IMG/VR virus record: IMGVR_UViG_3300027708_000012
Span: 248,001-312,000 of that record
Direction: 5' to 3' (one strand)
Length of the DNA: 64,000 nucleotides
Shown: piece by piece, positions 1 to 64,000 of the stretch
How positions within the stretch are numbered: position 1 is the first letter of the stretch
How the letters are laid out: each line of letters opens with the position of its first letter
Notes under the pieces: generated by a model
What the model was told of the DNA's origin: nothing
The model's input: the letters and a program-made list of their open reading frames with translations, nothing else
Database searches by the model: none
Translations under genes and position numbers: made by a program

Positions 1-96
1 CTGACTCATTTTTAGTATCCTGTGTTGGTGGCAAATATTTAGCACCATACGGTTGCGGCTGATAAATATTGTATATTATTAATAAGGATATTAAAT

Positions 97-420
97 ATGA
101 CCTATACTACTACGAGTACTTGTCTTAGACCCAGTTCTCAAGAGAAATTCTGGACTTTTGAATTACAAGACTCTATAGATAATATTCCGTACGAGTCCGG
201 AGCCGATGCTTATATAAAAGCAAAATATATCGATACTAACAAACTTCTTTCTCTGGGTTTTAGTGGAGCAGCTTACCCTCATGGATTAGAAAAAATAGTT
301 ACTAGAGAATGGGCGTCTGAAAATGATGCGATGGAGTTTTTTTCTGACGAGTTTTTAACGCCTTATTTTGTCAAAAGAGATTTTTATAATGAAACGCACG
401 GACACGTTGTACGTGTATAA
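97..420 (+). CDS. hypothetical protein
   Basis: 107-aa ORF, upstream AAGGA RBS and GATAAATA late-promoter-like motif at 61-68. Confidence 0.7.
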   Translation: MTYTTTSTCLRPSSQEKFWTFELQDSIDNIPYESGADAYIKAKYIDTNKLLSLGFSGAAYPHGLEKIVTREWASENDAMEFFSDEFLTPYFVKRDFYNETHGHVVRV

Positions 421-431
421 TATTTAAAATT

Positions 432-1295
432 ATGTTTAAAAATATACCTAAAGTATTTGCACATGTATCGTCTGTAAAAGATAGCAATTTTGTATTACCT
501 GAATATATTTTAAACTATAGTAATGATACGGCAAATTTGTTTCACAAATATTGTCCGCACAGGATGTATCCGTTAGGTTTGACAGGGGAGCATGTTAACA
601 ACATAACTTGCAAATTTCATAATTTTAAATGGAATAAAGACGGAACGCCTATTAATAATCCAAAAAAATTGCATTGTGGCAGTGCAGAAATAGGTCGCTC
701 CGGATTAGTATTTAAAAATTTTAAAGAACCAAATCATCAATGGGTGGATGATTTAGCCGACGAAAAAAACTTAGTATACAGTCATTCTTGTCGCGGCGAA
801 AGCAAAGGTAGTTGGTTATGGTTAATGGATGCCGAAGCAGATTACCTGCATATATATGGTGGGCAAGTACACCCTCGACTATCTTCTATCATTGATCTAG
901 AAGAATCAATAATGGATCAAGGAGAAGGATGGATTTATCAAGAGCACACTCCGGGCTGGTGGTCAGTATATATCTATCCGTATACTTTTATAGAACATAC
1001 AGATGGGTGTTTATCTGTAAACTATGTGGTACCGTCTAATTCAATTGATGAGTATGGGTTTGAGTGGATCACACAATTTTATTACGACCCGACAGTATCG
1101 ACTGATCTTAGAGAAGAATTTGAAACTCTAGAAACTGTATTCAGAGAAGATGTAGCTGTTGCTGAATTGCAGAAAGGAAATTATTTTCCTTTAATGAAAG
1201 CTATGAATCGCTACGAAGATCACTGTGTTCATTTTGGTCAGTGGTTTCGGAACCACCGATTGCCGCCATCAATCGAGATTCAGAAAGTAGAATAG
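432..1295 (+). CDS. Rieske non-heme iron oxygenase, alpha-subunit-like
   Basis: Rieske motif CPH-x17-CKFH; mononuclear iron ligands DYLH...VH and a C-terminal ED. Confidence 0.8.
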   Translation: MFKNIPKVFAHVSSVKDSNFVLPEYILNYSNDTANLFHKYCPHRMYPLGLTGEHVNNITCKFHNFKWNKDGTPINNPKKLHCGSAEIGRSGLVFKNFKEPNHQWVDDLADEKNLVYSHSCRGESKGSWLWLMDAEADYLHIYGGQVHPRLSSIIDLEESIMDQGEGWIYQEHTPGWWSVYIYPYTFIEHTDGCLSVNYVVPSNSIDEYGFEWITQFYYDPTVSTDLREEFETLETVFREDVAVAELQKGNYFPLMKAMNRYEDHCVHFGQWFRNHRLPPSIEIQKVE

Positions 1296-2172
1296 TTTCT
1301 GTTCTAACTCTAGTAAGAATATTTTTCATACCAAATTCAAGCATGAATCGTGGTTTTGATAATGCACCCGGTTCAAGGTCTCCTTCAAATCCTACCATTT
1401 TTTGTCTTGTTTGAATAGAAGGCCACCATTCTTGATGTATCCGTGCCTTACTGCTGCTTATTGATAATTTTCCAGGAATCAAATCGTTTATTAAATTTTG
1501 AACTATTGGCAAACGTGTATGCGCTACAGTTAGCTCAGGTGAATATTCAAACCAATCTGGAATGGCCGGCCTTCCTATAGTTTTGTGGTAAACAGACCAG
1601 TGCCGTGGACCTTCTGCAAATTCAAAAACCCAAGGACGTTTATTTGTCATATCTCTACTAGTTCTACGCCAATACGGCTCCCCGCTACCCATAATTGGTA
1701 ACCCATCACAATATTCTGTCATTTTCATATGCGGTAACCAGCCAGTGCTATTACTATAGCATTTGGTCCAAATATCATATGCTTCTTGTTCAAAAAATTT
1801 CTGTAAATTAAAGTCAATAACTTTTGGAGTTATATTTAACTCCTCGCATATTTTAAATGCATATGCAAGCTCTTTCCAATTGTAGTCATTTTCATATTTA
1901 AAAATATAAACATTGATTGGTATTTTTAAATCATGGTGTATACGCAATATAATTTCACTATCGACTCCGCCGGAAAATAAAAGATCTAATTCACCGGTGA
2001 ATGTATCTCGTATTGCTTTTGCATTTTCTACTAGTTCTTCATAATAACTCTTTATTGGACGTTTTATAACATTTTTAATTTTAATGCTATATTTAGAAGA
2101 AGGGCGTAGCTTTGGGCCGTAATCTTCTCCGTTATCATATGTCCATGCGAACCAGTTATCTCTGTAAAACAT
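1201..2172 (-). CDS. PP-loop adenine nucleotide alpha-hydrolase (asparagine-synthase-like)
   Basis: LLFSGGVDSE PP-loop; start moved to MFYRDNW (2172) to avoid overlap with the divergent gene. Confidence 0.65.
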   Translation of the reverse strand: MFYRDNWFAWTYDNGEDYGPKLRPSSKYSIKIKNVIKRPIKSYYEELVENAKAIRDTFTGELDLLFSGGVDSEIILRIHHDLKIPINVYIFKYENDYNWKELAYAFKICEELNITPKVIDFNLQKFFEQEAYDIWTKCYSNSTGWLPHMKMTEYCDGLPIMGSGEPYWRRTSRDMTNKRPWVFEFAEGPRHWSVYHKTIGRPAIPDWFEYSPELTVAHTRLPIVQNLINDLIPGKLSISSSKARIHQEWWPSIQTRQKMVGFEGDLEPGALSKPRFMLEFGMKNILTRVRTETILLSESRLMAAIGGSETTDQNEHSDLRSDS

Positions 2173-2248
2173 AAAGTTCCTTTGCGTAGGATATTTATTA
2201 GAACAATTAAAGCTATTGATAAATACCGATATAGCTGAGGAAGATAGC

Positions 2249-3049
2249 ATGTCTAGCAAAAATTTAAGCATTTTAAAATCTTTATGGTATCCAAGAGAAT
2301 GGTTTTTCATTGCCATGCAACTGTTAGCCGCGGGTGTATTTGTTTGGGCATTGCTTAATCCTGCAGGATTAAACTATTGGTTATTATCATTTTTTGGATA
2401 TTTTTTAATCACATGTCTGGGTATCACTGTAACATTCCACAGACTTTTAGCACACCGATCTTATAGATTAACAAAATTTCTAGTTCGTCTTTTTAGTTTT
2501 TTTGGCAATATTGGCTGTACTGGAAGTAGTGTAGGATGGGTATTTGTACATCGTGAACATCATAGGCATGCTGACCAAGAAGGTGATCCGCATAGTCCAG
2601 TAGTTTTAGGGCCAATTGGTGCAATTGTTGGAGATTATGGCACTCCTTTTAATAAGTGGTCAGTCAAAGATATTATTAATGATCCAATCCAACGTTTAAT
2701 GCATGAATATTATATTCTAATGATTTTAACTTTGCTAGTAGTCTTGTTTGTAATCGATCCGTTACTAGCAGTATACTTGTTTTTAATTCCAGTATTTTTT
2801 AATACTATTGCTTCACGTTTTAGTAACTGGATTGATCACGATCCTAAATTTGGTACACGCCCTGTTAATACTAGAGACGCAAGTCATAATGTATGGTGGT
2901 GGTCCTATCTAACATTTGGTGAAGGATGGCACAATAATCATCATGCCTATCCAGGGAATTATCGTATTGGTCAAAAATGGTACCAATTTGATCCTGGTCG
3001 CTATGTTATTGAAACTCTAATCTTTTTAAAATTAGCACATCCTAGATAA
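2249..3049 (+). CDS. membrane fatty-acid desaturase (delta-9 type)
   Basis: Three His boxes HRLLAH, HREHH, HNNHH plus hydrophobic segments; start at MSSKN after late-promoter motif 2217-2224. Confidence 0.9.
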   Translation: MSSKNLSILKSLWYPREWFFIAMQLLAAGVFVWALLNPAGLNYWLLSFFGYFLITCLGITVTFHRLLAHRSYRLTKFLVRLFSFFGNIGCTGSSVGWVFVHREHHRHADQEGDPHSPVVLGPIGAIVGDYGTPFNKWSVKDIINDPIQRLMHEYYILMILTLLVVLFVIDPLLAVYLFLIPVFFNTIASRFSNWIDHDPKFGTRPVNTRDASHNVWWWSYLTFGEGWHNNHHAYPGNYRIGQKWYQFDPGRYVIETLIFLKLAHPR

Positions 3050-3052
3050 AGT

Positions 3053-3610
3053 ATGGAACATTTTCGAGAAATTGAAATAGAAGATTTTGATACTATTGTT
3101 CAAAAATCTCTTGAATTTATTACATCCCAGACATTCTTTAATAATCCTAAACAAGATTGTTTTCATTATTTAGACTATGATGAGTTTATAAAGCATTGCC
3201 CTGAAATCCTGACGGCTTTTAGAATGTATAACATAACTCCTATCAGATTTTCAGCGTTCTGGATGACTAAAGACAGCGAATGTTTAATACACATAGATAG
3301 TCCTAATTACAATGCTCGTGTTAATTTACCTATTTTAAATTGCGATAATTCTGCAACAGCATTTTACAGTGCTAAGATTTTAGATCCTATAGTACAAACC
3401 AATGGACTTACGCTATATCCGTGCGATCAAGAAAGTGCGGTTGAAGTAGAAAGGATAACTATAAAAAAAGCTACAGTAATTAAAATTAATAGTCCGCACA
3501 AAGTTATTATGTTTACGGACGGAATACCACGTTTAACTTTATCAATACAGTTTGATAAAGATCCGGTATTCCTTATAACACCTATCAGTATTGTTTATTC
3601 ACCACTATGA
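3053..3610 (+). CDS. cupin / 2OG-Fe(II) oxygenase-like protein
   Basis: HID...PH facial triad; paralog of 4172-4714. Confidence 0.55.
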   Translation: MEHFREIEIEDFDTIVQKSLEFITSQTFFNNPKQDCFHYLDYDEFIKHCPEILTAFRMYNITPIRFSAFWMTKDSECLIHIDSPNYNARVNLPILNCDNSATAFYSAKILDPIVQTNGLTLYPCDQESAVEVERITIKKATVIKINSPHKVIMFTDGIPRLTLSIQFDKDPVFLITPISIVYSPL

Positions 3611-4185
3611 AAGATATTTACGATTTAACATCTATTTTATCATTAAATGATTTTCCTTGGATCGAGGTACAAAACGGTTTGATTGAAAGTGAAAACTTCC
3701 CGTCTGGATTTTATGGTATTAAAAAAGATGGTACCATGGGATATACTGTTTCTTTAACAGTTCAAAAAAATTCTGGTCCTTACCGTTGGTATATGTTAGA
3801 AATTTCTGAAGAGTGGGTAGACCATGAAAATAAAAAAAATTTCCCTTTGCTCTGTCAGTGGATAAAAAATTCCAATATATTTAAAAATACCGGAAGAATA
3901 ATATTTTTTGTCCAACCTCCTAATATTTCAACACCGGCTCATATAGATGAAGATTTATCTCGAGCACCAACAGAATATCAGAAGCCAAGGGAATTTATTT
4001 GGTTAACTCACCCAGACACCGGTAAGCAACTGTTTGTTAATAATACGCCTGCGCCATACGCCTGTTGGTTTAATAGCTACACGCTACATTCTTCAACTCC
4101 ATCAGAATTTATAACTTGGAGTTTGCGAATTGATGGAAATTTTACTGATAATTTTAAAAAGCTAATAGGATATGAAATATTATAA
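3607..4185 (+). CDS. 2OG-Fe(II) oxygenase-like protein (Asp/Asn beta-hydroxylase-like)
   Basis: PAHID...LHS motif. Confidence 0.5.
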   Translation: MKDIYDLTSILSLNDFPWIEVQNGLIESENFPSGFYGIKKDGTMGYTVSLTVQKNSGPYRWYMLEISEEWVDHENKKNFPLLCQWIKNSNIFKNTGRIIFFVQPPNISTPAHIDEDLSRAPTEYQKPREFIWLTHPDTGKQLFVNNTPAPYACWFNSYTLHSSTPSEFITWSLRIDGNFTDNFKKLIGYEIL

Positions 4186-4714
4186 AAAAATACCTTTAGA
4201 TTTTTTTGACATAATTGTTGCTAAATCACTGGCTTACATTCAGAAACATGATGACATTTACTATAGGAAAAAATCAGCATCTTTTTATCCTCTTAACACA
4301 ACTGAATTATTAACAGTTTGTCCAGAAATTAATCTAGCATTTGCTAATTATAATATTGTATGTAACTATGCCAGTGCGTATGTTACTTATAAAACTTCTG
4401 ATAATAATGTTCATATTGATGACTGGCATCATAAAGCTAGAATTAATTTACCAATTTTGAACTGTAAAAATACATATACTAATTTTTATAGTAATGTAAA
4501 AACTGAAAAGATAACAAACACGAGTACTGGGTTATCTCATTACAAAGTAATTAATACTGATTATATTTTAGATGATGCTGTAGAAATGGATAGTGCTACA
4601 GTTATTATGGTATCGCAAGGGCATAAAGTTGTCATGAACACCGATGTTGCTCCTAGGATTACACTTTCTTTAGGATTTGATAAAGATCCTGTTTTCATTA
4701 TTCATAATGAATAA
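4172..4714 (+). CDS. cupin / 2OG-Fe(II) oxygenase-like protein
   Basis: VHID..ARINLPILNC..GHKV, shared with 3053-3610. Confidence 0.55.
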   Translation: MKYYKKIPLDFFDIIVAKSLAYIQKHDDIYYRKKSASFYPLNTTELLTVCPEINLAFANYNIVCNYASAYVTYKTSDNNVHIDDWHHKARINLPILNCKNTYTNFYSNVKTEKITNTSTGLSHYKVINTDYILDDAVEMDSATVIMVSQGHKVVMNTDVAPRITLSLGFDKDPVFIIHNE

Positions 4715-5306
4715 AAGACGAGAAGGTTTGTTGACTTTCTTTTATAACTGATTCGTATTTGTTAATTTTAAAATTTCCGTAGTAAACAATTAATTGTTTG
4801 TGGTGTCCGTACCAAAAATCAGTTCCGTGTTTTGATTTATTATCCCAGTATAACCATGTATTGGATTCTTGGGGTAGTGTTTGATACAGAGTTTTATCTC
4901 CTGCCTTATAATAAAACGTAGGTTTGAAATTATTATCATATAGCATTGACCTAACGCTAATAGCAGGAACAGTGTGATCTTGATGAGGAATCACTGTAGC
5001 AAGACTGGACACTACTCGCATTACTTTAATTTCCATAGGAAATTCATCTAGGTTATCAAATAGACTAGGAAATAATTCAGGACAGTTTACATTAGTTGAC
5101 CTATACCCAGTCATTGCTTCTGGATCAGCGCCAGGCGCAACGTAGATATCAAAACCTCTCCAAAGTGCTCCGGTTTCATTATGATTTACTGCTACTTTAG
5201 GCACACGCTTACCTTCAGTTAGCCAAATTTTCCACCAAGCAGACCAATCTGTTGGTTGTATCTTAGGCCAAACTATAGGAGATGATATTATTTTTAAGTC
5301 GTTCAT
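4698..5306 (-). CDS. cupin / oxygenase-like hypothetical protein
   Basis: PHQD...KHG motif. Confidence 0.45.
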   Translation of the reverse strand: MNDLKIISSPIVWPKIQPTDWSAWWKIWLTEGKRVPKVAVNHNETGALWRGFDIYVAPGADPEAMTGYRSTNVNCPELFPSLFDNLDEFPMEIKVMRVVSSLATVIPHQDHTVPAISVRSMLYDNNFKPTFYYKAGDKTLYQTLPQESNTWLYWDNKSKHGTDFWYGHHKQLIVYYGNFKINKYESVIKESQQTFSSFIHYE

Positions 5307-5380
5307 AGCTTTATAAATATGTGTACATTAAATATTTATGCTGAAAATAAACTCTTAAAAATAATATAAAGGAATACACA

Positions 5381-6145
5381 ATGCATTTTGGATCTACTTC
5401 TAAAAATATCAATATATTCATGATGCTAGTTGCTATCTTTTCTATTTTAGGTTTATTTTATTTTCAATTTTCATTAATAAATTTTTCTATAACGCTTGTT
5501 AGTTTTTATATTTTAAATATACTAGGCAACTGGATGATGTTACATCGATATTATTCTCATCGTTCTTTTGAATTCAAGCATGATAGTGTGAGGAAATTTT
5601 TTACACTATTAAGTATATTAGCAGGAAGAGGAAGTCCTATTGGTTGGGTATATGTACATAGACAACATCATGCATACAGTGATACTGATAAAGATCCTCA
5701 CAGCCCTAAGATATTAGGATATTATAAATTATTTAGATCCAGACATCGAGAACAGGTAGAATCTGAAAAAATGAAAATCTTTTTAGTTAAAGATTTGATG
5801 AATAGCGAACAATTGTTTATACACAAATATTACATACTTTTTTTATTAGGATTTGGTTTGCTAGTAGGAGCATGCAGTATACAAGTACTGTACTTTGTTT
5901 GGATTTTGCCTTTATTTTTTGTGCATATGAGTCAGTTACATTTTAATTATTTTGGCCATATGTTTGGATACAGAACTTATCAAACAAAAGATGATAGCAG
6001 AAATAACAAATGGCTTTTTCCGTTTGTTCTTGGAGAAGCTTGGCACAACAACCATCATGCAAATCCAAAAGATATTTCTACAAAAAATAAACCTACAGAA
6101 TTTGATCCACTATCGTTCGTAATTAAATTTATTAAGGCGGATTAA
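5381..6145 (+). CDS. membrane fatty-acid desaturase
   Basis: His boxes HRYYSH, HRQHH, HNNHH. Confidence 0.9.
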   Translation: MHFGSTSKNINIFMMLVAIFSILGLFYFQFSLINFSITLVSFYILNILGNWMMLHRYYSHRSFEFKHDSVRKFFTLLSILAGRGSPIGWVYVHRQHHAYSDTDKDPHSPKILGYYKLFRSRHREQVESEKMKIFLVKDLMNSEQLFIHKYYILFLLGFGLLVGACSIQVLYFVWILPLFFVHMSQLHFNYFGHMFGYRTYQTKDDSRNNKWLFPFVLGEAWHNNHHANPKDISTKNKPTEFDPLSFVIKFIKAD

Positions 6146-6149
6146 TAAA

Positions 6150-6800
6150 TTATTCTTTTGGTATAATAGGTTTTGATTGTAATTCTTCTATAGAATACGG
6201 ACTAGTGTCTTTTTCTATCTCACTTACGTCGGTATAATCTTGCCTAAATTCTTCTTTAAGTATTCTATGTTTGACTGTCATAGCATCGGGTTTTGTTTGC
6301 TCACCTAGTAGTTTGTATAAGAATATCGATTCTGGAATAGTATTTTCTGGAATATGTGCGTAAGTGACTAAATTATACCTTCCTGTTTTAACCCAAGGAT
6401 TTTTTAACCATTGTCTTTGATAAACGTGTTCTAATCTTGATGCAATAACATAAAAATAATCCCAGTACTTTCTACGCTCTGCAATTTCGAAACAACCTTT
6501 CATTAAGTATCCCAATTCAGGTTTATCAAATGATAGTATATTATTGAATCGATTTGCCCACAATGAAGTGATAGTCCACAAGTTTATATTATCATATCTT
6601 GCAAAGCGTAAAGTGGCCCAACTTATTAATTTATCATCCTCATAATAACCCAATGCTAGTGCTCGCGGACTAGTTGTAAAATAATAGTAAAAACGTTCAT
6701 TTAACCGATCAGTTTTTGAAGTTCCGCCGACTCTTTCTTTAAGATTGGTCATGGCCATGGCTTCTCTAAAATCCATAATATTGAGAACTTTTAATTTCAT
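6150..6800 (-). CDS. hypothetical protein, possibly GNAT fold
   Basis: ORF; start moved to MKLKVLN (6800); function weakly inferred. Confidence 0.5.
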   Translation of the reverse strand: MKLKVLNIMDFREAMAMTNLKERVGGTSKTDRLNERFYYYFTTSPRALALGYYEDDKLISWATLRFARYDNINLWTITSLWANRFNNILSFDKPELGYLMKGCFEIAERRKYWDYFYVIASRLEHVYQRQWLKNPWVKTGRYNLVTYAHIPENTIPESIFLYKLLGEQTKPDAMTVKHRILKEEFRQDYTDVSEIEKDTSPYSIEELQSKPIIPKE

Positions 6801-6823
6801 AGGGTTGGGTATTCTATAAGTAT

Positions 6824-7429
6824 ATGTGTATGTATGCAATTTACGAATATAAAGATATCAATCGTGACTATTTTTTTGAATTTTTAAAAAAAGAGTTTCT
6901 AGAATATAAACACCCTGCCCGTGTGAACATATGGCACGACGACTGGCAAGAGTATCCAAATACACTTCCTTATCTATTAGAAATTACCAAAAGATTTAAT
7001 TCTGATAAAGGTAATTTTTTTATAATAACCGACGACGACAAAATTGTAGGTTGTAGCGGAGTGTATAAAAGTGACTTTAATGATAGAATAGCGATAGCTG
7101 GTGTTAGATCCTGGCTTAGTAAAAAATATAGAAATAAAAATTTGTTAAAAAAATTCTTATTTCCTAAACATAAAGAATGGGCGTTAAAAAATAATTGCGG
7201 GCAGATTGCTTTGTGTTTCAATGATTACAATAAAAACTTAATAGAGATTTTTAAAAGAACAAGGTTGTCTGAATCAGCCTTGAGAATTAAAAGTAGAGGT
7301 CCTGCTGATTTATTTTATACAGGTCTCCACGAAGTTGATGTTCCGGTAAATATACAATATACCCAACAATGGGTTATTTATGAAAAACTAGATTCTAAAT
7401 TTGATTTTGATTGGAAGATATTATTATGA
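6824..7429 (+). CDS. GNAT-like acetyltransferase
   Basis: IVGCSGV...RSWLSKKYRNKNL resembles the GNAT acetyl-CoA binding motif. Confidence 0.5.
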   Translation: MCMYAIYEYKDINRDYFFEFLKKEFLEYKHPARVNIWHDDWQEYPNTLPYLLEITKRFNSDKGNFFIITDDDKIVGCSGVYKSDFNDRIAIAGVRSWLSKKYRNKNLLKKFLFPKHKEWALKNNCGQIALCFNDYNKNLIEIFKRTRLSESALRIKSRGPADLFYTGLHEVDVPVNIQYTQQWVIYEKLDSKFDFDWKILL

Positions 7430-7947
7430 ATAGTTATTGCATTGATTTAAATTGGAACATTCCTTTATTATCCCCAACCGTCGATATTAATATTTTTAAA
7501 AAACAATATCATACAAAAGGCAGTATTACTGATATTCATCCGTTAATGTTAGAACACCTTAATAAAAAGGGAATAACTGTATCTTTATTAGAAACATTTT
7601 ATTCAAAACCTTATTATCATCAAGGAATACATATCGATGCAGCTGGCGGAGATTACGCAAAACTAAATTGGGTATTTGGCGGACAGGATAGTTTAATGTA
7701 TTGGTATAATTTGAAAGAAGGCGCAACTGTTGAAATTAAAACTAACAGTATAGGTAAACAATATTCTGAATATAATAAAGATCAAGTTGATTTAGTACAT
7801 TCGCAACAAATTGGTACTCCTAGCTTAATTCAAGTTGGTGTACCTCATAATATAATAAATGGTCCTGAAGAAAGATTGTGCATATGTCTTGTACCAATAA
7901 AAAATGGTAGAATACCTATGCAGGAAGCAATCAATTTATTGATGTAG
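7426..7947 (+). CDS. cupin / 2OG-Fe(II) oxygenase-like protein
   Basis: GIHID...VPHN; ATGA overlap with upstream stop fixes the start at 7426. Confidence 0.55.
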   Translation: MNSYCIDLNWNIPLLSPTVDINIFKKQYHTKGSITDIHPLMLEHLNKKGITVSLLETFYSKPYYHQGIHIDAAGGDYAKLNWVFGGQDSLMYWYNLKEGATVEIKTNSIGKQYSEYNKDQVDLVHSQQIGTPSLIQVGVPHNIINGPEERLCICLVPIKNGRIPMQEAINLLM

Positions 7948-7956
7948 CTAATTCAC

Positions 7957-9027
7957 TTAGGCAAGCACAACCCATGCTCCATTCTGACGTGCTGTGATTT
8001 TACTAGTTGAACTATCATAGAACATCATACCATTTAATGGAACTACTACGGCAGCATCGGCCGCCGCCGTTCCTGCAAATGTAGGAAGTATAGGCATTAC
8101 ACCAAATTGTATACTAGTTGCTGTATTTATTTGTGTAGATATATAAGTACCCGAAGTAGTTCTACAAGTGATTCTTAAATCGGCTTGAAACTGACTTGGC
8201 GATACTGTGCCGTATACATTTGAGTTTATAGTTGCTCCTGGAGATAGTACTGTACCATCGTATCCCATAAATCTTATTGTATGAATTCGATCACCTGTTG
8301 CTACAGCTAATGGTACCGCTTGAGTGCCTGCGTGTCTACCAAAATTAGTATAAGTGCTTAACGATGCACTTGGAATATAAGAGTAAACACCGAGTGAAGT
8401 TCCGCCGGGAGTATATTGTGCCAATCTAACTCCCATATCTGCATCTATTTCTAGTGGTGTATTTAAAACTCCTGTACCGTCTGCTAACTGAAATATCATC
8501 CTTCCTGGTACGGTACTAGTGGTAATTGGATATTTAGCTGATGCATGTACTATTATATTTGCAGAATTCTTATAAACGGTTCCATTATAACCGTTTGCCG
8601 CAAATCCGCCTAATATATCTCCAGTTATCACTGTTGTAGGAACAGAAATAGTTCCTCTACTGCGTTGCATTAAATAACTTGCTGATCCAGTGCTTGTTGC
8701 AATGTTTGTTCGAACATATCCATTAATAGTTATGTTCCCAGTTCCGTTTATGTTATTTCCATTTAATGCTAATGTTCCGCCGAGCGTAGGATTTGTATCT
8801 TGTGATACAGATGTTATGCCACTTGGATCCCGAAGTTTTAATGTTTGACTAAGACTATCGAAAATTAATCCCGATCCTGCTGATGTAGCTAAAATATTGT
8901 GTCCACCGATAGTAGTGCCGTCCCCAACAAAAAGCTGTTGGGTATCAGTAGTGTAGGCTAATTCACCTGAATCGAGTTGAACTGTTTGTCTTTGGGCGTC
9001 TGTTCCGCGTCTAATACGTAGCGACAT
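7957..9027 (-). CDS. tail fibre / major tropism determinant N-terminal domain protein
   Basis: N-terminal LRIRRGT...GELAYTTDTQQLFVGDG motif typical of phage fibre anchors; G/T/S-rich body. Confidence 0.75.
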   Translation of the reverse strand: MSLRIRRGTDAQRQTVQLDSGELAYTTDTQQLFVGDGTTIGGHNILATSAGSGLIFDSLSQTLKLRDPSGITSVSQDTNPTLGGTLALNGNNINGTGNITINGYVRTNIATSTGSASYLMQRSRGTISVPTTVITGDILGGFAANGYNGTVYKNSANIIVHASAKYPITTSTVPGRMIFQLADGTGVLNTPLEIDADMGVRLAQYTPGGTSLGVYSYIPSASLSTYTNFGRHAGTQAVPLAVATGDRIHTIRFMGYDGTVLSPGATINSNVYGTVSPSQFQADLRITCRTTSGTYISTQINTATSIQFGVMPILPTFAGTAAADAAVVVPLNGMMFYDSSTSKITARQNGAWVVLA

Positions 9028-9124
9028 GGGCTATCTCCGTTATTCTATAAGTGTATTTATTCGAATATACAGAAGCTATAGCCACAAAAATAGGGCCTGC
9101 AGGCCCTATTTTAAACTACTACTA

Positions 9125-9730
9125 TTACATAGTAGGTCCGTTTCCACTCTTAAATCCTATTGTTCCGCCTTCTGCTTCGATGTTCTTTATAACATCTTCA
9201 AACAGAATTGGGGCAAAATCTGGTGTTTGTTCTACACAAACACAATGATAACGAACATCGTTTTCATCGCTGTATAAAACTTCGCCAGTTCTGGCATCTA
9301 CTCCACGAGCTTTTTTCACACGATTTGCGTGAGTATGTCCATGAATGTTAACGCCAAAACGACCCATTGAATCTGAGTGTAACGGAATGTGGCTAAGGAT
9401 CATACCGTTCATAACGTGATAAGCTCTAAGTTCTCTGAAGTACTGACGATACTCGTCGTCCCTAAAGATATCGTGATTACCACGAATTAAAACTTTGTCG
9501 CCGTTAAGTCTGGATAAGACTTTTAACGCTTTCCGATTAATAACAACATCGCCCAAATGGTAGACCTTGTCAGTGGGTTTTACCCGTTCGTTCCACGCCT
9601 TAATCATTGCTTCGTCCATTTCATCTGGATCAGTCCAGGGACGAAGTTTTGTAACACCGTCGTTACGTGTAAAGCGGCATACACCTGTGTGTCCAAAGTG
9701 CGTGTCGCTTACTAAGAATACACTTGGCAT
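9125..9730 (-). CDS. calcineurin-like metallophosphoesterase
   Basis: SDTHFGH, HLGD, GNHD, HGHTH motifs. Confidence 0.9.
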   Translation of the reverse strand: MPSVFLVSDTHFGHTGVCRFTRNDGVTKLRPWTDPDEMDEAMIKAWNERVKPTDKVYHLGDVVINRKALKVLSRLNGDKVLIRGNHDIFRDDEYRQYFRELRAYHVMNGMILSHIPLHSDSMGRFGVNIHGHTHANRVKKARGVDARTGEVLYSDENDVRYHCVCVEQTPDFAPILFEDVIKNIEAEGGTIGFKSGNGPTM

Positions 9731-9745
9731 ATTCGCCTCCTTTCA

Positions 9746-9919
9746 TTAATAAGTTTCTTTTACAATATTGTACTCGCTAGCTGGCCACTTGGCTTTAAAT
9801 TCATCAGTCTTAACATAATCGTTAAATGATTTGGCATCAAAAAACACTTTGTGAAACTCTGTTTTCATTGAACCTTTTTTGGTTACTGTTAAGTAAACCG
9901 ATTTTGCTTTGCCAGCCAT
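9746..9919 (-). CDS. small hypothetical protein (57 aa, MAGKAKSVYL...)
   Basis: Hand-translated ORF below track cutoff, with GAAAGG RBS and upstream sigma70 promoter. Confidence 0.65.
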   Translation of the reverse strand: MAGKAKSVYLTVTKKGSMKTEFHKVFFDAKSFNDYVKTDEFKAKWPASEYNIVKETY

Positions 9920-9945
9920 TGAGTACCTTTCTTGTTTAAGTAGTT

Positions 9946-9974
9946 ATTATACTACTTATTCCGCAATCAGTCAA
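9946..9974 (-). promoter_or_regulatory. sigma70 promoter
   Basis: TTGACT-17 nt-TATAAT. Confidence 0.75.
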
Positions 9975-10446
9975 CCGATCTAAATGTGCGCCAATCGTCG
10001 AGATTTGGCTTTTCATCTGCATCGTAAGTCCAACCTAACACTTTCATCATGCGATGCTTGACTAGCAAGTTAGGACTGCGGAAACGTTCTGTATCATCAA
10101 AGCCCATCATGACGCCTACTTCACAAACTGCACCCGAGCGACAAATACCAGCGTAGCAATGCACAACCACATTCATTCGATTAGCCAATGCATGTTGTAA
10201 CAACCTAACAAGCTCTGCGGCCTGTTCATGACTACATTTCATTTCTTCCTCAAGAACTTCGTCCTTTTCTTCTACATCCAAAAACTCAAAGTTGTGAACT
10301 TCTTTGAACTGATGTTTTGGAACAGGCCGCCAGCTTGCCGGATCGACAATGCTGATCAACATACTATTAGGGCCAGCATCGTGATGAAATCCAATTGGGA
10401 TATCACTTGCAGCTACGTTTTCAATCCAAGGCATTATACTCTCCAA
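9967..10446 (-). CDS. protein-tyrosine / dual-specificity phosphatase-like
   Basis: HCYAGICRS (CX5R) active-site loop. Confidence 0.8.
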   Translation of the reverse strand: MESIMPWIENVAASDIPIGFHHDAGPNSMLISIVDPASWRPVPKHQFKEVHNFEFLDVEEKDEVLEEEMKCSHEQAAELVRLLQHALANRMNVVVHCYAGICRSGAVCEVGVMMGFDDTERFRSPNLLVKHRMMKVLGWTYDADEKPNLDDWRTFRSVD

Positions 10447-10895
10447 ATTTCTTTGAAACCTTCATCTTCAGTTGGCATTTCAAAATTATCAATCATTCCT
10501 TGTACGATATCCCAAGGCACTTCTTTACCTGGCCGACTAGCCAAACGCTCTTTCAATATTTCAATATCAGGTGTAGTAAACACTACAGCGATATGCTCGT
10601 AGTCTGGAAGCATATTAAACTTACGAGTACGGCTAGCGATAGTAGTGCTAGTTTGATCCCAAAATATAGTATGACCCAAAGTACGGGCTCTCACAACCTG
10701 TTCAGCCATTAAATTAACTGCGGTAGGCATATAATCTTTAAACACTTCTGAATAAGTCTTACCTTGTGATCTTGCATAGTCCTCTACAAACGCATCGGTC
10801 GAAACTACTGTTAAGCCCAATGCCCAGTCTTGGTTTTTAATCCAAGTACTTTTACCTGCGCATGGAACTCCAATTAGTTGATAACACTTTGACAT
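10434..10895 (-). CDS. P-loop kinase (AAA_33 / polynucleotide-kinase-like)
   Basis: Walker A GVPCAGKST, STD, WDQT motifs. Confidence 0.8.
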   Translation of the reverse strand: MSKCYQLIGVPCAGKSTWIKNQDWALGLTVVSTDAFVEDYARSQGKTYSEVFKDYMPTAVNLMAEQVVRARTLGHTIFWDQTSTTIASRTRKFNMLPDYEHIAVVFTTPDIEILKERLASRPGKEVPWDIVQGMIDNFEMPTEDEGFKEIWRV

Positions 10896-11110
10896 TACAT
10901 TAAACCTACCATTCTAAAGTATTCATCATGCGGTACATAAAAATCTGTTTTTGGATCCCAGTACTTACCTTCTTTTGGATCATAGTACAGGATGCGTCCT
11001 GCAACTAAAAATGGTCCTTCGAGTTTAGGCAAAGGACCGTATCCTTGATACAAGTCTGTTGTTTTTCCCAAAATTTTGAATCCCATTTCTCGCTCCTTTT
11101 TTGTTACCAT
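10895..11110 (-). CDS. hypothetical protein
   Basis: 71-aa ORF coupled to the downstream kinase. Confidence 0.7.
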   Translation of the reverse strand: MVTKKEREMGFKILGKTTDLYQGYGPLPKLEGPFLVAGRILYYDPKEGKYWDPKTDFYVPHDEYFRMVGLM

Positions 11111-11116
11111 ACCAAT

Positions 11117-11165
11117 ATTATAATGTCAAAAAAAAACCCTGTCAACTTCACAGCTAACAGGGTTT
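11117..11165 (-). terminator. intrinsic terminator overlapping a sigma70 promoter
   Basis: AACCCTGT/ACAGGGTT hairpin plus U9 after DUF2828; TTGACA(11140-11145)-17-TATAAT(11117-11122) embedded. Confidence 0.75.
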
Positions 11166-11190
11166 AAAACTGTTGTATTATTACAACGGT

Positions 11191-12603
11191 TTATAGTGCG
11201 TAACGATCACTCATTACAGTCTTCAGCATGATGCCTTCTGGAGTGAACTGATCCAAATCAGCGGCTAGCAAGCTAGTCATGATTGATGGACTGAATCCAC
11301 TTACCAATGCGACACCACTCTTGTCTGCCTTAACAGGTACGTTGTCTGAACTGTTTAGGTTCCAGAAAACAATCTGTGGCACAGTGTATCCTGCATCTGC
11401 AAACTTGCGTTCGATCATTTGCATTGCTGTGTCATCGTAATGAGCACATTGGTTAAACTGCATGTCTGACAAGATTAGCAACATGCCAGGCATGTCGCTA
11501 GCTGGTACTGAACCCTTAACCGCAACGTCTAGGATCTTGTCCATAGCCGCATGCAAGTTAGTGCTCATGTCCCAATCGCTACGAGACATTTGAGTAACCT
11601 TTTCAACAATGTTACCCTTTAGAGTAACAAGTTGTGGCTTGTCTGAGAAAGTCAAGAATGTGTCCTTGAACACGCCCTTGTTCTTATCTGCTAGGTACAA
11701 GCCCAAGCTGATTGAAATGTCCATGCAAGTTACATTAGAGTTCTTTCCTGCTGGGCAAGACATAGAACCACTAACGTCTACGATTGGCATGATGCTAGCA
11801 TCTCCAACGTAGTTTGGCAAGCTATCCCATTGTGCGATAACATGACTAGTTTCAGTCATATCCATCTTAGCACGATAGTGCCCAATCACACCCTTCAACA
11901 CATCATGTGGGAAGATTGCGCTGGCGTTAACCTTAACAGTCTTATCACCACTTACCAACTTGGCAACATACTCAGCGAACGCTGGGCTGTGACGGTTGAA
12001 AGCCTTCTTGTAGATTCGAGAAGCTACAGAAGGAACGTGACTGAAGTTGATGTTATCCCAATCTCCTGCACACATTTGGGTTTCAACAACCTTTGTAAGA
12101 GCTACAAGACTCTTACGGTATTGCTTTGGAGTCATGCCAAAGAAGGCACGAACTTCAGCGGCAATTTGCCCCTTACGAGGAGTCCACTTTGCGGCCAAAC
12201 CGTTATTAGCACGTAGGGCATCGCCCAACATGGTATAAGCGGCTGACTTTAGAACTGGGTCTTGGAAGACAAAGATGTCATCCCAACGACCAACTTCTGG
12301 GATCTTCTTTAGAAGAGCCAAAGCGGCGTCTGGGTCACGCTTTTCTAGATGAACTAGAATATCGCGGAACAGTTGACGTTCACCTGCACCACCGCGGACA
12401 TCACGTGCCCATTGTGCGATGCGTAGTGCAACGTCTTGGTTTTCCACATAAGCGGCTGTAAAGTCGCCTGTGATGTCCTTACCACGGCTTGCGCCGATAT
12501 TATAGAACAAGTCAACACAAGCCTTAGCTGTTGACTTACGTGCCTTCATACCGTTTTCGGTACGGGCTTCTTGATTTGCCACTGCATTTACAAATGCGTT
12601 CAT
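11191..12603 (-). CDS. DUF2828-family vWA protein (TROVE/Ro60-like architecture)
   Basis: Helical N-terminus with RDVRGGAGER and GRWDD; C-terminal vWA with MIDAS DVSGSM and LSDMQF. Confidence 0.8.
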   Translation of the reverse strand: MNAFVNAVANQEARTENGMKARKSTAKACVDLFYNIGASRGKDITGDFTAAYVENQDVALRIAQWARDVRGGAGERQLFRDILVHLEKRDPDAALALLKKIPEVGRWDDIFVFQDPVLKSAAYTMLGDALRANNGLAAKWTPRKGQIAAEVRAFFGMTPKQYRKSLVALTKVVETQMCAGDWDNINFSHVPSVASRIYKKAFNRHSPAFAEYVAKLVSGDKTVKVNASAIFPHDVLKGVIGHYRAKMDMTETSHVIAQWDSLPNYVGDASIMPIVDVSGSMSCPAGKNSNVTCMDISISLGLYLADKNKGVFKDTFLTFSDKPQLVTLKGNIVEKVTQMSRSDWDMSTNLHAAMDKILDVAVKGSVPASDMPGMLLILSDMQFNQCAHYDDTAMQMIERKFADAGYTVPQIVFWNLNSSDNVPVKADKSGVALVSGFSPSIMTSLLAADLDQFTPEGIMLKTVMSDRYAL

Positions 12604-12614
12604 GATATTTCCTT

Positions 12615-12671
12615 TACAGAATGTGTTGTTTTTCGATATAAGTGAAAAATTAAATTTGCTGTTAACATTCT
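12615..12671 (-). ncRNA. ACAGCAA element A (Ile-UAU anticodon-like loop)
   Basis: Stem AGAAUGU/ACAUUCU, UAACAGCAA, inner hairpin UUUUUC-A-CUUAUAU-C-GAAAAA; abuts the DUF2828 RBS. Confidence 0.65.
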
Positions 12672-12677
12672 AAATTT

Positions 12678-12834
12678 AACAGGATCGTTTTCTACTTTTT
12701 GTTTTTATCGAGGAGACTTGTCGAAACTCCTCTATCTAATCCTATCATTGCTAATAACCTTCAAAACCCTTTCAGGCTCCAGCTATTAGCATAAGATTAG
12801 CGTTCCATGTAATATGAATTGCTGTACCGATCCT
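12678..12834 (-). ncRNA. ACAGCAA element B (long form)
   Basis: Stem AGGAUCG/CGAUCCU, GUACAGCAA, inner stems GCUAAUAGC/GUUAUUAGC and GAGGAG/CUCCUC. Confidence 0.65.
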
Positions 12835-12868
12835 AAAACTCTTTAGCATTGTTACTTGCTATACGACT

Positions 12869-12897
12869 ATTATAGTACAGAATCAAGTCTGTGTCTA
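12869..12897 (-). promoter_or_regulatory. sigma70 promoter for elements B, A and DUF2828
   Basis: TAGACA-17-TATAAT. Confidence 0.7.
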
Positions 12898-12910
12898 TAC
12901 ATTTTGGTGA

Positions 12911-12963
12911 AACAGGATACATTTTTCTTCATTTGCAGTGAAATAAATTGCTGTTAGTATCCT
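12911..12963 (-). ncRNA. ACAGCAA element C (Cys-GCA anticodon-like loop)
   Basis: Stem AGGAUAC/GUAUCCU, UAACAGCAA, inner hairpin UUCA-CUGCAAA-UGAA. Confidence 0.65.
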
Positions 12964-13012
12964 AATTGGGGCGACACAGTTAAGTGAAGCTTCCACCAGC
13001 TAGTTTAGAAAA

Positions 13013-13861
13013 CTAGCAAACGTTTGGAGCAACGGGAGGGATTTGAACCCCCGGTTTTCCGGATTTGCAATCCGCTGCATTGGACCTCTCTGCCACCGTT
13101 GCATTAAATTTCGTCATATCAGCACAAGTGTACTTTTGATACGACTGTTCTAGTTCTTTAGGCATTGCTATATTTTCTATAACTGATGGATATTTGTTTC
13201 CTATCTCAATTGCAATGTCATAAAAACTTTTTGTTTTACCTGTACCCAAATTCCAAAGGCCCGATTCTTTAATTTCTAAAAATTTTAAATGTGCATTGAC
13301 TACTTCACTTACATGAATAAAATCTCTGTGATAGTTTCTGCTGTTGTCGAATAATGCAATTCGGCTTTTTATTTGGGCCTGTTTGGTAAACTTATAGTAC
13401 GGACTAGCCTGGTCGCCTTTATGTTCTTCGCCTTCTGGACCGTATACATTAAAGTAACGGAAACCTTGCACAACCGCACCCGCTGGATGATTTCGAACAT
13501 AACGTTCAAACAGATATTTGCTCCACGCATAAGGAGTACGTGGATCAACAGGCGCAGATTCTTTAAAGTCAGTATTCAACCCGTATACACTAGCACTACT
13601 GGAATATTGGAAATTAACTCCATATGTTTTGCAAGCATTGTACAATTGACAACTAAAGTCAAAATTTTGTCTGAATACTTTATCCACATCTCGCTCTGTT
13701 GTACTGCTAATCGCACCAATGTGTATAACCCAGTCTTGTTCCATTACACTAGGAAGCACTTCTCCCCATTCGTAAGTACTTACACAATGTCCAGCGGCTT
13801 CTAATGCTGTTAACATGTGACTACCAATAAAACCTTTATGACCAGTTAATAATATATTCAT
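13013..13861 (-). CDS. hldD: ADP-L-glycero-D-manno-heptose 6-epimerase-like (NAD-dependent epimerase)
   Basis: TGHKGFIG, YSSSASVYG, YAWSK, RYFNVYG; start at MNILLTG. Confidence 0.75.
   Translation of the reverse strand: MNILLTGHKGFIGSHMLTALEAAGHCVSTYEWGEVLPSVMEQDWVIHIGAISSTTERDVDKVFRQNFDFSCQLYNACKTYGVNFQYSSSASVYGLNTDFKESAPVDPRTPYAWSKYLFERYVRNHPAGAVVQGFRYFNVYGPEGEEHKGDQASPYYKFTKQAQIKSRIALFDNSRNYHRDFIHVSEVVNAHLKFLEIKESGLWNLGTGKTKSFYDIAIEIGNKYPSVIENIAMPKELEQSYQKYTCADMTKFNATVAERSNAADCKSGKPGVQIPPVAPNVC
13025..13102 (-). tRNA. tRNA-Cys(GCA)
   Basis: Cloverleaf, loop TTGCAAA, encoded CCA; lies inside the 3' end of hldD. Confidence 0.9.
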
Positions 13862-14616
13862 ATTTCTGTTATTGAAGGAGAGTAACAACCAAAATGTTGT
13901 ACTGTAATTGCGCTTGCTCTTACAGCAAATTTAATAGCTTGCTCAATATTTTTAGTATTTAAATATTCAACGGTTAATGCTGCAAGAAATGTATCTCCTG
14001 CACCAGTAACATCACTTACTTCTACTATAGGTGCGGGACAAGTAAAGTCATGATGTATTGCACTTGCGCCGTGAGCACCATGTGTAACAATTAATCCAGA
14101 ACATTCACTAGTAATTTTACTATACTCTAGATCATTAATCTTTACCCAAGCACCTTGCATACGTTCTAAGTCTGTTTTCTTTGTATCAATAAAAATAGGA
14201 ATACTTAAAGAAATTAATTCTTCTATTAGTTCGTAGCTAACTGTTCCTTTATTGTAATCGCTGACTACAACAGCATCATATACATCGGGTATTGCTGTTT
14301 CAAATGTGATAGGAGTTGATTTAATATCGTTATCTATTCGAACAATCTGTTGTTTACTACGTGCATCAATAATTCTAGTTTTAGTACTTGTTTCGCCGTG
14401 CAGATAGCTAACTTCACAACCTAATGCTTTCAAGTTGTTGTAGACATTGCCGGCCATGCCGTCACGCTCTTCTGTGTAAGTAGGAACAAATACCGGAACA
14501 GGAGCTTCTGGACTTAGTCTATCTATTGTACCGTATTGATAAATGTCTTTACAGTTATCGCCTATCAGCAATATCTTGAATTGTTTTTGTTGTTGAGTAA
14601 TCGCCGACTCTGTCAT
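13858..14616 (-). CDS. PfkB-family heptose-7-phosphate kinase (HldE kinase domain)
   Basis: RLSPEAPVPV, SDYNKG, DVTGAGDTF. Confidence 0.85.
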   Translation of the reverse strand: MTESAITQQQKQFKILLIGDNCKDIYQYGTIDRLSPEAPVPVFVPTYTEERDGMAGNVYNNLKALGCEVSYLHGETSTKTRIIDARSKQQIVRIDNDIKSTPITFETAIPDVYDAVVVSDYNKGTVSYELIEELISLSIPIFIDTKKTDLERMQGAWVKINDLEYSKITSECSGLIVTHGAHGASAIHHDFTCPAPIVEVSDVTGAGDTFLAALTVEYLNTKNIEQAIKFAVRASAITVQHFGCYSPSITEI

Positions 14617-14956
14617 AAAATATCACTTGATTAACATGTTCTTTTGCAACTATACTTTTGCCTCTCCAGTCACTACCTTTAACCATAATGTCTGGTTTGT
14701 ACAATTTAATTAATTCTACTAACTCTTCTTTGGTGTTAAAAACTTTAACATAGTCTACACATTTTAGACTATTCAACATAAACATCCTATCTGTTTGGTT
14801 GTTTATGGGTCGTGTAGGACCTTTAAGTTGTTGAACACGTTCGTCAGAATCAATACAAACTAAAAGATAATCGCCTTGACTTTTTGCATAATGTAACATT
14901 TCTAAATGTCCACGATGAAGTATGTCAAATGTTCCGTTTACTATTACTTTGGTCAT
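14555..14956 (-). CDS. heptose-1-phosphate adenylyltransferase (HldE C-terminal domain, cytidylyltransferase fold)
   Basis: GTFDILHRGH, KGPTRPIN, KGSDW, YSTT. Confidence 0.85.
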   Translation of the reverse strand: MTKVIVNGTFDILHRGHLEMLHYAKSQGDYLLVCIDSDERVQQLKGPTRPINNQTDRMFMLNSLKCVDYVKVFNTKEELVELIKLYKPDIMVKGSDWRGKSIVAKEHVNQVIFYDRVGDYSTTKTIQDIADRR

Positions 14957-14962
14957 ATTGTT

Positions 14963-15037
14963 TGGTACCTGGTGACAGTTTCGAACTGCCGACCCTCTCG
15001 GTGTAAACGAGACGCTCTACCCCTGAGCTAACCAGGC
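14963..15037 (-). tRNA. tRNA-Val(TAC)
   Basis: Cloverleaf, loop TTTACAC, CCA. Confidence 0.95.
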
Positions 15038-15040
15038 AAT

Positions 15041-15760
15041 TTATTCCATTAAATTATCTTTAACTTCTTTAATTATATATTTGTGCATTTTTGCATTACG
15101 ATATAGATCGTAATAATATTTCAACGGCTCTACCATTTTTGATTTATAGTGCCTAGCCGTTACATTGTGTGATATTAATGTTTCTAATTTTTTAGTAGGA
15201 AAAAACTTCTTTAAAGTAACTTTTTCATCTGTTAAAAACTTTACATTTAAAAAATCATCACCTGTCTTAATATCAATTCTATCTACATTATTTTTTACAA
15301 TAAATGCACAGTCAATAGGTCGAACCCATTTTGCAATATCAAATTGTCCTGGAACTATCATAGTCTTGTTAACAAAATCGTTATCACTAAAATAGCATCC
15401 AGTAACATCAATGTTTAAACTTTCTTCTGCAATAAACAAATAAAACAAATTAAAAGATAATAATTTATCTGGCATCGATCTAATATTTAAAACTGTATTA
15501 AAAAAAGTTTGATCGTGCATATTAGAGGATATGTTCCCATTTGAAAATAATAAATTATAATCAAATGGAAATTGTAATCTAAAACTATTTTGAATCTGTT
15601 GTTTAAATGCCGGGCATGGGTAAAAATTAGTGCCAGGCAAATTATCTTTTACATTTATCTTTGGAAGTAAAGACGATTCACTTTTAGGCTCTAAAAATTT
15701 TATCATAGGAACAGCAGGTTCGTGTTCCTGTGTAACTAGCACTGACCAGTATACGTTCAT
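15041..15760 (-). CDS. hypothetical phage protein
   Basis: 239-aa ORF with a CPAF motif. Confidence 0.7.
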   Translation of the reverse strand: MNVYWSVLVTQEHEPAVPMIKFLEPKSESSLLPKINVKDNLPGTNFYPCPAFKQQIQNSFRLQFPFDYNLLFSNGNISSNMHDQTFFNTVLNIRSMPDKLLSFNLFYLFIAEESLNIDVTGCYFSDNDFVNKTMIVPGQFDIAKWVRPIDCAFIVKNNVDRIDIKTGDDFLNVKFLTDEKVTLKKFFPTKKLETLISHNVTARHYKSKMVEPLKYYYDLYRNAKMHKYIIKEVKDNLME

Positions 15761-15990
15761 TGTACTCGTTTTAGATATTCTGTACCAACCTTGCCTTCTT
15801 GAATTTCCATCAATGCTGTAAGATTAGAATATACATGCTCACGTTTATCGCTTTCGCGGTGTTGACGTTTGATCTCACGTGCTCTAACAGCGGCAATTAA
15901 TACTAGATTAAATCTATTTCCGCCTGATAATTCTACACATTGATTAGTATCAATTGTTGGTCCACGACTAAGTCCGATTGTTTTGCTCAT
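15757..15990 (-). CDS. rpoZ: RNA polymerase omega subunit-like
   Basis: NRFNLVLIAAVRAREI...ALMEIQEGKV matches the omega core. Confidence 0.75.
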   Translation of the reverse strand: MSKTIGLSRGPTIDTNQCVELSGGNRFNLVLIAAVRAREIKRQHRESDKREHVYSNLTALMEIQEGKVGTEYLKRVQ

Positions 15991-16035
15991 ATATGCCTCT
16001 TAAAAATATTATTATAACTTATATTCGTTCTACTG

Positions 16036-16605
16036 TCAATACTCATAGGACACATCTGCAGCAATAATAAATCTATATTCATCACTTTGTGCTATTCCCG
16101 GCCTGTGCCATGTTTCGCTTGGATATATAAACCAAGAAAAACTATTTGGTTGGATGAAATATTTTCCATCACCGTCTGGACCATTTGGCGCAATTTCAGT
16201 GCCGCATGTTGTTATATCTTTAACATCTTTGGGTATATGCAAATACATAATGCCGCTAAGACTCTTAGTTCCGTGTTTATCATGATGGTGCCAGTACGTA
16301 TCTCTATTTTCTTGGGTTGCTGTATTAGTCATGAAACTCCATGCCATCATGTTACTCACACGAACTTCTCGCCCCAAGTACATAAACACACTCATTAAAA
16401 AACTCATTCGATATTTTAGCCATACAGTCTCAGACCGCCCAAAAATATTTTCTTTAGTTTGGTATGGTGGGCTATTTGTAAAGTAATTTCCACTATCAAT
16501 TATAGATTTAATTATACCAATAGCTTCGTCAACATCATGTTGTCCAATGATACTACTAAAATTATATTGCTTTACAATATCGCTTGAGTTTTTATCTATG
16601 ATCAT
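16036..16605 (-). CDS. 2OG-Fe(II) oxygenase
   Basis: WHHHD, LSGIMYL, WHRP, YRF. Confidence 0.7.
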   Translation of the reverse strand: MIIDKNSSDIVKQYNFSSIIGQHDVDEAIGIIKSIIDSGNYFTNSPPYQTKENIFGRSETVWLKYRMSFLMSVFMYLGREVRVSNMMAWSFMTNTATQENRDTYWHHHDKHGTKSLSGIMYLHIPKDVKDITTCGTEIAPNGPDGDGKYFIQPNSFSWFIYPSETWHRPGIAQSDEYRFIIAADVSYEY

Positions 16606-16886
16606 CAGGCAGTACGTTTGATAATATGCCAGCCGAATTGTGTTTGGACAGGCTGACTTACTTCGCCAACTTGTAATGCAAATGCTGCATCTTCGAAAGG
16701 TTTAACCATTCGTCCTCTTGTAAAGAATCCTAAATTGCCACCGGAGTCTTTACTAGGGCATTTACTTATACCAAGTGCTAATCCTTCAAATGTAGCCCGT
16801 GTTCCAGGCACATCTAAATCTTTTCTTATTGATGCTGCTTGGCGTTCAGTCTCAACTAAAATATGACTTGCTTGAATTTGATTCAT
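16605..16886 (-). CDS. ppiC: parvulin-type peptidyl-prolyl isomerase
   Basis: ASHILV, SKCPS, GGNLG, MVKPFE, TQFGWHII. Confidence 0.9.
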   Translation of the reverse strand: MNQIQASHILVETERQAASIRKDLDVPGTRATFEGLALGISKCPSKDSGGNLGFFTRGRMVKPFEDAAFALQVGEVSQPVQTQFGWHIIKRTA

Positions 16887-16897
16887 GCTATTCTCCT

Positions 16898-17488
16898 TTA
16901 GAAATGTCTATCAAATGTAATATTAAACGATACACTGACTCGTTCATTATCAGTTGTATTGGTTAGGACACCGTGCTCTAACCAACCTGGAAATAATATT
17001 ATCCTCCCAGGTTCTGGTTTATATGTTACCCTATCGTACAATTGATTATACACATGGGATGCTGTCATTAGCTTATTTGGATTTTGAAAAAATATATTAC
17101 CATCTTCACCGCTTGATTTTACATAATATACACCACTAATGTCTGCATCAGCGTGACTATGTATATGCGCATATTCTTTTTTAGAGTAGCTAGTCATCCA
17201 ACTAGACATTAATTTAAATCTAGTATTTTGATTGCCAAAATTAATAGCATTGATATATGTAAACACATGTTTAGTCAATGCATTCATAAATTCATTACAA
17301 TTGTATTTTTCTATTAAATTTTCTTTAAATGTCGGATCACTTAGTTTAAGACTTTGCCAATCTTCTCTTAAACGGAATTTACCCTCGTCGGTAATTTGTT
17401 TGTGTACATCTAGAAATTTTTCTAATACACCTGCTTCTTCCACTATTGCAGAATAAATTGGTGTTTGAAATAAGCCGTCTATTATCAT
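16898..17488 (-). CDS. 2OG-Fe(II) oxygenase (TIGR02466-like)
   Basis: HIHSH..DISGVYY, FPGWLEH, RVSVSFN; start trimmed to exclude tRNA-Pro. Confidence 0.8.
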   Translation of the reverse strand: MIIDGLFQTPIYSAIVEEAGVLEKFLDVHKQITDEGKFRLREDWQSLKLSDPTFKENLIEKYNCNEFMNALTKHVFTYINAINFGNQNTRFKLMSSWMTSYSKKEYAHIHSHADADISGVYYVKSSGEDGNIFFQNPNKLMTASHVYNQLYDRVTYKPEPGRIILFPGWLEHGVLTNTTDNERVSVSFNITFDRHF

Positions 17489-17507
17489 TTTTCTCTTTAT
17501 ATCAAAT

Positions 17508-17584
17508 TGGTCGGAGTACAAGGATTCGAACCTTGGACCCCCTGGTCCCAAACCAGGTGCGCTACCAGACTGCGCTACACTCCG
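17508..17584 (-). tRNA. tRNA-Pro(TGG)
   Basis: Cloverleaf, loop TTTGGGA, CCA. Confidence 0.95.
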
Positions 17585-17589
17585 AAACT

Positions 17590-17663
17590 TGGAGCGGGTG
17601 AGGAGAATCGAACTCCTGACTTTAGCTTGGAAGGCTAAGGTAATACCATTTTACGACACCCGC
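17590..17663 (-). tRNA. tRNA-Gly(TCC)
   Basis: Cloverleaf, loop CTTCCAA, U73, CCA. Confidence 0.95.
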
Positions 17664-17671
17664 ATAATTCT

Positions 17672-18241
17672 TTATTCTAAATAGGTCATCCATCCTGTGA
17701 TAATATACTTATTACCGCTCAATGGAGGATTTCCTCTATGTGTATGTGTAAAACCACTCGGCCAAATTAACACTCTGCCTGCTTGTGGTTTTATTCTTTT
17801 ATGCAAATATAAAAATTCTGTTTCACCACCGTCATCCACATCGTTCAAATACATCATGTAAGTTATGAACCTTGGACTTGATAGCAAACTACTAGTCTCA
17901 AAATGCCAAATATGAAAACCTTGTCCAGGTCTGGTTTTTTGTAATTTTAATTGTAGTAGTCCATGTTTAGCTGAATCTCCAACTACTCCGTATCGTTCTA
18001 CGTAATTGTTGTAGCACGGACCCAGTCTACTTAAAAATAATTGTAATGCTGTTTGTGTATGATCTAGTGACATTTCTTCAAACTCAGACATTAACACACT
18101 TTCATCTTCGACGCCTGTGCGCTTTTCCGGTTCTCTGTTGAAAGTCAAGTTAAGACTTTTCATATTTTCAAAATATTGAATCAAATGATCACATTCTTCT
18201 CTGGAACACACATTATCGTATACACCTATAAAATCATCCAT
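17672..18241 (-). CDS. 2OG-Fe(II) oxygenase (prolyl-4-hydroxylase-like)
   Basis: WHFE, YLNDVDDGGETEF, THTHRG, KYIITGW. Confidence 0.85.
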   Translation of the reverse strand: MDDFIGVYDNVCSREECDHLIQYFENMKSLNLTFNREPEKRTGVEDESVLMSEFEEMSLDHTQTALQLFLSRLGPCYNNYVERYGVVGDSAKHGLLQLKLQKTRPGQGFHIWHFETSSLLSSPRFITYMMYLNDVDDGGETEFLYLHKRIKPQAGRVLIWPSGFTHTHRGNPPLSGNKYIITGWMTYLE

Positions 18242-18252
18242 ATAATATACTC

Positions 18253-18846
18253 TTAATTAAAATTCATATTGATAACAATTCTGTTATGTTCTCTACCAAC
18301 ACCGTTACCGTGATATCTATGTCCGTCAAAGAGTACACCTGTACCTTTGACAGGCGCCATTCTTTTTTCTAAAACTCTTTTATTAAAATTTTCTTGTCCT
18401 TGAACAAAAAAATCTTTATAAAAAAATGTATCACCGTCGCATTGATTTACATAATAAATTAATGTTTTGTGCGGAAGCGGATCGTCTATATGAGGTGTAA
18501 GATAATTTTCTAAATCCCAAGATGGATCTTTGTAAGTTAATACTGCTCTCATTCTTAAAAGATTGCTAGTTTTAAACCCTGATTTTTCTTCTAAAAAATA
18601 TAGTAGTGGTTTTATTAAACCAAAATATGGACTTACAATATTACTTTCAGCTGCATAGAATAAATGAATAAATGCATCTCGTTTTACAATATTAGTGTCG
18701 TTTGTAAACACAGTCGGATGATTAGGTTGACCTGAAACATCATGCTTATAACTCCATGGAAACATTAACGAAGTCATTTCGTGTTCGATTTCATCTTGAT
18801 AAGATTTAGGAATTAAATCAGGTATAGTTAAAATGTCATTATCCAT
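18253..18846 (-). CDS. 2OG-Fe(II) oxygenase
   Basis: PHID, IYYVN..DGDT, FDGHRYH, RIVIN; start trimmed to exclude tRNA-Thr. Confidence 0.8.
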   Translation of the reverse strand: MDNDILTIPDLIPKSYQDEIEHEMTSLMFPWSYKHDVSGQPNHPTVFTNDTNIVKRDAFIHLFYAAESNIVSPYFGLIKPLLYFLEEKSGFKTSNLLRMRAVLTYKDPSWDLENYLTPHIDDPLPHKTLIYYVNQCDGDTFFYKDFFVQGQENFNKRVLEKRMAPVKGTGVLFDGHRYHGNGVGREHNRIVINMNFN

Positions 18847-18857
18847 ATTGTCTTTAT

Positions 18858-18933
18858 TGGTGCCCTCAGTCGGATTCGAACTGACCACCTGCCGCTTACA
18901 AGGCGGCTGCTCTACCAAATGAGCTATAAGGGC
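18858..18933 (-). tRNA. tRNA-Thr(TGT)
   Basis: Cloverleaf, loop CTTGTAA, CCA. Confidence 0.95.
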
Positions 18934-18980
18934 TTTTAATTATTTTACTTATCGTGTAACACGGCCTTGCAAGAAATTTC

Positions 18981-19586
18981 TTAATACCTATCAAAGTAAA
19001 TGTTAAACGAAATACTGACTCGTTCAGAGTCGGTTGTATTTTGAGTTACAGCATGTTCTAAGTATCCAGGGAACAATAGCAATTGTCCTACCTTAGGTTT
19101 ATAGAATACTTTTTTCTGTGACTCGTTAGTGAATACGATTGAACGATCCATTAATAATCTGCATGGAGATTTAAAAAATATTTCACCGTCTTGTTCATTT
19201 GTTTTATAATAGTATGCACCTGATATATCTGCAGATCCATGTGCATGTAAATGACTAGATTGTCCTTTAACAGTTAATGTCATCCAGGAATGAGGTATTT
19301 CAAAATTTGGTATTTCGTAAGGAAATGCTTCTATTGTTTTTACAAACTCTAGTACATGTTTACGCAACTCGATTTTAAACGCTACTAAATTATAGTCGTC
19401 GATTAAACTTTTTTCAAATTTTGGATCACTTAAAAACTGACTCGTTGCATCCCATCCTGGACGTTGCTGGAATATTTTATTATTTTTTAAATCTAAGAAT
19501 GCTCGTTCAAAGTCTTTTTGGATAATATCCAAATTATCTACTTGTGTATAATAGATAGGCGAAGGAAAACAAGCTTCTACTGGCAT
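18981..19586 (-). CDS. 2OG-Fe(II) oxygenase (TIGR02466-like)
   Basis: HLHAH..DISGAYY, FPGYLEH, RVSISFN. Confidence 0.8.
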   Translation of the reverse strand: MPVEACFPSPIYYTQVDNLDIIQKDFERAFLDLKNNKIFQQRPGWDATSQFLSDPKFEKSLIDDYNLVAFKIELRKHVLEFVKTIEAFPYEIPNFEIPHSWMTLTVKGQSSHLHAHGSADISGAYYYKTNEQDGEIFFKSPCRLLMDRSIVFTNESQKKVFYKPKVGQLLLFPGYLEHAVTQNTTDSERVSISFNIYFDRY

Positions 19587-19587
19587 T

Positions 19588-19803
19588 TTATGCTATTGTT
19601 GAATCTGTTGCTGTATAAGCATTTGTAGATCTTGCACCGCTGTCTCTTTGCTTAGGTGCAGATTTAATAACAATCTCACTGCATAACTGCGCATCGATCA
19701 TCATATTCTTGTATTGATTGCGTTGCTCTGCTGTAGAGCCTTTCATCAATCCAATCATACGTTTTGTAGTCTTACTCAATTTGAATGTCTTACCTGGTTT
19801 CAT
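19588..19803 (-). CDS. hypothetical protein
   Basis: 71-aa basic ORF with AAGG RBS. Confidence 0.65.
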   Translation of the reverse strand: MKPGKTFKLSKTTKRMIGLMKGSTAEQRNQYKNMMIDAQLCSEIVIKSAPKQRDSGARSTNAYTATDSTIA

Positions 19804-19821
19804 ATTTTACCTTTTTAAAAT

Positions 19822-19911
19822 TGGCGGAGCGACTGGGAGTCGAACCCAGTCAACGCTATTAAACGTTGTACGGATTAGCAATCCGCTGCCTTACCGTTCG
19901 GCCACCGCTCC
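19822..19911 (-). tRNA. tRNA-Ser(GCT)
   Basis: Long variable arm, loop TTGCTAA, G73, CCA. Confidence 0.95.
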
Positions 19912-19917
19912 TTGTTC

Positions 19918-20061
19918 TTATCTTGTTACCTTACGTACTAATTTATACCAATAATATTTTATGCCACGCCAAGTTGGAAAAAAATTCCAATCAATTGCAT
20001 AACCTACTTCTTTAGGAACATTACAGTACGCTCTATTAATAACATCTTCTTGTTTTGACAT
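19918..20061 (-). CDS. small hypothetical protein (47 aa, MSKQEDVINRAY...)
   Basis: Hand-translated ORF with AAAGGA RBS between two tRNAs. Confidence 0.6.
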   Translation of the reverse strand: MSKQEDVINRAYCNVPKEVGYAIDWNFFPTWRGIKYYWYKLVRKVTR

Positions 20062-20080
20062 ACAGTAATTCCTTTATTAT

Positions 20081-20165
20081 TGGTGCGACTAGCCGGAATC
20101 GAACCGGCACGCCCGAAAGCGAGAGATTTTAAGTCTCTTGTGTCTACCTATTTCACCACAGTCGC
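20081..20165 (-). tRNA. tRNA-Leu(TAA)
   Basis: Long variable arm, loop CTTAAAA, CCA. Confidence 0.95.
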
Positions 20166-20185
20166 GCTATCTCTTGCTTGCTTCT

Positions 20186-20214
20186 ATTATATAGCAACCG
20201 CTATTTAATGTCAA
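20186..20214 (-). promoter_or_regulatory. sigma70 promoter inside tRNA array
   Basis: TTGACA-17-TATAAT. Confidence 0.8.
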
Positions 20215-20223
20215 CACTTATTT

Positions 20224-20299
20224 TGGCGTACCGCGAGAGCCTCGAACTCCCAACCCCTGGTTTTGGAGACCAGTGCTCTGCCAATTGAGCTAGCGATAC
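20224..20299 (-). tRNA. tRNA-Trp(CCA)
   Basis: Cloverleaf, loop CTCCAAA, G73, CCA. Confidence 0.95.
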
Positions 20300-20305
20300 A
20301 ATGTA

Positions 20306-20395
20306 TGGCGGAAACTGTGAGATTCGAACTCACGGAACATTTCTGTTCGACAGTTTTCAAGACTGTTGCAATAAACCGGACTCTGCCAAGTTTCC
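20306..20395 (-). tRNA. tRNA-Ser(TGA)
   Basis: Long variable arm, loop CTTGAAA, CCA. Confidence 0.95.
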
Positions 20396-20399
20396 TTAT

Positions 20400-20474
20400 T
20401 GGTTGCGGGGGAAGGAATCGAACCTCCGGCTTCCAGGTTATGAGCCTGACGGTCTACCGCTGACGTACCCCGCG
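20400..20474 (-). tRNA. tRNA-fMet(CAT), initiator
   Basis: C1:A72 mismatch, loop CTCATAA, CCA. Confidence 0.9.
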
Positions 20475-20480
20475 ATAACT

Positions 20481-20868
20481 TTATTAAAATACATTTAGGC
20501 CTTTTTCATCACGCTGATGGTGGCCGGTCCTTGCTACTCAAACTATGTTCAAGCTAAATGTACTTTATTGAAACACACTGCTGTGGCCACAGACTACCGT
20601 TACCAGCTAGTGAGTTTGGTGCGACCATTCCCAGGCTACTGAATACTCGTCACAATGCGTTTCAATAAAGTGTCTAGCTACTCCCACCACAGGAGCCCTA
20701 GACTGAGCTGTTACTCTGTCCACGTTCTTTTTCCATTTAGACGGGCAATCGTCCCCGCCTTTGTGATTTCTCAAGTCGCCTTAAATGGGCCTTGCGGTAG
20801 ATCCAATGCACCGTACAGTTATCGTTACTGTAATGACGCACTTCCTTAACGTAGAAGTGTAGACGGGT
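20481..20868 (-). ncRNA. block of structured intergenic RNA(s)
   Basis: Stems AAAGUACAUUUAG/CUAAAUGUAUUUU and UUAUUGAAACGCAUUG/CAGUGUGUUUCAAUAA plus several further hairpins; GC-richer than flanks. Confidence 0.55.
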
Positions 20869-20872
20869 TTCT

Positions 20873-20955
20873 TGGTGCCCCAAGCGAGACTCGAACTCGC
20901 ACGCCTAAGCACTGGCTTCTAAGACCAGCGTGTCTACCAATTCCACCATCGGGGC
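20873..20955 (-). tRNA. tRNA-Leu(TAG)
   Basis: Long variable arm, loop CTTAGAA, CCA. Confidence 0.95.
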
Positions 20956-20971
20956 AAATATTTTGTTATTT

Positions 20972-21508
20972 TTAATTTTGAAAATTTTTCAAAATTTCTA
21001 TCATTTCTAAATACGTTAACTTACATTCTTTACTTACAGTATAAGAAAGTAAATACCTGTCCTTTTCATCTAAATTGAATACTCCGTGCGGTATTTGTGC
21101 ATTAAACAGATACCAAGTTTTCGGAGTATAAGGCAAATTTATTATATTACAATTTGTTTTAAGTGCATTTTCTTGAACAGTATCTTCTTCTGTTGCTTTG
21201 AATAAACTAAAACTATTATAGGACTCAAATGTATAATTGAAGTTATACTTGTTGTAAACGTCTGTATGGAAAAAGTAGTAAGTCATTGCAGGGTACTTAT
21301 ACAATTCTAATTTTCCTGAATCTTTTACATAGCTATTTAGGTACGTTAAAAATTTATCTTTTTGCACTAATTCTTGAGAAACACCTTTACCAACCCATTG
21401 AATTTTATCAAATGTTGGAATAAATTTAATATTATTGAGTTTAATGTCTTCAAATATACTATCCATTAAAGGACTTGTAATAGACGTATTATAAAAATAT
21501 TTGTTCAT
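20972..21508 (-). CDS. cupin / oxygenase-like hypothetical protein
   Basis: FHTD...PHG motif. Confidence 0.5.
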   Translation of the reverse strand: MNKYFYNTSITSPLMDSIFEDIKLNNIKFIPTFDKIQWVGKGVSQELVQKDKFLTYLNSYVKDSGKLELYKYPAMTYYFFHTDVYNKYNFNYTFESYNSFSLFKATEEDTVQENALKTNCNIINLPYTPKTWYLFNAQIPHGVFNLDEKDRYLLSYTVSKECKLTYLEMIEILKNFQN

Positions 21509-21525
21509 AATAAATTATTTATATT

Positions 21526-21601
21526 CATATTAAAATACACTAGGAGCAATGCTGTCTTACTATTCGGGCCAAGCCGATGTTGCCTAGTATACTTTAATAT
21601 G
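21526..21601 (-). ncRNA. hairpin RNA downstream of tRNA-Glu
   Basis: 19-bp basal stem CAUAUUAAAGUAUACUAGG/CCUAGUGUAUUUUAAUAUG. Confidence 0.5.
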
Positions 21602-21674
21602 GAGACGCATAGGGGAATCGAACCCCTCTTGCCAGGATGAAAACCTAGTGTCCTAACCGATAGACGAATGCGTC
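21600..21674 (-). tRNA. tRNA-Glu(TTC)
   Basis: Cloverleaf, loop TTTTCAT, CCA. Confidence 0.9.
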
Positions 21675-21726
21675 AAATTGTCTCTTAAATTTTTAATGAA
21701 CATCACTAATTGCTTAGTATGTGACT

Positions 21727-21755
21727 ATTATATAGCCTATGCTAGACAATGTCAA
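21727..21755 (-). promoter_or_regulatory. sigma70 promoter inside tRNA array
   Basis: TTGACA-17-TATAAT. Confidence 0.8.
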
Positions 21756-21774
21756 CAGTTATTTTAAAATATTT

Positions 21775-21849
21775 TGGCCGGCCTTGAGAGGATCGAACTC
21801 CCACCGCTGGTTTCGAAGACCAGAATGATATCCATTTCACCAAAGGCCG
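21775..21849 (-). tRNA. tRNA-Arg(TCG)
   Basis: Cloverleaf, loop CTTCGAA, CCA. Confidence 0.9.
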
Positions 21850-21896
21850 TATGTCACAATTAATTATCTATATTTGTTAATAGACTAATTAATTGT

Positions 21897-22478
21897 ATGG
21901 AAATTAAAGAACTATTCCCCACACTTGTTATGGTTGATTCTAATATTGAATTAGCCAAAAAACTTTTACCTGTTTGTAATTATTTTACAGAAAAAACTAA
22001 AACAAATTGTTTAGGTATTGATAATTTTCCCAGTACATTGAGTAATGAAGAACTCGGTCCTGAAGTTAATAGTCACCCTGTTGTACGCGAAGCTTTTGAA
22101 TATATTATCAATAGTTGTCTAATTCCTTTTGAAAAACATAGAGGATTGGAAGCTAAAGGCATGTTACGACCTTATGGGTTTTTCAGTTCAATGGAACAAA
22201 ATTCACATTGTATTAATCATATACATCTAGAATGTAGATATTCTGGAATTATATATTTAGAAATTGGCCCAGCTGTGCCACCGTTGGTGTTTCACGATCC
22301 TCGACCGCATATTGATTTTATCAGATACAATATCGAAACACCTGGTCCTTATAACAATCAAGTATATTTTGAACAACCTGTTGTGGGTAAAATATTACTT
22401 TGGGATAGTTGGATACATCATAGTATTCCTATGAAACTTACAACTGATCCAAGAAAGACGTTTGTCTTCAATTTGTAA
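21897..22478 (+). CDS. 2OG-Fe(II) oxygenase (TIGR02466-like)
   Basis: NHIH..YSGIIY, WDSWIHHS, RKTFVFN. Confidence 0.75.
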   Translation: MEIKELFPTLVMVDSNIELAKKLLPVCNYFTEKTKTNCLGIDNFPSTLSNEELGPEVNSHPVVREAFEYIINSCLIPFEKHRGLEAKGMLRPYGFFSSMEQNSHCINHIHLECRYSGIIYLEIGPAVPPLVFHDPRPHIDFIRYNIETPGPYNNQVYFEQPVVGKILLWDSWIHHSIPMKLTTDPRKTFVFNL

Positions 22479-22479
22479 T

Positions 22480-22554
22480 TGGCCCGGCCACCAGGAATCG
22501 AACCTGGATCTATAGCTTAGAAGGCTACTGCACTATCCATTGTGCTATGGCCAG
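22480..22554 (-). tRNA. tRNA-Arg(TCT)
   Basis: Cloverleaf, loop CTTCTAA, CCA. Confidence 0.95.
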
Positions 22555-22563
22555 TAAGTGTAC

Positions 22564-22592
22564 ATTATACAGCTATTTTACAAATAAGTCAA
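22564..22592 (-). promoter_or_regulatory. sigma70 promoter inside tRNA array
   Basis: TTGACT-17-TATAAT. Confidence 0.75.
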
Positions 22593-22610
22593 TCGCTATT
22601 GGTAATTATT

Positions 22611-22684
22611 TGGAGCGGGTAGCGAGAATCGAACTCGCGAATAAACCTTGGCAAGGTTTCAGGTTACCATTACATCATACCCGC
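22611..22684 (-). tRNA. tRNA-Gly(GCC)
   Basis: Cloverleaf, loop TTGCCAA, U73, CCA. Confidence 0.9.
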
Positions 22685-22689
22685 ATAAA

Positions 22690-22943
22690 GATATTAGTAG
22701 AAAACACCAAGAGTTTTGGTCCCTGTCAGGGAAACATTGGCCACCCGCGGTTTACAGCCGCGCTCTATTAGTCTAGCAAACATGGAGCAAATTGCACAGC
22801 TAAGAATCTCCCAGACTGTAAATCCTGATTCTCTCAATGCTGGCTCACATACAGTTTATAACTGTCCTTTCTCCGCAACTTTCCGGGTTACAAATACTTG
22901 TCTTTACAGAATGCTTATATGCCTTGTGTCTTCTACTAATGTC
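22690..22943 (-). ncRNA. ~254-nt stem-enclosed RNA with a Tyr anticodon-like stem-loop
   Basis: 17/18-bp basal stem; CGCGG-CUGUAAA-CCGCG at 22746-22762. Confidence 0.55.
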
Positions 22944-22944
22944 T

Positions 22945-23487
22945 TTATTTAATACCAATTATCATGTACCGAGTGAAACTCCAGTCGGGATAATTGAAAT
23001 CCATTGTACCTTTGTACAATACTTCTTCTAATTTATATTTTTCTTCAAAATCTTCCAAATCTATAGCATTACCAAAATGGTCATCGTGTACTAGGTCGTT
23101 GCCTTGTAGGATAACTCTGGTCCCTGGAGAAATCATATCAAACCATGCCATTTGTTCGAAATGTTCTGTACTAGTGTTTATGATTAAATCAGGATTACCG
23201 GGTAACGGATAATTGCAGTCAGCGGTATGTGCTTTAAATTTCCATTCTTTAAAAACCCAGTTGTTGTTAATCATATCTGCAATAGGTTCGCACGACTTGT
23301 CTTGGTCAAAACTTTCAATACGATCAACTTGAAACTGTTCTCTACTTAACAACAAGAAGCCCAGTACACCGTACCACCCACCATATATATGAGTTAGTTT
23401 GCTAGACCAATTTAATTTTTCAAGCTCGCGACAAAGCCAAAGTTTACTATCTATTTGTCCATTTGAAAACGCATCTTTATTAAACAT
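22945..23487 (-). CDS. SAM-dependent methyltransferase-like phage protein
   Basis: IYGGWYG glycine loop, SFDQD, INTSTEH; start at MFNKDAF. Confidence 0.6.
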   Translation of the reverse strand: MFNKDAFSNGQIDSKLWLCRELEKLNWSSKLTHIYGGWYGVLGFLLLSREQFQVDRIESFDQDKSCEPIADMINNNWVFKEWKFKAHTADCNYPLPGNPDLIINTSTEHFEQMAWFDMISPGTRVILQGNDLVHDDHFGNAIDLEDFEEKYKLEEVLYKGTMDFNYPDWSFTRYMIIGIK

Positions 23488-23515
23488 AAAAGTATGTATG
23501 CTTGTACTAAGTTGG

Positions 23516-24175
23516 TCACTGTATATCTGGCTGATGTACTTCAAATGTACGACTAAAGACTTTTGACCAATAACCGGTTGATGGAACCATAATCCAAATT
23601 TTAGAGTTTGCGGGAACAATAAGTGTTCTGGGTAATTCGAAACGAACAGTAGCAATTGCTTGGACAACTCCTAAATGTTTGTGATTAAAATCATCACCTA
23701 CTAGTAGTGTATTTTCACTTGAAAATTTTCTTATATCTTTTAAGACACTATCTAAAGAATGATTGGCATCTATAAAAACTAGGTCAAATTCTTTAGTTAA
23801 TTCATAATCTACACTAGATGCAACATTTATTTTAATTTGATTAGCAATTCTAGGTGTTAAGCAATATCGAAATGCATCTAGCCAACTATTTGAATTGGCC
23901 ATTATATTTTTAATTTTATTTTTGTAATCAATATGACCGTTTAAATATTTAGAATCTGTAATATCCTTAGTATATTCTTTATCAATTTGAAATATGTCTA
24001 CTACTTCCAACTTTGCACTAGAAGGTTTTCCATAATATAATGCAGATGTTGATCTTCCAAGGAAACAACCAACTTCTAATATATTTCCGTTTTCAGGAAC
24101 ATATGAAGCAAGTCGATTCAAAATTTCTAAATCAGTAACTGACATCCATCCTGGTATATTTAAATCATATTTCAT
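23516..24175 (-). CDS. class I SAM-dependent methyltransferase
   Basis: LEVGCFLGRST, FIDANH, GDDF. Confidence 0.85.
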   Translation of the reverse strand: MKYDLNIPGWMSVTDLEILNRLASYVPENGNILEVGCFLGRSTSALYYGKPSSAKLEVVDIFQIDKEYTKDITDSKYLNGHIDYKNKIKNIMANSNSWLDAFRYCLTPRIANQIKINVASSVDYELTKEFDLVFIDANHSLDSVLKDIRKFSSENTLLVGDDFNHKHLGVVQAIATVRFELPRTLIVPANSKIWIMVPSTGYWSKVFSRTFEVHQPDIQ

Positions 24176-24179
24176 CTAT

Positions 24180-24187
24180 TATTTATA
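24180..24187 (-). promoter_or_regulatory. T4-type late promoter
   Basis: Exact TATAAATA immediately upstream of the methyltransferase start. Confidence 0.65.
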
Positions 24188-24235
24188 AAGTGTCAGATTG
24201 TTCACCGCACAACCTGACAAAGCGGGGGTCTGTCT

Positions 24236-24311
24236 TGGTACACCCTGTTGGAATCGAACCAACTTCCACGGCTCTTCAGGCCGCCGCTATGACCACATCA
24301 GCTAAAGGTGC
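24236..24311 (-). tRNA. tRNA-Phe(GAA)
   Basis: Cloverleaf, loop CTGAAGA, CCA. Confidence 0.9.
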
Positions 24312-24316
24312 ATATT

Positions 24317-24392
24317 TGGGGTGTCTTACCGGTATCGATCCGGTACTACCGCTTTCACAGAGCAGGGTGCAGGCCACTACACTAAAGACACC
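24317..24392 (-). tRNA. tRNA-His(GTG)
   Basis: 8-bp acceptor with G-1:C73, loop CTGTGAA, T-loop ATCGATA. Confidence 0.9.
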
Positions 24393-24398
24393 ATAGAT

Positions 24399-24473
24399 TG
24401 GTACCGCCACGAGGAATCGAACCTCAATTACCAGTTCCGCAAACTAGTGTATTATCCATTATACGATAGCGAT
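24399..24473 (-). tRNA. tRNA-Arg(GCG)
   Basis: Cloverleaf, loop TTGCGGA, CCA; rare anticodon. Confidence 0.85.
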
Positions 24474-24479
24474 AAAATT

Positions 24480-24553
24480 TGGCAGGCGCACTAGGGATCG
24501 AACCTAGACTAACAGAGTCAAAGTCTGTTGTGCTACCATTACACAATGCGCCA
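24480..24553 (-). tRNA. tRNA-Gln(TTG)
   Basis: Cloverleaf, loop CTTTGAC, G73, CCA. Confidence 0.95.
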
Positions 24554-24590
24554 ATAATAAAGAATAAATATTGTTTTCTTATATTAAAAT

Positions 24591-25142
24591 ATGACAGAAA
24601 AAGTTTATAAATTAAACCTGCCTTCAATTGAAGAAATAATGCTACCTGGAAAATTTCAAGAACTTTTCCCTAGTAATATTTTTCCTAAAAATAATTCTGA
24701 AATGAGTTTGCTTGATCCAAAAACTTACCTTTTACCAGAAAATTTAAAAATTGGTCATTATGATGTTGATCATAGTATTTTATTTCATAAATCTCACGGT
24801 CAAAAAGGACTAATACATAGTGATACAAACGGTATATGGGCAATTAATTATATAGTTGGAGGGTCCGGTATTCTACATTATTATAACCCAGAAGACTTAG
24901 GTCCTCCAAATTCAAAACCAGATCCAACCGGTGTAGTTAGACCCGTTTGGGGGGATACATCAGCTTTACCCATTAAAACATATTTCATGGATCAAGGAGT
25001 GTATCTTGTTTGTACCGAGGATCCACATTTAGCTGTTGGTAATGGGAATAGGTATTCTTTAAGTATACGAGTACATCCAACACAACAGAAATCATGGCAA
25101 AGTGCTGTTGATTTTTTTCGGCCGTTCATTGAATTTTGGTAG
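24591..25142 (+). CDS. cupin / oxygenase-like hypothetical protein
   Basis: IHSD...PHLA...RYSLSIR. Confidence 0.5.
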   Translation: MTEKVYKLNLPSIEEIMLPGKFQELFPSNIFPKNNSEMSLLDPKTYLLPENLKIGHYDVDHSILFHKSHGQKGLIHSDTNGIWAINYIVGGSGILHYYNPEDLGPPNSKPDPTGVVRPVWGDTSALPIKTYFMDQGVYLVCTEDPHLAVGNGNRYSLSIRVHPTQQKSWQSAVDFFRPFIEFW

Positions 25143-25212
25143 TAACGGTCGGACTCGAACCGACGATAAACACCGTATGAAGGTGGTGCATTAGCCACTA
25201 TGCTACGTTACC
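25137..25212 (-). tRNA. tRNA-Met(CAT), probably elongator
   Basis: Acceptor GGTAACG resembles elongator Met; loop TTCATAC; Ile2 identity not excluded. Confidence 0.85.
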
Positions 25213-25453
25213 ATAAGGATAACAACTAAGATGCGCCACCATCGTTATTGGCGCCATTCACCTGTTTATACAAGGTCGACCAGGACTCGGTACGTCACTT
25301 GGGATTCATCCAGTTGATACGCCACCTGTATACCTCCACCGTTCGACGGCGATAAGTCGGGAATCGAACCCGCAACCTTTTACTACCTCGGTCCTTCGAA
25401 GAAACCTTATTAGCATGACTTCACTTGCTGACACTTAATTGTTATTCTTATGG
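25211..25453 (-). ncRNA. ~243-nt stem-enclosed RNA between tRNA-Lys and tRNA-Met
   Basis: 19/20-bp basal stem; internal T-arm-like GCGGG-UUCGAUU-CCCG. Confidence 0.55.
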
Positions 25454-25526
25454 TAGGACTGCCCGGACTCGAACCGGGAATTGACGGATTAAAAGTCCGC
25501 TGTGATTACCATTTCACCACAATCCC
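25451..25526 (-). tRNA. tRNA-Lys(TTT)
   Basis: Cloverleaf, loop CTTTTAA, CCA. Confidence 0.95.
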
Positions 25527-25530
25527 ATAT

Positions 25531-25606
25531 TGGTCCACTCAGTCGGATTCGAACCGACACCTCATTGATTAAGAGTCAAGTGCGCTACCATTAACGCTAC
25601 GAGTGG
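25531..25606 (-). tRNA. tRNA-Lys(CTT)
   Basis: Cloverleaf, loop CTCTTAA, CCA. Confidence 0.95.
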
Positions 25607-25667
25607 TTGGTCGTAATTAAATTGATTTAATGTGCCAACCAAGACCAATACGGGGTCAAGATTGACA

Positions 25668-25688
25668 CTAACGTTTAGCACGTTTCAT
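25668..25688 (-). other. minigene MKRAKR* with strong RBS
   Basis: AAAGGAGAACGAC-ATG AAA CGT GCT AAA CGT TAG. Confidence 0.45.
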
Positions 25689-25717
25689 GTCGTTCTCCTT
25701 TGAACATTAATTAAAAA

Positions 25718-25781
25718 AACAGGATGCATTTTTACTGGTTAGATTAAAAGTCTAGTGTAATAAATTTGCTGTTAGCATCCT
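25718..25781 (-). ncRNA. ACAGCAA element D (Lys-UUU anticodon-like loop)
   Basis: Stem AGGAUGC/GCAUCCU, UAACAGCAA, inner hairpin UAGA-CUUUUAA-UCUA. Confidence 0.7.
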
Positions 25782-25785
25782 AAAC

Positions 25786-25877
25786 TGGTACCCCCGGCGG
25801 GAATCGAACCCACATTAACCAATTATCTGTTGCATACGGGATATAAATCCGCTGTTTTACCATTAAACTACAGGGGC
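25786..25877 (-). tRNA. tRNA-Ile(TAT) with 22-nt variable region
   Basis: Acceptor GCCCCTG/CGGGGGT, loop TTTATAT, A31:C39 mismatch, CCA. Confidence 0.75.
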
Positions 25878-25881
25878 ATAT

Positions 25882-25956
25882 TGGTACTCCGAACGGGTTT
25901 CGATCCCGCTTCTTCGCCTTGAAAGGGCAACGTTCTAGCCAGTAAACTACCGGAGT
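25882..25956 (-). tRNA. tRNA-Glu(TTC), second copy
   Basis: Loop CTTTCAA, T-loop ATCGAAA, CCA. Confidence 0.85.
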
Positions 25957-25963
25957 ATAAAAT

Positions 25964-26038
25964 TGGTAGCCAATGATGGGAACGATCCATCGACCCTCGC
26001 CTTATCAAGACGATGCTCTACCACTGAGCTAATTGGCT
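25964..26038 (-). tRNA. tRNA-Ile(GAT)
   Basis: Loop TTGATAA, T-loop ATCGTTC, CCA. Confidence 0.9.
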
Positions 26039-26043
26039 ATAAT

Positions 26044-26119
26044 TGGTGGAGAAGAGGGGGATCGAACCCCTGACCTTCTGCTTGCAAAGCAGTTGCTCTC
26101 CCAGCTGAGCTACATCCCC
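26044..26119 (-). tRNA. tRNA-Ala(TGC)
   Basis: G3:U70, loop TTTGCAA, CCA. Confidence 0.95.
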
Positions 26120-26135
26120 AAAAGATTTTAGTGAT

Positions 26136-26807
26136 TCACCAAAAAATTATTCCACTATCATTTTGTAGATTAACATGCATTTGCATTGTTAACCTCATAT
26201 CGTTCGAATCTGATAATGAAAATGGTGCAATACTATGTACTAATTTAGATGGCCACATTGCCATCATACCTTGTGTATAACAGAATTCCTCGTCAGTATC
26301 TACCTGATAATTTCTAGGAATTTTTCCTATTGTGTTATCATATAACAATGATCCACCACTGTTTGGCAATACAATAGGAATTATAATTGATTCTAATTTT
26401 CCAGGATTTAATAAATCTTTTAATTTTGGAAATTGATCTATATGAAAATTAACATATGGAAATTTAACATTTCTGTTTCCAATATTATTTAAAAATACAT
26501 GGAATCCTGGAAATTGTAAATTAGGCGAATAATTTATAGGAATATTATAATAAGATGAAAGTTTATTTTTTATTTTATCATAATAATAAGAAAAATGTTC
26601 TAACATTATTTCGTTATTAGCCGTTATCTCTTTTTCGGAAAAATGAAAAGTATACGCTCCTGGTGGAAGTACACTAGAAAATACTGTTGGATTGATATGT
26701 TTTTCTCTTACACTTTTCCAATGAGATTTTAACATAAAAACTTTTGTTTTTATATCATCTAATTCAGATTGATCGAAAAAATTATTATCAATAACAACAG
26801 GTTTCAT
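26136..26807 (-). CDS. 2OG-Fe(II) oxygenase-like protein
   Basis: FHID...VHSI...RLTMQMH. Confidence 0.65.
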   Translation of the reverse strand: MKPVVIDNNFFDQSELDDIKTKVFMLKSHWKSVREKHINPTVFSSVLPPGAYTFHFSEKEITANNEIMLEHFSYYYDKIKNKLSSYYNIPINYSPNLQFPGFHVFLNNIGNRNVKFPYVNFHIDQFPKLKDLLNPGKLESIIIPIVLPNSGGSLLYDNTIGKIPRNYQVDTDEEFCYTQGMMAMWPSKLVHSIAPFSLSDSNDMRLTMQMHVNLQNDSGIIFW

Positions 26808-26811
26808 TTTA

Positions 26812-26819
26812 TATTTATA
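26812..26819 (-). promoter_or_regulatory. T4-type late promoter
   Basis: Exact TATAAATA just upstream of the 26807 start. Confidence 0.65.
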
Positions 26820-26820
26820 C

Positions 26821-26896
26821 TGGCTCCCCAGCGTGGGATCGAACCACGGACACCTTGATTAACAGTCAAGTGCAACTACCGCTGTGCTACTGGGGA
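26821..26896 (-). tRNA. tRNA-Asn(GTT)
   Basis: Cloverleaf, loop CTGTTAA, G73, CCA. Confidence 0.95.
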
Positions 26897-27556
26897 ATAA
26901 AATTTGTTCTTTTTACTTATGACTAGGCGACTTGGCCAGTCTACAGTTTTGTTATATAAATTCATTGTTGTTGAGTTTATACTTACAATACTAAGATACG
27001 GATCTATTGATGACACAATGTCTTCAACAGATAATTGATGTGGTATGATACTTAAATTTAAAGCAGACAATTTTAATAATGTGTCAGTTGACATACTTTT
27101 AAAGTCTCTTCCTGAAATGCTTAACCAAATACCGTTAGGTCTAAGCACTCTAGATACAGATTTAGCAAATGCATGTCTTAGAGAACTATCTAAATCGTAT
27201 GTATGAAAACAGCCTCGATCTACTACGTAGTCAAAACTATTTTCTTCAAAACTATTTTTTAAAATATCAGTTGCTTGCAATTTAATTTTTGCATTTTCTT
27301 TTTTAGAAAGAGCAGAAATAATTGCTACATCAGATATATCTATTGCTGTTACATCTAATCCTCTTTGTTGTAACCAAACAGCATTTACAGGATCAGCGCC
27401 GCAACCTAATTCAAGTACAGTACCGCTAACTATATTTTGTTTAGAAAACCAATCTACAATATTGTGATCTACATCACCTTCCCAAGGATGGCTGGATGCA
27501 TTTGCAAAAATGCTATTCCATTTTTCTGTATTTTCTAAATTATTGTAGTTTGTCAT
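26876..27556 (-). CDS. class I SAM-dependent methyltransferase (TPMT/TehB-like)
   Basis: VLELGCG, IDIS, FDYVVDRGCFH, LRPNG. Confidence 0.85.
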   Translation of the reverse strand: MTNYNNLENTEKWNSIFANASSHPWEGDVDHNIVDWFSKQNIVSGTVLELGCGADPVNAVWLQQRGLDVTAIDISDVAIISALSKKENAKIKLQATDILKNSFEENSFDYVVDRGCFHTYDLDSSLRHAFAKSVSRVLRPNGIWLSISGRDFKSMSTDTLLKLSALNLSIIPHQLSVEDIVSSIDPYLSIVSINSTTMNLYNKTVDWPSRLVISKKNKFYSPVAQR

Positions 27557-27569
27557 TTTTCACTCAATT

Positions 27570-27644
27570 TGGCGGCTCCAAGGGGAATCGAACCCCTATT
27601 AATGGCGTGACAAGCCACCGTACTAACCATTATACTATGAAGCC
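27570..27644 (-). tRNA. tRNA-Asp(GTC)
   Basis: Cloverleaf, loop TTGTCAC, G73, CCA. Confidence 0.95.
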
Positions 27645-27651
27645 TAAAACT

Positions 27652-27737
27652 TGGTGGAGTATCCTGGGATCGAACCAGGCGTGCCATTACGACGGCGGAT
27701 TTACAGTCCACTGCATCACCATTGATGCTTCTACTCC
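27652..27737 (-). tRNA. tRNA-Tyr(GTA)
   Basis: Long variable arm, loop CTGTAAA, CCA. Confidence 0.9.
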
Positions 27738-27745
27738 ATGTCTCT

Positions 27746-27774
27746 ATTGTAACACTCTCCTTTGACTATGTCAA
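27746..27774 (-). promoter_or_regulatory. sigma70 promoter in front of the first tRNA
   Basis: TTGACA-17-TACAAT with TGn extension. Confidence 0.75.
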
Positions 27775-27796
27775 GCACTATTTCAGGTAGTGTTGG

Positions 27797-27964
27797 AAAG
27801 TGTGTATTAAAGCACTCTACATGGATGAACCCACTTGCCCTAAGGCCTGAGAATGCTTTAATACGCTACGATTTTTCGCTCCAGAAGAGGAGTTTCATCC
27901 CGTAGGCCGCCCATTCGCCCATGTTTTAAGTGCAGGCTAGGATCTCGTTTCCTATACACACTTT
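27797..27964 (-). ncRNA. ~168-nt multi-stem RNA
   Basis: Outer stem AAAGUGUGUA/UACACACUUU; inner GCGUAUUAAAGCAUUCU/AGAGUGCUUUAAUACAC; further hairpins. Confidence 0.55.
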
Positions 27965-27970
27965 GCGATA

Positions 27971-28123
27971 CTAACGACTCTCTACCAGAGTCTCTCGCTT
28001 TTTTAAAGCATTCATGTATTCAATTGCACGTTTCATCTTTTCTTGTATCAACTTTTGTTGATCTTCCTTAGATAAGGTATACAATTTCATCCACTCTGCT
28101 TGTTTTTCTTGTTTCTCTTTCAT
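27971..28123 (-). CDS. small charged helical protein (50 aa, MKEKQEKQAEWM...)
   Basis: Hand-translated ORF with CAGGAGA RBS right after the attenuator terminator. Confidence 0.65.
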   Translation of the reverse strand: MKEKQEKQAEWMKLYTLSKEDQQKLIQEKMKRAIEYMNALKKRETLVESR

Positions 28124-28135
28124 GTTTCTCCTGCG

Positions 28136-28172
28136 AAAAACAAAAAACCCCAGGGTTTTTAATCCTAGGGTC
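28136..28172 (-). terminator. attenuator terminator hairpin
   Basis: ACCCUAGG-loop-CCUGGGGU followed by UUUUUGUUUUU. Confidence 0.75.
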
Positions 28173-28199
28173 CTTGAAGTTTGCGGTGTATGTTTTACT

Positions 28200-28346
28200 T
28201 TACACTACGTCCTCCCGGACCCTTGAAATCTCTGGTGTACGATCATATGATAAACTTCCGCTATTAATCGCTGACCAAGAACAGGCTATAACGCCTGCCT
28301 GTTTGGGCATCGTATTAAACAGCTGATGTCTAAAATTTGATTGCAT
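28200..28346 (-). CDS. putative leader peptide (48 aa, MQSNFRHQLF...RVREDVV*)
   Basis: ORF between a sigma70 promoter and the terminator; its 3' end carries the anti-terminator arm AGGGUCC. Confidence 0.6.
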   Translation of the reverse strand: MQSNFRHQLFNTMPKQAGVIACSWSAINSGSLSYDRTPEISRVREDVV

Positions 28347-28401
28347 TTTGTTTCTCGTTTATCTCTTTAAAATTTGCTAGCTCTATTGCTAACTAGTCTC
28401 T

Positions 28402-28534
28402 ATTGTAGCACCTGCTACGTCTGTTGTCAAACAGTTTTGGTAAAATACTTTGTTGTATTTTTACAACGATATTTTATTTATCCTTTTATGTTAACAACAG
28501 TGTTTATTATACATTTATTTAGTCTCTGTGTCAA
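28402..28534 (-). promoter_or_regulatory. tandem sigma70 promoters driving the leader
   Basis: TTGACA-17-TACAAT (28402-28430) and TTGACA-17-TATAAT (28506-28534), both with TGn. Confidence 0.8.
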
Positions 28535-29723
28535 GCAGATAATTATTTTCTTTAAGAAATTCTTGTGCTTGTTTCCAAACTTTGTTATCTTCATCTAAAA
28601 AACCTCTGCCAGTATAACATCGATACCGTCTTTCTAAATTTATCTTAGAATCTGCTTCTGTTTTTCTAAATGCACCAGTTCGATTTAATATTTTATTTTT
28701 AATATCATCTCTAGTGCTATTATGCATGATTGTTTGATGTCTGTCACTCCCTATGGCACAAACGCTGTAATCTGTCCATTGTACTCTATGTTTATAATTT
28801 AATTTTGTTGCTTGTAGACTCACTCTAATAAATCCGGGTATGTAATAGTTATTACATGTATAGCCCAATGGAGTTGTAAAAGTTTCCCATTTTTTTGATT
28901 TTGATGCTAGTAATCCATGTACTCTATTGTATGTATCTATGTCGCCCTCGGTATAGCATAGATCAATATCATTGGGGTTCCAAGAAACTTTTCCGTATTC
29001 TAGTGCTATAAGATATGTTAGCGATCCACCGATCATATAGAATCCTTTTTCAAAGTCTGTTTGAAGGAATTCATGAATGAATTTTACTTGTTCTTTGATT
29101 GTTATCGGATATTCAGGTTCTTGAATCTTATTTTGCTCAAATCCCCATTTTCGTTCGTTGCAACCATTGCACTCGTTACATCGACCCATTTCTAATCTAG
29201 AACAACTATGAGTTATTGGAAACAAATCCCGGCGATGTGTTTGCACACATAAATTTATTATATGTCCTTTATTTAAATTTTGTAATGGAGTTTTAAAATG
29301 TTCGTTTTCTTTTGAAGGAATAGGTTGCCAGTTAACCATATGTTGAGGAAGCTGTTCGATTACTCCACAATATACAACATCAAACCCTAAGGTGTGTGCT
29401 TCCTTAACTGCTGACTTTACTTGTTCGTCTTCTGGCAAAGTGTTGTCGCCTACAATGGTAACAGGAGTTTGGGGCAAGTTGTGAATTTCATGTATTTTAT
29501 CAACTACACCTTGCGCAAAATACTTAGATCCTTCTTTTCGCATGACAGTTAAAGGTGTAATAGTGTGTAGTTCGTTAGTAAATCTATTTTCTAAATGTAT
29601 CAAATAATATAATAACGCACTATCTATGCCACCACTAACTAATACTGCTATTTTACTAGGTGAGTCTGGAAGTGTTAGATTAAAAATTCTTCTATCGTTT
29701 AATGATCCGCATGTAATATTCAT
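28515..29723 (-). CDS. QueC-like PP-loop ATPase fused to a nucleotidyltransferase-like domain
   Basis: SGGIDS and SC-x6-CNECNGC; C-terminal IGGS...NDIDL motif. Confidence 0.6.
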   Translation of the reverse strand: MNITCGSLNDRRIFNLTLPDSPSKIAVLVSGGIDSALLYYLIHLENRFTNELHTITPLTVMRKEGSKYFAQGVVDKIHEIHNLPQTPVTIVGDNTLPEDEQVKSAVKEAHTLGFDVVYCGVIEQLPQHMVNWQPIPSKENEHFKTPLQNLNKGHIINLCVQTHRRDLFPITHSCSRLEMGRCNECNGCNERKWGFEQNKIQEPEYPITIKEQVKFIHEFLQTDFEKGFYMIGGSLTYLIALEYGKVSWNPNDIDLCYTEGDIDTYNRVHGLLASKSKKWETFTTPLGYTCNNYYIPGFIRVSLQATKLNYKHRVQWTDYSVCAIGSDRHQTIMHNSTRDDIKNKILNRTGAFRKTEADSKINLERRYRCYTGRGFLDEDNKVWKQAQEFLKENNYLLDTETK

Positions 29724-29800
29724 CTTGTATATATCATTATAATTTTAATCGTAAAAAAAGGCTACCAAAGTAGCCTTTTTATAATTCTAAAAATTAAGAA

Positions 29801-30364
29801 TTAAAATGAACGTGTATAAAACACGTTGTAACCATCTTGACGTGAATCACCTGTGATCTTGTCGAAACGGAAACCAACTGCATTTTGTTTGTTGATTGCG
29901 TATGAAACACCAAGACGAAGTGTATCAGTTGTGTCGTTGTTTACATTAGGATTGCTAACAGACGTACGGAAACGATATCCTACTTGTGCTGTAAGACCAG
30001 TGTTACCAATTGGAGCTTTAACTCCTGGCTCTACTGAATAATATGCAAACTGACCGTTTGTGCTGTACTTGTTACCAACAGCAACTTTAGTGTAACCAAG
30101 AACTGGGCCATACAACGGAACAGTTGCAGTACCACCAACTTCTAATCGTGTACTAACTGCATTTGTAGTATCAGTTTGTGTAGACGATAGTTGTGTATGA
30201 ACACTGAATGTGCTGTTGATTGACTCACTTAATGTAAAATTAGTATTCATTTGATCTTTACCACCGTTTTTAGTGTCTAATTGAGCACCTTCGATTGTAA
30301 CTGATCCAGCAAATACCATTCCACTAATTGCCAAAGCAACCAAACCTGTTAAAATTTTCTTCAT
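29801..30364 (-). CDS. outer-membrane beta-barrel / porin-like protein
   Basis: Signal peptide, amphipathic strands, C-terminal YTRSF. Confidence 0.7.
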   Translation of the reverse strand: MKKILTGLVALAISGMVFAGSVTIEGAQLDTKNGGKDQMNTNFTLSESINSTFSVHTQLSSTQTDTTNAVSTRLEVGGTATVPLYGPVLGYTKVAVGNKYSTNGQFAYYSVEPGVKAPIGNTGLTAQVGYRFRTSVSNPNVNNDTTDTLRLGVSYAINKQNAVGFRFDKITGDSRQDGYNVFYTRSF

Positions 30365-30452
30365 TTCTATTTCCTTTTTTTAAATGACTCGATGTCATTG
30401 ACTATTATATATGCCTTTGCATCAGATAGTCAAGAATATTTAACCCAATGTA

Positions 30453-31637
30453 TCAAGTAGTTAAACTACTAGTTTTCTTAAAAATATATATTCCTTCGCT
30501 TTTATACCCATTTTGCAACTTGTTATTACCTGCGCCTGGGCGTACATTTAGGGTCATATTTACAGTTTCTACATATCTAAACCCTAATTTCTTACTCATG
30601 TCAATCCAACGATCGACAATTTGAAATTGTTCATTTCCAGATTTATAATCTGCAATATTCACAGCGTATATTGCATCATCTGCTAGTGCTTTATTCAACA
30701 TTTTTACAGTGGGTTCTGCATATAGGTCAAACCATGCATCTAAATTAGTACAACGATTCATACATTGTGTAGGTTCATCGCTATACGTTTCTAAATTAAA
30801 ATAGGGTGGGCTTGAAAATGCCGCATCATATTTGCCTGGTTCTGGATCAAAGTCTTCACTAGGAATATTATGCATCTCATAGCCTGCACCTTGTCTGCAC
30901 TCTGTCATTAGTTCGCCCAATGCTTGTAAACCTTGGAATGTTTTTGTATTAGGATCAATACCGGTATAATGATATTTCATCTTACTACTCATTGCACCCA
31001 TCATTCTACCACCATAGCCGCTACTAAAGTCTAAAACATTTCCACCCATCATAACTGGACAGATATATTCCCATACGGCGCGAGCATTCATAGGTTTAAA
31101 GTTTTGTATACTACCACCACTTACTAATTCTAATGCTCTTCGAATATTATGTGGCAATACAGCATGTTCGCTTTCATCTCTGTGTACATAACACAAGTTA
31201 ATTGCACGTTTTAATTTATTGTCATTATTAAAACGCCCACGTAGACTAACTTCTTTGTCTTTACGTGTAAACGCATCTTGCATATTTTCAAACCAAAATC
31301 TTCCTAACTTTAAACCTTCATTGTTTCCTACGGCTAGTGTTTTATTTTCTATTTTTTTCTTTTTATCTGCAAGTTCAAAAATTTGATCAACACACCCTTC
31401 AAGATTATAGTAGTTGATTGGCAAAATATTGATGCCACGATAAATGTCAAAAACTTCCTGTTGTATTGCAACTTTGCCTGCATCATCCGCACTCGTCCAT
31501 AGTTCTTTACTCAGTTGTCTTAAACGAGCTTCGACATTCTCATAACCAGTTACTATCTTAGTATTAGGAGTAACTCCCCACTGGCTACAAAGATAGTTGT
31601 AGTAGTTAATTATTATTGGATTTGTAATGGGTTGCAT
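30453..31637 (-). CDS. DNA amino-methyltransferase
   Basis: LDFSSGYGGR (motif I), FSSPPY (motif IV). Confidence 0.8.
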   Translation of the reverse strand: MQPITNPIIINYYNYLCSQWGVTPNTKIVTGYENVEARLRQLSKELWTSADDAGKVAIQQEVFDIYRGINILPINYYNLEGCVDQIFELADKKKKIENKTLAVGNNEGLKLGRFWFENMQDAFTRKDKEVSLRGRFNNDNKLKRAINLCYVHRDESEHAVLPHNIRRALELVSGGSIQNFKPMNARAVWEYICPVMMGGNVLDFSSGYGGRMMGAMSSKMKYHYTGIDPNTKTFQGLQALGELMTECRQGAGYEMHNIPSEDFDPEPGKYDAAFSSPPYFNLETYSDEPTQCMNRCTNLDAWFDLYAEPTVKMLNKALADDAIYAVNIADYKSGNEQFQIVDRWIDMSKKLGFRYVETVNMTLNVRPGAGNNKLQNGYKSEGIYIFKKTSSLTT

Positions 31638-32811
31638 AAATGCTTTTTATCTTTTCAATATGTTTAACATTTGGCACTAGTTGCCAAAACTCTACACCAT
31701 TTGCAGGACTAGTTTCTTTTAGAATACATACTAATTTATCGTATGCAGGTTCCTTGCTCCAAACTTTGTTGATCTTCTCAAACTCTTTTTCATCTTTAAC
31801 AGTGATCCAAAGTGTAGTGTGTCCTAGTGCAACATCAGGTCCGGCAAATTTAATAATACTCTTTTGCCCGCGATTGCCGTTTTTACTTACTACCAGTTTG
31901 TTTACACCTAGTCCGTCACGTTCTGAAACAATACGTTTGCTTACTTTAAACTCTTGCCCATAGTTTGATTCTTCGTTACCTACGCCAAAAATTACTAGTT
32001 GATGACCTTTGTTATTACGGCAAGTTTCACGACTAAGGCTACCATAGTTAGCTGTATAACCATCCAAATTCAATGCCAATACTTCGCTGGCATACAAATA
32101 GCCTGTTAAGTCCGCACCTGGTAAGAAAGTAGGTTTAGCAATAGTAACATATTGTTCGCCATCTGTAAACCTCACTCCTGCCGTTTTCTTTGTACGACTA
32201 AAATACATAACACACAATGGCACAAGACTCTTTTGGCTAATGCCTAAAAATCTGTATGTGTAAATGTCATCAATACGTTTTGACTCGTAGGCATTTTTAT
32301 TTGCACGAGTTACAACCAATACTGCTTCGCTTAGATTTTTATAAAAAGGAATAAAGTTATTGGTTGTTTCAAAGTCAATTGATGATATTGTGTACTTGGT
32401 AGTAAACTGTCTTTTGAAACAATCTTCGTTTGCTACATTAACTGGAAAATCATTATTGCCTAATGCCCGCAACAAGTTAGCACGAGCAATGCGTGTTTGT
32501 GTTCGGTCAATGTCGCTTAGGAACAACTGGTTGCGAAAAATGTGATCTAGTCGTGCTTGCTCATCAGGGATAGCCTTAGACAGAGTTGTCATAAGTTTAT
32601 CAGCAAGTGACAACATAATAGAACCAGTGCCGCATTGGGGATCTTGGTATGTTGTAGTAGGATCGGCTAAATCCTTAGCATCAATCATGCTGAGAACAGT
32701 CCTAGTACGTTCTGTACTAAGAATGATCTGTGTTCCTTCTCTGTTGAACAGTGGAATCTGTTGAATTACTTTTTTAATATTATTGCAAAGCATTATACTG
32801 TCCAATCGCAC
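31606..32811 (-). CDS. N6-DNA-methylase-like protein lacking an obvious NPPY motif
   Basis: YQDPQCGTGS motif I; no (D/N/S)PP(Y/F) seen. Confidence 0.6.
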   Translation of the reverse strand: MRLDSIMLCNNIKKVIQQIPLFNREGTQIILSTERTRTVLSMIDAKDLADPTTTYQDPQCGTGSIMLSLADKLMTTLSKAIPDEQARLDHIFRNQLFLSDIDRTQTRIARANLLRALGNNDFPVNVANEDCFKRQFTTKYTISSIDFETTNNFIPFYKNLSEAVLVVTRANKNAYESKRIDDIYTYRFLGISQKSLVPLCVMYFSRTKKTAGVRFTDGEQYVTIAKPTFLPGADLTGYLYASEVLALNLDGYTANYGSLSRETCRNNKGHQLVIFGVGNEESNYGQEFKVSKRIVSERDGLGVNKLVVSKNGNRGQKSIIKFAGPDVALGHTTLWITVKDEKEFEKINKVWSKEPAYDKLVCILKETSPANGVEFWQLVPNVKHIEKIKSIYATHYKSNNN

Positions 32812-34996
32812 GATTTAAACTGGTTGTGTCAATGGCTGGCAAAACTTTACACCATTCTTTAGGAGTGATGCCTGTTACATCTTCAACTAGTTCAAAATCG
32901 CTAGAATTAATTATATCCTCAATACGTTTAATTTCCCAACCTTCTGACCAAGCAATGTTAATCAATTCGTAAATTTGTTTAACAGCAAATCTAAGTCGTT
33001 GCACAGCATCCTCAATTGGATCAACGGCTTGGTTCTTTTTAGTGCCAGGCAATGGATTGATAGTTTTCTTATTAGAGCCAGCTAGTACGTCATTTGTATT
33101 TAATTTACTAGTAGCTGTAACTTGATTACTGTCTTTCTTTAATGATGCAACAATGGCCATAATCTCAGCTGTAATGCCATTGCGGTCAATTGCTTGGCTC
33201 AAACGTTCCATGTGATTGTTAATGTCGCTGAGGAAACGTTCACTAATATCTTCACCTGTAAGCATGTTCCATTGATTACCAGTGTAGTCGTAAACTTCAC
33301 TAACATCCAGCCATTCTGTGATTAGTGTATTAGTAGCTGTACCTGTAATTGTACTGACTTGTTCGCAATGCTGATAAACAACACTGACAAGACGTTCAGG
33401 TGCATAGTCAAATACTAGTACACTTTCCTTCTCACCTTTAGCCCACGGAGTTTTACAACGGAAACAGCCTTGGAAGTAATCGCTAGCACTCTTGTCGTTG
33501 TTCATTTGATGCACACTCCACCATTCGGGAATACTAGTTCCTTCAAGGAAACGCCCGCAAGTTAGTGTAATAGTACCAAGCCCGCCTTCGATAGTGTCAC
33601 GTTGAATCAAATCTTTAACAGTTTGAATGTCTTTAACACCTTTGCCGCTAGCATTAATAATTCGTCGCTTGCCAAAAAATTGATGTTGTTTCAACATCTT
33701 TTCCAATGCGGCAATTGCAGCAACATCGTTTGGCAATACCCAAAGAGTGTGTCGGCTAACTTTGTCTGCAAAACTAATAAAACGTTTTGGTGGTTTCTTG
33801 TAAGTTGTCACAGCAAATGACAAAAATTCATTTACAGCCATTGTGTTTTTAAATGTGCCTTGCTCAGTGGCAAATAGTTTAGGAAATGTAAAGCCATCTT
33901 CGCCTAAGAGATCTTTAACCTTGTCTGGAACATTAACCATGGCATAGTTAATATCGGCACGATACTTGAATTGCTTGGCAAGAACTGTATCAGGAGTCAA
34001 CAATGCTTGTTTACGCAACTGTTGTTCTTCAACATAGTCAAAGTTATAAATTAGATCTTGTTCATAACGTCCACTAAGCACAGTCTTATAAGGTGTACCA
34101 CTCAATTCAACTTTCTTACTGAATTTTAATTTGTCCCACAATCGTTGTGTGTTGTCAGTAGTGGTTGCATAATGTTGCTCATCGAATGCTACCAAATCCC
34201 AATACACATTAAAGATATCTTTAAGCAGCTTATTAGGATTATCAAAATGTTTGTTAATAAATTGCAAACTGACAAATACTACATTTACAGGTCGTTCGCA
34301 CTTTAGCGTTTTAACTCGTTTGTAATCATGATATTGCCAGTCAGCATAGTTAACGTGACTTTCTTCTCCGTTAGGCAACAACGCACTCCAGCTGTCATTG
34401 ACACCAACTTTGGCCGTAACTACCAGTACAGTCTTTGCTTTTTGTGCTCGAGCAATTTCATAAGTCATAAAACATTTGCCAGCCCGCATAATAGCATTGA
34501 CCAGAATGTCATTTTTAGTTTTAAATTTATCAACAGCCCAGTCAACAATTTTTTGTTGGTAAGGAAATGCAGGAAAGTCTTCCAAGGCCATAACACCGTG
34601 ACGAACTTCGTTAATAAGTTGTTTACCAATATTAACTACATTGTCTACACTTTCTTGTTTTGGATCAAAGAACCATTCAGATGCGGTATTATCGCTAGGT
34701 ACCCACATACCCATACGTTTTTGTTTTGGGTGTAGCACACTTTGTTCTAGTTGACGGAGTTTACTCAAACTTTCGTGCTTGTCGCCCGTTTCACATATAT
34801 CACTTACATCTTCAACCCAGAGGATTTCGTAAGGATCGGCAGAATTTGCAGCTGTTAGCTGTTCTTTAATTCGAATTTCGGCTGCCTCATGAGCACTATT
34901 GGCTTTACGTCTAGCAGAGCCATTTTTAACCTGATGCGCTTTTCGATTTAGCTTAGTAGTATACCAATACATCACGCTATAATACTGCATCTTCAC
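32780..34996 (-). CDS. SF2 helicase / restriction-subunit-like protein
   Basis: Walker A AGKCFMT, DEQH, LSGTP; N-terminus resembles a T5orf172/GIY-YIG-like domain. Confidence 0.75.
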   Translation of the reverse strand: MKMQYYSVMYWYTTKLNRKAHQVKNGSARRKANSAHEAAEIRIKEQLTAANSADPYEILWVEDVSDICETGDKHESLSKLRQLEQSVLHPKQKRMGMWVPSDNTASEWFFDPKQESVDNVVNIGKQLINEVRHGVMALEDFPAFPYQQKIVDWAVDKFKTKNDILVNAIMRAGKCFMTYEIARAQKAKTVLVVTAKVGVNDSWSALLPNGEESHVNYADWQYHDYKRVKTLKCERPVNVVFVSLQFINKHFDNPNKLLKDIFNVYWDLVAFDEQHYATTTDNTQRLWDKLKFSKKVELSGTPYKTVLSGRYEQDLIYNFDYVEEQQLRKQALLTPDTVLAKQFKYRADINYAMVNVPDKVKDLLGEDGFTFPKLFATEQGTFKNTMAVNEFLSFAVTTYKKPPKRFISFADKVSRHTLWVLPNDVAAIAALEKMLKQHQFFGKRRIINASGKGVKDIQTVKDLIQRDTIEGGLGTITLTCGRFLEGTSIPEWWSVHQMNNDKSASDYFQGCFRCKTPWAKGEKESVLVFDYAPERLVSVVYQHCEQVSTITGTATNTLITEWLDVSEVYDYTGNQWNMLTGEDISERFLSDINNHMERLSQAIDRNGITAEIMAIVASLKKDSNQVTATSKLNTNDVLAGSNKKTINPLPGTKKNQAVDPIEDAVQRLRFAVKQIYELINIAWSEGWEIKRIEDIINSSDFELVEDVTGITPKEWCKVLPAIDTTSLNRAIGQYNALQ

Positions 34997-35019
34997 TCCA
35001 ATTTACTGTTAATGTAATT

Positions 35020-35048
35020 ATTATACACTCAATATTTAAACAAGTCAA
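35020..35048 (-). promoter_or_regulatory. sigma70 promoter for the helicase-methylase operon
   Basis: TTGACT-17-TATAAT. Confidence 0.7.
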
Positions 35049-35055
35049 CCATAAA

Positions 35056-35078
35056 GAAACCCGCCGAAGCGGGTTCTA
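35056..35078 (-). terminator. intrinsic terminator after tmRNA
   Basis: AACCCGC-UUCG-GCGGGUU followed by a U-rich tail. Confidence 0.8.
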
Positions 35079-35079
35079 C

Positions 35080-35455
35080 TATTTTTGGTGACAAAGCATA
35101 GTTGCTTCGCGAGGGCAGTTTTTTAGGCTGCTAATGCAAATTCTGCATCATTGGCAGAAGCCAATGTTACTGGAACTTGAAAATACTCGAATGTAGATGT
35201 TTTAGCATTTACTTTAATTTGCTTGATTTACAGTCATCGCCTACTGAGTTGCCGTCTTCAATATCTAACCCCGTCGAAACCATGGCAGGCCCATCATAAA
35301 CACACTCAAATCTGAAAGGTGTCGCCTGTGACGCCTTGTGTTTATAACACCACCACTCGGGACTCAAACCCGCATGTGTTTATGGTGGACCTGGCGGGAG
35401 TCGAACCCGCGTCCGAGATTCCTTCTATCCAAAGGAATTACAACTATTTCATTTA
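35080..35455 (-). ncRNA. ssrA: circularly permuted two-piece tmRNA
   Basis: Acceptor piece ending GGUUCGACUCCCGCCAGGUCCACCA (35383), hairpin spacer, coding piece starting GGGCCUG (35292) with G3:U70; tag frame 35123-35206 ends ANDAEFALAA*. Confidence 0.9.
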
Positions 35456-35461
35456 ACCCAA

Positions 35462-35665
35462 TTACTTGGGTTGAATATTTGCTGCCTGCAAGCCTTTTTG
35501 ACCTTGTACCACATCAAATGTCACTGATTGATTCTCTTGCAGAACTTTGAATCCTGATGTTTGAATCGCTGAGTAGTGTGCGAAAAGATCCTCGCCGCCG
35601 CCGTCTGGAGTAATAAACCCAAAACCTTTGGTTTCATTAAACCATTTTACTTTACCTGTTGCCAT
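35462..35665 (-). CDS. cspA: cold-shock protein
   Basis: [21 protein letters not shown]. Confidence 0.95.
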
Positions 35666-35773
35666 TTACTTAATTTCCTGTTAAAACACTATTATAGTGT
35701 ATTTTATTTATCAGAGCAAACATTTTGGCTAGAAAAACTAAATACTAGTACATTAAACACCGGGAGCGAATCG

Positions 35774-36364
35774 ATGGCATTAGTCGACTCAGTATTAAAT
35801 TTAATTAACAAGCAACCAAAAGATCCCAACGCACCAAAGCCTCTAGTAGGATCACGTAGCGAACGTGAAGCCAAACTAAAAGACAAAGCAGGTATGGTAA
35901 TCAGTGTATTTGCACTATTACTTGCTGTCAACAGCTGGTACGGTGGCACACTCAGCAGTAAGGTATTAAACAATACCATTGCTTCAAACAATGTATGGGC
36001 ATTTTATCAAGCTAAAAGTATCAAACAAACTCTAGCAGAACAAAGCCTTGACGATGCTACTTATCGCAAAGAAACAGAAAAAATGGCTAAATTACAAGCC
36101 AAGATCGATCGTTACGAAAGCGATCCTAAAACAGGCGAAGGCAAAAAAGAATTAATGGAAAAGGCACGTGCGTTAGAAGCAGAGCGTGACGAAGCTAAAA
36201 AACGTAGCCCATGGATTGGTTATGCCAGTACAATGTATCAATTGAGTATTGTGGTGTTGTCAGCAAGTATTCTTGCTGTTAGCATGAGCATGTTCTGGGG
36301 TAGCTTCTTTGTTGCTGGTTTAGGTGTATTGTTGTCAGCACAAGGCGTATACTTATTTTTCTAA
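35774..36364 (+). CDS. DUF4337-like membrane protein
   Basis: Two hydrophobic regions around a coiled coil, WAFYQAKSIK; start at MALVDS. Confidence 0.7.
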   Translation: MALVDSVLNLINKQPKDPNAPKPLVGSRSEREAKLKDKAGMVISVFALLLAVNSWYGGTLSSKVLNNTIASNNVWAFYQAKSIKQTLAEQSLDDATYRKETEKMAKLQAKIDRYESDPKTGEGKKELMEKARALEAERDEAKKRSPWIGYASTMYQLSIVVLSASILAVSMSMFWGSFFVAGLGVLLSAQGVYLFF

Positions 36365-36485
36365 TTTAAAGAACCCACCTTAGGGCACGTTAGTCGTCAC
36401 GGTTATAGGCGTCCGAGCAATTGAACTGCACCTCGTTAGTGTGCCGGGAGATAAAGTAACTCCCACTTTTTTGGGTAAATATATA

Positions 36486-37190
36486 ATGAATCCAATTATA
36501 TATACCCTGATAGTAACACATATTACTATCGTCTGTGTTACCCTATTTTTACATAGAGGTCAAGCACACAAAGGAATAGAATTCCACCCAATTCTAAGTC
36601 ATTTTATGCGATTCTGGTTGTGGTTAACAACTGGAATGATTACTCGTCAATGGGTAGCTATACATCGTAAACATCATGTGTTCAGTGATAAGGAAGGCGA
36701 TCCGCATAGTCCGCATATATTTGGCATTTGGAATATAGTATTTAAGGGTGTTACATTTTACGCTCGAGAAGGACGTAACGCTCAAACTATGATGAGTTAC
36801 GGAAAAGGTACTCCTAATGATTGGATTGAACGTAATTTGTATACCCCATATAATTTCTACGGAATTCTTTTAATGTTGATTATAGATCTTGTATTATTTG
36901 GTCTGTGGGGATTAGTAATATGGGGTATACAAATGGTGTGGATACCTTTTTGGGCAGCAGGAGTTATTAACGGAATAGGACATTGGTATGGATATCGTAA
37001 CGGTACTACAAGGGATGGGAGTCGTAACATTAGTAACATTGGCATACTTATTGGTGGCGAAGAGTTGCACAATAATCACCACTTGGATCCAGCGAGTGTT
37101 AAACTAAGTCGGCGCTGGTTTGAATTAGATATAGGCTGGATGTGGTTAAGTTTATTTAGATTTTTAAGACTAGCTAAACTTACACGTTAA
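36486..37190 (+). CDS. fatty-acid desaturase
   Basis: HRGQAH, HRKHH, HNNHH; start at MNPIIY. Confidence 0.9.
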   Translation: MNPIIYTLIVTHITIVCVTLFLHRGQAHKGIEFHPILSHFMRFWLWLTTGMITRQWVAIHRKHHVFSDKEGDPHSPHIFGIWNIVFKGVTFYAREGRNAQTMMSYGKGTPNDWIERNLYTPYNFYGILLMLIIDLVLFGLWGLVIWGIQMVWIPFWAAGVINGIGHWYGYRNGTTRDGSRNISNIGILIGGEELHNNHHLDPASVKLSRRWFELDIGWMWLSLFRFLRLAKLTR

Positions 37191-37191
37191 C

Positions 37192-37950
37192 TTATAGATT
37201 ACTTGCGTATTTTGTTGCTGTTGGAGCACGTTTAGCGGCTTGTACTTTGGCATTAGCTGGTCTTTCAAACTTGTGTGTCCATGCTCTACTGGCGGCATCT
37301 GCACTAGGGTACTCTCGTCCTATATATCTTGCACCGTCTGGCTCGGATAATGCAAAATCAATTTGTCCTTGCCAGTTATCTTTCCAACTTGGACCTAATT
37401 TTTGTTTTAATTGCGCAAATCGAGGACCGTTATGTTGAAATAATCCTCCACTAGGTAAGCCGTTAGAATCAATAGTTTCAACTCCTGATCTAAAGCCAGA
37501 CTCGTGTGCTATGTTAGCCATCATGCCTGCAATCTGTGTTATGCTCATATTCCATTTTTGTTTGCAATGACGAGCGATATCCCGCCAAGGAACAGAACCT
37601 GCAACTTGTTTAATTTCAACTTTAGGTTTAGCTACTGGCGGCGCCTTTGCTGTTTGTACTGGTGGCAAGGATTTAGGCTTGGCCGCTGGTGTAGCAACTG
37701 CTGTTGCTTTGGCTTTTGCAATATCTGCAGGACCAGTCATTCTTGTGTCAACGCCCGGAGGGCCAAATGGTGCTCTGCTAGGTATAGATTTTGGATCTAG
37801 TTTACCTGATCCTATTTTAGCAATATCGTCTTCTGCTTCTAGTGCATCAGCAAACTGTTGAGCTGGCGAATTAGTTTTTGGTGCTAGGCCTTTAGCTTGT
37901 AACAGATTGTCTAAATCGTCTTCTTTAATAGTAAATTCGTTTGCTCTCAT
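37192..37950 (-). CDS. phage tail lysozyme-domain protein
   Basis: GMMANIAHESGF...GGLFQH...KFERP. Confidence 0.75.
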   Translation of the reverse strand: MRANEFTIKEDDLDNLLQAKGLAPKTNSPAQQFADALEAEDDIAKIGSGKLDPKSIPSRAPFGPPGVDTRMTGPADIAKAKATAVATPAAKPKSLPPVQTAKAPPVAKPKVEIKQVAGSVPWRDIARHCKQKWNMSITQIAGMMANIAHESGFRSGVETIDSNGLPSGGLFQHNGPRFAQLKQKLGPSWKDNWQGQIDFALSEPDGARYIGREYPSADAASRAWTHKFERPANAKVQAAKRAPTATKYASNL

Positions 37951-37957
37951 ACACTAT

Positions 37958-38599
37958 TTATCGCTTTCTTAGTTCGTTGACAAAATCTAACAGTAGCGCA
38001 TGATGTTTTCCATTGTGGTACTTGCCTTTCATCCAACTATAGCTATTGTACCAAAATTGTTCACTTTCTGGATGAGCGCCAATCAGTCCTATACGTCCTT
38101 TTATTATAGCCATAGGGTCGTCGTTAGCATACTTGGCAATAGTATCATAATACCCTGTACCAGTAAAGGCACAGCCATCGTACCAAAACATGTTCATTGG
38201 GGTTCCTAGCCATTCTATTTTTATGTTTTTAGCATGCGGGCGGCGAGTATCTGTATTAGGTTGTTTTAGATACTGTACAGCATCTATATCGCCTAGTAAA
38301 TTAAAATAATGTTTGCCAGCCCAATACGCCCCCATGCATATACCAAGATAATAACCACCATTAGCTATAAACTGCTTAATACGAGCACCGTTATACTTAA
38401 ACGCACGATTGAAGCTACTAGCATCACCGAAGCCGCCAGGAACTGCTACAATATCTACGCCATCAAAGAAGTTGTCTTCTAATTCGTTGATGCCAAAGAT
38501 TTTAAAATTATAAAAGGCACTAAGTGCCTTTATAATACCATTTCCACTCTGCACTGAACACTTAGGATCGTACAAGAATAGTGCAATTGTAGGTTTCAT
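37958..38599 (-). CDS. class I glutamine amidotransferase-like (BPL N-terminal-type) protein
   Basis: VPGG, YLGICMGAY, GAHPE; start at MKPTIAL. Confidence 0.75.
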   Translation of the reverse strand: MKPTIALFLYDPKCSVQSGNGIIKALSAFYNFKIFGINELEDNFFDGVDIVAVPGGFGDASSFNRAFKYNGARIKQFIANGGYYLGICMGAYWAGKHYFNLLGDIDAVQYLKQPNTDTRRPHAKNIKIEWLGTPMNMFWYDGCAFTGTGYYDTIAKYANDDPMAIIKGRIGLIGAHPESEQFWYNSYSWMKGKYHNGKHHALLLDFVNELRKR

Positions 38600-38987
38600 T
38601 TGAATAGTGTATGTTCTGCGTTGATCCACATGATTAACAGTATTAACCATAATACTCTTAATACGTTGTCAAAAATTCGTTCGTACCAATCTAATAATGT
38701 TTTAGTTTCTTTTTGTTGTGTCATTTTTTACTTCTATTTGTTGTACTTCTGGCTCAATATATTTGTCCCAGACTTTCTGTCCCGAGTTCCAACCAAATAC
38801 TGTACAAAATCCAATAGCAACATAAGTTAGAATAAATCCCATGTCTGTGTCCTTTCATTAACTACTACTATTTAGCCGGGCCGTAAAAATAGGAACCAAA
38901 GTTCCTACTGTGGATTACGGATTCCCACGACACCTTATCTTGTGCCCGATTTAAAAATGCTTCCGAAAAAATTACGGAAGCTGCTTA

Positions 38988-39632
38988 TTACTTCCCCAAT
39001 AGGCTATCAACCTTTGCTTCAGCAATGTCTAAACGAGCTTCGATAGCATCTAATGCTGGATCTGCTGGAACTGCAACTGCTTCAACAACTTGTTGAACTA
39101 CTTCTGGAGCAACTTCTTCACCTGTTGCGGCTGCAATAACTTCAGCAACTGCGTCAGCGGCAGCTTGTGCTACTTCTGGAGCTGGCGTTGGCATGTCAGC
39201 AACTGCGGCGATGATAGCGGCTGTGATTGCCACTGGATCAACTACAACTTCTGGCTCTGCTACAACAACTGCCATAACTGCGGCTGAAACAATATCAGCA
39301 ACTTCTGAGTGCTCAACTGGTTCTGCTTCGTACTGTGCTGTAACAACATCAGCAACTATGTCAGCGGCTTCTGCATGATCGGCACTTGGAGATAGTGCAA
39401 CTACTTCTTCAACTTCAAAAGGTGCATCATTTGCTACGGCAGCAATGATAGCATCAATGTGAGCTTCTGTTTTTTCGGCAATTAAGTGATCAACTTGAAC
39501 TTCAACTAGAGACAATCGTGCGTCTAGTTCTTCGATGCTTGTGGCATTGTCTGTATTAACTGATGTACCAGTTAGTGTTGCTAACTTGGCTTCTACGGAA
39601 ACTAATCTTGCGGCTAAATCTTCTAATCTCAT
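38988..39632 (-). CDS. Ala/Val/Glu-rich low-complexity protein
   Basis: Repeated ARL..VE..coiled-coil motif at both ends; acidic. Confidence 0.7.
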   Translation of the reverse strand: MRLEDLAARLVSVEAKLATLTGTSVNTDNATSIEELDARLSLVEVQVDHLIAEKTEAHIDAIIAAVANDAPFEVEEVVALSPSADHAEAADIVADVVTAQYEAEPVEHSEVADIVSAAVMAVVVAEPEVVVDPVAITAAIIAAVADMPTPAPEVAQAAADAVAEVIAAATGEEVAPEVVQQVVEAVAVPADPALDAIEARLDIAEAKVDSLLGK

Positions 39633-39715
39633 GTGATGCTCCTTAAGGGTTATGAGTGTGTACCACTACGGCACACATCTATTTAAGTGATAACCGATTA
39701 CAGCAGTATTACAAG

Positions 39716-40438
39716 TTAACTCCAATATCGATTATGGTATAAACTATCCCAGTAGGCTTTGTTATTGCGATTGATAAAATTCTTAACAAGGTACTTGCCC
39801 ATGCCAAGGTATCCCATCTTTTTAAATCTACGCGAGTCTTGCCCAAGGTGGTGGCGAACAATCCTAAACTTCCTAGGATTGTATTTTTTAGATAAAAAGT
39901 AATCTTCACTTGTTAATAAGTTCTCAGGAAACCCGCCGTACTCTTCAAACTTATCTCTGCGTGTGAGCATAAACGCACCGACCGCAAATGGACTAAAGAA
40001 TTTTAGCGTATGGTTAATTAAATTAAATGCTGTGAATCCAATCTTTGCCCTAATATCCTTATCATAGCATTTGATATTCAATCCAATAAGGTCTAGTTTT
40101 TTACGTTCAATTAATCTAACAGCATCACGAATAACAGTGGGTTTAAAAAATCGTACATCAGCATCAATGAATAAGATATAAGGTGTAGTGACTAGTCTAG
40201 CACCATTGTTTTTAGCAATACTAACAGGGCCGCCATCGATAATTTCTACATTTAAGTTACCCTTCATCAATTGAATAACTTCACGTGTATTGTCCGTTGA
40301 ACAGTCTGCAATGATGATTCTAGTGCTACCTATCATTTGATTGCGTAGGTGTGTTAATAGATAGGGAATATAGTTTTCCTCATTCTTACAAGGAATTACA
40401 ATAGTAATCTTATCGCTGAATATCATTGTTTCTTGCAT
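39716..40438 (-). CDS. glycosyltransferase family 2
   Basis: IVIPCKNEE, DCSTD, FIDAD, SED. Confidence 0.9.
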   Translation of the reverse strand: MQETMIFSDKITIVIPCKNEENYIPYLLTHLRNQMIGSTRIIIADCSTDNTREVIQLMKGNLNVEIIDGGPVSIAKNNGARLVTTPYILFIDADVRFFKPTVIRDAVRLIERKKLDLIGLNIKCYDKDIRAKIGFTAFNLINHTLKFFSPFAVGAFMLTRRDKFEEYGGFPENLLTSEDYFLSKKYNPRKFRIVRHHLGQDSRRFKKMGYLGMGKYLVKNFINRNNKAYWDSLYHNRYWS

Positions 40439-40459
40439 TCGCCTACTACCTTAAAACTT

Positions 40460-41347
40460 TTAAACTTTAGTTGCCACTTCAATGTGCTTAGGACTTGCTC
40501 GCAAGTCTTTTGATCGTGGAATGTTAGTTCTACTTTTCCTGGCTGATCCGTCGGATCGTTTACGTGTATCGCTATTAGGATCAATAACCACATTGTCTTT
40601 CTCCTGTGTCCATGTAACTATCTCCCAAGTACCGTTATGATGTTCTACTAGGGCTGTACAACTTTCAACCCAATCGCCATCATTCATATAAACAACATCA
40701 TCTATGTTTTTAATTTCAGCATGATGTATGTGCCCGCATATAACACCATCAAAGCCACGCTTTTTACAATATCCAGCAAGGTTCTTTTCAAAGTGGAACA
40801 TAAAGTCCACAGCTTTCTTTACTCGCTTCTTAAGGTACTGACTAAGGCTAAAGTACCCAAAACCAAAGCGATGGCGTAGCCAATTGAACTTGCTATTAAT
40901 CGATAAAATGACATCATATGCTTTGTCTCCTAAAAATGCTATCCACGGTGCTAGTCTAGTAATGCCATCAAACAAGTCACCGTGTGTAACTAAGTAATGA
41001 TTGCCGTCAGCACCTATGTGTTCTATTTGATTGTGTATCTCAACGAGTCCAAAACTGAATCCATAAGGAATCATTGGTCTTAAAAATTCGTCGTGATTTC
41101 CTGCAATATAAACGACACGAGTACCACGTTTAGCATGACCGAGAACACGACGCACCACATTAGTGTGGCTCTGTTTCCATCTCCATTTATTTTGTTGGAT
41201 TCGCCAGGCATCAATTATATCTCCTACAAGGTATAGGGTATCACAAGAGTTGTGTTTAAGAAAGTTGTTTAACTTATCTGCTTGACAATCCCTTGTGCCT
41301 AAATGCACATCACTAATGAAAATGCTACGATAAGTTTTGGTTTCCAT
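40460..41347 (-). CDS. UDP-2,3-diacylglucosamine hydrolase (LpxH)-like metallophosphoesterase
   Basis: SDVHLG, GDIID, GNHD, HGD, GHIH, NDGDW. Confidence 0.8.
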   Translation of the reverse strand: METKTYRSIFISDVHLGTRDCQADKLNNFLKHNSCDTLYLVGDIIDAWRIQQNKWRWKQSHTNVVRRVLGHAKRGTRVVYIAGNHDEFLRPMIPYGFSFGLVEIHNQIEHIGADGNHYLVTHGDLFDGITRLAPWIAFLGDKAYDVILSINSKFNWLRHRFGFGYFSLSQYLKKRVKKAVDFMFHFEKNLAGYCKKRGFDGVICGHIHHAEIKNIDDVVYMNDGDWVESCTALVEHHNGTWEIVTWTQEKDNVVIDPNSDTRKRSDGSARKSRTNIPRSKDLRASPKHIEVATKV

Positions 41348-41391
41348 ACCATTATTTATCGTAGCATTATGTATGCAATATTACAAGAGCG

Positions 41392-41550
41392 TTACACTTG
41401 TACTACTGTCCACTTGTGTGTGAATGGTTTGCCTTCGGCCTTGTGTTTCAAGATTTTGGCGAACTCTTTCAAGCGAAGTTCGTATTGTTTCTCGGCATCG
41501 TGGTCGACGCAAGCCTTGTACAGTTTAGCTATTAGCTTTTTCTGTTTCAT
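41392..41550 (-). CDS. small hypothetical protein (52 aa, [10 protein letters not shown]...)
   Basis: Hand-translated ORF with AAGGAGG RBS. Confidence 0.65.
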
Positions 41551-41570
41551 GGTTGTGTCCTCCTTGATAG

Positions 41571-42170
41571 TTATTTATTCGCTAACGGATTATCAACCGC
41601 TTGTTTAATCTTGTTATCAACTTCTGCTCTTAACGCACGAATCTCAGCTTGTTGTTCTTTTTGATTCTTAACCAACTCGCGATTGATATCTTTTAGTGTA
41701 GCATCAACATCACGCTTGATTTCTTTCACAGTGCCATCGACATCGCGCTTAATTTCCTTCATTCCTGAATCTGTTAGTCGTTGATCTGTTTTACTTGAAC
41801 GCTCAACATTTTCAACAACAGCTTCTAGTCTGCGAACATCGCCTTTAAGATCGTTCTTGATGTTGTTGGTATACTCGGTCATCTTGCTAGTATTGGCATC
41901 CAACACTTCCATCTTTTTATAGATTTCAGCAAGATCAGGTGTAACATATTCCGCAATCTTTTTCTTCATCCCCATGTAGTCTTTATACACCTCAAAGCAC
42001 CCATAAAGCCCGCCCAATAATGATGACGCTAGGGTGAATGCTACCATAAGTTTGGCTGGTGTGAATTCATAACCACCAATACTGATAACAGTATCTTTGC
42101 TGGCATACTTTTTTACAGCCGCTTCAGCTTCGTCTATTTTTGCATTGACGTCTTTAATTTCTTCTGTCAT
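41571..42170 (-). CDS. membrane-anchored coiled-coil protein
   Basis: One TM-like segment followed by heptad repeats. Confidence 0.7.
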
Positions 42171-42171
42171 T

Positions 42172-44268
42172 TTACTCTCCTTGCTTATATTGCATGTCTA
42201 CCATTCTTTTATGTAGGCTATCGCTACTCATTTGTCGCAGTACTTGTACGTTGTCTATGACTTTTTGGCCTTTATAAACTTCTTTAGGTTCATAAAAAGC
42301 CGTATCTCTTAATACAAACGAATATGCTTCAAATCCTCTTGGTTGTGTAGCCATTGATGCAAGATCAACACCTGCGGCTAGATCGTTTGGTTGTACATTT
42401 CTATTAACTGTACTTGTCTGTGACTGTATATTTTCTTGCATTAACTCAAAACGCTGTTGCATCATCATTTCTGACAATGGATTGCCAGCCTTACCCATGC
42501 CGCCAAAACTAGCAACTTGCATTGGTGGTGTTTCTACTTCCATAATACGTTCTTGTAATCGTGGCTGATATACAGGTGCGGTTTGTGTAGGTGCTGGACT
42601 TATACTAGATAAATTTAATGACCCTAGTGGATTGTAGGCAAACGGATTTCGACTAACTGTTAATCCTGTACCACTACTGGCTTGTTGTTGGGATTCTGTT
42701 GCTGCAGGTGCTGTAGGTTTTAACATAGCTACTGATGTTGACTGTGTTTCTTGTTGTGCTTGTTGCGGTGGTGTATATGCAGCTTGTTGAATCTGTACAA
42801 CACTTCCATTAGATTGTTGTTGTACTTCTTGTTGTACTTCTTGTTGTACTTGTTGTACTACACGACTAGTCTGTTGCTGTTGCGTAGTAGTCTGTTGCTG
42901 TTGTTGCGTATTTTGACTTGTTTGAATTGCGGTCTGCTGGCTAGCTTGTGTATTTTGACTGGAGAACTGTGCGGCTGCTGTGGCACTGTTAGCACTCATA
43001 TCTTGATTCATACTGATTGCAAGATTACTAGCGGCTTGTGAACTTTGTTGGGTATTTTCAAATGCTTTGGCAGCATTTTGTACGGCTGATTGTTGTATTG
43101 CTTGTTCTTTGGCCTGTGCTGATTTGACCACACTCATTGCTAATTTGCTAGGGCCACCTCCGCTGGTTGCAGAGCCTGCTTGTTGTGGGCCTGCCTGACT
43201 TGGTCCAGCACTTGGTGGAGGTGCAGATTGTGCTACTTGAGGAGGACCGCCGGCTGGTTGAGGTTGTGTTGGTGCAGGCCCAGCTTGTTGCGGGCTAGGC
43301 TGTGCCGGATTATCTTGTGCTACCGCAGGATTTTGATTTGGATCTTGCCCCGGTTGCTGAGTTGGTAGTCCTTGTTGTGCAGGTGCTTGCTGTGCAGGTT
43401 GTTGTGCTTGCTGTTGTGGACTTGCTTGAGCTAATGCAGGTGCCGCATCGGCTACAGCAGGGGGTGCCGCCGCTGGTGCAGGTGATGTATAGTTCATTGC
43501 AGGTACAAATGAAGTAGCACTTGCATTTGAAACTGTAGATCCTAGTATAGAATTTTTAACAGTAGCTAAAGCGTATCCTGGGCAAGTAGGACTTGATAAT
43601 GGGTCGTTTATACACGGATCGGGCTTTACTGTATATTTCAAGCTAAAATTAACATTAATAATTTCTGGACCATAATTGCCAGCCCAATAATTATTGTCTC
43701 GGCCTACAAAGCCTACCTGTGCATTACTAAAGCTAGTTGCTGGTACAGGACTAGAAAAAGTTTCACTGAAGTTAAAGTTAGTCCAGTTATATTTCCTATT
43801 TGTTTGACTAGTATAATCATAGTTTGCTGCTAGTCCTCCACCGCTATTATAGAACTTAACATACGCACCTAAATAATCTTGACGTCCATCATCCCAGCCG
43901 TTGCCGTTCTTAGCAGTAAACCCGAAATTAAATCCTCCAAGTTGTACACCACTTCCGCCTATAGACAATGCCTTGTTTATACTGACAATTTGATTTAAGT
44001 CTGTAGTGCCGTATGAATAGTTAATAACACCATCTGGTCTTATACTTGGTTTAGGACCACAGTTACCAGCCTGACCGGCCTGGAAGCACAGTGTATTAAC
44101 ATAGACACCGTTGTTCCAAATGCTAGTCGTATCTGTAGGCGCAGTACCGTTATTAATTAAATTACCGGTAGTAGCGTCTACTTGAGCATTAGTGGAAGCC
44201 GAATATACGATAAGCAATAACGCCCAGTATACTACCGATACCAACTTTCTTATAAGTGTCATCTTCAC
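42172..44268 (-). CDS. secreted Gln/Pro/Ala-rich protein
   Basis: Signal peptide, globular N-domain, long QPA-rich linker. Confidence 0.75.
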   Translation of the reverse strand: MKMTLIRKLVSVVYWALLLIVYSASTNAQVDATTGNLINNGTAPTDTTSIWNNGVYVNTLCFQAGQAGNCGPKPSIRPDGVINYSYGTTDLNQIVSINKALSIGGSGVQLGGFNFGFTAKNGNGWDDGRQDYLGAYVKFYNSGGGLAANYDYTSQTNRKYNWTNFNFSETFSSPVPATSFSNAQVGFVGRDNNYWAGNYGPEIINVNFSLKYTVKPDPCINDPLSSPTCPGYALATVKNSILGSTVSNASATSFVPAMNYTSPAPAAAPPAVADAAPALAQASPQQQAQQPAQQAPAQQGLPTQQPGQDPNQNPAVAQDNPAQPSPQQAGPAPTQPQPAGGPPQVAQSAPPPSAGPSQAGPQQAGSATSGGGPSKLAMSVVKSAQAKEQAIQQSAVQNAAKAFENTQQSSQAASNLAISMNQDMSANSATAAAQFSSQNTQASQQTAIQTSQNTQQQQQTTTQQQQTSRVVQQVQQEVQQEVQQQSNGSVVQIQQAAYTPPQQAQQETQSTSVAMLKPTAPAATESQQQASSGTGLTVSRNPFAYNPLGSLNLSSISPAPTQTAPVYQPRLQERIMEVETPPMQVASFGGMGKAGNPLSEMMMQQRFELMQENIQSQTSTVNRNVQPNDLAAGVDLASMATQPRGFEAYSFVLRDTAFYEPKEVYKGQKVIDNVQVLRQMSSDSLHKRMVDMQYKQGE

Positions 44269-45556
44269 TCACCTCTGTTTCTTTTGGTAATTTTTCTGGA
44301 TTTGATTCCCACTCTACTTTAGCTTGGGCTCCAATCTTACCTTCGTACGGGCATGGTGTGCCTGCTGCCATCATAGCATCAAATACACGACGATCTTGAC
44401 ACATAGTAGCAACTGCGGCAACTTTCATCCCCATGTCGTATAATGTCTTGCTTAATTTTAATCGTTCACAATTCATATCACGAACTGTGCCGCCTGAACT
44501 AACACCAAAGATTTGTGTTTGTACTGAACCGCTTGTGCCTGTTGTACATAGGTCAGCATTACCACCTGACATCATTGCTGGTGCAACGGCTGTTGGTGGA
44601 GGTTGAATAACACGCTGAGTAATATCACTTGTATTAACATTGTTATTTGTCATTGAACCACTGTTAATATTCTGATTAACGTTATTATTTGCATTAGTAC
44701 TTGTACTAGCATTAGTATTATTATTGTTATTGGTCATTGTACCGTTATTGGTATTCTGATTAATATTAGTCATCGTTCCTGTGTTAATATTGTTATTAGT
44801 ATTGCTAGTAGTAGCTGTTGTAGTGTTGATATTACGATTGGTCATATCACCTGTATTAACATTATTATTTGTGTTAACACTGGTACTCGTATTAACATTG
44901 TTGTTATTGTTAGTCATTGTACCATACTGGTAGTTAGTATTGGTGCTTGTACTAGTGTTAACATTGTTGTTATTGTTAGTATTAACACTAGTGCTAGAAC
45001 TAACATTATTATTGTTATAAGTCATTGTACCTGAATTAATGTTATTATTGGTGTTGACATTATTGCTAGTACTTGCGCTGACATTGTTGTTATTGTACGT
45101 CATTGTACCAGTATTAATATTGTTATTGGTGTTAACATTATTGCTAGTACTGGTACTTGTATTGACATTGTTGTTATTGTTAGTCATTGTACCTGTATTA
45201 ACATTATTATTATTAAATGTCTGAGTACCGCTATTAACGTTATTGTTGTTATTAGTGTAGGTTACTGCGCCACTCATAACGTTGTTATTGTTATTATTGT
45301 TGGTCATAGTACCACTATTAACGTTATTGTTGTTATTAGTGTTAGTTGTACCGCCACTTAGCACAGTATTATTATTTGTAGTTGTAGTACCGCTATTAAC
45401 ATTATTTGTGTTAATTGTACTTGTGCTAACGCTTGTACTATTAGTATCTACGAGACTTTTAGAATCGTAGCCGCCTTGGTTAATCACAGTTTGAGGTAGC
45501 ACGGTGGTGCTTGATAGTACCAACATTAATGCTGGCATTATATTTTTAATACGCAT
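44189..45556 (-). CDS. secreted Asn/Thr-repeat protein
   Basis: Signal peptide, TMTNNNNNVN-like repeats, Cys-containing C-domain. Confidence 0.75.
   Translation of the reverse strand: MRIKNIMPALMLVLSSTTVLPQTVINQGGYDSKSLVDTNSTSVSTSTINTNNVNSGTTTTNNNTVLSGGTTNTNNNNNVNSGTMTNNNNNNNVMSGAVTYTNNNNNVNSGTQTFNNNNVNTGTMTNNNNNVNTSTSTSNNVNTNNNINTGTMTYNNNNVSASTSNNVNTNNNINSGTMTYNNNNVSSSTSVNTNNNNNVNTSTSTNTNYQYGTMTNNNNNVNTSTSVNTNNNVNTGDMTNRNINTTTATTSNTNNNINTGTMTNINQNTNNGTMTNNNNNTNASTSTNANNNVNQNINSGSMTNNNVNTSDITQRVIQPPPTAVAPAMMSGGNADLCTTGTSGSVQTQIFGVSSGGTVRDMNCERLKLSKTLYDMGMKVAAVATMCQDRRVFDAMMAAGTPCPYEGKIGAQAKVEWESNPEKLPKETEVSEDDTYKKVGIGSILGVIAYRIFGFH
44640..45470 (-). repeat. imperfect coding tandem repeats (Asn-rich)
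   Basis: Recurrent aacattattattgttattagtcattgtacc-like units in frame. Confidence 0.75.
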
Positions 45557-45616
45557 GGCTTCGCTCCAAATTGCATTAGTATTTAAGTGAGCAATTGTAC
45601 GAGTAATACTACTGTA

Positions 45617-46303
45617 TTATTTTTTGAATTCTATTATTGCGGATTTTACCAAGCTATCAATACTGTTTATTAATGGGATTTCTTGATATTGTTTTTCTCT
45701 GACAACTAATGGTATTTCTGTACAGCCTAAAACCACAGCTTGCGCACCTTTTTCAATTAACGATTTAACCACAGTCATCAGCATGCCATGTGCTAATATA
45801 GGCTTGTTTGCTTTGATCAAATCTATTCCAGGCTGAACATAGTCTTCCATTTCTTTGCTAGTTGGTGTTATGCAAGTCCATCCTAATTTGGACAAATGAT
45901 TGTTATATAAGCCTAGTTGCATTGTAGCCCTAGTTCCCATTACACCAATAGTACCAGTTATGTTTTGAGCTCGTAATTCATCTGCTACACTATCTACAAT
46001 ATGCGTAATTGGCACACCTAGTGCTGTTAATCTGTCATACCAAAAATGTGCTGTATTGCAAGGAATTACAATGTGATCGCAATCTGCATTTTTTAAACCT
46101 TGTATCCCACGTTTAAGTTTTTCCCAAGGCAAATCGTCTTTGTTGAGTAAACTTGTACTACGATCTGGAACTGTAGGATCACTCCATAGTATTACTGGAA
46201 TATGTTCTTGATCGCAGGTTGCTGGAGTTTGTTCAGTTAGGCGTACTAGGAATTCTGCACTGGCCGCTGGCCCCATTCCACCAAGTACACCTAGGCGTTT
46301 CAT
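45617..46303 (-). CDS. aspartate/glutamate racemase family protein
   Basis: GGMGP, IPCNTAH, LGCTE (two catalytic Cys). Confidence 0.9.
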   Translation of the reverse strand: MKRLGVLGGMGPAASAEFLVRLTEQTPATCDQEHIPVILWSDPTVPDRSTSLLNKDDLPWEKLKRGIQGLKNADCDHIVIPCNTAHFWYDRLTALGVPITHIVDSVADELRAQNITGTIGVMGTRATMQLGLYNNHLSKLGWTCITPTSKEMEDYVQPGIDLIKANKPILAHGMLMTVVKSLIEKGAQAVVLGCTEIPLVVREKQYQEIPLINSIDSLVKSAIIEFKK

Positions 46304-46905
46304 TTTTTATTGTATAGTAAACTGGATGCCACTATCATAACAGTCTGTGCCATCTCAATATCTGAAGGTTTTTCCTTCCATCCGACACTAATTTGCCCGA
46401 TAAACAAACCTGGTTCTGCTGGAACACTTATGCGACACATGTAGTTTACACCAGATGCTTTATAAGTAAATCCAATATAGCTTTGAGGTCTGTTATAGTC
46501 TGCACAGGGAATTTTGCCTGACATTAGACCAATAACATCTTCATTGTTATTTAGATTTTTCGTTAACAGGCCAACATCTGCACCGTCGTGAGTTTTATCA
46601 TGGCCGCCACTACGACTGGTTAAGTAAGTTAATTTTCTAGTGTTAAGCACAGTATTAACTTCAAACAATGCTACTAGTTCTGCATCTGTATTTTTCAGTA
46701 TAAAGTTTGCGGCTTCTTCATACTTGCCATTCATTTTGGGTAGTGCTTGTTGAGCACGATAACTGGCCATAAAGTTATCTTTTTCGCTGTATACGATCCA
46801 GCCTCCAAAAGTAAGGAGGCATAGAAACACAACCGTAAATAGGCGAAAAGGACTTTCGCCTATGAACTTCAATAGTTCAAGCAGGAACTCTTTCAGCTTG
46901 TCCAT
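46300..46905 (-). CDS. hypothetical membrane-anchored protein
   Basis: N-terminal TM segment; overlaps both neighbours. Confidence 0.7.
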   Translation of the reverse strand: MDKLKEFLLELLKFIGESPFRLFTVVFLCLLTFGGWIVYSEKDNFMASYRAQQALPKMNGKYEEAANFILKNTDAELVALFEVNTVLNTRKLTYLTSRSGGHDKTHDGADVGLLTKNLNNNEDVIGLMSGKIPCADYNRPQSYIGFTYKASGVNYMCRISVPAEPGLFIGQISVGWKEKPSDIEMAQTVMIVASSLLYNKK

Positions 46906-48157
46906 GGTCCACGTCTGCTACAAATGCTGTTACACCCATATTACCAATAACATGGCTGGCTGTGCGAATCATATCCATTAGAGGATCAACAGCAATAAAC
47001 AAGACCAATACTGCTTCGCTTGGTAGTTTTAACAAGTCACAAACAACTGCCACTGTAGCCACTGTTAGAATACCTGTAGTACCTGCACTTGCTAGTCCTG
47101 CTAAAATGCTACCAAGCAATATAACAATCAATCCACTGGCACCTAATGATAAATCATAAATGCCAGCAATAAACGCTGTGGCAATGGCATAGTAAACAAT
47201 ACTTCCAATACGGTTAACAGTAAAGCTCAAGGGAGTAGTTAGTTCTACGGCATCTTTATTATAGCCTAGTTTAACTAAAGCTTCTTGGCTGTAAGGAATA
47301 CAAGCTAGGCTTGAACGACTACTAACAGCAATCATAAATGTTTCTTGTATGCCATGCATTGTGTCTATAATACTCTTGCGAGATTTCCAGGCAATATATG
47401 CTGTAGCAATAGCAACAATAATAAATCCGCCCACAGTCTGCTGAATAATAAAATCAACCATAGTACCAAAAATGCCTACGCCTACCTTGGCTACTTGTGT
47501 TGATATCATGGCAAATAGTGCAATTGGTAAGAAGTAGTTTAAGAACTTGAAAATACTAATACTGGCCTGTTGGACACTTTTGAAGATATCAATCATAACT
47601 TCTTGTCCCACAGACTTTATGTTGCCCAGGGCAATACCGAAGATTAAACAGAAAATAACAATCTTAAGACTTTCACCAGATTCTAAACTTTGAAAGATAT
47701 TTTCTGGAATAAACTTCTGTATCATTGCACCAGCACTTGGCTTAGGTACAACTAGCATTGGCTCTTTTAGTGTAATTGACATTTCGGTCCCTTGGTCTTT
47801 GTTGTTGACCAATGCACCAAGTTGTACTTTCTTTTCGGGAGTCATTTCGCTGCCAGTTAATACTGTCGAACCAACGCCAACGACAGAAGCCATGAACATA
47901 CTAACAACAAAGCCAATGACAATCTTTTTAATCATCGACTGGCTACCTTCTTTCTGTAGCAGTCCAACTACACCAACTAGAATAGTGGCAAATAAGAAAG
48001 GTAATACAACAACCTTTAATAAACTGATGTAGATACTACCAATAGATTCTAATGCCATAACTTCGTGAGGCAAATATACCCCGCCAGCTACAGCCAACAG
48101 AATACTGCCTAAAATAGTCCAAGGACTAGCTAAAAATTTCTTTATATCGATTTTCAT
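46877..48157 (-). CDS. dicarboxylate/amino acid:cation symporter (DAACS/GltP family)
   Basis: Multi-TM; SSRSSLA, DPLMDMIRTASHV motifs. Confidence 0.85.
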   Translation of the reverse strand: MKIDIKKFLASPWTILGSILLAVAGGVYLPHEVMALESIGSIYISLLKVVVLPFLFATILVGVVGLLQKEGSQSMIKKIVIGFVVSMFMASVVGVGSTVLTGSEMTPEKKVQLGALVNNKDQGTEMSITLKEPMLVVPKPSAGAMIQKFIPENIFQSLESGESLKIVIFCLIFGIALGNIKSVGQEVMIDIFKSVQQASISIFKFLNYFLPIALFAMISTQVAKVGVGIFGTMVDFIIQQTVGGFIIVAIATAYIAWKSRKSIIDTMHGIQETFMIAVSSRSSLACIPYSQEALVKLGYNKDAVELTTPLSFTVNRIGSIVYYAIATAFIAGIYDLSLGASGLIVILLGSILAGLASAGTTGILTVATVAVVCDLLKLPSEAVLVLFIAVDPLMDMIRTASHVIGNMGVTAFVADVDHGQAERVPA

Positions 48158-48975
48158 TTGTTTTCCTTGTATCTATTCATTAATTTTTTAACATCGATGT
48201 CACGGTATTCACTGGAAATGACAAAGTTAGCAATGCCTAATAATTGTAAGCAATTGGGTCTAACAGCCACGCCAATTTGATCTACGCTGTCACTAATTGT
48301 GATTGTTTTTGTAGTCAAGGCCGCTTCAGGTTTTTCAAAACTAATTTTCTTAATTTCAAACTCGTCACGATAAGCGGCATTAATTTTACCACTTGTAACA
48401 TTTGCTATGACCACGCCCCAGTCATCTTCTGGTAAGAATGTAGCTTTGGGAAAGTTGATACGAGCATAAGTGTCGTAGCTGGAGTTACGTATAAAACTAA
48501 TCTTACCATTGAAGTCTCGAATAACTTCATAAGGTTCACGTCCTTTAGTATTCTGACTTAACCAAAGACGATTGATAATTATGCTTTGTTTTAGTGTTAC
48601 ATAAGGAGCACTGAATCTCAATGCTTGTAGTCGAGGTCCGGTAATACTTAATTTGCTAATAGCAATGTCAGCACGACCATCGCGAACTTGTTCTGCCACT
48701 TCAGCAAAGCTGGCAGCATCTCTACGGAATTCTACTGGCACGCCTAGTTGTTTGCCAATGCTACGAGCAATGTCAACATCTAGTCCGTGTAGGTTATCGT
48801 CCTTACCACTAAAGAATGGAGGACTGTCTTTGCCGTTCATGGCCACCACTAATTTGCCTGCTTTTTTAATAGCGGCAATGTCAGTGGGCAAAGGAACTTT
48901 AGAGTCGGGCATTTGTGCATAGCTAGGAAGTATAGCTAACACGCTGAATGTTAAGGATATTAGTAAGTTTTTCAT
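48154..48975 (-). CDS. amino-acid substrate-binding protein (SBP family 3)
   Basis: Signal peptide, GLDVDIAR, ADIAIS, ITGPR..FSAPY. Confidence 0.85.
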   Translation of the reverse strand: MKNLLISLTFSVLAILPSYAQMPDSKVPLPTDIAAIKKAGKLVVAMNGKDSPPFFSGKDDNLHGLDVDIARSIGKQLGVPVEFRRDAASFAEVAEQVRDGRADIAISKLSITGPRLQALRFSAPYVTLKQSIIINRLWLSQNTKGREPYEVIRDFNGKISFIRNSSYDTYARINFPKATFLPEDDWGVVIANVTSGKINAAYRDEFEIKKISFEKPEAALTTKTITISDSVDQIGVAVRPNCLQLLGIANFVISSEYRDIDVKKLMNRYKENK

Positions 48976-48980
48976 AGCAG

Positions 48981-48988
48981 TATTTATA
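48981..48988 (-). promoter_or_regulatory. T4-type late promoter
   Basis: Exact TATAAATA upstream of the SBP start. Confidence 0.65.
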
Positions 48989-49070
48989 CTATGAAAATAA
49001 ATTAAACTATCGTATTATTACAGTGATATTACTATAGTTTAAGGGTGTTGGAAAATTGACACCTTAGAAA

Positions 49071-50942
49071 TTAACGTGCTTTTTCAATTTTAGGAGATTT
49101 TGCCACAGCAAGGTATGCAGGAGTTGCACTTTGCTGATCATCGTTAAAGTGGAATCCGCCAGAAACTCTAACAGATGCTTCGCCTTTGCCCATCATTTTG
49201 TCAGCCAAGTCGTCACCGTTTTGAATAATGCTGTAATCTAGCGTTTCTGTATTCAAGAACATGATAGCTTCTACACCGTCTGCACGGTTATAACTAGCAT
49301 AGGCCAATTTGGTGTATGCTTCCATCATGGCAGGTACTATAATTGTGCCGTCTTCCATAATTGCATTGCCTATCAGTTCTTCTGCGTCTACGCCAGGAAA
49401 AGCAATTTTTCCATCTGGTGTTAATTTTGGAGACTGTTTACCCTTGCCGGCATTTATCATAACTGGTTCAGCAACGTCGTCCAAATTGGTTATAAGTTTT
49501 GATATGGTACTATAAAACAAATCATATGTTTTGTTATAATCGCTATAGATCAAAACTTCATCATTTAAACGTCCTAACATTTTATAAGACCAATTGTAAT
49601 TACAAGCCTCTTTAAATCTGCCATTGGTCTTGTTGTACGTATTAGGTGAGTAATTTTCTTTGGTCATTACTTCTTGTTCGCCGTCTTTTCTTGTTCTAAT
49701 ACCTAATTCTGTTCCAGAAGGGAGTTTTTTGGCTGGTGCAGTTCTGATAATCTTTGTGATTTTTTCAGTCCAGGTGGGCCATGCAGCTGGTCCTTTGAGA
49801 ATCTTCTTGCTGTTCAGTCTACCGCCGGACGTTGCACCTGCTTTGATTTCCAAGTTGGTGCCAGCTACAATCAAATCGCCACCGTGCTGTGCTTTTTGTG
49901 CAGGACTACCCATCATACTCAATGCCATTTCGCCCGGCCCGATAGCACCACTAGATTTACCAGGGCTCCATGAGAACACTCCGTAGCTGGAGAACAAGTC
50001 CAGCATGTCTTCAAAGTTGGTATTAACATGCTGTTTTACATTTCCCACATCTTGCGATATCAACGACTCCATGTCAATAACTTGGCCGTTATAACAGGCA
50101 TCTAAAAATTCCACAATACGTGCTCTGTTAAGTTCTTTATTTTGACTCAACATACGCATAATCATGCCAAAGAAGGCTTGTTTGAATACTGCGGCAAAGT
50201 TCTTTGCGTTATCATGTACTTTCTTTTCTGCTTTGGTCAGCGACTTGTATGTGCCCTCATCGATAGCAGTATAGCCTTGTACTTTATTTGCTAGGGCTTC
50301 GAGTTTGTCAAATATACTATTAGTAATCTCTTCAGCTTTTTGTTGCCATACACCTTCTAGTTTGTTAAATTCATTACTAACTTTTTTCTTTTTAGCCACT
50401 GCCACTGCCAGTTGAGCCACATCTAAGGTTTGATCTAATTTAATCAATCCTTGCACTTCTAACTCTCTAATTGCCGCTAAAATAACAGCTTCTCTACTAG
50501 GCGATACAATTTTAGTCGCAGCTTCAGTTAATTCAATGTCAGGCTCTAAATTGTTAATAAGTTTGATAACTAATTCTTTAGTAGGTTCCCAGTCAGGCAA
50601 AGCATTGGCATCTGCTATTAATCTTTTTAATTTGCTAGTAACAACATTTGCAATAATTGGAACATTTTTAATTGTTGCCGGTTGCTGTTGTCTAGGTGCA
50701 GGCTGTGCTATTGGCTGCTGTTGTGCTGGTTGAATAGGTGCCGGAACTGGCTGTTGTGCAGGTTCAGCTGGTTGTTGTTCTGGAGCAGGTTCAGCTGGTT
50801 GTTGTTCTGGAGCAGGTTCGACAGGCGGCTGTTCTGGAGCAGGTTCGACAGGCGGCTGTTGCCCGGGAAAAGCGGAAAGACGTTTTTCGTCCTCTTCTGG
50901 AGTTGTAGGGGCAAATTCTTTTAAAATATCTAGTACACGCAT
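49071..50942 (-). CDS. hypothetical protein with PAPEQ repeats and a possible PD-(D/E)xK-like domain
   Basis: N-terminal EPAPEQ tandem repeats; GPGE...GDL...LEIK. Confidence 0.65.
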   Translation of the reverse strand: MRVLDILKEFAPTTPEEDEKRLSAFPGQQPPVEPAPEQPPVEPAPEQQPAEPAPEQQPAEPAQQPVPAPIQPAQQQPIAQPAPRQQQPATIKNVPIIANVVTSKLKRLIADANALPDWEPTKELVIKLINNLEPDIELTEAATKIVSPSREAVILAAIRELEVQGLIKLDQTLDVAQLAVAVAKKKKVSNEFNKLEGVWQQKAEEITNSIFDKLEALANKVQGYTAIDEGTYKSLTKAEKKVHDNAKNFAAVFKQAFFGMIMRMLSQNKELNRARIVEFLDACYNGQVIDMESLISQDVGNVKQHVNTNFEDMLDLFSSYGVFSWSPGKSSGAIGPGEMALSMMGSPAQKAQHGGDLIVAGTNLEIKAGATSGGRLNSKKILKGPAAWPTWTEKITKIIRTAPAKKLPSGTELGIRTRKDGEQEVMTKENYSPNTYNKTNGRFKEACNYNWSYKMLGRLNDEVLIYSDYNKTYDLFYSTISKLITNLDDVAEPVMINAGKGKQSPKLTPDGKIAFPGVDAEELIGNAIMEDGTIIVPAMMEAYTKLAYASYNRADGVEAIMFLNTETLDYSIIQNGDDLADKMMGKGEASVRVSGGFHFNDDQQSATPAYLAVAKSPKIEKAR

Positions 50943-50953
50943 AGTACTAATAT

Positions 50954-51649
50954 TTATGCTATTTCAGGGAACAAGCAATCCTGTATGAAAACCTGTACAT
51001 CCTCTTCACTAAGCCCTAAGCTAACCATAACTTTAGGAGTATGTGGGTTTTTCTTCTGATTCTCACAATAGTAATTCTGAGCGTCAGTAGTATTAGGATG
51101 TGTACGTTCGGTTTCTTTTACTGTGGCCAAATAGTGTGTTAGATTCTTACGGGCCATGGCAAGTATTTGCTCTAGTTCTGCTTCATCGCTGACATTTCCC
51201 GCGGCCACCATAGAACCTGTAAAAATACGCTCTGCCCAATCTGGTAACTTGCGAGTTTTATTCCACTCTAGACGACGAGCTTCTTCAGCAAACCAATCAA
51301 TCATCGGATGTTCGCTGTCGCCTGCAGGACTAAAATCATGGAAACAGCCTGTGATTTTATTTTTACCAGCTACAACATCAAATCCAAAGATAGGTGCAGG
51401 GTTATCTGTATGCGGGAAAATACAGCAATGCATCATCCATAGACCTTTAGTCTCGCGGGCATCAACTACATCAATATGAGCCCTACGATAAGCACTACTT
51501 GTCCAAACTTTGTTTACCCAACCTGGTTGATTAAAACGTTCCATACCAGGCTCTTGAATAATACTACCAGTTGCATACAACTGACTTTCAAAGTATTCTT
51601 CAATTTTAATTAGTGTGTCCCAGACATTACTCATCTTTATACTCGACAA
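50954..51649 (-). CDS. ferredoxin-dependent bilin reductase (PcyA/PcyX-like)
   Basis: RRAHIDVVD, HCCIFP..APIFGFD, FHDFSP; adjacent to heme oxygenase. Confidence 0.85.
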   Translation of the reverse strand: MSSIKMSNVWDTLIKIEEYFESQLYATGSIIQEPGMERFNQPGWVNKVWTSSAYRRAHIDVVDARETKGLWMMHCCIFPHTDNPAPIFGFDVVAGKNKITGCFHDFSPAGDSEHPMIDWFAEEARRLEWNKTRKLPDWAERIFTGSMVAAGNVSDEAELEQILAMARKNLTHYLATVKETERTHPNTTDAQNYYCENQKKNPHTPKVMVSLGLSEEDVQVFIQDCLFPEIA

Positions 51650-52175
51650 TTTCCATCATTTGTTGGAAGAACCTTGTGGCGAAATCAAAACATACTTTAG
51701 CTTCGTCTGCCATGTCGTCGCTTATACGTTCTCTAATAGCTGCCTTAAGTGCTTCAGGATCTTCAAATTGGTACATGGTGCCCGACCCAGGAACACGTTT
51801 GGCAATCATCTGTCCACCAGCTAGATCACCCATGTGTCGCACATATAAGTGCGCCATTAGTTTTTTTGGATTATCTCTGATACTCATGATATAATCCATA
51901 TATTCTTGGACTATAGGAAGTAGTTCTGCATCGTCCTCATCTGTCCATAGTTCTTTATAGTCCGCATTAATTTTTGGTGCTCTGCGAATATCAGGCATGC
52001 CGGCCAGCATACCGGTTGCCATAGCACACACTTCTAGTATCTCATATTGCGGATGTTGATTTTTTAAATAAGTTGCATACAGTTTAGGATTTATTGTGCC
52101 TGAAAACAAAATTTTTACAAATTCCTGTCTTTCAGCATTGGTATGCGCTTCTTTAGTTAAATCTCGTAAGCTCAT
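51627..52175 (-). CDS. heme oxygenase
   Basis: LTKEAH proximal His, AHLYVRHMGDLAGGQ. Confidence 0.9.
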   Translation of the reverse strand: MSLRDLTKEAHTNAERQEFVKILFSGTINPKLYATYLKNQHPQYEILEVCAMATGMLAGMPDIRRAPKINADYKELWTDEDDAELLPIVQEYMDYIMSIRDNPKKLMAHLYVRHMGDLAGGQMIAKRVPGSGTMYQFEDPEALKAAIRERISDDMADEAKVCFDFATRFFQQMMEIVEYKDE

Positions 52176-52474
52176 TCTTCCTCCAATTTAATTTGGAGAG
52201 GAAAATTATTTTCTCTAGCTGTAGATGTTGTTTCTACGGCCTTAGCCTCGGCAATTTCAAAACTATAAATTCCCGCTACTCCACTTCCAGTCTCGTGAAT
52301 TTGAAGCATAATGTCTCTGGCCGAATCAGTTGAATGCCTAAAGATATTGGATAAAATTGATATCACAAACTCCATCGGGGTTACATCGTCATTAAGTATA
52401 ATGACCTTCCAACGTTTTGGTTCACTGATTACTACTTTAATTTTCTCGTCAATTGCGATATCTGTACTTGACAT
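52172..52474 (-). CDS. clpS: ClpS adaptor
   Basis: KVIILNDDVTPMEFV, MLQIHETGSGVAG. Confidence 0.95.
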   Translation of the reverse strand: MSSTDIAIDEKIKVVISEPKRWKVIILNDDVTPMEFVISILSNIFRHSTDSARDIMLQIHETGSGVAGIYSFEIAEAKAVETTSTARENNFPLQIKLEEE

Positions 52475-52516
52475 TGTGTTCTCTTTAAAAAAGGGGGAGT
52501 TGCCTCCCCCGGTTGA

Positions 52517-52948
52517 TTATTTAACTGTAATGATACGTGGCTTCAGTGATTCTGGTACAATACGTTCAATCCTAATGATTAACATACCGTCCTTTACTTC
52601 AGCGTCTTTGATTTCCATGTACTCAGCAAGAGTCCATGTCTGTTCAAAGTTACGGCTAGCAAGACCTCGATGTAAATACTCTTTGTCTTCTGCTGAAATA
52701 TCAGTTTGCATACCGCGAACAACTAATTGATCTTGGTCTACTTCAACTGTAATTTGATCTTTGCTGAAACCTGCTACAGCTACTTCAATTGCATAATCTG
52801 TGTCACTATATTTTACAATATTATGTGGCGGATAATTATTTGATTGTTGCTGTAATCTTTGATTAAAGATTTGATCAAATCCAACTAAAGCTCTACTTAG
52901 TTGTGCAAAGTCCGCTGGACTCACTGTTTTTAATTGCATTGTTGCCAT
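52517..52948 (-). CDS. small heat-shock protein Hsp20 (IbpA-like)
   Basis: YPPHNI, EVAVAGF, YLHRGLASRNF, DGML. Confidence 0.95.
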   Translation of the reverse strand: MATMQLKTVSPADFAQLSRALVGFDQIFNQRLQQQSNNYPPHNIVKYSDTDYAIEVAVAGFSKDQITVEVDQDQLVVRGMQTDISAEDKEYLHRGLASRNFEQTWTLAEYMEIKDAEVKDGMLIIRIERIVPESLKPRIITVK

Positions 52949-52954
52949 TTTTTA

Positions 52955-53002
52955 TCTCCTTATATTAAGCAAGAATGTATGGGGCCCCATAATGGGCACC
53001 CC
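52955..53002 (-). promoter_or_regulatory. ROSE-like RNA thermometer upstream of hsp20
   Basis: UCUUGCUU pairs with SD AAGGAGA with a bulged G; preceded by a GC hairpin. Confidence 0.65.
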
Positions 53003-53016
53003 ATGTTTGTATTATA

Positions 53017-54924
53017 TTACTTTTTGTCAGTAGGGTCAACCTCTGTGAAAGCCGCATTAACTGACTGGCCTTCTTCAGGTTGTACTGGTGCTGATTGCGC
53101 TGCACTTTCTGCAGCTTGCTTCTTGGCCATAACTGGACCTGCTGCCTCAAAAAATGTTTCAACTGATTTTTGAATAACATCTTTGTCGTCCCCTGCGCAA
53201 GCAGTTTCTACTGCTTTAACAGCATCGTCAAACTTAGTCTTTTCTTCTTCAGTCAATTGATCTTTGTATGTATCATAGTCTTTCTTGATACTGTGTGTAG
53301 TACCTTCAGCATTGTTACGTGCTGTGATTAATTCTGCTTGTTTCTTATCTGCTTCGGCATTTTCCTCAGCTTCTTGAACCATGCGTTTGATCTCAGCTTC
53401 TGTCAATCCGCTATCTGACTTGATAGTGATTTTGTTTTCTTTGCCGGTCTTTTTATCCCTGGCACTTACATTTAAAATACCGTTTGCATCGATATCTAAT
53501 GTAACTTCAATCTGTGGCATGCCACGTGGTGCAGGATCAATACCTTCCAAGTTAAACTCGCCAAGCGATTTATTGTACTTGAATAAGTCACGTTCGCCCT
53601 GAGCAACCTTAATAGTTACTGCTGGCTGATTGTCATCTGCTGTACTAAATGTTTGGCTATGTTTGGTCGGGATAGTTGTGTTTTTAGCAATCAGCTTGGT
53701 AAACACACCGCCCATTGTTTCAATACCTAGTGTCAATGGAGTAACGTCCAACAACAATACGTCTGTCTTGTCGCCAGCTAGAACAGCGCCTTGTACTGCG
53801 GCACCAGCGGCAACTGCTTCGTCTGGGTTAACGTCTTTACGTGGAGCCTTACCAAACAGTTTCTCAACTGCTTCTTGTACTTTAGGCATACGTGTTTGAC
53901 CACCAACTAGAATAACTTCGTCGATGTCTGCGGCGCTAACTTTAGCATCTGCCATAGCAACTTTACATGGCTCAATTGAACGCTGGATCAGTCCGTCTAC
54001 CATTGCTTCAAACTTAGCACGGCTGATAGTTACATTCATGTGCTTAGGACCGTTTGCATCTGCTGTAATGTAAGGCAAGTTAACACTTGTACTTGCGGCT
54101 GTAGATAATTCAATCTTGGCTTTTTCAGCAGACTCTTTCAAACGTTGTAATGCAAGAACGTCTTGCTTCAAATCAACTCCGTTGTCTTTCTTGAACTCGT
54201 CTACCAAATAGTCCATGATAGCTTGGTCAAAGTCTTCACCGCCTAGGAATGTATCGCCGTTTGTTGACAATACTTCAATTTGCTTGTCGCCATCAATGTT
54301 AGCGATTTCAATGATTGAAATATCAAATGTACCACCACCCAAGTCATAGACTGCAATCTTGCGATCTTTCTTGTCTGCTTTGTCAACACCATAAGCCAAT
54401 GCGGCCGCTGTCGGCTCGTTGATAATACGTAGAACTTCTAAGCCTGCAATACGTCCGGCATCTTTAGTAGCTTGACGCTGGCTATCGTTGAAGTAAGCTG
54501 GAACTGTAATAACAGCTTGGGTCACTGTTGTACCTAAATAGTCTTCAGCAGTTTTTTTCATTTTGCGAAGTACTTCAGCTGATACTTGCTGTGGTGCAAG
54601 TTTTTCGCCGTTTGCTTCGATCCAAGCATCACCGTTGTCTGCTTTAATAATGCTGTAGGGCATCAAGTCAATATCTTTTTGCACAGCAGCTTCGTCAAAC
54701 TTGCGACCAATAAGGCGCTTGCTGGCGTAAATTGTATTTTTTGGGTTTGTGACTGCTTGTCGTTTTGCTGTTGCACCAACTAGGATTTCGTCCTTTGTAT
54801 ATGCAATGATTGATGGTGTTGTTCTTGCGCCTTCGCTATTTTCAATAACTTTTGCTACTCCATTTTCTAGGATAGCTACGCAACTGTTTGTTGTACCTAA
54901 ATCGATACCGATGATTTTACTCAT
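53017..54924 (-). CDS. dnaK: Hsp70 chaperone DnaK
   Basis: [26 protein letters not shown], full length. Confidence 0.98.
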
Positions 54925-54929
54925 AATTT

Positions 54930-54998
54930 TCTCCTTTAATTAAGCGAGTAATGCGGGCACCATGCCCTTGTACTAAACCCTTACGGCGTTTCAGCACG
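54930..54998 (-). promoter_or_regulatory. ROSE-like RNA thermometer upstream of dnaK
   Basis: CUCGCUU pairs with AAGGAG with a bulged G; two upstream hairpins. Confidence 0.6.
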
Positions 54999-55014
54999 TA
55001 ATTATTTATGTCTG

Positions 55015-55296
55015 TCAAACAGTTTCTTTGAAAATATTTGACCAGATTTTTAGTTTTTCTCGCTTGGCTTCTGCCGCTTGTTCAATGTTGGTCCAGCTAA
55101 CTACATCTAGTTCTTGCAGGATTTCAATCATAGCATACAAGTCGCCCAATTCTTCTTCCAAGTGTTCCCTATTAGTTTTGGGTTTACCTGGCTTAAGATT
55201 GTCTAGGCCAAAGCGACTAATCTTACTTACCGCTTGAATAACTTCTGCACATTCTTCTTGGAGAATGTCCATTACTTCTTTAGTTTGTGAATCCAT
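55015..55296 (-). CDS. MazG-like nucleotide pyrophosphohydrolase
   Basis: EECAE...EEELGD acidic motif. Confidence 0.7.
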   Translation of the reverse strand: MDSQTKEVMDILQEECAEVIQAVSKISRFGLDNLKPGKPKTNREHLEEELGDLYAMIEILQELDVVSWTNIEQAAEAKREKLKIWSNIFKETV

Positions 55297-55298
55297 AA

Positions 55299-55883
55299 TT
55301 ACCTCTGATTTGCAAACGGAGCAATATAAGTACCTCCGCTAGTTGTACTTGTTCTTAGTGTGTTATAGACATTTTGAATGCCTACCGCCTGGTTCCACGC
55401 ATCCTCTAAAGCATGGTGGGCCGTTACCGGTGGACGTTGTGGGTTGATTCCTAAATCAAACGCTGTACGCACATCACGCACTTCCCAAAATTTCCAAGGA
55501 ATAGCTCTATTGATTTTACGGAATACATGTTCACAAATGATAATATCAAAACAACTGCCATTTGACCATACACGTTTAGCACCCCAGCAAAATTTATAAA
55601 GACGAGCAAATGCTTCTTCAATATCAATTCTATCTTCGGGGTCAAAGGCAGCTTCCTGTGCCTCTTTGCTTTGATTAGCCCACCAAGCGATTGTGTCATC
55701 GTTAGTGGTCAATCCAATCCTATCACAACTATCTAAATCTACTTTACAGTAAAAACTATCCATATCTGGTTCTTTTAATTCGGAACCAAACGGATCAAAT
55801 TTTACTGCTCCTATTGTTAAAATTGAAGCATCTGGAGTAGTATTAAGTGTCTCCAAATCTATCATTATATCTGTTTTAGCCAT
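55299..55883 (-). CDS. DEDD 3'-5' exonuclease (Rv2179c-like)
   Basis: IDLET, WSNGSCFD, RDVRT, HHALED. Confidence 0.85.
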   Translation of the reverse strand: MAKTDIMIDLETLNTTPDASILTIGAVKFDPFGSELKEPDMDSFYCKVDLDSCDRIGLTTNDDTIAWWANQSKEAQEAAFDPEDRIDIEEAFARLYKFCWGAKRVWSNGSCFDIIICEHVFRKINRAIPWKFWEVRDVRTAFDLGINPQRPPVTAHHALEDAWNQAVGIQNVYNTLRTSTTSGGTYIAPFANQR

Positions 55884-55910
55884 TAAGTTCTTTCTTTATT
55901 GTGAACTTAT

Positions 55911-55939
55911 ATTATAACAGATTTACTATATAATGTCAA
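55911..55939 (-). promoter_or_regulatory. sigma70 promoter
   Basis: TTGACA-17-TATAAT. Confidence 0.75.
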
Positions 55940-56169
55940 TAGAGTTTTGGTGGAAGTTGTTGATCACGTAGTTTTTTATTCCAACGACTTTTGGCTGCAC
56001 CCTTTTTACGTTTGCGTTCAGTCGTTGGTTTTTCGTAAAACTCTTTGGCACGTAAAGCATCTAGTGTACCTGCTTCTTCAACCTTACGTTTAAATCTTCG
56101 AAGAGAAACGTTGATATTTTCCCCGTCTTTGACAGTAATACCAGTTCCCTTACTCTTCTTGTGAATCAT
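55936..56169 (-). CDS. rpsU: ribosomal protein bS21
   Basis: LRRFKRKVE...[14 protein letters not shown]; start at MIHKK. Confidence 0.9.
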
Positions 56170-56587
56170 TATCGTTTTCCTCGTCTTCGTCTTGGTTCTC
56201 CAATTGTTCAACAATCAAATCAAGATTATAAATTCGATTTTTACTAATTAGACCGTATGGAGTTATTTCGTCGCTAGTTATGTAGCTTGCATTAGGTTGG
56301 GCAATAATAAAAGTAACAAATTTTTGTGTAATGCTGTCACAGTTATCCACATCTACTATTACACAATCTGCTTGTTGGCATATACTTAAAAGCCAACCAA
56401 TATCATTATCATCAGTGTCATAGATAAAAACATTTAAATCATCGATGCTTTTACTTAAAATTGTTTGAAATTGTTCTTTAACTGATGTACTAGGTTTAAT
56501 TAGTAGATAACTCAAGTTCATATTAAACAGTTTATCAGGAGGCGTTATTAATGTTATTTTTCCTAAGTTCATATATCTTTTCTGCAA
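56150..56587 (-). CDS. hypothetical protein
   Basis: 145-aa ORF with acidic tail. Confidence 0.7.
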
Positions 56588-56888
56588 AATAGTCTAGTTC
56601 TTCCGTGGGGTAATCGTTAAATTTCGTAGTACCAGTTTTTATATCATTTATAAACTTAACTAACTCGGGTTCTGTTTTAGAATCAAATATTAAATTGTTA
56701 AATTTATTTTCACTATATTCTATATACAATCTGTCTATTGTTTTAAATGGATCTGTGCGACTAGTATTTTTTATACGTTGCCAAAAACTTTTTGGATCTT
56801 TTTGCTCTTCGTTCTGAACATATGTTATTCTTTGTTCTTCACTTGGATTTTCCCCGTTTGATCCTTGATCATATATGTCTTTTTTTTT
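56535..56888 (-). CDS. -1 frame extension of the upstream gene (no own ATG)
   Basis: Frame open from the A9 run (56880-56888) to the stop at 56535. Confidence 0.55.
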   Translation of the reverse strand, partial: KKKDIYDQGSNGENPSEEQRITYVQNEEQKDPKSFWQRIKNTSRTDPFKTIDRLYIEYSENKFNNLIFDSKTEPELVKFINDIKTGTTKFNDYPTEELDYFAEKIYELRKNNINNAS

Positions 56889-57973
56889 GATTCTTCTTCG
56901 ACTTTTGTTTCTTCGCCGTTACTATTAATATATGTTTCACCAACAGCTAAACGTTCTTCAATTGTAGACTCTTCTAGTTTAACTTCTTCAACTACGATTG
57001 GTGTTTGATCTAATTCACTAATTACAACTGTTGAATCTGCCGTTGTAGTATTATTTGGTACTTCAAATTCTGGACCAGTTTGTATCCACTCACCACCAGG
57101 TTCTCGGACACCTTCAAAGTCTGTTTTAGTTTCTTTAGATTCCTCTACTACAATTGGAGCATTGAAAGCTTCAGTTAATTCATCTGCTTGATCATCAATC
57201 CATGTTTTTTCTTTTTGTTCTCTAGCCCAACCAAATGTCATTTGTGCGGCCAATAGCATGATAACTGCCAGCGGATCAAAGACAACAACAATTAAAATGA
57301 TGATCCAAGTTACAGCACGTTCGAGCATCGACTCGTCTGGTGCTCGATCGTAGATAAATGCCGCGATATACTTAATTGGGCCAACTTCGGCTTCGACCTT
57401 GCGTACTTCTGCACGTATTGGGGCCGCTTCGTCGTTAAGACTTGCAATAAGTTTCTGTTGGGCTTCAATATCTTTGGCAAGCGCAATGCGGTCTTTCTGT
57501 TGACTCTTACGTACAGCGTTGGCTTTGTCCGCACCTTTTTCATCTGTTGAGCGACCCATAATTTGGTCCACCGCTTCATCCATCTGTTTAAGTTGCTTCC
57601 TGTCAGCTTCGATATTCTCTTTGGCTGTTTTGATTTTCTCATCATATATCGCTATCTTACTTCCAACATCACCACTTACTAGTGTTTGATCATTGTGTGC
57701 TTTAGAGAGGAATCCGAAGATACCCATTGATGTAATTAACATTAACACAACTACAGCAATGGTCATGTAATACTTCATGAAACGTGGAACACGTTCCCAA
57801 TTTGCTTTTAACCAAGAGGCACAAACAAGTTTACCTACTTCCAGGGCAGAGCCCATGATAATAATCGGAATAGCGGCAGCAGAAAAAATAGCGGTGAGAC
57901 CTACTACGGAATAGTAAATCGCCACCGCTGAGATTGTTAATCCTGTAAGCAGAAGCAAATAAGCTAATATCAT
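56825..57973 (-). CDS. membrane / coiled-coil protein with acidic tail
   Basis: N-terminal TMs, coiled coil, FDPLA motif; ends shortly after A AAA AAG. Confidence 0.8.
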   Translation of the reverse strand: MILAYLLLLTGLTISAVAIYYSVVGLTAIFSAAAIPIIIMGSALEVGKLVCASWLKANWERVPRFMKYYMTIAVVVLMLITSMGIFGFLSKAHNDQTLVSGDVGSKIAIYDEKIKTAKENIEADRKQLKQMDEAVDQIMGRSTDEKGADKANAVRKSQQKDRIALAKDIEAQQKLIASLNDEAAPIRAEVRKVEAEVGPIKYIAAFIYDRAPDESMLERAVTWIIILIVVVFDPLAVIMLLAAQMTFGWAREQKEKTWIDDQADELTEAFNAPIVVEESKETKTDFEGVREPGGEWIQTGPEFEVPNNTTTADSTVVISELDQTPIVVEEVKLEESTIEERLAVGETYINSNGEETKVEEESKKKTYMIKDQTGKIQVKNKE

Positions 57974-57976
57974 TGA

Positions 57977-58585
57977 TTATGCATTAATAACTGTAGTTGT
58001 ATCAATTAATGTTACAGTAACTTTACCAAGTAAAGTGGATTGTGTAACATTGGCGTTTGCTGTAACAGCTTGGTCCGTACCTTCACCAGTAGTTGGATTA
58101 TAAACACGACCCATTTCTGTAGTACCGTTATACAAGCCAAATGCAACTGCGTTTCTAATCACTTTAGCAGTTGTGTCCATAGCAACATTGGCGGCATCGT
58201 TGCCCACTGTTTCAGCACCAATTTTAGCACCAGTCAATGGGATAAATGAATCTCTATCATACTTAACTGTAAAAGTTAATGAAGTTGCTTGTGCATCTGC
58301 ATTAGCTTCAGTAATAGTAACATCTAAAACTTGGCAATCTGCTAGTCCAGACAATTGATTGATTACTTGTTTAAAACGCAAATTACCACGAGCACGACTC
58401 ATTGCATGAGCTGTTGTGCTAGGTAAGCTACCTGCAGGGAAAAAGTCCCATGCATTTGGTGTGCATCCGCCATCTGCATGATTAATATCTGTAGTTGGGA
58501 ACGCTGTTGAATTAGTCATATCAATTGCAACACGGTAAAAGTTTGGCTGTAATTGGTTTGTATCTTGTTGAAATCCTGATGGCAT
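57977..58585 (-). CDS. hypothetical, probably virion-associated, protein
   Basis: T/A/N-rich ORF after GATAAATA late-like motif. Confidence 0.65.
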   Translation of the reverse strand: MPSGFQQDTNQLQPNFYRVAIDMTNSTAFPTTDINHADGGCTPNAWDFFPAGSLPSTTAHAMSRARGNLRFKQVINQLSGLADCQVLDVTITEANADAQATSLTFTVKYDRDSFIPLTGAKIGAETVGNDAANVAMDTTAKVIRNAVAFGLYNGTTEMGRVYNPTTGEGTDQAVTANANVTQSTLLGKVTVTLIDTTTVINA

Positions 58586-58665
58586 TATTATGCTCCTTAA
58601 TTATCTAGTATTTATCGCAGTAAGCCTAATGTATTATTCTACACTAGACTATGCGCTAAATCAAG

Positions 58666-59007
58666 TTATTTGAATACAATTAATGCTAACATTGCAGCTT
58701 GTACAAAGAACCCTAATCCGATGGTTACAATGTTTAACAAGTCCTTTTGTATAGTAGCTTTTAGAAAAAAGCAGAACAATCCAGCCCAGCTAAAAAGCAC
58801 CATGTCCACAGGGGGCATTTTTTCAGTTAGCCCTGTTAGAACAGCTAGTTCTGTAGGGATTGTTGCCAAATGCAACAAAATTACAGCAACCCAGCCCATT
58901 GTTTCTGCACTTACATGGGGGGCATGTGTTTTGACATTTTCTACCCACAAGTTCAAATCAAAAAAGTTTTGTACACCTGTTTTAATTTTTTCTACAATTG
59001 CGTTCAT
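58666..59007 (-). CDS. small membrane protein
   Basis: Three hydrophobic helices. Confidence 0.7.
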   Translation of the reverse strand: MNAIVEKIKTGVQNFFDLNLWVENVKTHAPHVSAETMGWVAVILLHLATIPTELAVLTGLTEKMPPVDMVLFSWAGLFCFFLKATIQKDLLNIVTIGLGFFVQAAMLALIVFK

Positions 59008-59016
59008 TTTTAATCC

Positions 59017-59547
59017 TTAATTATAAAATATATGTCGACCAATTTTTGCCACGGGTTTTTTATTCCAACCTGGATTTATATAATCTCCGTGAAAGTAAAG
59101 TGCTTTCTTTAAATCGGGAAGTCTAAATCCTTCTAACAACACCTTTTTGGCTACTTCCATACTTTCTGTATAAATTGGACCGTTCATAGGTTTTTTGGCG
59201 CTTGGGCCTTCGCAATACCAACTGAACTGGCAAAGTACTTTTTCATATACTATATTTTTTTGGTAAACTACCTTGCAGATATCTCCGGGAAATTGTCCGC
59301 TTTCTGCACGGTTAATTGTTACTTGAGCCACTGCTACTTTACCTTCAAAAGGTTCGTACCCGGCTTCATGATAGATATTACGAGCTAGACAATCTAATTG
59401 AGCTTGTCTCATTTGTGCTGTAATTGGACTCGCTGTTTCTCGAGCTTCTTCTAAATGCTGAAATTTCAGCAAAACTACGTGTTGGACTGTAAGTCCGATT
59501 GCTAGTATAACTAGTAAGTTTACTGCTAATTTGATAATCCGTATCAT
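59017..59547 (-). CDS. cell-wall hydrolase (SleB / Hydrolase_2)
   Basis: CLARNIYHEAG, AVAQVTINR, CQFSW, IGRHIFY; start at MIRIIK. Confidence 0.9.
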   Translation of the reverse strand: MIRIIKLAVNLLVILAIGLTVQHVVLLKFQHLEEARETASPITAQMRQAQLDCLARNIYHEAGYEPFEGKVAVAQVTINRAESGQFPGDICKVVYQKNIVYEKVLCQFSWYCEGPSAKKPMNGPIYTESMEVAKKVLLEGFRLPDLKKALYFHGDYINPGWNKKPVAKIGRHIFYN

Positions 59548-59715
59548 TTTTTTCTCCTTTACGGTGGATGAGGTATCGCTACTACCATCATTGATTATTG
59601 CTTGGCTGTGTTTGTTTCTCCTTTTAGTAGCCTTGCCCTCTAAATCTTTAGTGGACAATATATAGTTATCCTCTGCTGACAACGGTAAACAACTATTATT
59701 ATTGTCGACCATGCT

Positions 59716-60123
59716 TTAACGCCTCATACGAGCGATATCAACTGCTTCCTCATCGCTAAAAATTGGCACGGCATTGCTTTTGTGCATGGTTGCAATACCT
59801 TTTACCTTGGTTCCTGTATAAACTTTTGGTGCAGACAAAGTAGCATTACCGCCGGTGTCTACACTTTTGAGATGAGATGTAGTATCACGACCTTCGGGAA
59901 TTTTCAAACTATAATGCCCACTCAAACTGGGTGCTTTCAAAGCACGAGTACGTTTCTTTTCTTCTGCCTCGATGCCCCATTTCTTTTGGAGCTCTTTCCA
60001 AGATTCGTCCAATTCTCTAGCCTTTCGTGCGTGTTCTGCCGATGCGAATTTCTGTTTGCCCTTCTTCTTGCCATTAAGGCTAAGACTAGGGTGATGCAAA
60101 TGCATACTCAAAATATTCTCCAA
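59716..60123 (-). CDS. conserved hypothetical phage protein
   Basis: C-terminal YTGTKVKGIATMHKSNAVP motif familiar from T4-like phages. Confidence 0.7.
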   Translation of the reverse strand: MENILSMHLHHPSLSLNGKKKGKQKFASAEHARKARELDESWKELQKKWGIEAEEKKRTRALKAPSLSGHYSLKIPEGRDTTSHLKSVDTGGNATLSAPKVYTGTKVKGIATMHKSNAVPIFSDEEAVDIARMRR

Positions 60124-60142
60124 AAGTTATAACAATACTAGT

Positions 60143-60171
60143 ATTATACTAGATTATACTATTACTGTCAA
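60143..60171 (-). promoter_or_regulatory. sigma70 promoter
   Basis: TTGACA-17-TATAAT. Confidence 0.75.
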
Positions 60172-60177
60172 ACAGGT

Positions 60178-60504
60178 TTATACTCGAAAACTTTCACCGC
60201 AACCGCAACGGTCACGTTCATTTGGATTGATAAAATCAAATCCTTCATTGAGTCCATTGCGGACCCAGTCCATTGTTAGTCCGTTTAAGTAGACAAATGA
60301 CTTTTCATCTACTAATACTACAAAATCATTTTGAGCAAAGTTGATTACTCCAACTTCATGTTCGTAGCTGTCTACATATTCTAGAACATATGCTAATCCG
60401 CTACATCCAGTGGTTCTAACACCTATGCGTATTCCAACGCCTTTACCACGACGTTCTAAAGTTTGTTTAATTTTTTTACTTGCCGTGTTGGTTATATTAA
60501 TCAT
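60178..60504 (-). CDS. iscA: Fe-S cluster A-type carrier
   Basis: GCSGLAY, CGCGESF. Confidence 0.95.
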   Translation of the reverse strand: MINITNTASKKIKQTLERRGKGVGIRIGVRTTGCSGLAYVLEYVDSYEHEVGVINFAQNDFVVLVDEKSFVYLNGLTMDWVRNGLNEGFDFINPNERDRCGCGESFRV

Positions 60505-61642
60505 TTATTAAATTATTTAATCTTGGATATAAATCTAAGTTTCCTAAATTTAATTTTAAATTCCAATATTCCCACATTGCATATTGAATTTCAAATGCAG
60601 GGACACTTGGATCAATAATTTTTAATAACTCTCTAAACTTAGGATCTTCTGCTTTTGATAATATATGATTGTATGCCGATAGTCTAGCATGTTTCCAAAA
60701 TGCAGTATTATATTTGTTTGAACTAAAATAATGCAATAAAATTATTGTTTCAATTTCTGAAACTAGTTGGAGGAAATAATTATTAACCGCCTCAACCGGG
60801 ACATTATTATTCCATTGATCATAGGCAAGTTGCTGAACTTTAGTAGAAAGCCATAATGGAGTAGTTTCCATAGGTTCTAAAAACATACTTGCACTACCAT
60901 TGTATACTATTCGTTTAGTAAAATTTTCTTTACGAAAGTAATTTTTCCAAGAAAATGTGCCAGTGTTCTCGCTAGGTATTAATTGGTATTCTTCAAAGAC
61001 ATTAACAACATCGTCTTTGATGTCATCGACATTATTAATATCTGTATTATATACATACCCAACAGCACACCTGTTTTGCAACGGTACACAAAACACCCAC
61101 CCGTATGGTCTAGCAATAGTCAGTGTTTCATTAAACTTAGGGTAATCCCAGTAACACTGAGTTATATAAGCGCCGTTTACTGGGATTGAACTAGTAGTCG
61201 AATAATCATCAAAATTTGTTGGCCTGCCTGAACAATCAATTACAAAGTCAGAATCTATATCTTCATTTGCAATATTTTTATCAATAAGTTTTATTCTTGG
61301 ATTAGTCGATGCATAGTTAACTATATATTCTTGTAGTTTAACAGCATTAAAATGATATCCTACAGCAGGTGGTGCAAAATAATTTAAAATAGGTTTTTCT
61401 GAAAACCCAATTTTTTTAACACCTGTTTTAAAAGTACCATCTATTAAATGCAAATCACTATGTGTAAATCCAAATAAATCGTGAAGCTGTTGTGTAAATC
61501 CAACAAAGCCGCCTTCACCTACTGGTTGCGGCTTTATATTGCTGTCAAAGTACCAGTCTATTTCCCAATCGGTGTATTTTAGAAAATGTCCCACATTCAT
61601 GCAACCTGCGGTGCCTTTTCCAACTATGGCTAATTTTTTCAT
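60497..61642 (-). CDS. tryptophan-halogenase-like flavoprotein
   Basis: VGKGTAG, VGEG, IDCSG, GWVFCVPL, FLEPME. Confidence 0.8.
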   Translation of the reverse strand: MKKLAIVGKGTAGCMNVGHFLKYTDWEIDWYFDSNIKPQPVGEGGFVGFTQQLHDLFGFTHSDLHLIDGTFKTGVKKIGFSEKPILNYFAPPAVGYHFNAVKLQEYIVNYASTNPRIKLIDKNIANEDIDSDFVIDCSGRPTNFDDYSTTSSIPVNGAYITQCYWDYPKFNETLTIARPYGWVFCVPLQNRCAVGYVYNTDINNVDDIKDDVVNVFEEYQLIPSENTGTFSWKNYFRKENFTKRIVYNGSASMFLEPMETTPLWLSTKVQQLAYDQWNNNVPVEAVNNYFLQLVSEIETIILLHYFSSNKYNTAFWKHARLSAYNHILSKAEDPKFRELLKIIDPSVPAFEIQYAMWEYWNLKLNLGNLDLYPRLNNLIND

Positions 61643-62019
61643 TTGTGTTTTTCTTTATAGTCTGCTATTGCAGCTTTGATAGCATCTTCTGCTAGAATTG
61701 AACAATGTATCTTTACAGGCGGGAGTGCAAGCTCTTCTGCGATCTGGGAGTTTTTAAGGTTAACAGCATCATTAATATGCATACCCTTAACCCACTCTGT
61801 AACCAACGACGAACTGGCGATTGCTGAACCGCATCCATATGTCTTGAAACGAGCATCTCTAATAATACCATCTTTGTCTACCTTTATTTGTAGTTTCATT
61901 ACATCACCGCAGGCTGGTGCTCCAACCATTCCAGTTCCTATACCATCTTCATCTTTGGCAAAAGAACCTACATTTCGGGGATTTTCGTAATGATCTATTA
62001 CCTTGTCTGAATATGCCAT
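61639..62019 (-). CDS. iscU: Fe-S scaffold protein
   Basis: HYENPRNVG, APACGD, YGCGSAIA, KIHCS. Confidence 0.97.
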   Translation of the reverse strand: MAYSDKVIDHYENPRNVGSFAKDEDGIGTGMVGAPACGDVMKLQIKVDKDGIIRDARFKTYGCGSAIASSSLVTEWVKGMHINDAVNLKNSQIAEELALPPVKIHCSILAEDAIKAAIADYKEKHK

Positions 62020-62024
62020 TGTAA

Positions 62025-63659
62025 TTAACCTTTTGTTATTAATTTATTTACCTCGGGGAGATAAAGGTATTTAATTCCTGATCTCCTCAAAGTGCTTAAT
62101 GCATCATCAATTGTTTCTACTAAGGGTTCTCCTCCTAAATTAAAACTAGTATTAAATAAAATTGGAACACCAGTTTGATTATTAAACTCAGTTATCAAAT
62201 TATAAAAATGAAAATTTTGTTCAATATTAATTGTTTGTACTCGACACGTATTATCCACATGTACAATGCTTGGTATTTGATTTTTCTTATTTTCTAAAAC
62301 ATTCACAGCATACATCATAAATGGACTGTTAGACGTGTTACGCATATCAAACCATTCGTGTACATGCTCTTCTAATACAGTTCCGGCAAACGGCCTGTAC
62401 CATTCTCTTCCTTTTACACGATTAACAATGTCTTTACCTTGTTGTACTCTAGGGTCGAACAAAATACTACGATTGCCTAATGCACGAGGTCCAGCTTCTG
62501 AACCTCCTTGAAATATAGCTACTATATTTTCAGAAACTAATAGATTAACAATGTCCGAGTAACTAACTGTTTGCTCAGTTTCATTTGATTCTAATTTATA
62601 ATTGTAACTAGGAGTTGGACCTAGACAAAAAGATAATTGTTTATTTGGAGTCGTATTATTAGTAGTACTATAATAAGCCAGTTTAGCTATACCTATACTT
62701 TGCCCCCCATCGTGCGCAGGAGGGTCTATGAATACATTAACGTCTTTAGGAATGTGTTTTAAATATTCATAATTAGCTACACAATTTAATGCATAGCCGC
62801 CTGATATTACTAAATTTTTAGAATTGGATAATTTAAGTGCGGTTAAAATTAAATCAGTGGCTACTGATTGAGTAGATTGCTGTACAGCATAACAAAGATT
62901 GGCCGCATCATATTGTTCTACTTCGTCAAGGAATGGCGCAGCATACATTGCTGTATTAGGCCTAAACAACTGTTTGTTAGGTGTTTTTTTACCGTTAACA
63001 GTTACATATATTTGTGGAATAGTTTCATCGTTCTTTCCGTACGAACTTAATCCCATTGCCTTGCCGCACTCTAAATTTGTATGCCCTAAAGCAATACTTA
63101 GTGCAGAGTATATACTGGCAATACCTTGCTCATTAGCAAAGACTTTTTCTTCGTGAAACTTAGTAAGTTGATTATAGTTATTTCCAAACTTTTTATATAT
63201 AGATGTAAATGTTTTTGGAAATTTTGCTAGATATATGCTTTCAACTTCGTATCCGGCTTTGCCAGCTTGGTCTAATTCGATATATTTTCCAGCAGCATCT
63301 ATAACTACACATACCGCTTGGTCAAAACCAGAACTATAAAATCCACTGGTTGCATGATATAGATGATGCTCACCATTATTAAACACTTGCCTGTGATTGT
63401 CAATTAATCCAAGTTTTAAGGCAAATTTAATAAACGGGCCTGCTTCATTTGTAGTATCTGATGACCCTACAGATATGGCTAGACAATCTACTTTATTCGT
63501 GTATTCAAGAACTTTAAGTAGTCCTAAGAATGGACTATCGTCGTATTTTTTTCGACTTAGTCTTTCTTCTTCTACATAAAAAACAATATTACCATTTTTA
63601 AGTAAACAAGTAGATGCGTTATGCCCTGTACTTATACCTACAATCCAGTTGTCACGCAT
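62025..63659 (-). CDS. carbamoyltransferase (NodU/CmcH family)
   Basis: EEERLSRKK, EHHLYHA, GGYALNC, GPRALGNRS, NTSFN. Confidence 0.9.
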   Translation of the reverse strand: MRDNWIVGISTGHNASTCLLKNGNIVFYVEEERLSRKKYDDSPFLGLLKVLEYTNKVDCLAISVGSSDTTNEAGPFIKFALKLGLIDNHRQVFNNGEHHLYHATSGFYSSGFDQAVCVVIDAAGKYIELDQAGKAGYEVESIYLAKFPKTFTSIYKKFGNNYNQLTKFHEEKVFANEQGIASIYSALSIALGHTNLECGKAMGLSSYGKNDETIPQIYVTVNGKKTPNKQLFRPNTAMYAAPFLDEVEQYDAANLCYAVQQSTQSVATDLILTALKLSNSKNLVISGGYALNCVANYEYLKHIPKDVNVFIDPPAHDGGQSIGIAKLAYYSTTNNTTPNKQLSFCLGPTPSYNYKLESNETEQTVSYSDIVNLLVSENIVAIFQGGSEAGPRALGNRSILFDPRVQQGKDIVNRVKGREWYRPFAGTVLEEHVHEWFDMRNTSNSPFMMYAVNVLENKKNQIPSIVHVDNTCRVQTINIEQNFHFYNLITEFNNQTGVPILFNTSFNLGGEPLVETIDDALSTLRRSGIKYLYLPEVNKLITKG

Positions 63660-63672
63660 TTACTCGCTCATA

Positions 63673-63984
63673 TTAATTTGGTACTGCTACGATTTTTCTA
63701 GTATTAGTTTGTGGATCGATCATTTCTTCCCAATGATATCCTAATGGCGGTGTTTGCACATAGGGTTGAGGTTGTTGTATAATTACAGGCGGTTGTTGAA
63801 CAACAACTTGCTGATTGGCACGATTAATTTCGTAACCAATTACTCCACCAATAATTAACGGTGCAACCCAATTACCGCCACTGTAATAACCACCACCACG
63901 ATAGTAACCACCATGATGGTGCCATTGTGCGTTAGCCGACCCTACTACTGCCAATAATGACAAAGCTAAAATTAACTTTTTCAT
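63673..63984 (-). CDS. small secreted Gly/Pro-rich protein
   Basis: Signal peptide, GGY repeats, GxxG helix. Confidence 0.75.
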   Translation of the reverse strand: MKKLILALSLLAVVGSANAQWHHHGGYYRGGGYYSGGNWVAPLIIGGVIGYEINRANQQVVVQQPPVIIQQPQPYVQTPPLGYHWEEMIDPQTNTRKIVAVPN

Positions 63985-64000
63985 AATATACTCCTTTAAG

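What the first reader, a model, noticed from the sequence alone, without database searches (positions are those of the whole stretch)
12615..12963. Repeated covarying ncRNA beside the Ro60-like gene that displays tRNA anticodon loops
Seen: three copies here (A 12615-12671, B 12678-12834, C 12911-12963) and a fourth at 25718-25781 share one design on the minus strand: 7-bp closing stem, NWACAGCAA, variable interior, 3' GUW. Stems covary (AGAAUGU/ACAUUCU, AGGAUCG/CGAUCCU, AGGAUAC/GUAUCCU, AGGAUGC/GCAUCCU). Three interiors are hairpins with 7-nt loops that copy this phage's anticodon loops: C has A-CUGCAAA-U (tRNA-Cys A-UUGCAAA-U); D has GA-CUUUUAA-UC (identical to tRNA-Lys UUU); A has A-CUUAUAU-C, including the A31:C39 mismatch of tRNA-Ile UAU. 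Inference: a Y-RNA-like scaffold, bound by the DUF2828 protein through ACAGCAA, presenting anticodon decoys to host anticodon nucleases (PrrC cuts tRNA-Lys UUU) or luring them to a repair complex. I do not recognise the motif as a named family.
Basis: partly seen in the sequence, partly recalled or inferred. Interest (0 to 1): 0.92.

Follow-up and report, generated by a model that had tools for sequence, protein, structure and literature searches.

The report
Anticodon-displaying RNAs of Ro60-like phage protein
Four small RNA genes in a jumbo phage share a constant docking stem and motif beside a Ro60-like gene and carry look-alikes of tRNA anticodon loops; the same undescribed design sits beside this gene family in many phages and prophages.

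Summary
Four minus-strand elements (A, B, C, D) share a 7-bp covarying terminal helix, an invariant CAGCAA just after its 5' strand, and a G after its 3' strand. The adjacent gene (DUF2828+DUF7788) folds like Ro60. The same RNA module lies on the gene strand beside this gene in 10 diverse phages, 80 close relatives and 64 of 80 bacterial or archaeal genome loci, and is absent from the phage T5 tRNA region. About 30% of the variable interiors carry 7-nt loops with anticodon-loop signatures, eight times the shuffle expectation, and Lys-UUU is the commonest. Longer relatives carry permuted, YrlA-like tRNA bodies. In other loci the module is capped and inserted into tRNA-like genes between the D arm and the anticodon arm. 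So the RNAs are most likely Y-RNA-like partners of a Ro60-like protein whose cargo mimics tRNA. Protein binding and a decoy role against anticodon nucleases are inferred, not shown. Rfam has no family for it. The nearest is the Dictyostelium Class I RNA, which has the same stem, UUACAGCAA motif and CUGU layout but scores below threshold. I judge it a new variant of the Ro60/Y RNA kind, of high interest.

The parts
12615..12672 (-). Element A. Short RNA: helix AGAAUGU/ACAUUCU, UAACAGCAA, hairpin UUUUC(A)-CUUAUAU-(C)GAAAA (Ile-UAU-like loop), 3' GUA. It ends 12 nt before the ATG of the DUF2828 gene.
   Evidence: (51.3 bits). In 70 orthologues the module is invariant or changes compensatorily, and the loop columns are the most variable.
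12675..12837 (-). Element B. Long version: the same helix (AGGAUCG/CGAUCCU), GUACAGCAA and 3' GUU, with a 3-hairpin interior of about 130 nt and no anticodon-like loop.
   Evidence: MFE -47.6, z -5.2; 8 relatives, 4 pairs with compensatory change in the long hairpin.
12911..12964 (-). Element C. Short RNA: helix AGGAUAC/GUAUCCU, UAACAGCAA, hairpin UUUCA-CUGCAAA-UGAAG (Cys-GCA-like loop), 3' GUU. It lies about 60 nt downstream of tRNA-Cys and upstream of the promoter-like site of the B-A-gene unit.
   Evidence: (49.9 bits). Relatives have CUUUA-CUGCAAA-UAAAG, where the stem changes and the loop is kept.
25718..25782 (-). Element D. Short RNA inside the tRNA array, 13 kb from the gene: helix AGGAUGC/GCAUCCU, UAACAGCAA, hairpin UAGA-CUUUUAA-UCUA (Lys-UUU loop), 3' GUU.
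   Evidence: 46.7 bits; 11/11 match to the tRNA-Lys(UUU) loop plus flanks. Relatives L028 and L041 keep CUUUUAA with different stems.
11191..12603 (-). Gene for the 470-aa DUF2828+DUF7788 protein: a Ro60-like helical-repeat ring plus a vWA domain with DxSxS (D276, S278, S280). It is the presumed protein partner.
   Evidence: Pfam PF11443 1.8e-26 and PF25043 5.7e-50. PHROG 850 'RNA-binding protein'. Invariant residues. Model. Foldseek hits to Ro60 structures 9kop, 9l5y, 1yvp, 2i91, 2nvo.
12869..12897 (-). Promoter-like site TAGACA-17-TATAAT between C and B. It would start a transcript carrying B, A and the gene.
   Evidence: 11 of 12 matches. This is a consensus scan only.
11134..11165 (-). Terminator-like hairpin (14 pairs plus a T run) directly after the gene, overlapped by a perfect TTGACA-17-TATAAT promoter for the next unit.
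13025..13102 (-). tRNA-Cys(GCA), whose anticodon loop C resembles. It sits immediately upstream of C.
25451..25526 (-). tRNA-Lys(UUU), whose anticodon loop and two flanking pairs D copies exactly.
25786..25877 (-). tRNA-Ile(UAU), 92 nt, with an A31:C39 mismatch. It is the model for A's loop and sits immediately upstream of D.
9125..10895 (-). Next transcription unit on the same strand: AAA_33 P-loop kinase (10434-10895), DSP/PTP-type phosphatase (9967-10446) and calcineurin-like phosphoesterase (9125-9730). Together they look like an RNA end-healing set.
   Evidence: Pfam hits. Their function is inferred from domain families only.

Best explanation
A, B, C and D are genes for small non-coding RNAs that serve as the RNA subunits of a phage ribonucleoprotein built on the DUF2828/DUF7788 protein, a structural homologue of Ro60.

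Each RNA has two parts.
1. A constant docking module. This is a 7-bp terminal helix of free sequence whose 5' strand runs straight into single-stranded N-W-A-CAGCAA and whose 3' strand is followed by G-U.
2. A variable cargo that imitates part or all of a tRNA. In A, C and D the cargo is a bare anticodon stem-loop look-alike (Ile-UAU, Cys-GCA, Lys-UUU). In relatives it can be an anticodon arm plus T arm, or a circularly permuted whole tRNA body with a capped acceptor stem, as in YrlA. In a third arrangement the module is closed by a G-NNA-type loop and inserted into a tRNA-like gene between the D arm and the anticodon arm.

Favoured mechanism (inferred). The protein ring holds the module and stabilises the RNA, so the RNP displays an anticodon-loop bait. 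Host enzymes that read anticodon loops are then diverted or trapped. The main candidates are defence nucleases that cut tRNA anticodon loops, such as the PrrC, RloC, PARIS AriB, PtuAB and VapC types. Co-encoded end-healing or sealing enzymes and the phage's own tRNA array would restore translation capacity.

How likely:
- The RNAs are functional partners of the DUF2828 protein: about 0.8.
- The cargo is a tRNA or anticodon-arm mimic under selection: about 0.75.
- The bait or decoy role against anticodon-directed defence: about 0.35.
For: SHOWN (computationally)
1. The module is real and strand-specific. In 29 copies from 10 phages all 7 helix pairs covary, and CAGCA and the 3' G are invariant. 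An interior-blind pattern finds 153 copies on the gene strand against 6 on the other strand and 5-8 in shuffles. The base after the helix is G in 145 of 153 although this was not required.
2. Co-occurrence with the gene.
- Covariance-model hits number 33 in 10 diverse phages, 104 in 80 close relatives and 81 in 80 bacterial or archaeal genome loci. All are on the gene strand.
- Of the 81 hits in the genome loci, 75 lie upstream (median 197 nt from the start codon) and 6 lie within 360 nt downstream.
- With open and capped forms counted together, 64 of 80 loci carry the module: 121 and 36 sites on the gene strand against 3 and 0 on the other strand.
- The phage T5 tRNA region (25 tRNAs, no DUF2828 in the 49 kb examined) has no hit.
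3. The protein is Ro60-like, with a vWA DxSxS motif.
4. Anticodon mimicry.
- In 121 non-redundant elements that played no part in forming the hypothesis, 37 have a hairpin with a 7-nt YUNNNRN loop (T-loops excluded) against 4.5 +/- 2.0 in shuffles. CUNNNRA occurs 24 times against 0.6 +/- 0.8.
- Among 51 such loops (6 of them T-loops), position 34 is A in only 4 although the interiors are 39% A (p 5e-7). 46 of 51 triplets are standard bacterial anticodons against 54% expected (p 3e-8). UUU is the commonest.
- CUUUUAA recurs with different stems in unrelated phages.
5. Long forms align to the YrlA T arm, capped acceptor stem and D arm (37.5 bits, E 1e-6 for the 561-nt stretch searched).
6. Among relatives with 85-100% protein identity, the loop is the most variable part of copy A while the module is fixed.
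7. Context. The gene abuts tRNA arrays in Felix O1, Listeria, Campylobacter, Enterococcus and Bacillus phages and in this window. RNA repair genes lie nearby: RtcB, RNA ligase 2, and a kinase plus phosphatases here. Phage LeBron has a polynucleotide kinase and an RNA ligase (PMC13148394).

FROM A PAPER
In Bas63, a Felix O1-like phage, the Ro60-like gp130 lies just upstream of the tRNA array. Deleting it sensitises the phage to the ppl defence system (PMC11482910).
Against: - There are no expression, processing or binding data of any kind. The mature ends are unknown.
- About two thirds of family members lack a canonical anticodon-like loop, and B has none.
- In many orthologues of A the loop has 9 nt or lacks U33, so loop variability could be relaxed constraint rather than an arms race.
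- A 7-nt YUNR loop is also the generic U-turn loop of antisense RNAs.
- B and A lie in the mRNA leader. In Vibrio phage XZ1 the single copy sequesters the Shine-Dalgarno sequence and the AUG, which fits autoregulation.
- The one defence system with experimental evidence (ppl) is not known to be an anticodon nuclease.
- Mimics would lack the wobble-base modifications that some anticodon nucleases need (my own knowledge of PrrC).
- I did not verify by sequence that Bas63 gp130 is a DUF2828 orthologue.
Confidence: 0.55

Rival explanations
1. Y-RNA-like tether or gate rather than bait. The RNA docks on the Ro60-like ring, and its tRNA-like cargo recruits host tRNA-binding or RNA-decay enzymes (PNPase, RNase P/Z, CCA-adding enzyme, modification enzymes). 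The ring would then handle damaged or host RNAs. This parallels the Ro60-Y RNA-PNPase machine, or the rsr-yrlA-rtcBA operon, where the system assists tRNA repair.
For: - The protein has a Ro60 fold.
- Long forms resemble YrlA.
- Thermus phage phiLo Ro60 with its Y-like RNAs assembles with host PNPase (PMC12135203).
- Repair genes lie nearby.
- Capped modules sit inside natural-topology tRNA-like genes. This looks more like holding a tRNA body than offering a decoy.
Against: - The minimal forms (A, C, D) keep only the anticodon arm, which is a poor handle for PNPase, RNase P/Z or the CCA enzyme.
- Conservation of specific anticodon triplets, with Lys-UUU dominant, is not explained by generic recruitment.
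- No test was made here.
Confidence: 0.25
2. Cis-acting leader elements. The protein binds the module in its own mRNA leader and represses or times its own translation. The tandem copies are operator repeats, and the interiors are spacers.
For: - B and A lie between a promoter-like site and the ATG, and A ends 12 nt before the ATG.
- 75 of 81 hits are upstream of the gene, 48 of them within 300 nt.
- In Vibrio phage XZ1, and possibly L132, the 3' strand of the helix overlaps the start codon.
Against: - D lies 13 kb away inside the tRNA array.
- The Felix O1, Bacillus, Staphylococcus and Mycobacterium phage copies lie downstream of the gene or among tRNAs.
- Interiors carry selected tRNA-like structure.
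- Capped copies sit inside tRNA-like genes.
- An autoregulatory role may be secondary for the gene-proximal copy only.
Confidence: 0.1
3. Decayed tRNA genes or processing punctuation of tRNA operons, with no function tied to the DUF2828 protein.
For: - The elements lie in or next to tRNA arrays and carry pieces of tRNA.
- Some records annotate them as tRNA-OTHER or pseudo-tRNA.
Against: - An invariant non-tRNA motif (CAGCAA) and a covarying helix are kept across phages of Proteobacteria, Firmicutes, Actinobacteria, Cyanobacteria, Chloroflexi and an archaeal MAG.
- The module is present next to the gene where no tRNA array is nearby, in the Staphylococcus and Mycobacterium phages.
- It is absent from the T5 tRNA array.
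Confidence: 0.03

Closest known systems
Bacterial Y RNAs of the YrlA type with Ro60/Rsr (Rfam RF02553; rsr-yrlBA-rtcBA operon; Chen et al. 2014, PMC4201824)
   Same: - Small RNAs are encoded beside a Ro60-fold ring protein.
- They are modular, with a protein-binding stem plus a tRNA-like domain (T arm, D arm, capped acceptor stem).
- They are linked to RNA repair genes.
- They also occur in phages.
- A long family member (L089 2720-2838) aligns to the YrlA core.
   Different: - The protein is not TROVE by sequence. It matches PF11443 and PF25043, and a sequence search of PDB finds nothing.
- The docking module is unrelated to the Ro60-binding helix, and the window copies give no YrlA or Y_RNA hit.
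- The cargo can shrink to a bare anticodon arm, which YrlA lacks.
- A capped form inserted into tRNA-like genes exists.
Class I RNAs of dictyostelid social amoebae (Rfam RF01414; Kjellin et al. 2021, PMC7919456)
   Same: - Length is about 50-65 nt, with a 6-7 bp terminal helix of variable sequence.
- The 5' G pairs with the C of a 3' CUGU.
- UUACAGCAA follows the 5' strand directly. C6, C9, A10 and A11, which are invariant in Dictyostelia, are invariant or nearly so (A11, at least 90%) in phage.
- The interior is variable, AU-rich and A-rich at its 3' side.
- Genes occur in clusters.
- RF01414 is the best non-tRNA Rfam match for A, C, D and for copies in two other phages, Aeromonas 4_4572 and Listeria LP-048.
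   Different: - All scores (17-30 bits) are below the gathering score of 41.5.
- Dictyostelium has one more base between the helix and the motif.
- Class I genes are eukaryotic nuclear genes with a DUSE promoter.
- Class I interiors do not look like anticodon arms (by eye).
- The known binder is the RRM protein Rnp1A.
- No link to DUF2828 is reported, and I could not test for one.
Thermus phage phiLo Ro60 with Yrl1/Yrl2 (PMC12135203)
   Same: - It is a phage-encoded Ro60-fold protein, and the best structural match to this protein (E 2.5e-8, TM 0.57).
- Its small RNAs are encoded just upstream of the gene.
   Different: - It is a true TROVE protein.
- Its RNAs were picked out by a CGAA motif, not by a helix plus CAGCAA.
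- No anticodon display is reported.
Phage answers to anticodon nucleases: T4 Pnkp/Rnl1 repair of PrrC-cut tRNA-Lys, and phage tRNA arrays as replacements (established knowledge; T4 repair is cited in PMC13148394)
   Same: - The genomic company is the same: large tRNA arrays, a kinase, phosphoesterases and RNA ligases.
- tRNA-Lys(UUU), the classic target, is the loop most often displayed.
   Different: - Those systems repair or replace tRNAs.
- A protein-held anticodon-arm mimic has not been described for them.
Stable small RNAs in phage tRNA clusters (T5 RNA1/2/3, RNAI/III/IV, annotated 'tRNA-like stable RNA with unknown functions'; T4 species 1 and 2 RNAs, the latter from my own knowledge)
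   Same: They are small non-tRNA RNAs interspersed with phage tRNA genes.
   Different: The T5 region has no match to the module (best 14.2 bits, E 1.5).

Membership tests
Dictyostelid Class I RNA (RF01414) | 42-65 nt RNA whose 5' and 3' ends form a short helix of variable sequence | tested here: met
   A, C and D measure 54, 50 and 61 nt helix to helix, each with a 7-bp helix. The helix covaries. The mature ends are not known.
Dictyostelid Class I RNA (RF01414) | 11-nt motif CCUUACAGCAA directly after the 5' helix strand, with U3, C6, C9, A10 and A11 conserved | tested here: met
   The window copies have U(A/U)ACAGCAA or GUACAGCAA. C6, A7, G8, C9 and A10 are invariant and A11 is at least 90% in 29 copies. 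The spacer is one base shorter than in Dictyostelium.
Dictyostelid Class I RNA (RF01414) | 5' G paired with the C of a 3'-terminal CUGU | tested here: met
   The layout is (A)G-GAUAC...GUAUC-C-UGU in B, C and D, and CUGUA in A. The G after the helix is invariant. Compare.
Dictyostelid Class I RNA (RF01414) | Score at or above the Rfam gathering threshold (41.5 bits) | tested here: not met
   A scores 25.5, C 21.9 and D 17.1 bits. Copies in other phages score 23-30 bits.
Dictyostelid Class I RNA (RF01414) | Nuclear gene of Dictyostelia with a DUSE promoter about 60 nt upstream | tested here: not met
   The source is a phage contig (IMG/VR UViG, 345 kb). The promoter-like sites are of the bacterial type.
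Dictyostelid Class I RNA (RF01414) | Bound by Rnp1A/CIBP | not testable with these tools
   This needs biochemistry.
Y RNA / YrlA (RF00019, RF02553) | Encoded next to a Ro60 (TROVE) gene | tested here: inconclusive
   The neighbouring protein has the Ro60 fold, but it belongs to PF11443/PF25043 rather than TROVE.
Y RNA / YrlA (RF00019, RF02553) | Conserved Ro60-binding helix and family sequence signature (match to the Rfam model) | tested here: not met
   No Y_RNA or YrlA match up to E = 10 was found over 12300-13300 or around D.
Y RNA / YrlA (RF00019, RF02553) | tRNA-like domain with T arm, D arm and capped acceptor stem | tested here: not met
   This is not met by A-D. A, C and D have an anticodon-arm-like hairpin only, and B has none. 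It is met by long relatives (L089 at 37.5 bits, L028, L033, L088, Felix O1 copy 4), though below the gathering score of 69.
tRNA (RF00005) | Cloverleaf recognised by ARAGORN or the Rfam tRNA model | tested here: not met
   Neither tool calls A-D.
Ro60/TROVE protein (for the adjacent gene) | Helical-repeat ring plus vWA domain with a metal-site motif | tested here: met
   The model has pLDDT 89.9 and pTM 0.88. Full-length Foldseek matches to Ro60 structures have TM 0.5-0.62. DxSxS is invariant.
Ro60/TROVE protein (for the adjacent gene) | Sequence match to TROVE or to solved Ro60 proteins | tested here: not met
   Pfam gives only PF11443 and PF25043. phmmer against PDB finds nothing at E up to 10. 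Identity in the structural alignments is 12-17%.

The most novel reading that the evidence does not exclude
The helix + UWACAGCAA + CUGU module is the recognition element of the whole DUF2828/DUF7788 protein family, in eukaryotes as well as phages. On this reading the abundant Class I RNAs of Dictyostelium are the Y-RNA-like partners of a eukaryotic DUF2828 protein. Those RNAs have been thought unique to social amoebae, and their function is unknown. Phages would use the same ancient RNP as a plug-in display system, in which the cargo (anticodon arm, half tRNA or whole tRNA) is swapped to match whichever tRNA the host's defence nucleases attack.
Probability: 0.3. Interest if true: 0.95.

Novelty: new variant of a known kind. 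Interest (0 to 1): 0.85.

Why it matters
DUF2828/DUF7788 is a very large uncharacterised family. A single-sequence search found 6,322 clusters at 50% identity and homologues in 711 phage records. These include Felix O1-like, Listeria P100-like, Campylobacter and Staphylococcus phages, groups that I know (own knowledge, not checked here) are used in typing, biocontrol or therapy.

Assigning the family an RNA partner with a simple, searchable signature would have several consequences.
- It turns a 'domain of unknown function' into a testable RNP.
- It explains intergenic sequences and 'pseudo-tRNAs' in many phage genomes.
- It extends Ro60/Y RNA biology to a second protein family.
- It suggests a new kind of counter-defence: protein-held mimics of the part of a tRNA that defence nucleases attack, with a swappable specificity loop.
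- It gives a concrete hypothesis for the 20-year-old puzzle of what Dictyostelium Class I RNAs bind and do.
- The module could also serve as a portable RNA tag for a known protein fold.

Tried and rejected
- Rfam at gathering thresholds finds only tRNAs and the tmRNA.
- Megablast of the region against GenBank phages matches only the tRNA-Cys, so the phage itself is not in that collection.
- A fifth window candidate (43838..43744, E 0.32) was rejected because it lies inside a 698-aa ORF.
- My first loose pattern detector gave many coding-region false positives and was replaced.
- The covariance model might have biased the loop statistics, because its seed contained CUUUUAA-type loops. I repeated the test with a detector that ignores the interior, and the result held.
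- T-loops (UUCGAAU) fit the YUNNNRN pattern and were excluded.
- The sequence search of PDB was empty.
- The search for homologous proteins listed only near relatives, so it could not show eukaryotic members.
- I tried to find a Dictyostelium DUF2828 protein in the proteome files attached to the Class I paper. This was inconclusive because the files are truncated and the only VSGSM hits are unrelated proteins.
- Avesson et al. 2011, which lists the proteins pulled down with a Class I RNA, is not held.
- Literature searches for DUF2828, PF11443, UCP015417, ACAGCAA+Ro60, Dictyostelium+Ro60, and anticodon nuclease+decoy found no description of this RNA.
- I did not find Bas63 among the 60 sampled rows of 260 Felix O1-like records, so its gp130 is equated with this family by description only.
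- No RNA ligase was found among the 10 ORFs of at least 180 aa that I scanned in window 432-7429.
Full report
**What is in the window.** The window is part of a 345-kb jumbo-phage contig, IMG/VR UViG_3300027708_000012. It carries 28 ARAGORN-called tRNA genes, one tRNA-Tyr that ARAGORN missed, and a permuted tmRNA, all on the minus strand. Each has the following parts.
- A 7-bp terminal helix: AGAAUGU/ACAUUCU, AGGAUCG/CGAUCCU, AGGAUAC/GUAUCCU and AGGAUGC/GCAUCCU.
- N-W-ACAGCAA immediately after the 5' strand of the helix.
- A variable interior that ends A-rich.
- G-U-W after the 3' strand of the helix.

ACAGCAAWTT occurs 4 times against 0.82 expected.

A promoter-like site at 12897..12869 lies between C and B. 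A strong terminator-like hairpin at 11165..11134 follows the gene. B, A and the 470-aa gene (11191-12603) therefore look like one transcription unit. C follows tRNA-Cys in the preceding unit. D sits 13 kb away, between tRNA-Ile(UAU) and the two tRNA-Lys genes.

**The protein.** The gene product matches PF11443 (DUF2828) and PF25043 (DUF7788) and PHROG 850, 'RNA-binding protein'. It has no sequence relative in PDB. An AlphaFold model built on 36 diverse homologues is confident (pLDDT 89.9, pTM 0.88). Its 11 best Foldseek matches in PDB are all Ro60 proteins, aligned over their full length. They are Thermus phage phiLo Ro60 (E 2.5e-8), Xenopus and human Ro60, and Deinococcus Rsr. A DxSxS metal-site motif of the vWA domain is invariant. 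'Ro60-like' is therefore justified by fold, not by sequence. The family is very large: 6,322 clusters at 50% identity and homologues in 711 phage records.

**The RNA module travels with the gene.** By eye and with a simple detector I found the same design beside the gene in ten phages:
- Synechococcus phage BUCT-ZZ01
- Salmonella phage Felix O1
- Listeria phage LP-048
- Vibrio phage XZ1
- Mycobacterium phage Lumos
- Campylobacter phage CP39
- Staphylococcus phage S-CoN_Ph5
- Enterococcus phage PEF1
- Bacillus phage Thrax1
- Aeromonas phage 4_4572

In an alignment of 29 short copies all seven helix pairs covary, and C-A-G-C-A and the G after the helix are invariant. Pairing was a selection criterion for these copies. 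The informative point is therefore the variety of complementary helices next to a fixed motif.

A covariance model (R1) built from this alignment gave these results.
- 33 hits in the ten phages
- 104 hits in 80 close relatives of the window phage
- 81 hits in 80 loci from bacterial and archaeal genome assemblies, including Chloroflexi, Clostridia, Izemoplasma, Treponema and a Woesearchaeota MAG

Every one of these 218 hits is on the strand of the gene. In the genome-assembly loci, 75 hits lie upstream (median 197 nt) and 6 lie within 360 nt downstream. A pattern that ignores the interior finds 153 copies on the gene strand, 6 on the other strand and 5-8 in shuffles. The phage T5 tRNA region, with 25 tRNAs and several stable RNAs of unknown function, gives nothing (best 14.2 bits, E 1.5).

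**The interior imitates tRNA, to different degrees.**
- Bare anticodon-arm look-alikes. In two data sets, hairpins with a 7-nt loop are about twice as frequent as in shuffled interiors. Loops of the form Y-U-N-N-N-R-N are eight to eleven times as frequent. Model R1 could favour such loops, so I repeated the test on the independent loci with the interior-blind detector. Of 121 non-redundant elements, 37 have YUNNNRN loops (T-loops excluded) against 4.5 +/- 2.0 expected. CUNNNRA occurs 24 times against 0.6 +/- 0.8. None of 500 shuffles reached either value.
- The triplets behave like anticodons. A at position 34 occurs in 4 of 51 loops although the interiors are 39% A. 46 of 51 triplets are standard bacterial anticodons against 54% expected. 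UUU (Lys) is the commonest, followed, once the T-loop triplet CGA is set aside, by GCU, GCA and UGA. CUUUUAA recurs in unrelated phages with different stems, which argues for selection on the loop itself.
- In the window, D equals the tRNA-Lys(UUU) loop plus two flanking pairs (11 of 11). A and C match Ile-UAU and Cys-GCA except at position 32.
- Some relatives carry an anticodon arm plus a T arm (L123, L135, L160, L161).
- Others carry a complete, circularly permuted tRNA body in the order anticodon arm, variable region, T arm, capped acceptor hairpin, D arm (L028, L033, L088). Felix O1 copy 4 likewise carries T-arm-like and D-arm-like segments. One such element aligns to the Rfam YrlA model over the T arm, capped acceptor and D arm (37.5 bits).
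- Window element B is a different long form. It has three hairpins and no tRNA features, is conserved, and shows compensatory changes.

About two thirds of all elements have no canonical anticodon-like loop. The mimicry is a strong tendency, not a rule.

**A third topology, found in passing.** In cyanophage BUCT-ZZ01 two tRNA-like genes carry an identical insert between the D arm and the anticodon arm. The insert reads CAUUCU-GUAA-AGAAUG-AAUUCUGCAA. This is the module with its two ends joined by a loop, and its helix has the same sequence as that of window copy A.

A scan for this capped form (hairpin, loop starting with G, three bases, CAGCAA) finds 36 strict sites on the gene strand and none on the other strand. 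34 of the 36 are followed by a T-loop. The sites are concentrated in the Clostridia-type loci where R1 had found nothing. L149 has five such tagged tRNA-like genes in tandem just upstream of the gene. ARAGORN does not call them.

Counting both forms, 64 of 80 loci carry the module, and most of the rest have truncated flanks. The conserved G after the helix in the open form corresponds to the first base of the capping loop. This suggests that the helix, the G and CAGCAA together form the recognised unit. In every topology CAGCAA leads into the anticodon arm.

**Evolution among close relatives.** In 70 orthologues of copy A (38 distinct), the module is invariant or changes compensatorily (AGAAUGU/ACAUUCU, AGAAUGC/GCAUUCU, AGGUUAU/AUAACCU). 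The hairpin persists, and the loop columns are the most variable. Loops seen there include UAU, CAU, AUA, UCA, UGA and GCA types. This fits rapid retargeting. It equally fits relaxed constraint on that copy.

**Context.**
- The gene abuts tRNA arrays in most phages examined.
- RNA repair genes recur nearby: RtcB in Listeria phage LP-048 and RNA ligase 2 in the Aeromonas phage.
- Metallophosphoesterases lie nearby in Lumos and Thrax1.
- A P-loop kinase, a DSP-type phosphatase and a metallophosphoesterase lie just downstream in this window.
- In mycobacteriophage LeBron the Ro-like protein, a polynucleotide kinase and an RNA ligase are all present (PMC13148394).
- In Bas63, a Felix O1-like phage, the Ro60-like gp130 lies upstream of the tRNA array, and its deletion sensitises the phage to the ppl defence system. 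The authors guessed that some 'tRNAs' there might be Y RNAs (PMC11482910).

**Most likely mechanism.**

Shown here:
- a conserved, strand-specific RNA module linked to a Ro60-fold protein
- cargo that mimics tRNA parts, with anticodon-like loops under apparent selection

Inferred:
- the RNAs are cut out of tRNA-containing or leader transcripts
- the protein binds the helix, CAGCAA and G
- the RNP displays an anticodon-arm bait to proteins that read anticodon loops

I favour diversion or trapping of host anticodon-directed defence nucleases. Co-encoded healing enzymes and the phage tRNA set would then restore function. I put this at about 0.35, within about 0.8 for 'functional RNA partner of the protein'.

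The main rival (0.25) is a YrlA-like tether that recruits host RNA-processing or repair enzymes. The capped, natural-topology tRNA-like forms fit this at least as well. Autoregulation of the gene by the leader copies (0.1) may coexist with either. The Vibrio phage copy encloses the Shine-Dalgarno sequence and the AUG.

**Comparison with known families.** No Rfam 15 family reaches threshold. The best non-tRNA match for A, C and D, and for copies in two other phages (Aeromonas 4_4572 and Listeria LP-048), is the Dictyostelium Class I RNA, at 17-30 bits against a gathering score of 41.5. The resemblance is in the module. The published Class I features are these (PMC7919456):
- length of 42-65 nt
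- a short terminal helix
- CCUUACAGCAA right after the 5' strand, with U3, C6, C9, A10 and A11 conserved
- a 5' G paired to the C of a 3' CUGU
- a variable interior
- clustered genes

All of these are mirrored in the phage RNAs, with a spacer one base shorter. Class I RNAs were reported as unique to Dictyostelia and their function is unknown. I could not test whether Dictyostelium has a DUF2828 protein. That Pfam describes PF11443 as a family of eukaryotes and viruses is my recollection only. The five papers that mention DUF2828 concern plants and a tardigrade. Membership in RF01414 is therefore not claimed, and a shared protein partner is the most novel reading left open.

Against YrlA and Y RNA, the logic is the same (a Ro60-fold partner, tRNA mimicry, repair neighbours). 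The docking module and the protein family are different, and the minimal anticodon-arm cargo and the capped-in-tRNA form are new.

**Novelty and verdict.** Searches of the literature library found no description of an RNA partner for DUF2828 or of this motif. I rate it a new variant of a known kind, the Ro60/Y RNA-type RNP with tRNA mimicry. It is widespread and has an unusually clean signature.

Noticed in passing
L002 4581-4697 and 4709-4828; L149 3080-3830; L090 2524-2640; many of L122-L169: The docking module also occurs closed by a G-NNA-type loop and inserted into natural-topology tRNA-like genes between the D arm and the anticodon arm. With strict criteria there are 36 sites on the gene strand and 0 on the other strand, and 34 of 36 are followed by a T-loop. 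ARAGORN misses these genes, and Rfam calls one of them a 117-nt tRNA. They explain most loci where the covariance model found nothing.
   Followed up: partly
window 27655-27737 (-): A class II tRNA-Tyr(GUA) with encoded CCA is found by the Rfam tRNA model (33.4 bits) but not by ARAGORN, so the array holds 29 tRNA genes.
   Followed up: partly
window 25786-25877 (-): tRNA-Ile(UAU) is 92 nt long. A 24-nt variable region can form a small hairpin with the loop CAGAUAA, and the anticodon stem has an A31:C39 mismatch.
   Followed up: no
window 35055-35497 (-): A permuted (two-piece type) tmRNA gene: RF04321 at 125.9 bits, and a tag peptide predicted by ARAGORN.
   Followed up: no
L003 2963-3009 (Vibrio phage XZ1): This phage has a single copy of the module. 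Its interior holds the Shine-Dalgarno sequence, and the 3' strand of its helix includes the ATG of the DUF2828 gene. This suggests translational autoregulation in that lineage.
   Followed up: no
L004 1469-2020 (Listeria phage LP-048): A ROOL RNA match (90 bits, just under the gathering score of 99.1) lies about 650 nt upstream of the three module copies. RtcB lies about 1.3 kb downstream of the DUF2828 gene.
   Followed up: no
window 11117-11165 (-): A 14-bp terminator-like hairpin is overlapped by a perfect TTGACA-17-TATAAT promoter. This is a tight unit boundary between the DUF2828 gene and the kinase/phosphatase genes.
   Followed up: no
window 432-6145 and 13013-14956: Auxiliary-metabolism-type genes are present: a Rieske protein, two fatty-acid desaturases, a QueC-like PP-loop protein, an NAD-dependent epimerase, a PfkB-family kinase and a cytidylyltransferase.
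   Followed up: no
L171 (phage T5, record positions 30284-41566): T5 annotates eight stable RNAs of unknown function among its tRNAs. None matches the module, so they are a different kind of tRNA-cluster RNA.
   Followed up: partly
L090 554-4987 (Aeromonas phage 4_4572): At least nine module copies occur in one phage, eight of them short open copies. Their loops include Lys-UUU, Met-CAU and Ser-GCU types. This is the richest array seen.
   Followed up: partly

What the first reader, a model, noticed from the sequence alone, without database searches (positions are those of the whole stretch)
25718..25781. Fourth ACAGCAA element, 13 kb from the others, with a Lys(UUU) loop
Seen: same scaffold as A-C, located between tRNA-Ile(UAU) and the Lys tRNAs. 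Its distance from DUF2828 argues for a trans-acting RNA rather than only a 5' UTR motif. Established: tRNA-Lys(UUU) is the PrrC target.
Basis: partly seen in the sequence, partly recalled or inferred. Interest (0 to 1): 0.7.

Follow-up and report, generated by a model that had tools for sequence, protein, structure and literature searches.

The report
Ro-like protein's small RNA, tRNA-Lys mimic
Element D is real: it is one of four genes in this freshwater jumbo phage for small structured RNAs that accompany a Ro60-like RNA-binding protein (DUF2828) across phages and bacteria, it carries a copy of the tRNA-Lys anticodon arm, and it shares the defining features of the 'Class I' RNAs so far reported only from Dictyostelium.

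Summary
On the minus strand, 25718-25784 holds a 7-bp closing helix, the single-stranded motif UAACAGCAA just after its 5' arm, and CUGU after its 3' arm. Inside is a two-helix arm ending in the 7-nt loop CUUUUAA.

The 345-kb phage genome has four such elements. A, B and C lie directly upstream of the DUF2828/DUF7788 gene. D sits in a tRNA array, spaced like a tRNA gene.

The DUF2828 protein models as a Ro60 (TROVE ring plus vWA) fold. The same RNA scaffold lies upstream of DUF2828 homologues in distant phages and in many bacterial phyla: 65 hits on the gene strand against 1 on the opposite strand. In 151 genomes of one bacterial order, my covariance model hit 6 of 9 DUF7788-positive genomes and 0 of 142 negative ones.

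Longer family members score as YrlA (bacterial Y RNA) and carry T- and D-arm mimics. Short ones, D included, give Dictyostelium Class I RNA as the best Rfam match.

Best reading: D is a Y-RNA-like partner of the phage Ro-like protein, cut out of the tRNA transcript, displaying a tRNA-Lys anticodon-arm mimic within an RNA-repair or tRNA-conflict system. Binding, expression and the PrrC-decoy idea remain untested.

The parts
25718..25784 (-). Element D: a small RNA gene of about 62-67 nt. Closing helix P1 is 25781-25775 paired with 25727-25721. The motif UAACAGCAA is 25774-25766. P2 is 25760-25757 paired with 25735-25732. P3 is 25755-25751 paired with 25743-25739. The loop CUUUUAA is 25750-25744. 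CUGU (C = last base of the 3' arm, 25722-25719) is followed by a U-run to 25713.
   Evidence: Sequence; fold. On 29 D-type sequences 91.9% of cells pair, and the covariation score is 0.351 against 0.124 in shuffles (0/500). Model R1 scores it 68.1 bits, but D was in the training set.
12911..12966 (-). Element A: same scaffold. Its inner hairpin has the loop CUGCAAA, which resembles a Cys (GCA) anticodon loop. It starts 62 nt downstream of tRNA-Cys(GCA).
   Evidence: Rfam's Dicty_Class_I model gives 21.9 bits.
12681..12834 (-). Element B: same closing helix and UACAGCAA motif around a 130-nt structured insert. The MFE is -47.6 kcal/mol, z = -5.0.
   Evidence: Its 3' part (12672-12733) stands at depth 150-785 in two of the four lake metatranscriptomes laid (X4, X1).
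12618..12671 (-). Element C: same scaffold with an AGAAUGU/ACAUUCU helix. It ends 14 nt before the DUF2828 start codon, so it may also be part of that mRNA's leader.
   Evidence: Rfam's Dicty_Class_I model gives 25.5 bits, E 0.014. An error-free RNA-library contig spans 12527-12682.
11191..12603 (-). Gene for the 470-aa DUF2828 + DUF7788 protein, a Ro60-like TROVE ring plus a vWA domain with the MIDAS motif D276-x-S278-x-S280. It is the presumed protein partner of the elements.
   Evidence: Pfam. PHROG 850 'RNA-binding protein', E 2.8e-142. AF2 model with pLDDT 91. The top 13 PDB fold matches are all Ro60/TROVE (E 3e-8 to 6e-6, TM 0.39-0.63). Swiss-Prot fold matches are Ro60, p80 and TEP1.
9125..11110 (-). 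Genes downstream on the same strand: a 71-aa ORF (10895-11110), a P-loop AAA_33 / polynucleotide-kinase-like protein (10434-10895), a dual-specificity-phosphatase-like protein (9967-10446) and a metallophosphoesterase (9125-9730). Together they look like RNA-end-healing enzymes.
25786..25877 (-). tRNA(UAU), 92 nt with a long extra arm. Its 3' end is 4 nt upstream of D's closing helix, so its 3' processing would set D's 5' end.
25451..25606 (-). tRNA-Lys(CUU) and tRNA-Lys(UUU), downstream of D. Positions 30-40 of the UUU species are identical to D's hairpin top.

Best explanation
D is a gene for a small structured RNA belonging to a widespread family that I could not find described. These are Y-RNA-like RNAs that accompany the Ro60-like protein DUF2828/DUF7788.

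**Shown**
- A scaffold made of a covarying terminal helix, a single-stranded (U/C)N-ACAGCAA on the 5' strand just above it, a 5' (A/U)AG and a 3' CUGU.
- A variable inner module built from pieces of tRNA: T arm, T plus D arms, or anticodon arm.
- Tight linkage of this scaffold to DUF2828 genes across phages and bacteria.
- A Ro60 fold for DUF2828.
- Linkage of bacterial DUF2828 genes to RtcB and other RNA ligases.

**Inferred**
- D is transcribed with the tRNA array and released by the enzymes that trim the flanking tRNAs.
- The closing helix plus ACAGCAA is the docking site for the Ro-like ring. It occupies the same place in the RNA as the GNCGAA / GGUCCGA Ro-binding motif of YrlA and Y RNAs.
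- The P2-P3 arm shows a tRNA-Lys-type anticodon arm to proteins that handle tRNA anticodon loops.
- The RNP works in the phage's defence of its tRNA pool. It would act with the kinase and phosphatases encoded next to DUF2828, as a tether or gate for repair or clearance of broken tRNAs, possibly also as a bait for anticodon-loop nucleases.
For: **The scaffold and its structure**
- Only four copies exist in the genome, and their helices compensate.
- The D-type structure is kept in 29 sequences. P3 has 3 of 5 pairs changed on both sides, in a set that was not selected on P3 pairing, and G-U pairs fit only this strand.

**Location**
- D-type copies occupy tRNA-like slots in tRNA arrays. The same holds in a Dysosmobacter genome.

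**The protein**
- DUF2828 has the Ro60 fold and a MIDAS motif.

**Linkage of RNA and protein**
- The scaffold lies upstream of homologues that are 43-57% identical in other phages.
- It also lies upstream of homologues that are 33-66% identical in Clostridia, Chloroflexi, Gammaproteobacteria, Verrucomicrobia, Treponema, Bacteroidota and others: 65 hits on the gene strand, 1 on the other.
- An independent genome-level test found R1 hits at E <= 0.001 in 6 of 9 DUF7788-positive genomes and 0 of 142 negative genomes. Every hit near a DUF7788 match (9 of the 11) lies upstream of it, within about 1.8 kb, on its strand. My own Fisher's exact calculation gives about 6e-9.

**Resemblance to Y RNAs**
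- Mid-size members match Rfam YrlA over the full model at 35.7-43.7 bits, E down to 5e-9. ACAGCAA aligns where YrlA has its Ro-binding motif.

**RNA-repair context**
- In Anaerotignum, DUF2828 is followed directly by RtcB and preceded by a WYL regulator. In Dysosmobacter a weak RNA-ligase match (22.6 bits, below Pfam's cut-off of 27) follows. A T4 Rnl1-type ligase lies nearby in a phage relative.
- In the window, a kinase and phosphatases follow DUF2828.

**Expression**
- Lake metatranscriptome contigs hold the DUF2828 5' end, C and part of B.
Against: - No binding data exist. The complex-prediction tool does not fold protein-RNA pairs.
- Expression of D itself is not shown. RNA-library contigs cover it only at depth 3-11, and DNA carry-over cannot be excluded.
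- D does not reach any Rfam gathering score.
- The phage genome (94% complete) has no recognisable Rnl1, Rnl2 or RtcB, so a full repair pathway would need host enzymes.
- P1 pairing in my alignments A1 and A4 is partly by construction, because elements were picked on arm complementarity.
- What the anticodon-arm mimic is for is inference only.
Confidence: 0.6

Rival explanations
1. Stand-alone decoy for an anticodon nuclease. D acts on its own, without the Ro-like protein. It soaks up or is cleaved by a PrrC- or RloC-type host nuclease that targets tRNA-Lys(UUU).
For: - The loop and the two closing pairs are identical to tRNA-Lys(UUU) positions 30-40.
- Once T-loops are set aside, UUU is the commonest anticodon-like triplet in the family's hairpins, in both phage and bacterial sets.
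- The phage carries 29 tRNA genes (28 by ARAGORN plus one further Rfam match) and RNA-end-healing enzymes, which fits a conflict over tRNAs.
Against: - The conserved scaffold (helix, ACAGCAA, CUGU) is unnecessary for a bare decoy, yet it is the most conserved part and tracks DUF2828.
- Positions 34-35 drift among close relatives on the same stem while 32, 33 and 36-38 stay fixed.
- The wobble-base modification that PrrC reads is not known to be made on such a mimic. This point rests on established knowledge of PrrC and was not tested.
Confidence: 0.17
2. Cis-acting signal of the tRNA operon. D would be a terminator, attenuator or processing spacer rather than a functional RNA.
For: - In this phage the closing helix is followed by seven U.
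- D lies between tRNAs and just upstream of a conserved mini-ORF.
Against: - The U-run is not conserved: relatives end in CCUGUUG, CCUGUGA and the like, and the next tRNA often starts about 1-4 nt after CUGU.
- The helix encloses 47 nt, unlike an intrinsic terminator.
- The same scaffold occurs next to DUF2828 genes that have no tRNAs nearby.
Confidence: 0.07
3. Decayed remnant of a tRNA-Lys gene, or a DNA-level site such as a recombination or homing-endonuclease target, with no RNA function.
For: - It sits in a tRNA array and keeps an anticodon arm.
Against: - It has no acceptor, D or T arm (ARAGORN and Rfam).
- Compensatory changes and G-U pairs point to selection on an RNA fold on this strand.
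- The strand bias is 65:1.
- It is conserved from phages to several bacterial phyla.
Confidence: 0.04

Closest known systems
Bacterial and phage Y RNAs of the YrlA type with Ro60 (Rsr); Rfam RF02553; Chen et al. 2014, PMC4201824
   Same: - Small RNAs encoded upstream of, and on the strand of, a Ro60-fold protein, often several in a row from one precursor.
- The 5' and 3' ends pair, and a conserved motif sits on the 5' strand.
- The inner domain mimics tRNA.
- Linked to RtcB and RNA-repair genes.
- Mid-size members of this family score 35.7-43.7 bits against YrlA over the whole model.
   Different: - The protein is DUF2828/DUF7788, not Pfam TROVE.
- The 5'-strand motif is ACAGCAA, not GNCGAA(N)G.
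- All matches fall below YrlA's gathering score of 69.
- D and other short members carry an anticodon-arm mimic instead of the T/D-arm elbow.
- D is 13 kb from the protein gene, inside a tRNA array.
Class I RNAs of dictyostelid social amoebae; Rfam RF01414; Kjellin et al. 2021, PMC7919456
   Same: - Length 42-65 nt.
- A 6-7 bp terminal helix kept by compensatory change.
- An 11-nt motif next to the 5' arm. D has GCUAACAGCAA against CCUUACAGCAA, with all five near-invariant positions (U3, C6, C9, A10, A11) and 9 of 11 identical.
- The exact 11-mer occurs in three bacterial DUF2828-linked elements.
- A conserved 5' G preceded by A (AAG in many relatives and in bacteria) and a 3' CUGU.
- A variable remainder.
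- It is the best Rfam match for A, C and D and for short relatives, at up to 32.4 bits.
   Different: - Scores are below the gathering score of 41.5.
- Class I RNAs are eukaryotic, have their own DUSE promoter, and are reported as absent outside Dictyostelia.
- Their known binder is the RRM protein Rnp1A.
- Whether dictyostelids have a DUF2828 protein could not be checked here.
Phage T4 answer to the PrrC anticodon nuclease (Pnkp plus Rnl1 repair of cleaved tRNA-Lys); established knowledge
   Same: - A phage-encoded kinase and phosphatase set next to the system.
- tRNA-Lys(UUU) is the molecule at stake.
   Different: - T4 uses no RNA mimic and no Ro-like protein.
- No RNA ligase was found in this phage.

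Membership tests
Y RNA / YrlA (partner of Ro60) | Encoded close to, and on the strand of, a Ro60 orthologue | tested here: inconclusive
   The family meets this with a Ro60-fold protein (DUF2828): 65 hits on the gene strand against 1 on the other, most of those inspected within about 1 kb upstream. A, B and C meet it. D itself is 13 kb away. The protein is not a Pfam TROVE member.
Y RNA / YrlA (partner of Ro60) | Helix formed by the 5' and 3' ends | tested here: met
   A 7-bp P1 is present in all four copies, and all 7 pairs change on both sides across 40 sequences. The caveat is that these sequences were chosen on complementarity.
Y RNA / YrlA (partner of Ro60) | Ro-binding motif GNCGAA(N)G or GGUCCGA on the 5' strand | tested here: not met
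   The motif is UAACAGCAA. In the YrlA alignment of L001 it sits at the position of the YrlA motif.
Y RNA / YrlA (partner of Ro60) | tRNA-like domain with T and D arms | tested here: not met
   D has an anticodon-arm-like module only. Relatives L001, L080, L216 and L248 do have T and D arms.
Y RNA / YrlA (partner of Ro60) | Reaches the Rfam gathering score (69 bits) | tested here: not met
   D gives no YrlA hit. The best relatives score 35.7-43.7 bits.
Y RNA / YrlA (partner of Ro60) | Physically bound by the Ro-type protein | not testable with these tools
   Complex prediction does not fold protein-RNA pairs.
Dictyostelium Class I RNA (RF01414) | 42-65 nt with a short terminal stem kept by compensatory change | tested here: met
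   D is 61 nt from arm to arm, and P1 covaries.
Dictyostelium Class I RNA (RF01414) | 11-nt motif next to the 5' arm with U3, C6, C9, A10 and A11 invariant | tested here: met
   D has GCUAACAGCAA, with all five invariant positions present and 9 of 11 identical to CCUUACAGCAA.
Dictyostelium Class I RNA (RF01414) | Conserved ends: 5' AAG and 3' CUGU, with G paired to C | tested here: met
   CUGU is present in all four copies. D begins UAG, while many relatives and the bacterial consensus begin AAG.
Dictyostelium Class I RNA (RF01414) | Reaches the Rfam gathering score (41.5 bits) | tested here: not met
   D scores 17.1, A 21.9 and C 25.5 bits. The best relatives score 32.3-32.4 bits.
Dictyostelium Class I RNA (RF01414) | Upstream DUSE promoter; dictyostelid host | tested here: not met
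   This is a phage genome and D lies inside a tRNA array. DUSE itself was not searched for. Kjellin et al. reported the class as unique to Dictyostelia.
tRNA | Cloverleaf with acceptor, D, anticodon and T arms | tested here: not met
   ARAGORN and Rfam find no tRNA at 25718-25784.
Ro60 / TROVE-vWA proteins (for the partner protein) | HEAT-repeat ring plus a vWA domain with MIDAS | tested here: met
   The fold matches Ro60 of Xenopus, human, Deinococcus and a Thermus phage over about 500 columns. D-x-S-x-S is invariant. At the sequence level only weak vWA-region hits appear (E about 0.1), and Pfam TROVE is not hit.

The most novel reading that the evidence does not exclude
The ACAGCAA-scaffold RNAs are the long-missing RNA partners of the whole DUF2828/DUF7788 branch of Ro60-like proteins, across phages, bacteria and eukaryotes. 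On this reading the dictyostelid Class I RNAs, thought to be a lineage-specific invention tied to multicellularity, are the eukaryotic members of the same RNA family. Their interchangeable inner modules (anticodon arm, T arm, tRNA elbow) would act as baits or sensors that couple the Ro-like ring to attacks on particular tRNAs. D would be the tRNA-Lys version.
Probability: 0.3. Interest if true: 0.9.

Novelty: new variant of a known kind. Interest (0 to 1): 0.8.

Why it matters
**A partner and a task for a large protein family.** DUF2828/DUF7788 has more than 6,000 clusters at 50% identity and is also found in AlphaFold DB entries annotated like plant proteins, yet it has no assigned function. 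A conserved RNA partner plus linkage to RtcB and end-healing enzymes gives it both. It also extends the Ro60-Y RNA principle to a second, much larger branch.

**Pieces of tRNA used as swappable modules.** The family uses parts of tRNA, anticodon arms included, on one scaffold. This is directly testable as a mechanism in phage-host conflicts over tRNAs.

**A link to Dictyostelium Class I RNAs.** A feature-by-feature match makes an open question testable: what do these abundant RNAs bind and do? It also challenges the view that they are unique to social amoebae.

Tried and rejected
**Negative or uninformative searches**
- Rfam at gathering thresholds gives nothing on A-D.
- ARAGORN finds no tRNA inside the 100-260-nt elements.
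- Model R1 run over the window with filters off finds no further copies beyond A, C and D. It misses B because of B's long insert.
- A megablast of the tRNA region against GenBank phages finds no close relative.
- Pfam searches of the phage genome for Rnl1, Rnl2 and RtcB find none. The Rnl1 control rang nowhere, so that particular negative is weak.

- Complex prediction with the protein and D was not folded and gives no evidence either way.

**Weak expression data**
- Metatranscriptome contigs over D are thin (depth 3-11), so they neither show nor exclude expression.

**Whether dictyostelids encode DUF2828/DUF7788 could not be settled**
- The Swiss-Prot fold search holds no DUF2828 member.
- AFDB-cluster rows came without organisms.
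- The Atlas searches and the word-based protein search returned only viral or near relatives.
- Avesson et al. 2011, which lists the four Class I-binding proteins, is not held. Burroughs and Aravind 2016 is not held either.
- Literature searches for DUF2828, DUF7788, PF11443, and Dictyostelium with Y RNA found no paper linking these RNAs and proteins.

**Ideas considered and dropped**
- That the enrichment of ACAGCAA in the window reflects many elements. Most copies are in coding sequence.
- That the 92-nt tRNA(UAU) is a Leu-type tRNA with a changed anticodon. The alignment does not support it.

Full report
**Setting**

The window is bases 248001-312000 of a 345,369-bp virus record with 38% G+C, rated 94% complete. 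Its close relatives are many freshwater IMG/VR contigs, some about 355 kb long. Nearly everything relevant lies on the minus strand. ARAGORN finds 28 tRNA genes and a permuted tmRNA, and Rfam adds one further weak tRNA match.

**1. The observation**

Read on the minus strand, 25784-25713 begins UUU-AGGAUGC-UAACAGCAA and ends GCAUCCU-GUUUUUUU. Between these lies an arm of two short helices capped by the loop CUUUUAA.

- The 5' pattern shared with the three elements near 12.6-13.0 kb has 4 exact matches (one further match with 1 mismatch), against 0.73 expected for matches with up to 1 mismatch.
- Each of the four exact matches has a perfectly complementary 3' arm whose variable positions differ between copies.
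- Strict and relaxed scans of the whole genome find no others above the shuffled background.
- The loop and its two closing pairs (GACUUUUAAUC) equal positions 30-40 of the phage's own tRNA-Lys(UUU).

The finding's coordinates, neighbours and Lys(UUU) loop are all correct.

**2. D is a conserved structured RNA placed like a tRNA**

A pattern scan of IMG/VR and a protein-guided scan gave about 200 loci holding 250 distinct elements with this scaffold. They fall into length classes of about 50-65, 100-135, 155-165 and 200-260 nt.

Twenty-eight distinct D-type relatives align with D. On the three-helix structure, 91.9% of cells pair. The covariation score is 0.351 against 0.124 in shuffles (0 of 500 reach it) and at most 0.054 when partners are slid.

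P1 pairing was a selection criterion, so it is partly by construction. P2 and P3 were not selected on pairing. P3 has three of five pairs changed on both sides, and G-U pairs fit only this strand.

The loop reads C-U-N-N-U-A-A. Positions 32, 33 and 36-38 are fixed or nearly so. Positions 34-35 vary: UUU in about half, and also UCU, UGU, GCU, CUU, AUU and GAU.

In the contigs that show flanking tRNAs, the D-type element sits in a tRNA array. The upstream tRNA ends about 5 nt before the closing helix, and in many the next tRNA starts about 1-4 nt after CUGU. That is the spacing of tRNA genes among themselves, so release by tRNA-processing enzymes is the natural inference.

**3. The protein next to A-C is Ro60-like**

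ORF 11191-12603 matches Pfam DUF7788 and DUF2828 and PHROG 850, 'RNA-binding protein'. The family is large, with 6,322 clusters at 50% identity.

- An AlphaFold model built on 60 homologues has pLDDT 91.
- Its best 13 PDB matches are all Ro60/TROVE structures: Xenopus, human, Deinococcus Rsr and Thermus phage phiLo. E-values run from 3e-8 to 6e-6 and TM-scores reach 0.63, over about 500 columns.
- The Swiss-Prot models give Ro60 from five species, Tetrahymena p80 and TEP1.
- A D-x-S-x-S MIDAS motif is invariant.

Downstream on the same strand lie a P-loop kinase related to polynucleotide kinases, a dual-specificity-type phosphatase and a metallophosphoesterase.

**4. The scaffold follows DUF2828 far beyond this phage**

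Phage contigs whose DUF2828 proteins are only 57% and 43% identical carry several scaffold elements just upstream. There the modules read like tRNA T arms and D arms.

A scan of one genome per prokaryotic species returned 80 loci with homologues of 33-66% identity. They come from Clostridia, Chloroflexi, Gammaproteobacteria, Verrucomicrobia, Treponema, Bacteroidota, Izemoplasma and a Woesearchaeota MAG.

- With identical criteria on both strands, the scaffold occurs 65 times on the gene strand and once on the other. Most of those I inspected lie within about 1 kb upstream.
- The bacterial 5' consensus is AAAG and the 3' end is UGU.

I built a covariance model (R1) from 40 short elements and ran it on 151 genomes drawn from one bacterial order.

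- It hit 6 genomes at E <= 0.001. All 6 are among the 9 that have DUF7788, and none is among the 142 that lack it. One weak hit at E 0.007 fell in a negative genome.
- Nine of the 11 hits at E <= 0.001 lie upstream of a DUF7788 match, on its strand, about 50 nt to 1.8 kb from it; the other two, both in G001, are 2.4 kb and 38 kb away.
- My own Fisher's exact calculation gives about 6e-9.

In Dysosmobacter, two further elements lie 38 kb from the protein gene, directly after a tRNA inside an 11-tRNA array. That matches D's situation.

In Anaerotignum, DUF2828 is preceded by a WYL regulator and followed by RtcB, which is interrupted by a group II intron. In Dysosmobacter a weak RNA-ligase match (22.6 bits, below Pfam's cut-off of 27) follows. 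A phage relative has a T4 Rnl1-type ligase nearby. This mirrors the rsr-yrlBA-rtcBA arrangement of Salmonella (PMC4201824; PMC7790460).

**5. What Rfam recognises**

Nothing reaches a gathering score on A-D. With E-value thresholds:

- Mid-size scaffold elements match YrlA over the whole model: L001 43.7 bits (E 9e-7, or 5e-9 locally), L080 39.5, L216 37.7 and L248 35.7. The T arm, 'acceptor' stem and D arm align, and ACAGCAA lies where YrlA has its GNCGAA Ro-binding motif.
- Short elements match only Dicty_Class_I_RNA: C 25.5 bits (E 0.014), A 21.9, D 17.1, L079 32.3 (E 0.015 in a 27-kb search), L233 32.4, L042 28.0 and L223 28.1.

The published definition of Class I RNAs (PMC7919456) is:

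- 42-65 nt;
- a 6-bp terminal stem kept by compensation;
- an 11-nt motif beside the 5' arm with U3, C6, C9, A10 and A11 nearly invariant;
- a 5' AAG and a 3' CUGU;
- a variable rest.

D meets each sequence and structure criterion, with 9 of 11 motif positions identical. Three bacterial elements carry the exact 11-mer.

That paper reports the class as absent outside Dictyostelia. It does not appear to have searched phages or a broad set of bacteria; the text found mentions only Myxococcus xanthus. I found no paper connecting Class I RNAs with Ro60-type proteins. I could not establish whether dictyostelids encode DUF2828.

**6. Modules**

Hairpins with at least 4 bp and a 7-nt loop inside the elements fit the Y-U-N-N-N-R-N pattern three times more often than chance: 20-21% against 6%. 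T-loops make up part of this. Setting those aside, UUU is the commonest anticodon-like triplet in both the phage and the bacterial sets.

In the window, A's loop CUGCAAA resembles a Cys anticodon loop, and A lies beside tRNA-Cys.

**7. Expression**

Lake metatranscriptome contigs hold this lineage's DUF2828 5' end at depths of tens to hundreds. One error-free contig spans C and the start of the gene. The 3' part of B stands at depth 150-785 in two of the four runs (X4, X1).

Over D the depth is only 3-11. Such libraries capture small structured RNAs poorly and may contain DNA, so this neither shows nor excludes expression of D.

**8. Mechanism**

What is shown:

- a conserved RNA scaffold;
- its tight linkage to a Ro60-fold protein;
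- tRNA-piece modules;
- placement in tRNA arrays;
- an RNA-ligase and end-healing gene context.

What is inferred, by analogy with Ro60-Y RNA (where Ro60 contacts the 5' strand of the terminal helix and the rest of the Y RNA gates the ring or tethers other enzymes):

- the Ro-like ring binds P1 plus ACAGCAA;
- D's anticodon-arm mimic engages proteins that act on tRNA anticodon loops;
- the RNP serves repair or clearance of damaged tRNA during infection.

Whether the mimic is a bait for an anticodon nuclease, a sensor that is itself cut, or a tether cannot be decided here. The drift at positions 34-35 speaks against a strict tRNA-Lys(UUU)-specific decoy. The fixed U36-A37-A38 suggests recognition of the loop frame rather than the anticodon.

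**9. Verdict**

- The trans-acting reading is supported.
- The PrrC idea is untested.
- The element belongs to a new, widespread variant of the Y-RNA/Ro60 kind.
- An unexpected and testable tie to Dictyostelium Class I RNAs emerged.

Noticed in passing
window 25668-25688 (-): A conserved mini-ORF with a strong Shine-Dalgarno site (AAAGGAG, then a 6-nt spacer, then ATG) encodes MKRAKR*. Seven related contigs keep it, with synonymous and conservative changes (MKRGKR, MKRSGKR, MKRSAKR, MKRKSAKL). It always lies about 60-90 nt upstream of the tRNA-Lys(CUU)/tRNA-Lys(UUU) pair, even where D is separated from it by another tRNA. This looks like a Lys/Arg-rich leader peptide. RNA-library contigs cover it at depth 65-110 in run X4.
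   Followed up: partly
window 25786-25877 (-): The tRNA with anticodon UAU is 92 nt long and has a 22-nt extra arm containing CAACAGAUAA, which loosely recalls the scaffold motif. It does not align as a Leu- or Ser-type tRNA. In L223 (796-904) a 109-nt tRNA-like gene carries an insert containing UCACAGCAAG.
   Followed up: partly
window 16036-27556: The tRNA array is interspersed with at least three paralogous 2OG-Fe(II) oxygenase genes (21897-22478 on the plus strand; 18981-19586 and 17672-18241 on the minus strand), plus a fourth weak match below Pfam's cut-off (16036-16605 on the minus strand), and two SAM-methyltransferase genes (26876-27556 and 23516-24175).
   Followed up: no
window 35032-35497 (-): A phage-encoded permuted (two-piece type) tmRNA that matches the betaproteobacterial model. 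This hints at a betaproteobacterial freshwater host.
   Followed up: no
L122-L163, about 10-290 nt upstream of the DUF2828 start: Many close relatives carry a further scaffold element of about 200-260 nt between the B-type and C-type elements. This phage lacks it, and its insert was not analysed.
   Followed up: no
L223 1007-1068: A freshwater-1 RNA (Rfam RF02979, 82.7 bits, above the gathering score) sits in the same RNA-gene array upstream of a DUF2828 gene, in a contig binned as Micavibrio. The function of freshwater-1 is unknown, and this gives it a genomic context.
   Followed up: no
window 12672-12738 (-): The 3' part of element B includes the hairpin GAGGAG...CUCCUC. It recurs in many metatranscriptome contigs that diverge on both sides, at much higher depth than its surroundings. 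It therefore looks like a separately conserved and abundant sub-element.
   Followed up: no
L280 4450-7271: In Anaerotignum lactatifermentans, the RtcB gene directly after DUF2828 is interrupted by a group II intron encoding a reverse transcriptase, a maturase and an HNH domain.
   Followed up: no

Follow-up and report, generated by a model that had tools for sequence, protein, structure and literature searches.

An upstream reading frame containing all 20 amino acids and ending in an RNA switch at the head of jumbo-phage tRNA arrays: a candidate leader-peptide attenuator

The window analysed here is a stretch of 64,000 nucleotides within a 345-kb uncultured viral contig (IMG/VR record IMGVR_UViG_3300027708_000012), and it carries a tRNA region on its minus strand. 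ARAGORN identifies 28 tRNAs between 13025 and 27644 and a tmRNA at 35032-35475, whereas Rfam adds a weaker tRNA at 27737-27655. All features described in the following are on the minus strand. At the head of the tRNA region lie two near-consensus sigma-70 promoters, an upstream one at 28534-28506 (TTGACA-17-TATAAT, 12/12) and a proximal one at 28430-28402 (TTGACA-17-TACAAT with an extended TG, 11/12), the latter having an expected start near 28395 and being conserved in L003, one of the relatives introduced below. They are followed by a small 5'-UTR hairpin at 28393-28376 (GUUAGC/GCUAGC), whose stem is kept and whose loop is changed in L003, and by a purine-rich ribosome-binding stretch (GAGA, 28356-28353) located 7-10 nt before the ATG. 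The leader ORF itself occupies 28346-28200 and comprises 48 codons plus TAA. It contains all 20 amino acids and 38 distinct codons, including GTT, GTC, GTA and GTG as well as AGA, AGG, CGG and ATA. The first ~36 codons form a long rod hairpin (28345-28238), the base of which includes U and G of the start codon.

The end of the ORF runs into a three-tier hairpin (28223-28167) composed of helix P1, in which AGGGUCC (28223-28217) pairs with GGACCCU (28173-28167), helix P2, in which GAGG (28214-28211) pairs with CUUC (28179-28176), and helix P3, in which GUGUA (28205-28201) pairs with UACAC (28190-28186). The stop codon (28202-28200) lies in P3. An intrinsic terminator (28175-28136) overlaps this structure: its core stem is formed by CCCUAGG (28170-28164) and CCUGGGG (28154-28148), closes a 9-nt loop, can extend to 12 bp (AAGGACCCUAGG / CCUGGGGUUUUU), and is followed by the U tract UUUUUUGUUUUU (28147-28136). 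The 3' arm of P1 and the 5' arm of the terminator share four bases, so that the two structures exclude each other, and the putative anti-terminator is the more stable of the two (-22.2 against -15.3 kcal/mol). Further downstream lie a small ORF of 50 aa (28123-27971) with an AGGAG ribosome-binding site at 28132-28128, which is the first gene reached by read-through, a candidate structured non-coding RNA (27970-27775) transcribed only by read-through, an internal promoter (27774-27746, 11/12), and the first tRNAs of the array, namely a tRNA-Tyr(GTA)-like gene at 27737-27655 and tRNA-Asp at 27644-27570. Additional near-consensus promoters are found within the array at 22592-22564, 21755-21727, 20214-20186, 19417-19389 and 16039-16011. 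Every element listed by the first-pass annotation, which had proposed an all-amino-acid attenuator and had cautioned that internal promoters also feed the array, is thus present.

Taken alone, this sequence is only moderately unusual. Windows of 48 residues drawn from the phage's own proteins hold all 20 amino acids in 2.25% of cases, with a mean of 16.5 types, and an independent-draw model gives 3.0%. None of 2830 own-gene windows of 48 codons reaches 38 distinct codons (mean 27.7 +/- 3.5), whereas 33.0 +/- 2.1 are expected given the peptide sequence (P = 0.014). The 276-nt leader folds far better than shuffled sequences (z = -5.8). One sequence alone would be only suggestive.

Megablast and blastn searches of the region against 50,697 cultured phage records found nothing, and tblastn of the leader peptide and of the small ORF gave only chance-level hits or none. 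The neighbouring QueC-like gene hits only Ralstonia phage RsoM2USA, at 30% identity, and the 40 kb around that hit show no annotated tRNA array. Exact-pattern scans of uncultured viral contigs, in contrast, were productive: although the 14-mer AGGGTCCGGGAGGA proved too unspecific and returned mostly unrelated contigs, a 19-mer inside the ORF gave 41 loci, and further copies were recovered with other patterns, including an ORF-side pattern that places no condition on the terminator. After removal of duplicates and chance hits, 137 distinct elements were obtained, many of them on contigs of 100-380 kb. A scan of bacterial genomes gave a single hit, on a 6-kb contig binned with a Polynucleobacter MAG, which fits the beta-proteobacterial type of the phage's tmRNA; the element is not a bacterial chromosomal feature. 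In Xanthomonas phage Xoo-sp13, another jumbo phage, ORFs of 35-70 codons with 20 amino-acid types occur at the chance rate (4 of 178) and none is followed by a switch; we have no evidence that the device extends beyond this family.

The complete amino-acid composition is kept in most of the family. Of 109 leaders recovered from the terminator side (42-51 codons), 97 contain all 20 amino acids, 10 have 19 and 2 have 18; in the extended set of 137 (42-53 codons) the corresponding counts are 118, 17 and 2. Controls from the same DNA behave differently: the neighbouring small ORF has all 20 types in 2 of 75 cases (mean 15.8 types), the other five reading frames of the leader DNA reach 20 types in 0-4 of 109, and nucleotide-shuffled leaders without stops do so in 4.5%. 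Simple inheritance does not account for this pattern, because 12 of 18 clusters below 50% peptide identity have 20 types, 5 have 19 and 1 has 18, while the 14 clusters below 40% identity are divided into 7, 6 and 1, respectively. Cys averages 1.12 copies and is single-copy in 91 of 109 leaders; as the only copy it occupies 20 different alignment columns, yet it is absent in only 2.8%, against 33% expected from its mean. His, Tyr and Trp are never absent, against 29-34% expected. Consistently, a comparison between the window and L003 shows that Cys, Tyr and His each disappear from one position and reappear at another. The set is usually complete before the switch begins, since the roughly 40 codons 5' of the A arm, the conserved RNA arm that lies inside the ORF 14-18 nt before the stop, hold all 20 types in 89 of 109, and the last 9-10 residues are dispensable for it. 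Codon diversity also exceeds what the peptides require (family mean z of +1.9, with 97% of members above zero), although part of this comes from the G+C-rich RNA arms.

Coding and RNA constraints appear to act together on the leader. In 25 ungapped close variants third codon positions vary the most and pN/pS is 0.42, and a GAG or AGGA-type motif lies upstream of the start codon (searched at -20 to -4; purine-rich around -11 to -7) in 96 of 109 variants. The tail of the ORF is read in two different frames (55 versus 53 variants) over the same conserved RNA arm, so that the tail peptide is free while the RNA is fixed. Even so, the ORF always ends 14-18 nt after the A arm, with the stop in the 5' strand, junction or loop of P3 in 101 of 109. 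P1 is present in the minimum-energy fold of all 109 variants, and the inner part (P2 and P3) folds with a mean z of -3.5 and uses 45 distinct apical helices. On average the anti-terminator is more stable than the terminator (-24.0 versus -16.9 kcal/mol), and the two overlap by 3-5 nt in all 137 variants. On a 79-sequence alignment, 98.2% of P1 cells are paired, with G-C 37, A-U 31 and G-U 9 at its outer pair, and 99.1% of terminator cells are paired, four pairs carrying changes on both sides; no shuffle out of 500 reaches either value, and slid registers collapse. The terminator stem measures 7-12 bp, and its U tract of 5-6 is followed by more U. The nucleotide shared by both helices covaries with both of its partners, as should be the case if two alternative pairings are under selection. 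Variants found from the ORF side show compensated arm changes such as GGGUUCC/GGAACCC, GGGUUCUUA/UAAGAACCC and CCCUGGA/UCCAGGG. The relatives thus show the opposite of a pattern in which homologs keep the peptide but not the pairing. Because a family-wide alignment of the ORF body was too gappy for a consensus fold, the rod hairpin was examined by per-sequence folding, which gave a mean z of -3.0 over 109 variants with every variant below zero, and in the 25 close variants, which share 28 consensus pairs, 3 of them with double changes.

Of 83 loci extending at least 1 kb downstream, 81 have a same-strand tRNA within 1 kb, and no tRNA lies on the opposite strand. The arrays hold 11-41 tRNAs covering 17-20 amino acids in the visible part, and tRNA-Tyr is the first tRNA in 33 related loci. 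At least one promoter scoring 11/12 or better lies within 250 nt upstream of the leader ATG in 100 of 104 loci, and two or more in 75, whereas such a promoter is found in the gap between the terminator and the first tRNA in only 25 of 97. In most members, therefore, the first tRNAs appear to be reached only through the switch. The window belongs to the minority with an internal promoter directly before the first tRNA, and together with the promoters inside the array this implies that an attenuator could control only part of the tRNA output here. A homologous ORF of 48-60 aa starts 16-20 nt after the terminator in 79 of 109 variants and matches no known family, and the candidate non-coding RNA is present in 78 of 109 loci, with several covarying helices and no match in Rfam.

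How might such an element work? On the basis of sequence comparison, and in the absence of expression data, we favour with reasonable confidence a ribosome-mediated transcription attenuator of the trp/ilv type that samples all 20 amino acids, as the first-pass annotation had proposed. We envision that a first ribosome keeping pace with RNA polymerase is on the A arm or at the stop, melting P1-P3, when the 3' arm of the terminator emerges, so that the terminator forms and transcription stops. If instead the ribosome is delayed at any codon of the 40-codon sensor segment, or never starts, the more stable anti-terminator would fold first and polymerase would read through into the small ORF, the conserved RNA and the tRNA array. 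The unit would then raise the output of the phage's near-complete tRNA set when decoding capacity for any amino acid falls, and shut it down again when translation is fast. Translation of the leader, the function of the terminator and the direction of this response are inferred, as is the idea, raised in the first-pass annotation, that host tRNA-cleaving defences provide the trigger. One may speculate that the rod hairpin acts like the trp 1:2 pause hairpin, synchronising the first ribosome with polymerase and closing the start site to later ribosomes. Some observations fit less well. In most members the only Glu codon before the switch lies 2-3 codons from the A arm, and a ribosome stalled there might favour termination rather than read-through. 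The start codon is partly buried in the rod hairpin and the ribosome-binding site is modest, so initiation may be inefficient. Of the 137 leaders, 19 lack one or two amino acids; whether these belong to arrays lacking the matching tRNA could not be decided from the incomplete data, but in two cases the visible array still has it, which contradicts the idea. Moreover, leader codons are no better matched to the phage's own tRNAs than ordinary phage codons (81% versus 83% readable, 40% versus 51% exact), so that a pure feedback on phage tRNAs is not specifically supported and the element looks rather like a sampler of the whole pool. Finally, the first products of read-through are a small protein and an RNA of unknown function, which could be the real targets.

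Alternatively, the same geometry might respond to any global slowing or failure of translation, such as an initiation block, ribosome shortage or inhibitors, with the complete composition serving another purpose or being only loosely relevant. The geometry alone makes read-through the default whenever no ribosome arrives, and the partly sequestered start codon, the position of the Glu codon and the lack of correspondence between leader codons and phage tRNAs are all compatible with this view. We nevertheless consider it unlikely, because a global sensor needs no particular composition, yet the presence of every amino acid is maintained by relocation of single-copy residues across 137 variants, and codon diversity exceeds expectation given the peptide. 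It is about equally unlikely that the ~260-nt terminated transcript, comprising the rod hairpin, the three-tier hairpin and the terminator, is itself the functional product, acting in trans or as a processing or stability element for the tRNA precursor. The strong fold of the leader and of the rod across the family, the partial constraint on synonymous sites (pS only 0.28) and the combination of strong promoters with a terminator, which would make such an RNA abundant, speak in its favour; however, an RNA-only function does not explain why the ORF stays open through frame-shifting indels with a fixed stop position, why the complete composition appears in one frame only, or why third positions vary the most. 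An RNA function could still coexist with attenuation, as attenuator-derived small RNAs do in other bacteria.

An ordinary small-protein gene with its own terminator seems more doubtful still. Motifs such as DRTPE and a conserved Trp recur in many variants and purifying selection is moderate, but the peptides diverge below 40% identity, their tail is read in two frames, no protein family matches, the stable hairpin competes with the terminator instead of adding to it, and a composition of exactly one of each rare residue is not a normal protein property. A chance ORF next to a terminator, conceivable for a single sequence given the 2-3% null rate, is rejected by the 137 variants that keep the property against controls at 0-4.5%.

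The closest known systems are the leader-peptide attenuators of enterobacterial amino-acid operons (trpL, hisL, leuL, thrL, pheL), with which the element shares a short leader ORF, a U-tailed terminator and an anti-terminator sharing bases with the terminator's 5' arm, and in which the position of the leading ribosome decides between the two structures and stalling gives read-through. Those leaders carry runs of one amino acid's codons, whereas this one has no run of any codon and contains, in most members, all 20 amino acids, the rare ones mostly once. They also have a 1:2 protector hairpin that enforces termination without translation; here the upstream rod hairpin does not include the A arm, and read-through would be the default without translation. 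The genes apparently controlled are tRNAs, a small ORF and an RNA in a phage rather than biosynthetic enzymes. The ilvGMEDA and ilvBN leaders likewise integrate the supply of several amino acids, but sense three related ones (Leu, Val and Ile), each present in multiple copies, whereas most residues occur here in one to three copies. The pheM leader of pheST also regulates a component of the decoding apparatus, but is specific to Phe and controls a synthetase rather than tRNA genes. In translation-stress attenuators found by Term-seq in Firmicutes, such as bmrB-bmrCD, the vmlR leader and the Listeria lmo0919 leader, slowing of a ribosome on a short leader ORF opens a terminator in response to general translation inhibition; these appear to respond to antibiotics and to control resistance genes. 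T-box riboswitches also read the state of the tRNA pool, but bind one uncharged tRNA directly, need no translation and occur mainly in Gram-positive bacteria, and Rfam found no T-box here. The element matches no Rfam, Pfam, PHROGs or NCBIfam model, and full-text literature searches, which do not cover most subscription journals, found no description of an all-amino-acid leader or of attenuation upstream of phage tRNA arrays.

It is tempting, though more tentative, to propose that jumbo phages of freshwater Betaproteobacteria carry a 20-valent homeostat of decoding capacity, in which a leader peptide selected to contain each amino acid about once races RNA polymerase to an RNA switch. Shortage of any single charged tRNA, which could come from host tRNA decay, anticodon-nuclease defence or codon mismatch, would then turn on the phage's private tRNA set together with the conserved small protein and the previously undescribed structured RNA, and restored translation would turn everything off again. 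As far as we could find, this would be the first case of tRNA genes governed by leader-peptide attenuation, and the first natural leader under selection for complete amino-acid coverage. The compositional rule, each amino acid at least once in about 40 codons, is a new kind of selective constraint on a coding sequence and could serve as a search signature for similar sensors elsewhere. How phages regulate their tRNA arrays, and why some carry a complete set, is largely unknown. A leader that samples all 20 amino acids would extend a textbook mechanism from one amino acid to all of them, and would be a simple natural readout of overall decoding capacity that links tRNA supply directly to tRNA gene expression, which would fit the current view that phage tRNAs replace host tRNAs lost during infection or cut by defence nucleases.

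Read-through of the attenuator would first reach a Lys/Glu-rich ORF (window 27971-28123, minus strand), which has a good ribosome-binding site. In 79 of 109 related loci, an ORF of this kind, encoding 48-60 aa, starts 16-20 nt after the terminator and shares a motif of the type TLS.E.F.KLI..K..RA..Y. It matches nothing in Pfam, PHROGs, NCBIfam, PDB sequences or cultured phages. Between the attenuator (or the small ORF) and the tRNA array lies a conserved structured non-coding RNA candidate, located at window 27775-27970 on the minus strand and at about 3030-3230 in L003, a locus from a related phage. This element is present in 78 of 109 related loci; several of its helices covary, and it contains near-invariant single-stranded blocks such as GGAAACGAG, GGGCGGCC and a closing AGUGUG/CACAC. 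Rfam 15 gives no match even at E <= 5. Because the candidate lies upstream of the internal promoter, only read-through would transcribe it.

A natural deletion variant is found in the viral contig locus L275. Here, the A arm is fused almost directly to the 3' arm of the terminator, so that the anti-terminator and the normal stop are lost and the ORF runs on. This locus may be a ready-made 'switch-less' control.

The tRNA array itself contains a tRNA-Tyr(GTA)-like gene with a long variable arm (window 27655-27737, minus strand), which is detected by Rfam (33.4 bits) but missed by ARAGORN in the window, whereas ARAGORN calls the equivalent gene as the first tRNA in 33 related loci. With this gene included, the array covers all 20 amino acids. 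Further along, tRNA-Ile(TAT) is 92 nt long both in the window (25786-25877, minus strand) and in L003 (5771-5862), which is unusually long for an Ile tRNA. The array is interrupted by ORFs, including a methyltransferase at 26876-27556, and it is punctuated on the minus strand by perfect or near-perfect sigma-70 promoters at 22592-22564, 21755-21727, 20214-20186, 19417-19389, 16039-16011 and 12897-12869.

The gene just upstream of the attenuator promoters (window 28515-29723, minus strand) has a QueC-like (queuosine biosynthesis) part. It is 402 aa long here, but its relative in L003 is about 206 aa, and only residues 1-203 match in L002, another related locus, and in L003. The window's copy therefore carries an extra C-terminal half. 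A 187-aa protein with a signal-peptide-like N-terminus, encoded at window 29801-30364 (minus strand) and at L003 1052-1612, is highly conserved between the two phages and is repetitive in a way suggestive of a beta-barrel. It has its own 11/12 promoter (30433-30404) and a terminator-like hairpin.

The phage also encodes a tmRNA of the permuted (two-piece), beta-proteobacterial type with a predicted tag ending in ALAA (window 35032-35497, minus strand), which lies about 7 kb upstream of the attenuator on the same strand. tmRNAs are also seen upstream of the leader in three related loci (L046, which is the window's own contig, L147 and L148). The only hit to the attenuator element in 185,579 bacterial and archaeal genomes is a short contig (JBBAKF010000113.1, 6.2 kb) binned into a Polynucleobacter MAG; this contig is probably a phage fragment and hints at the host genus.
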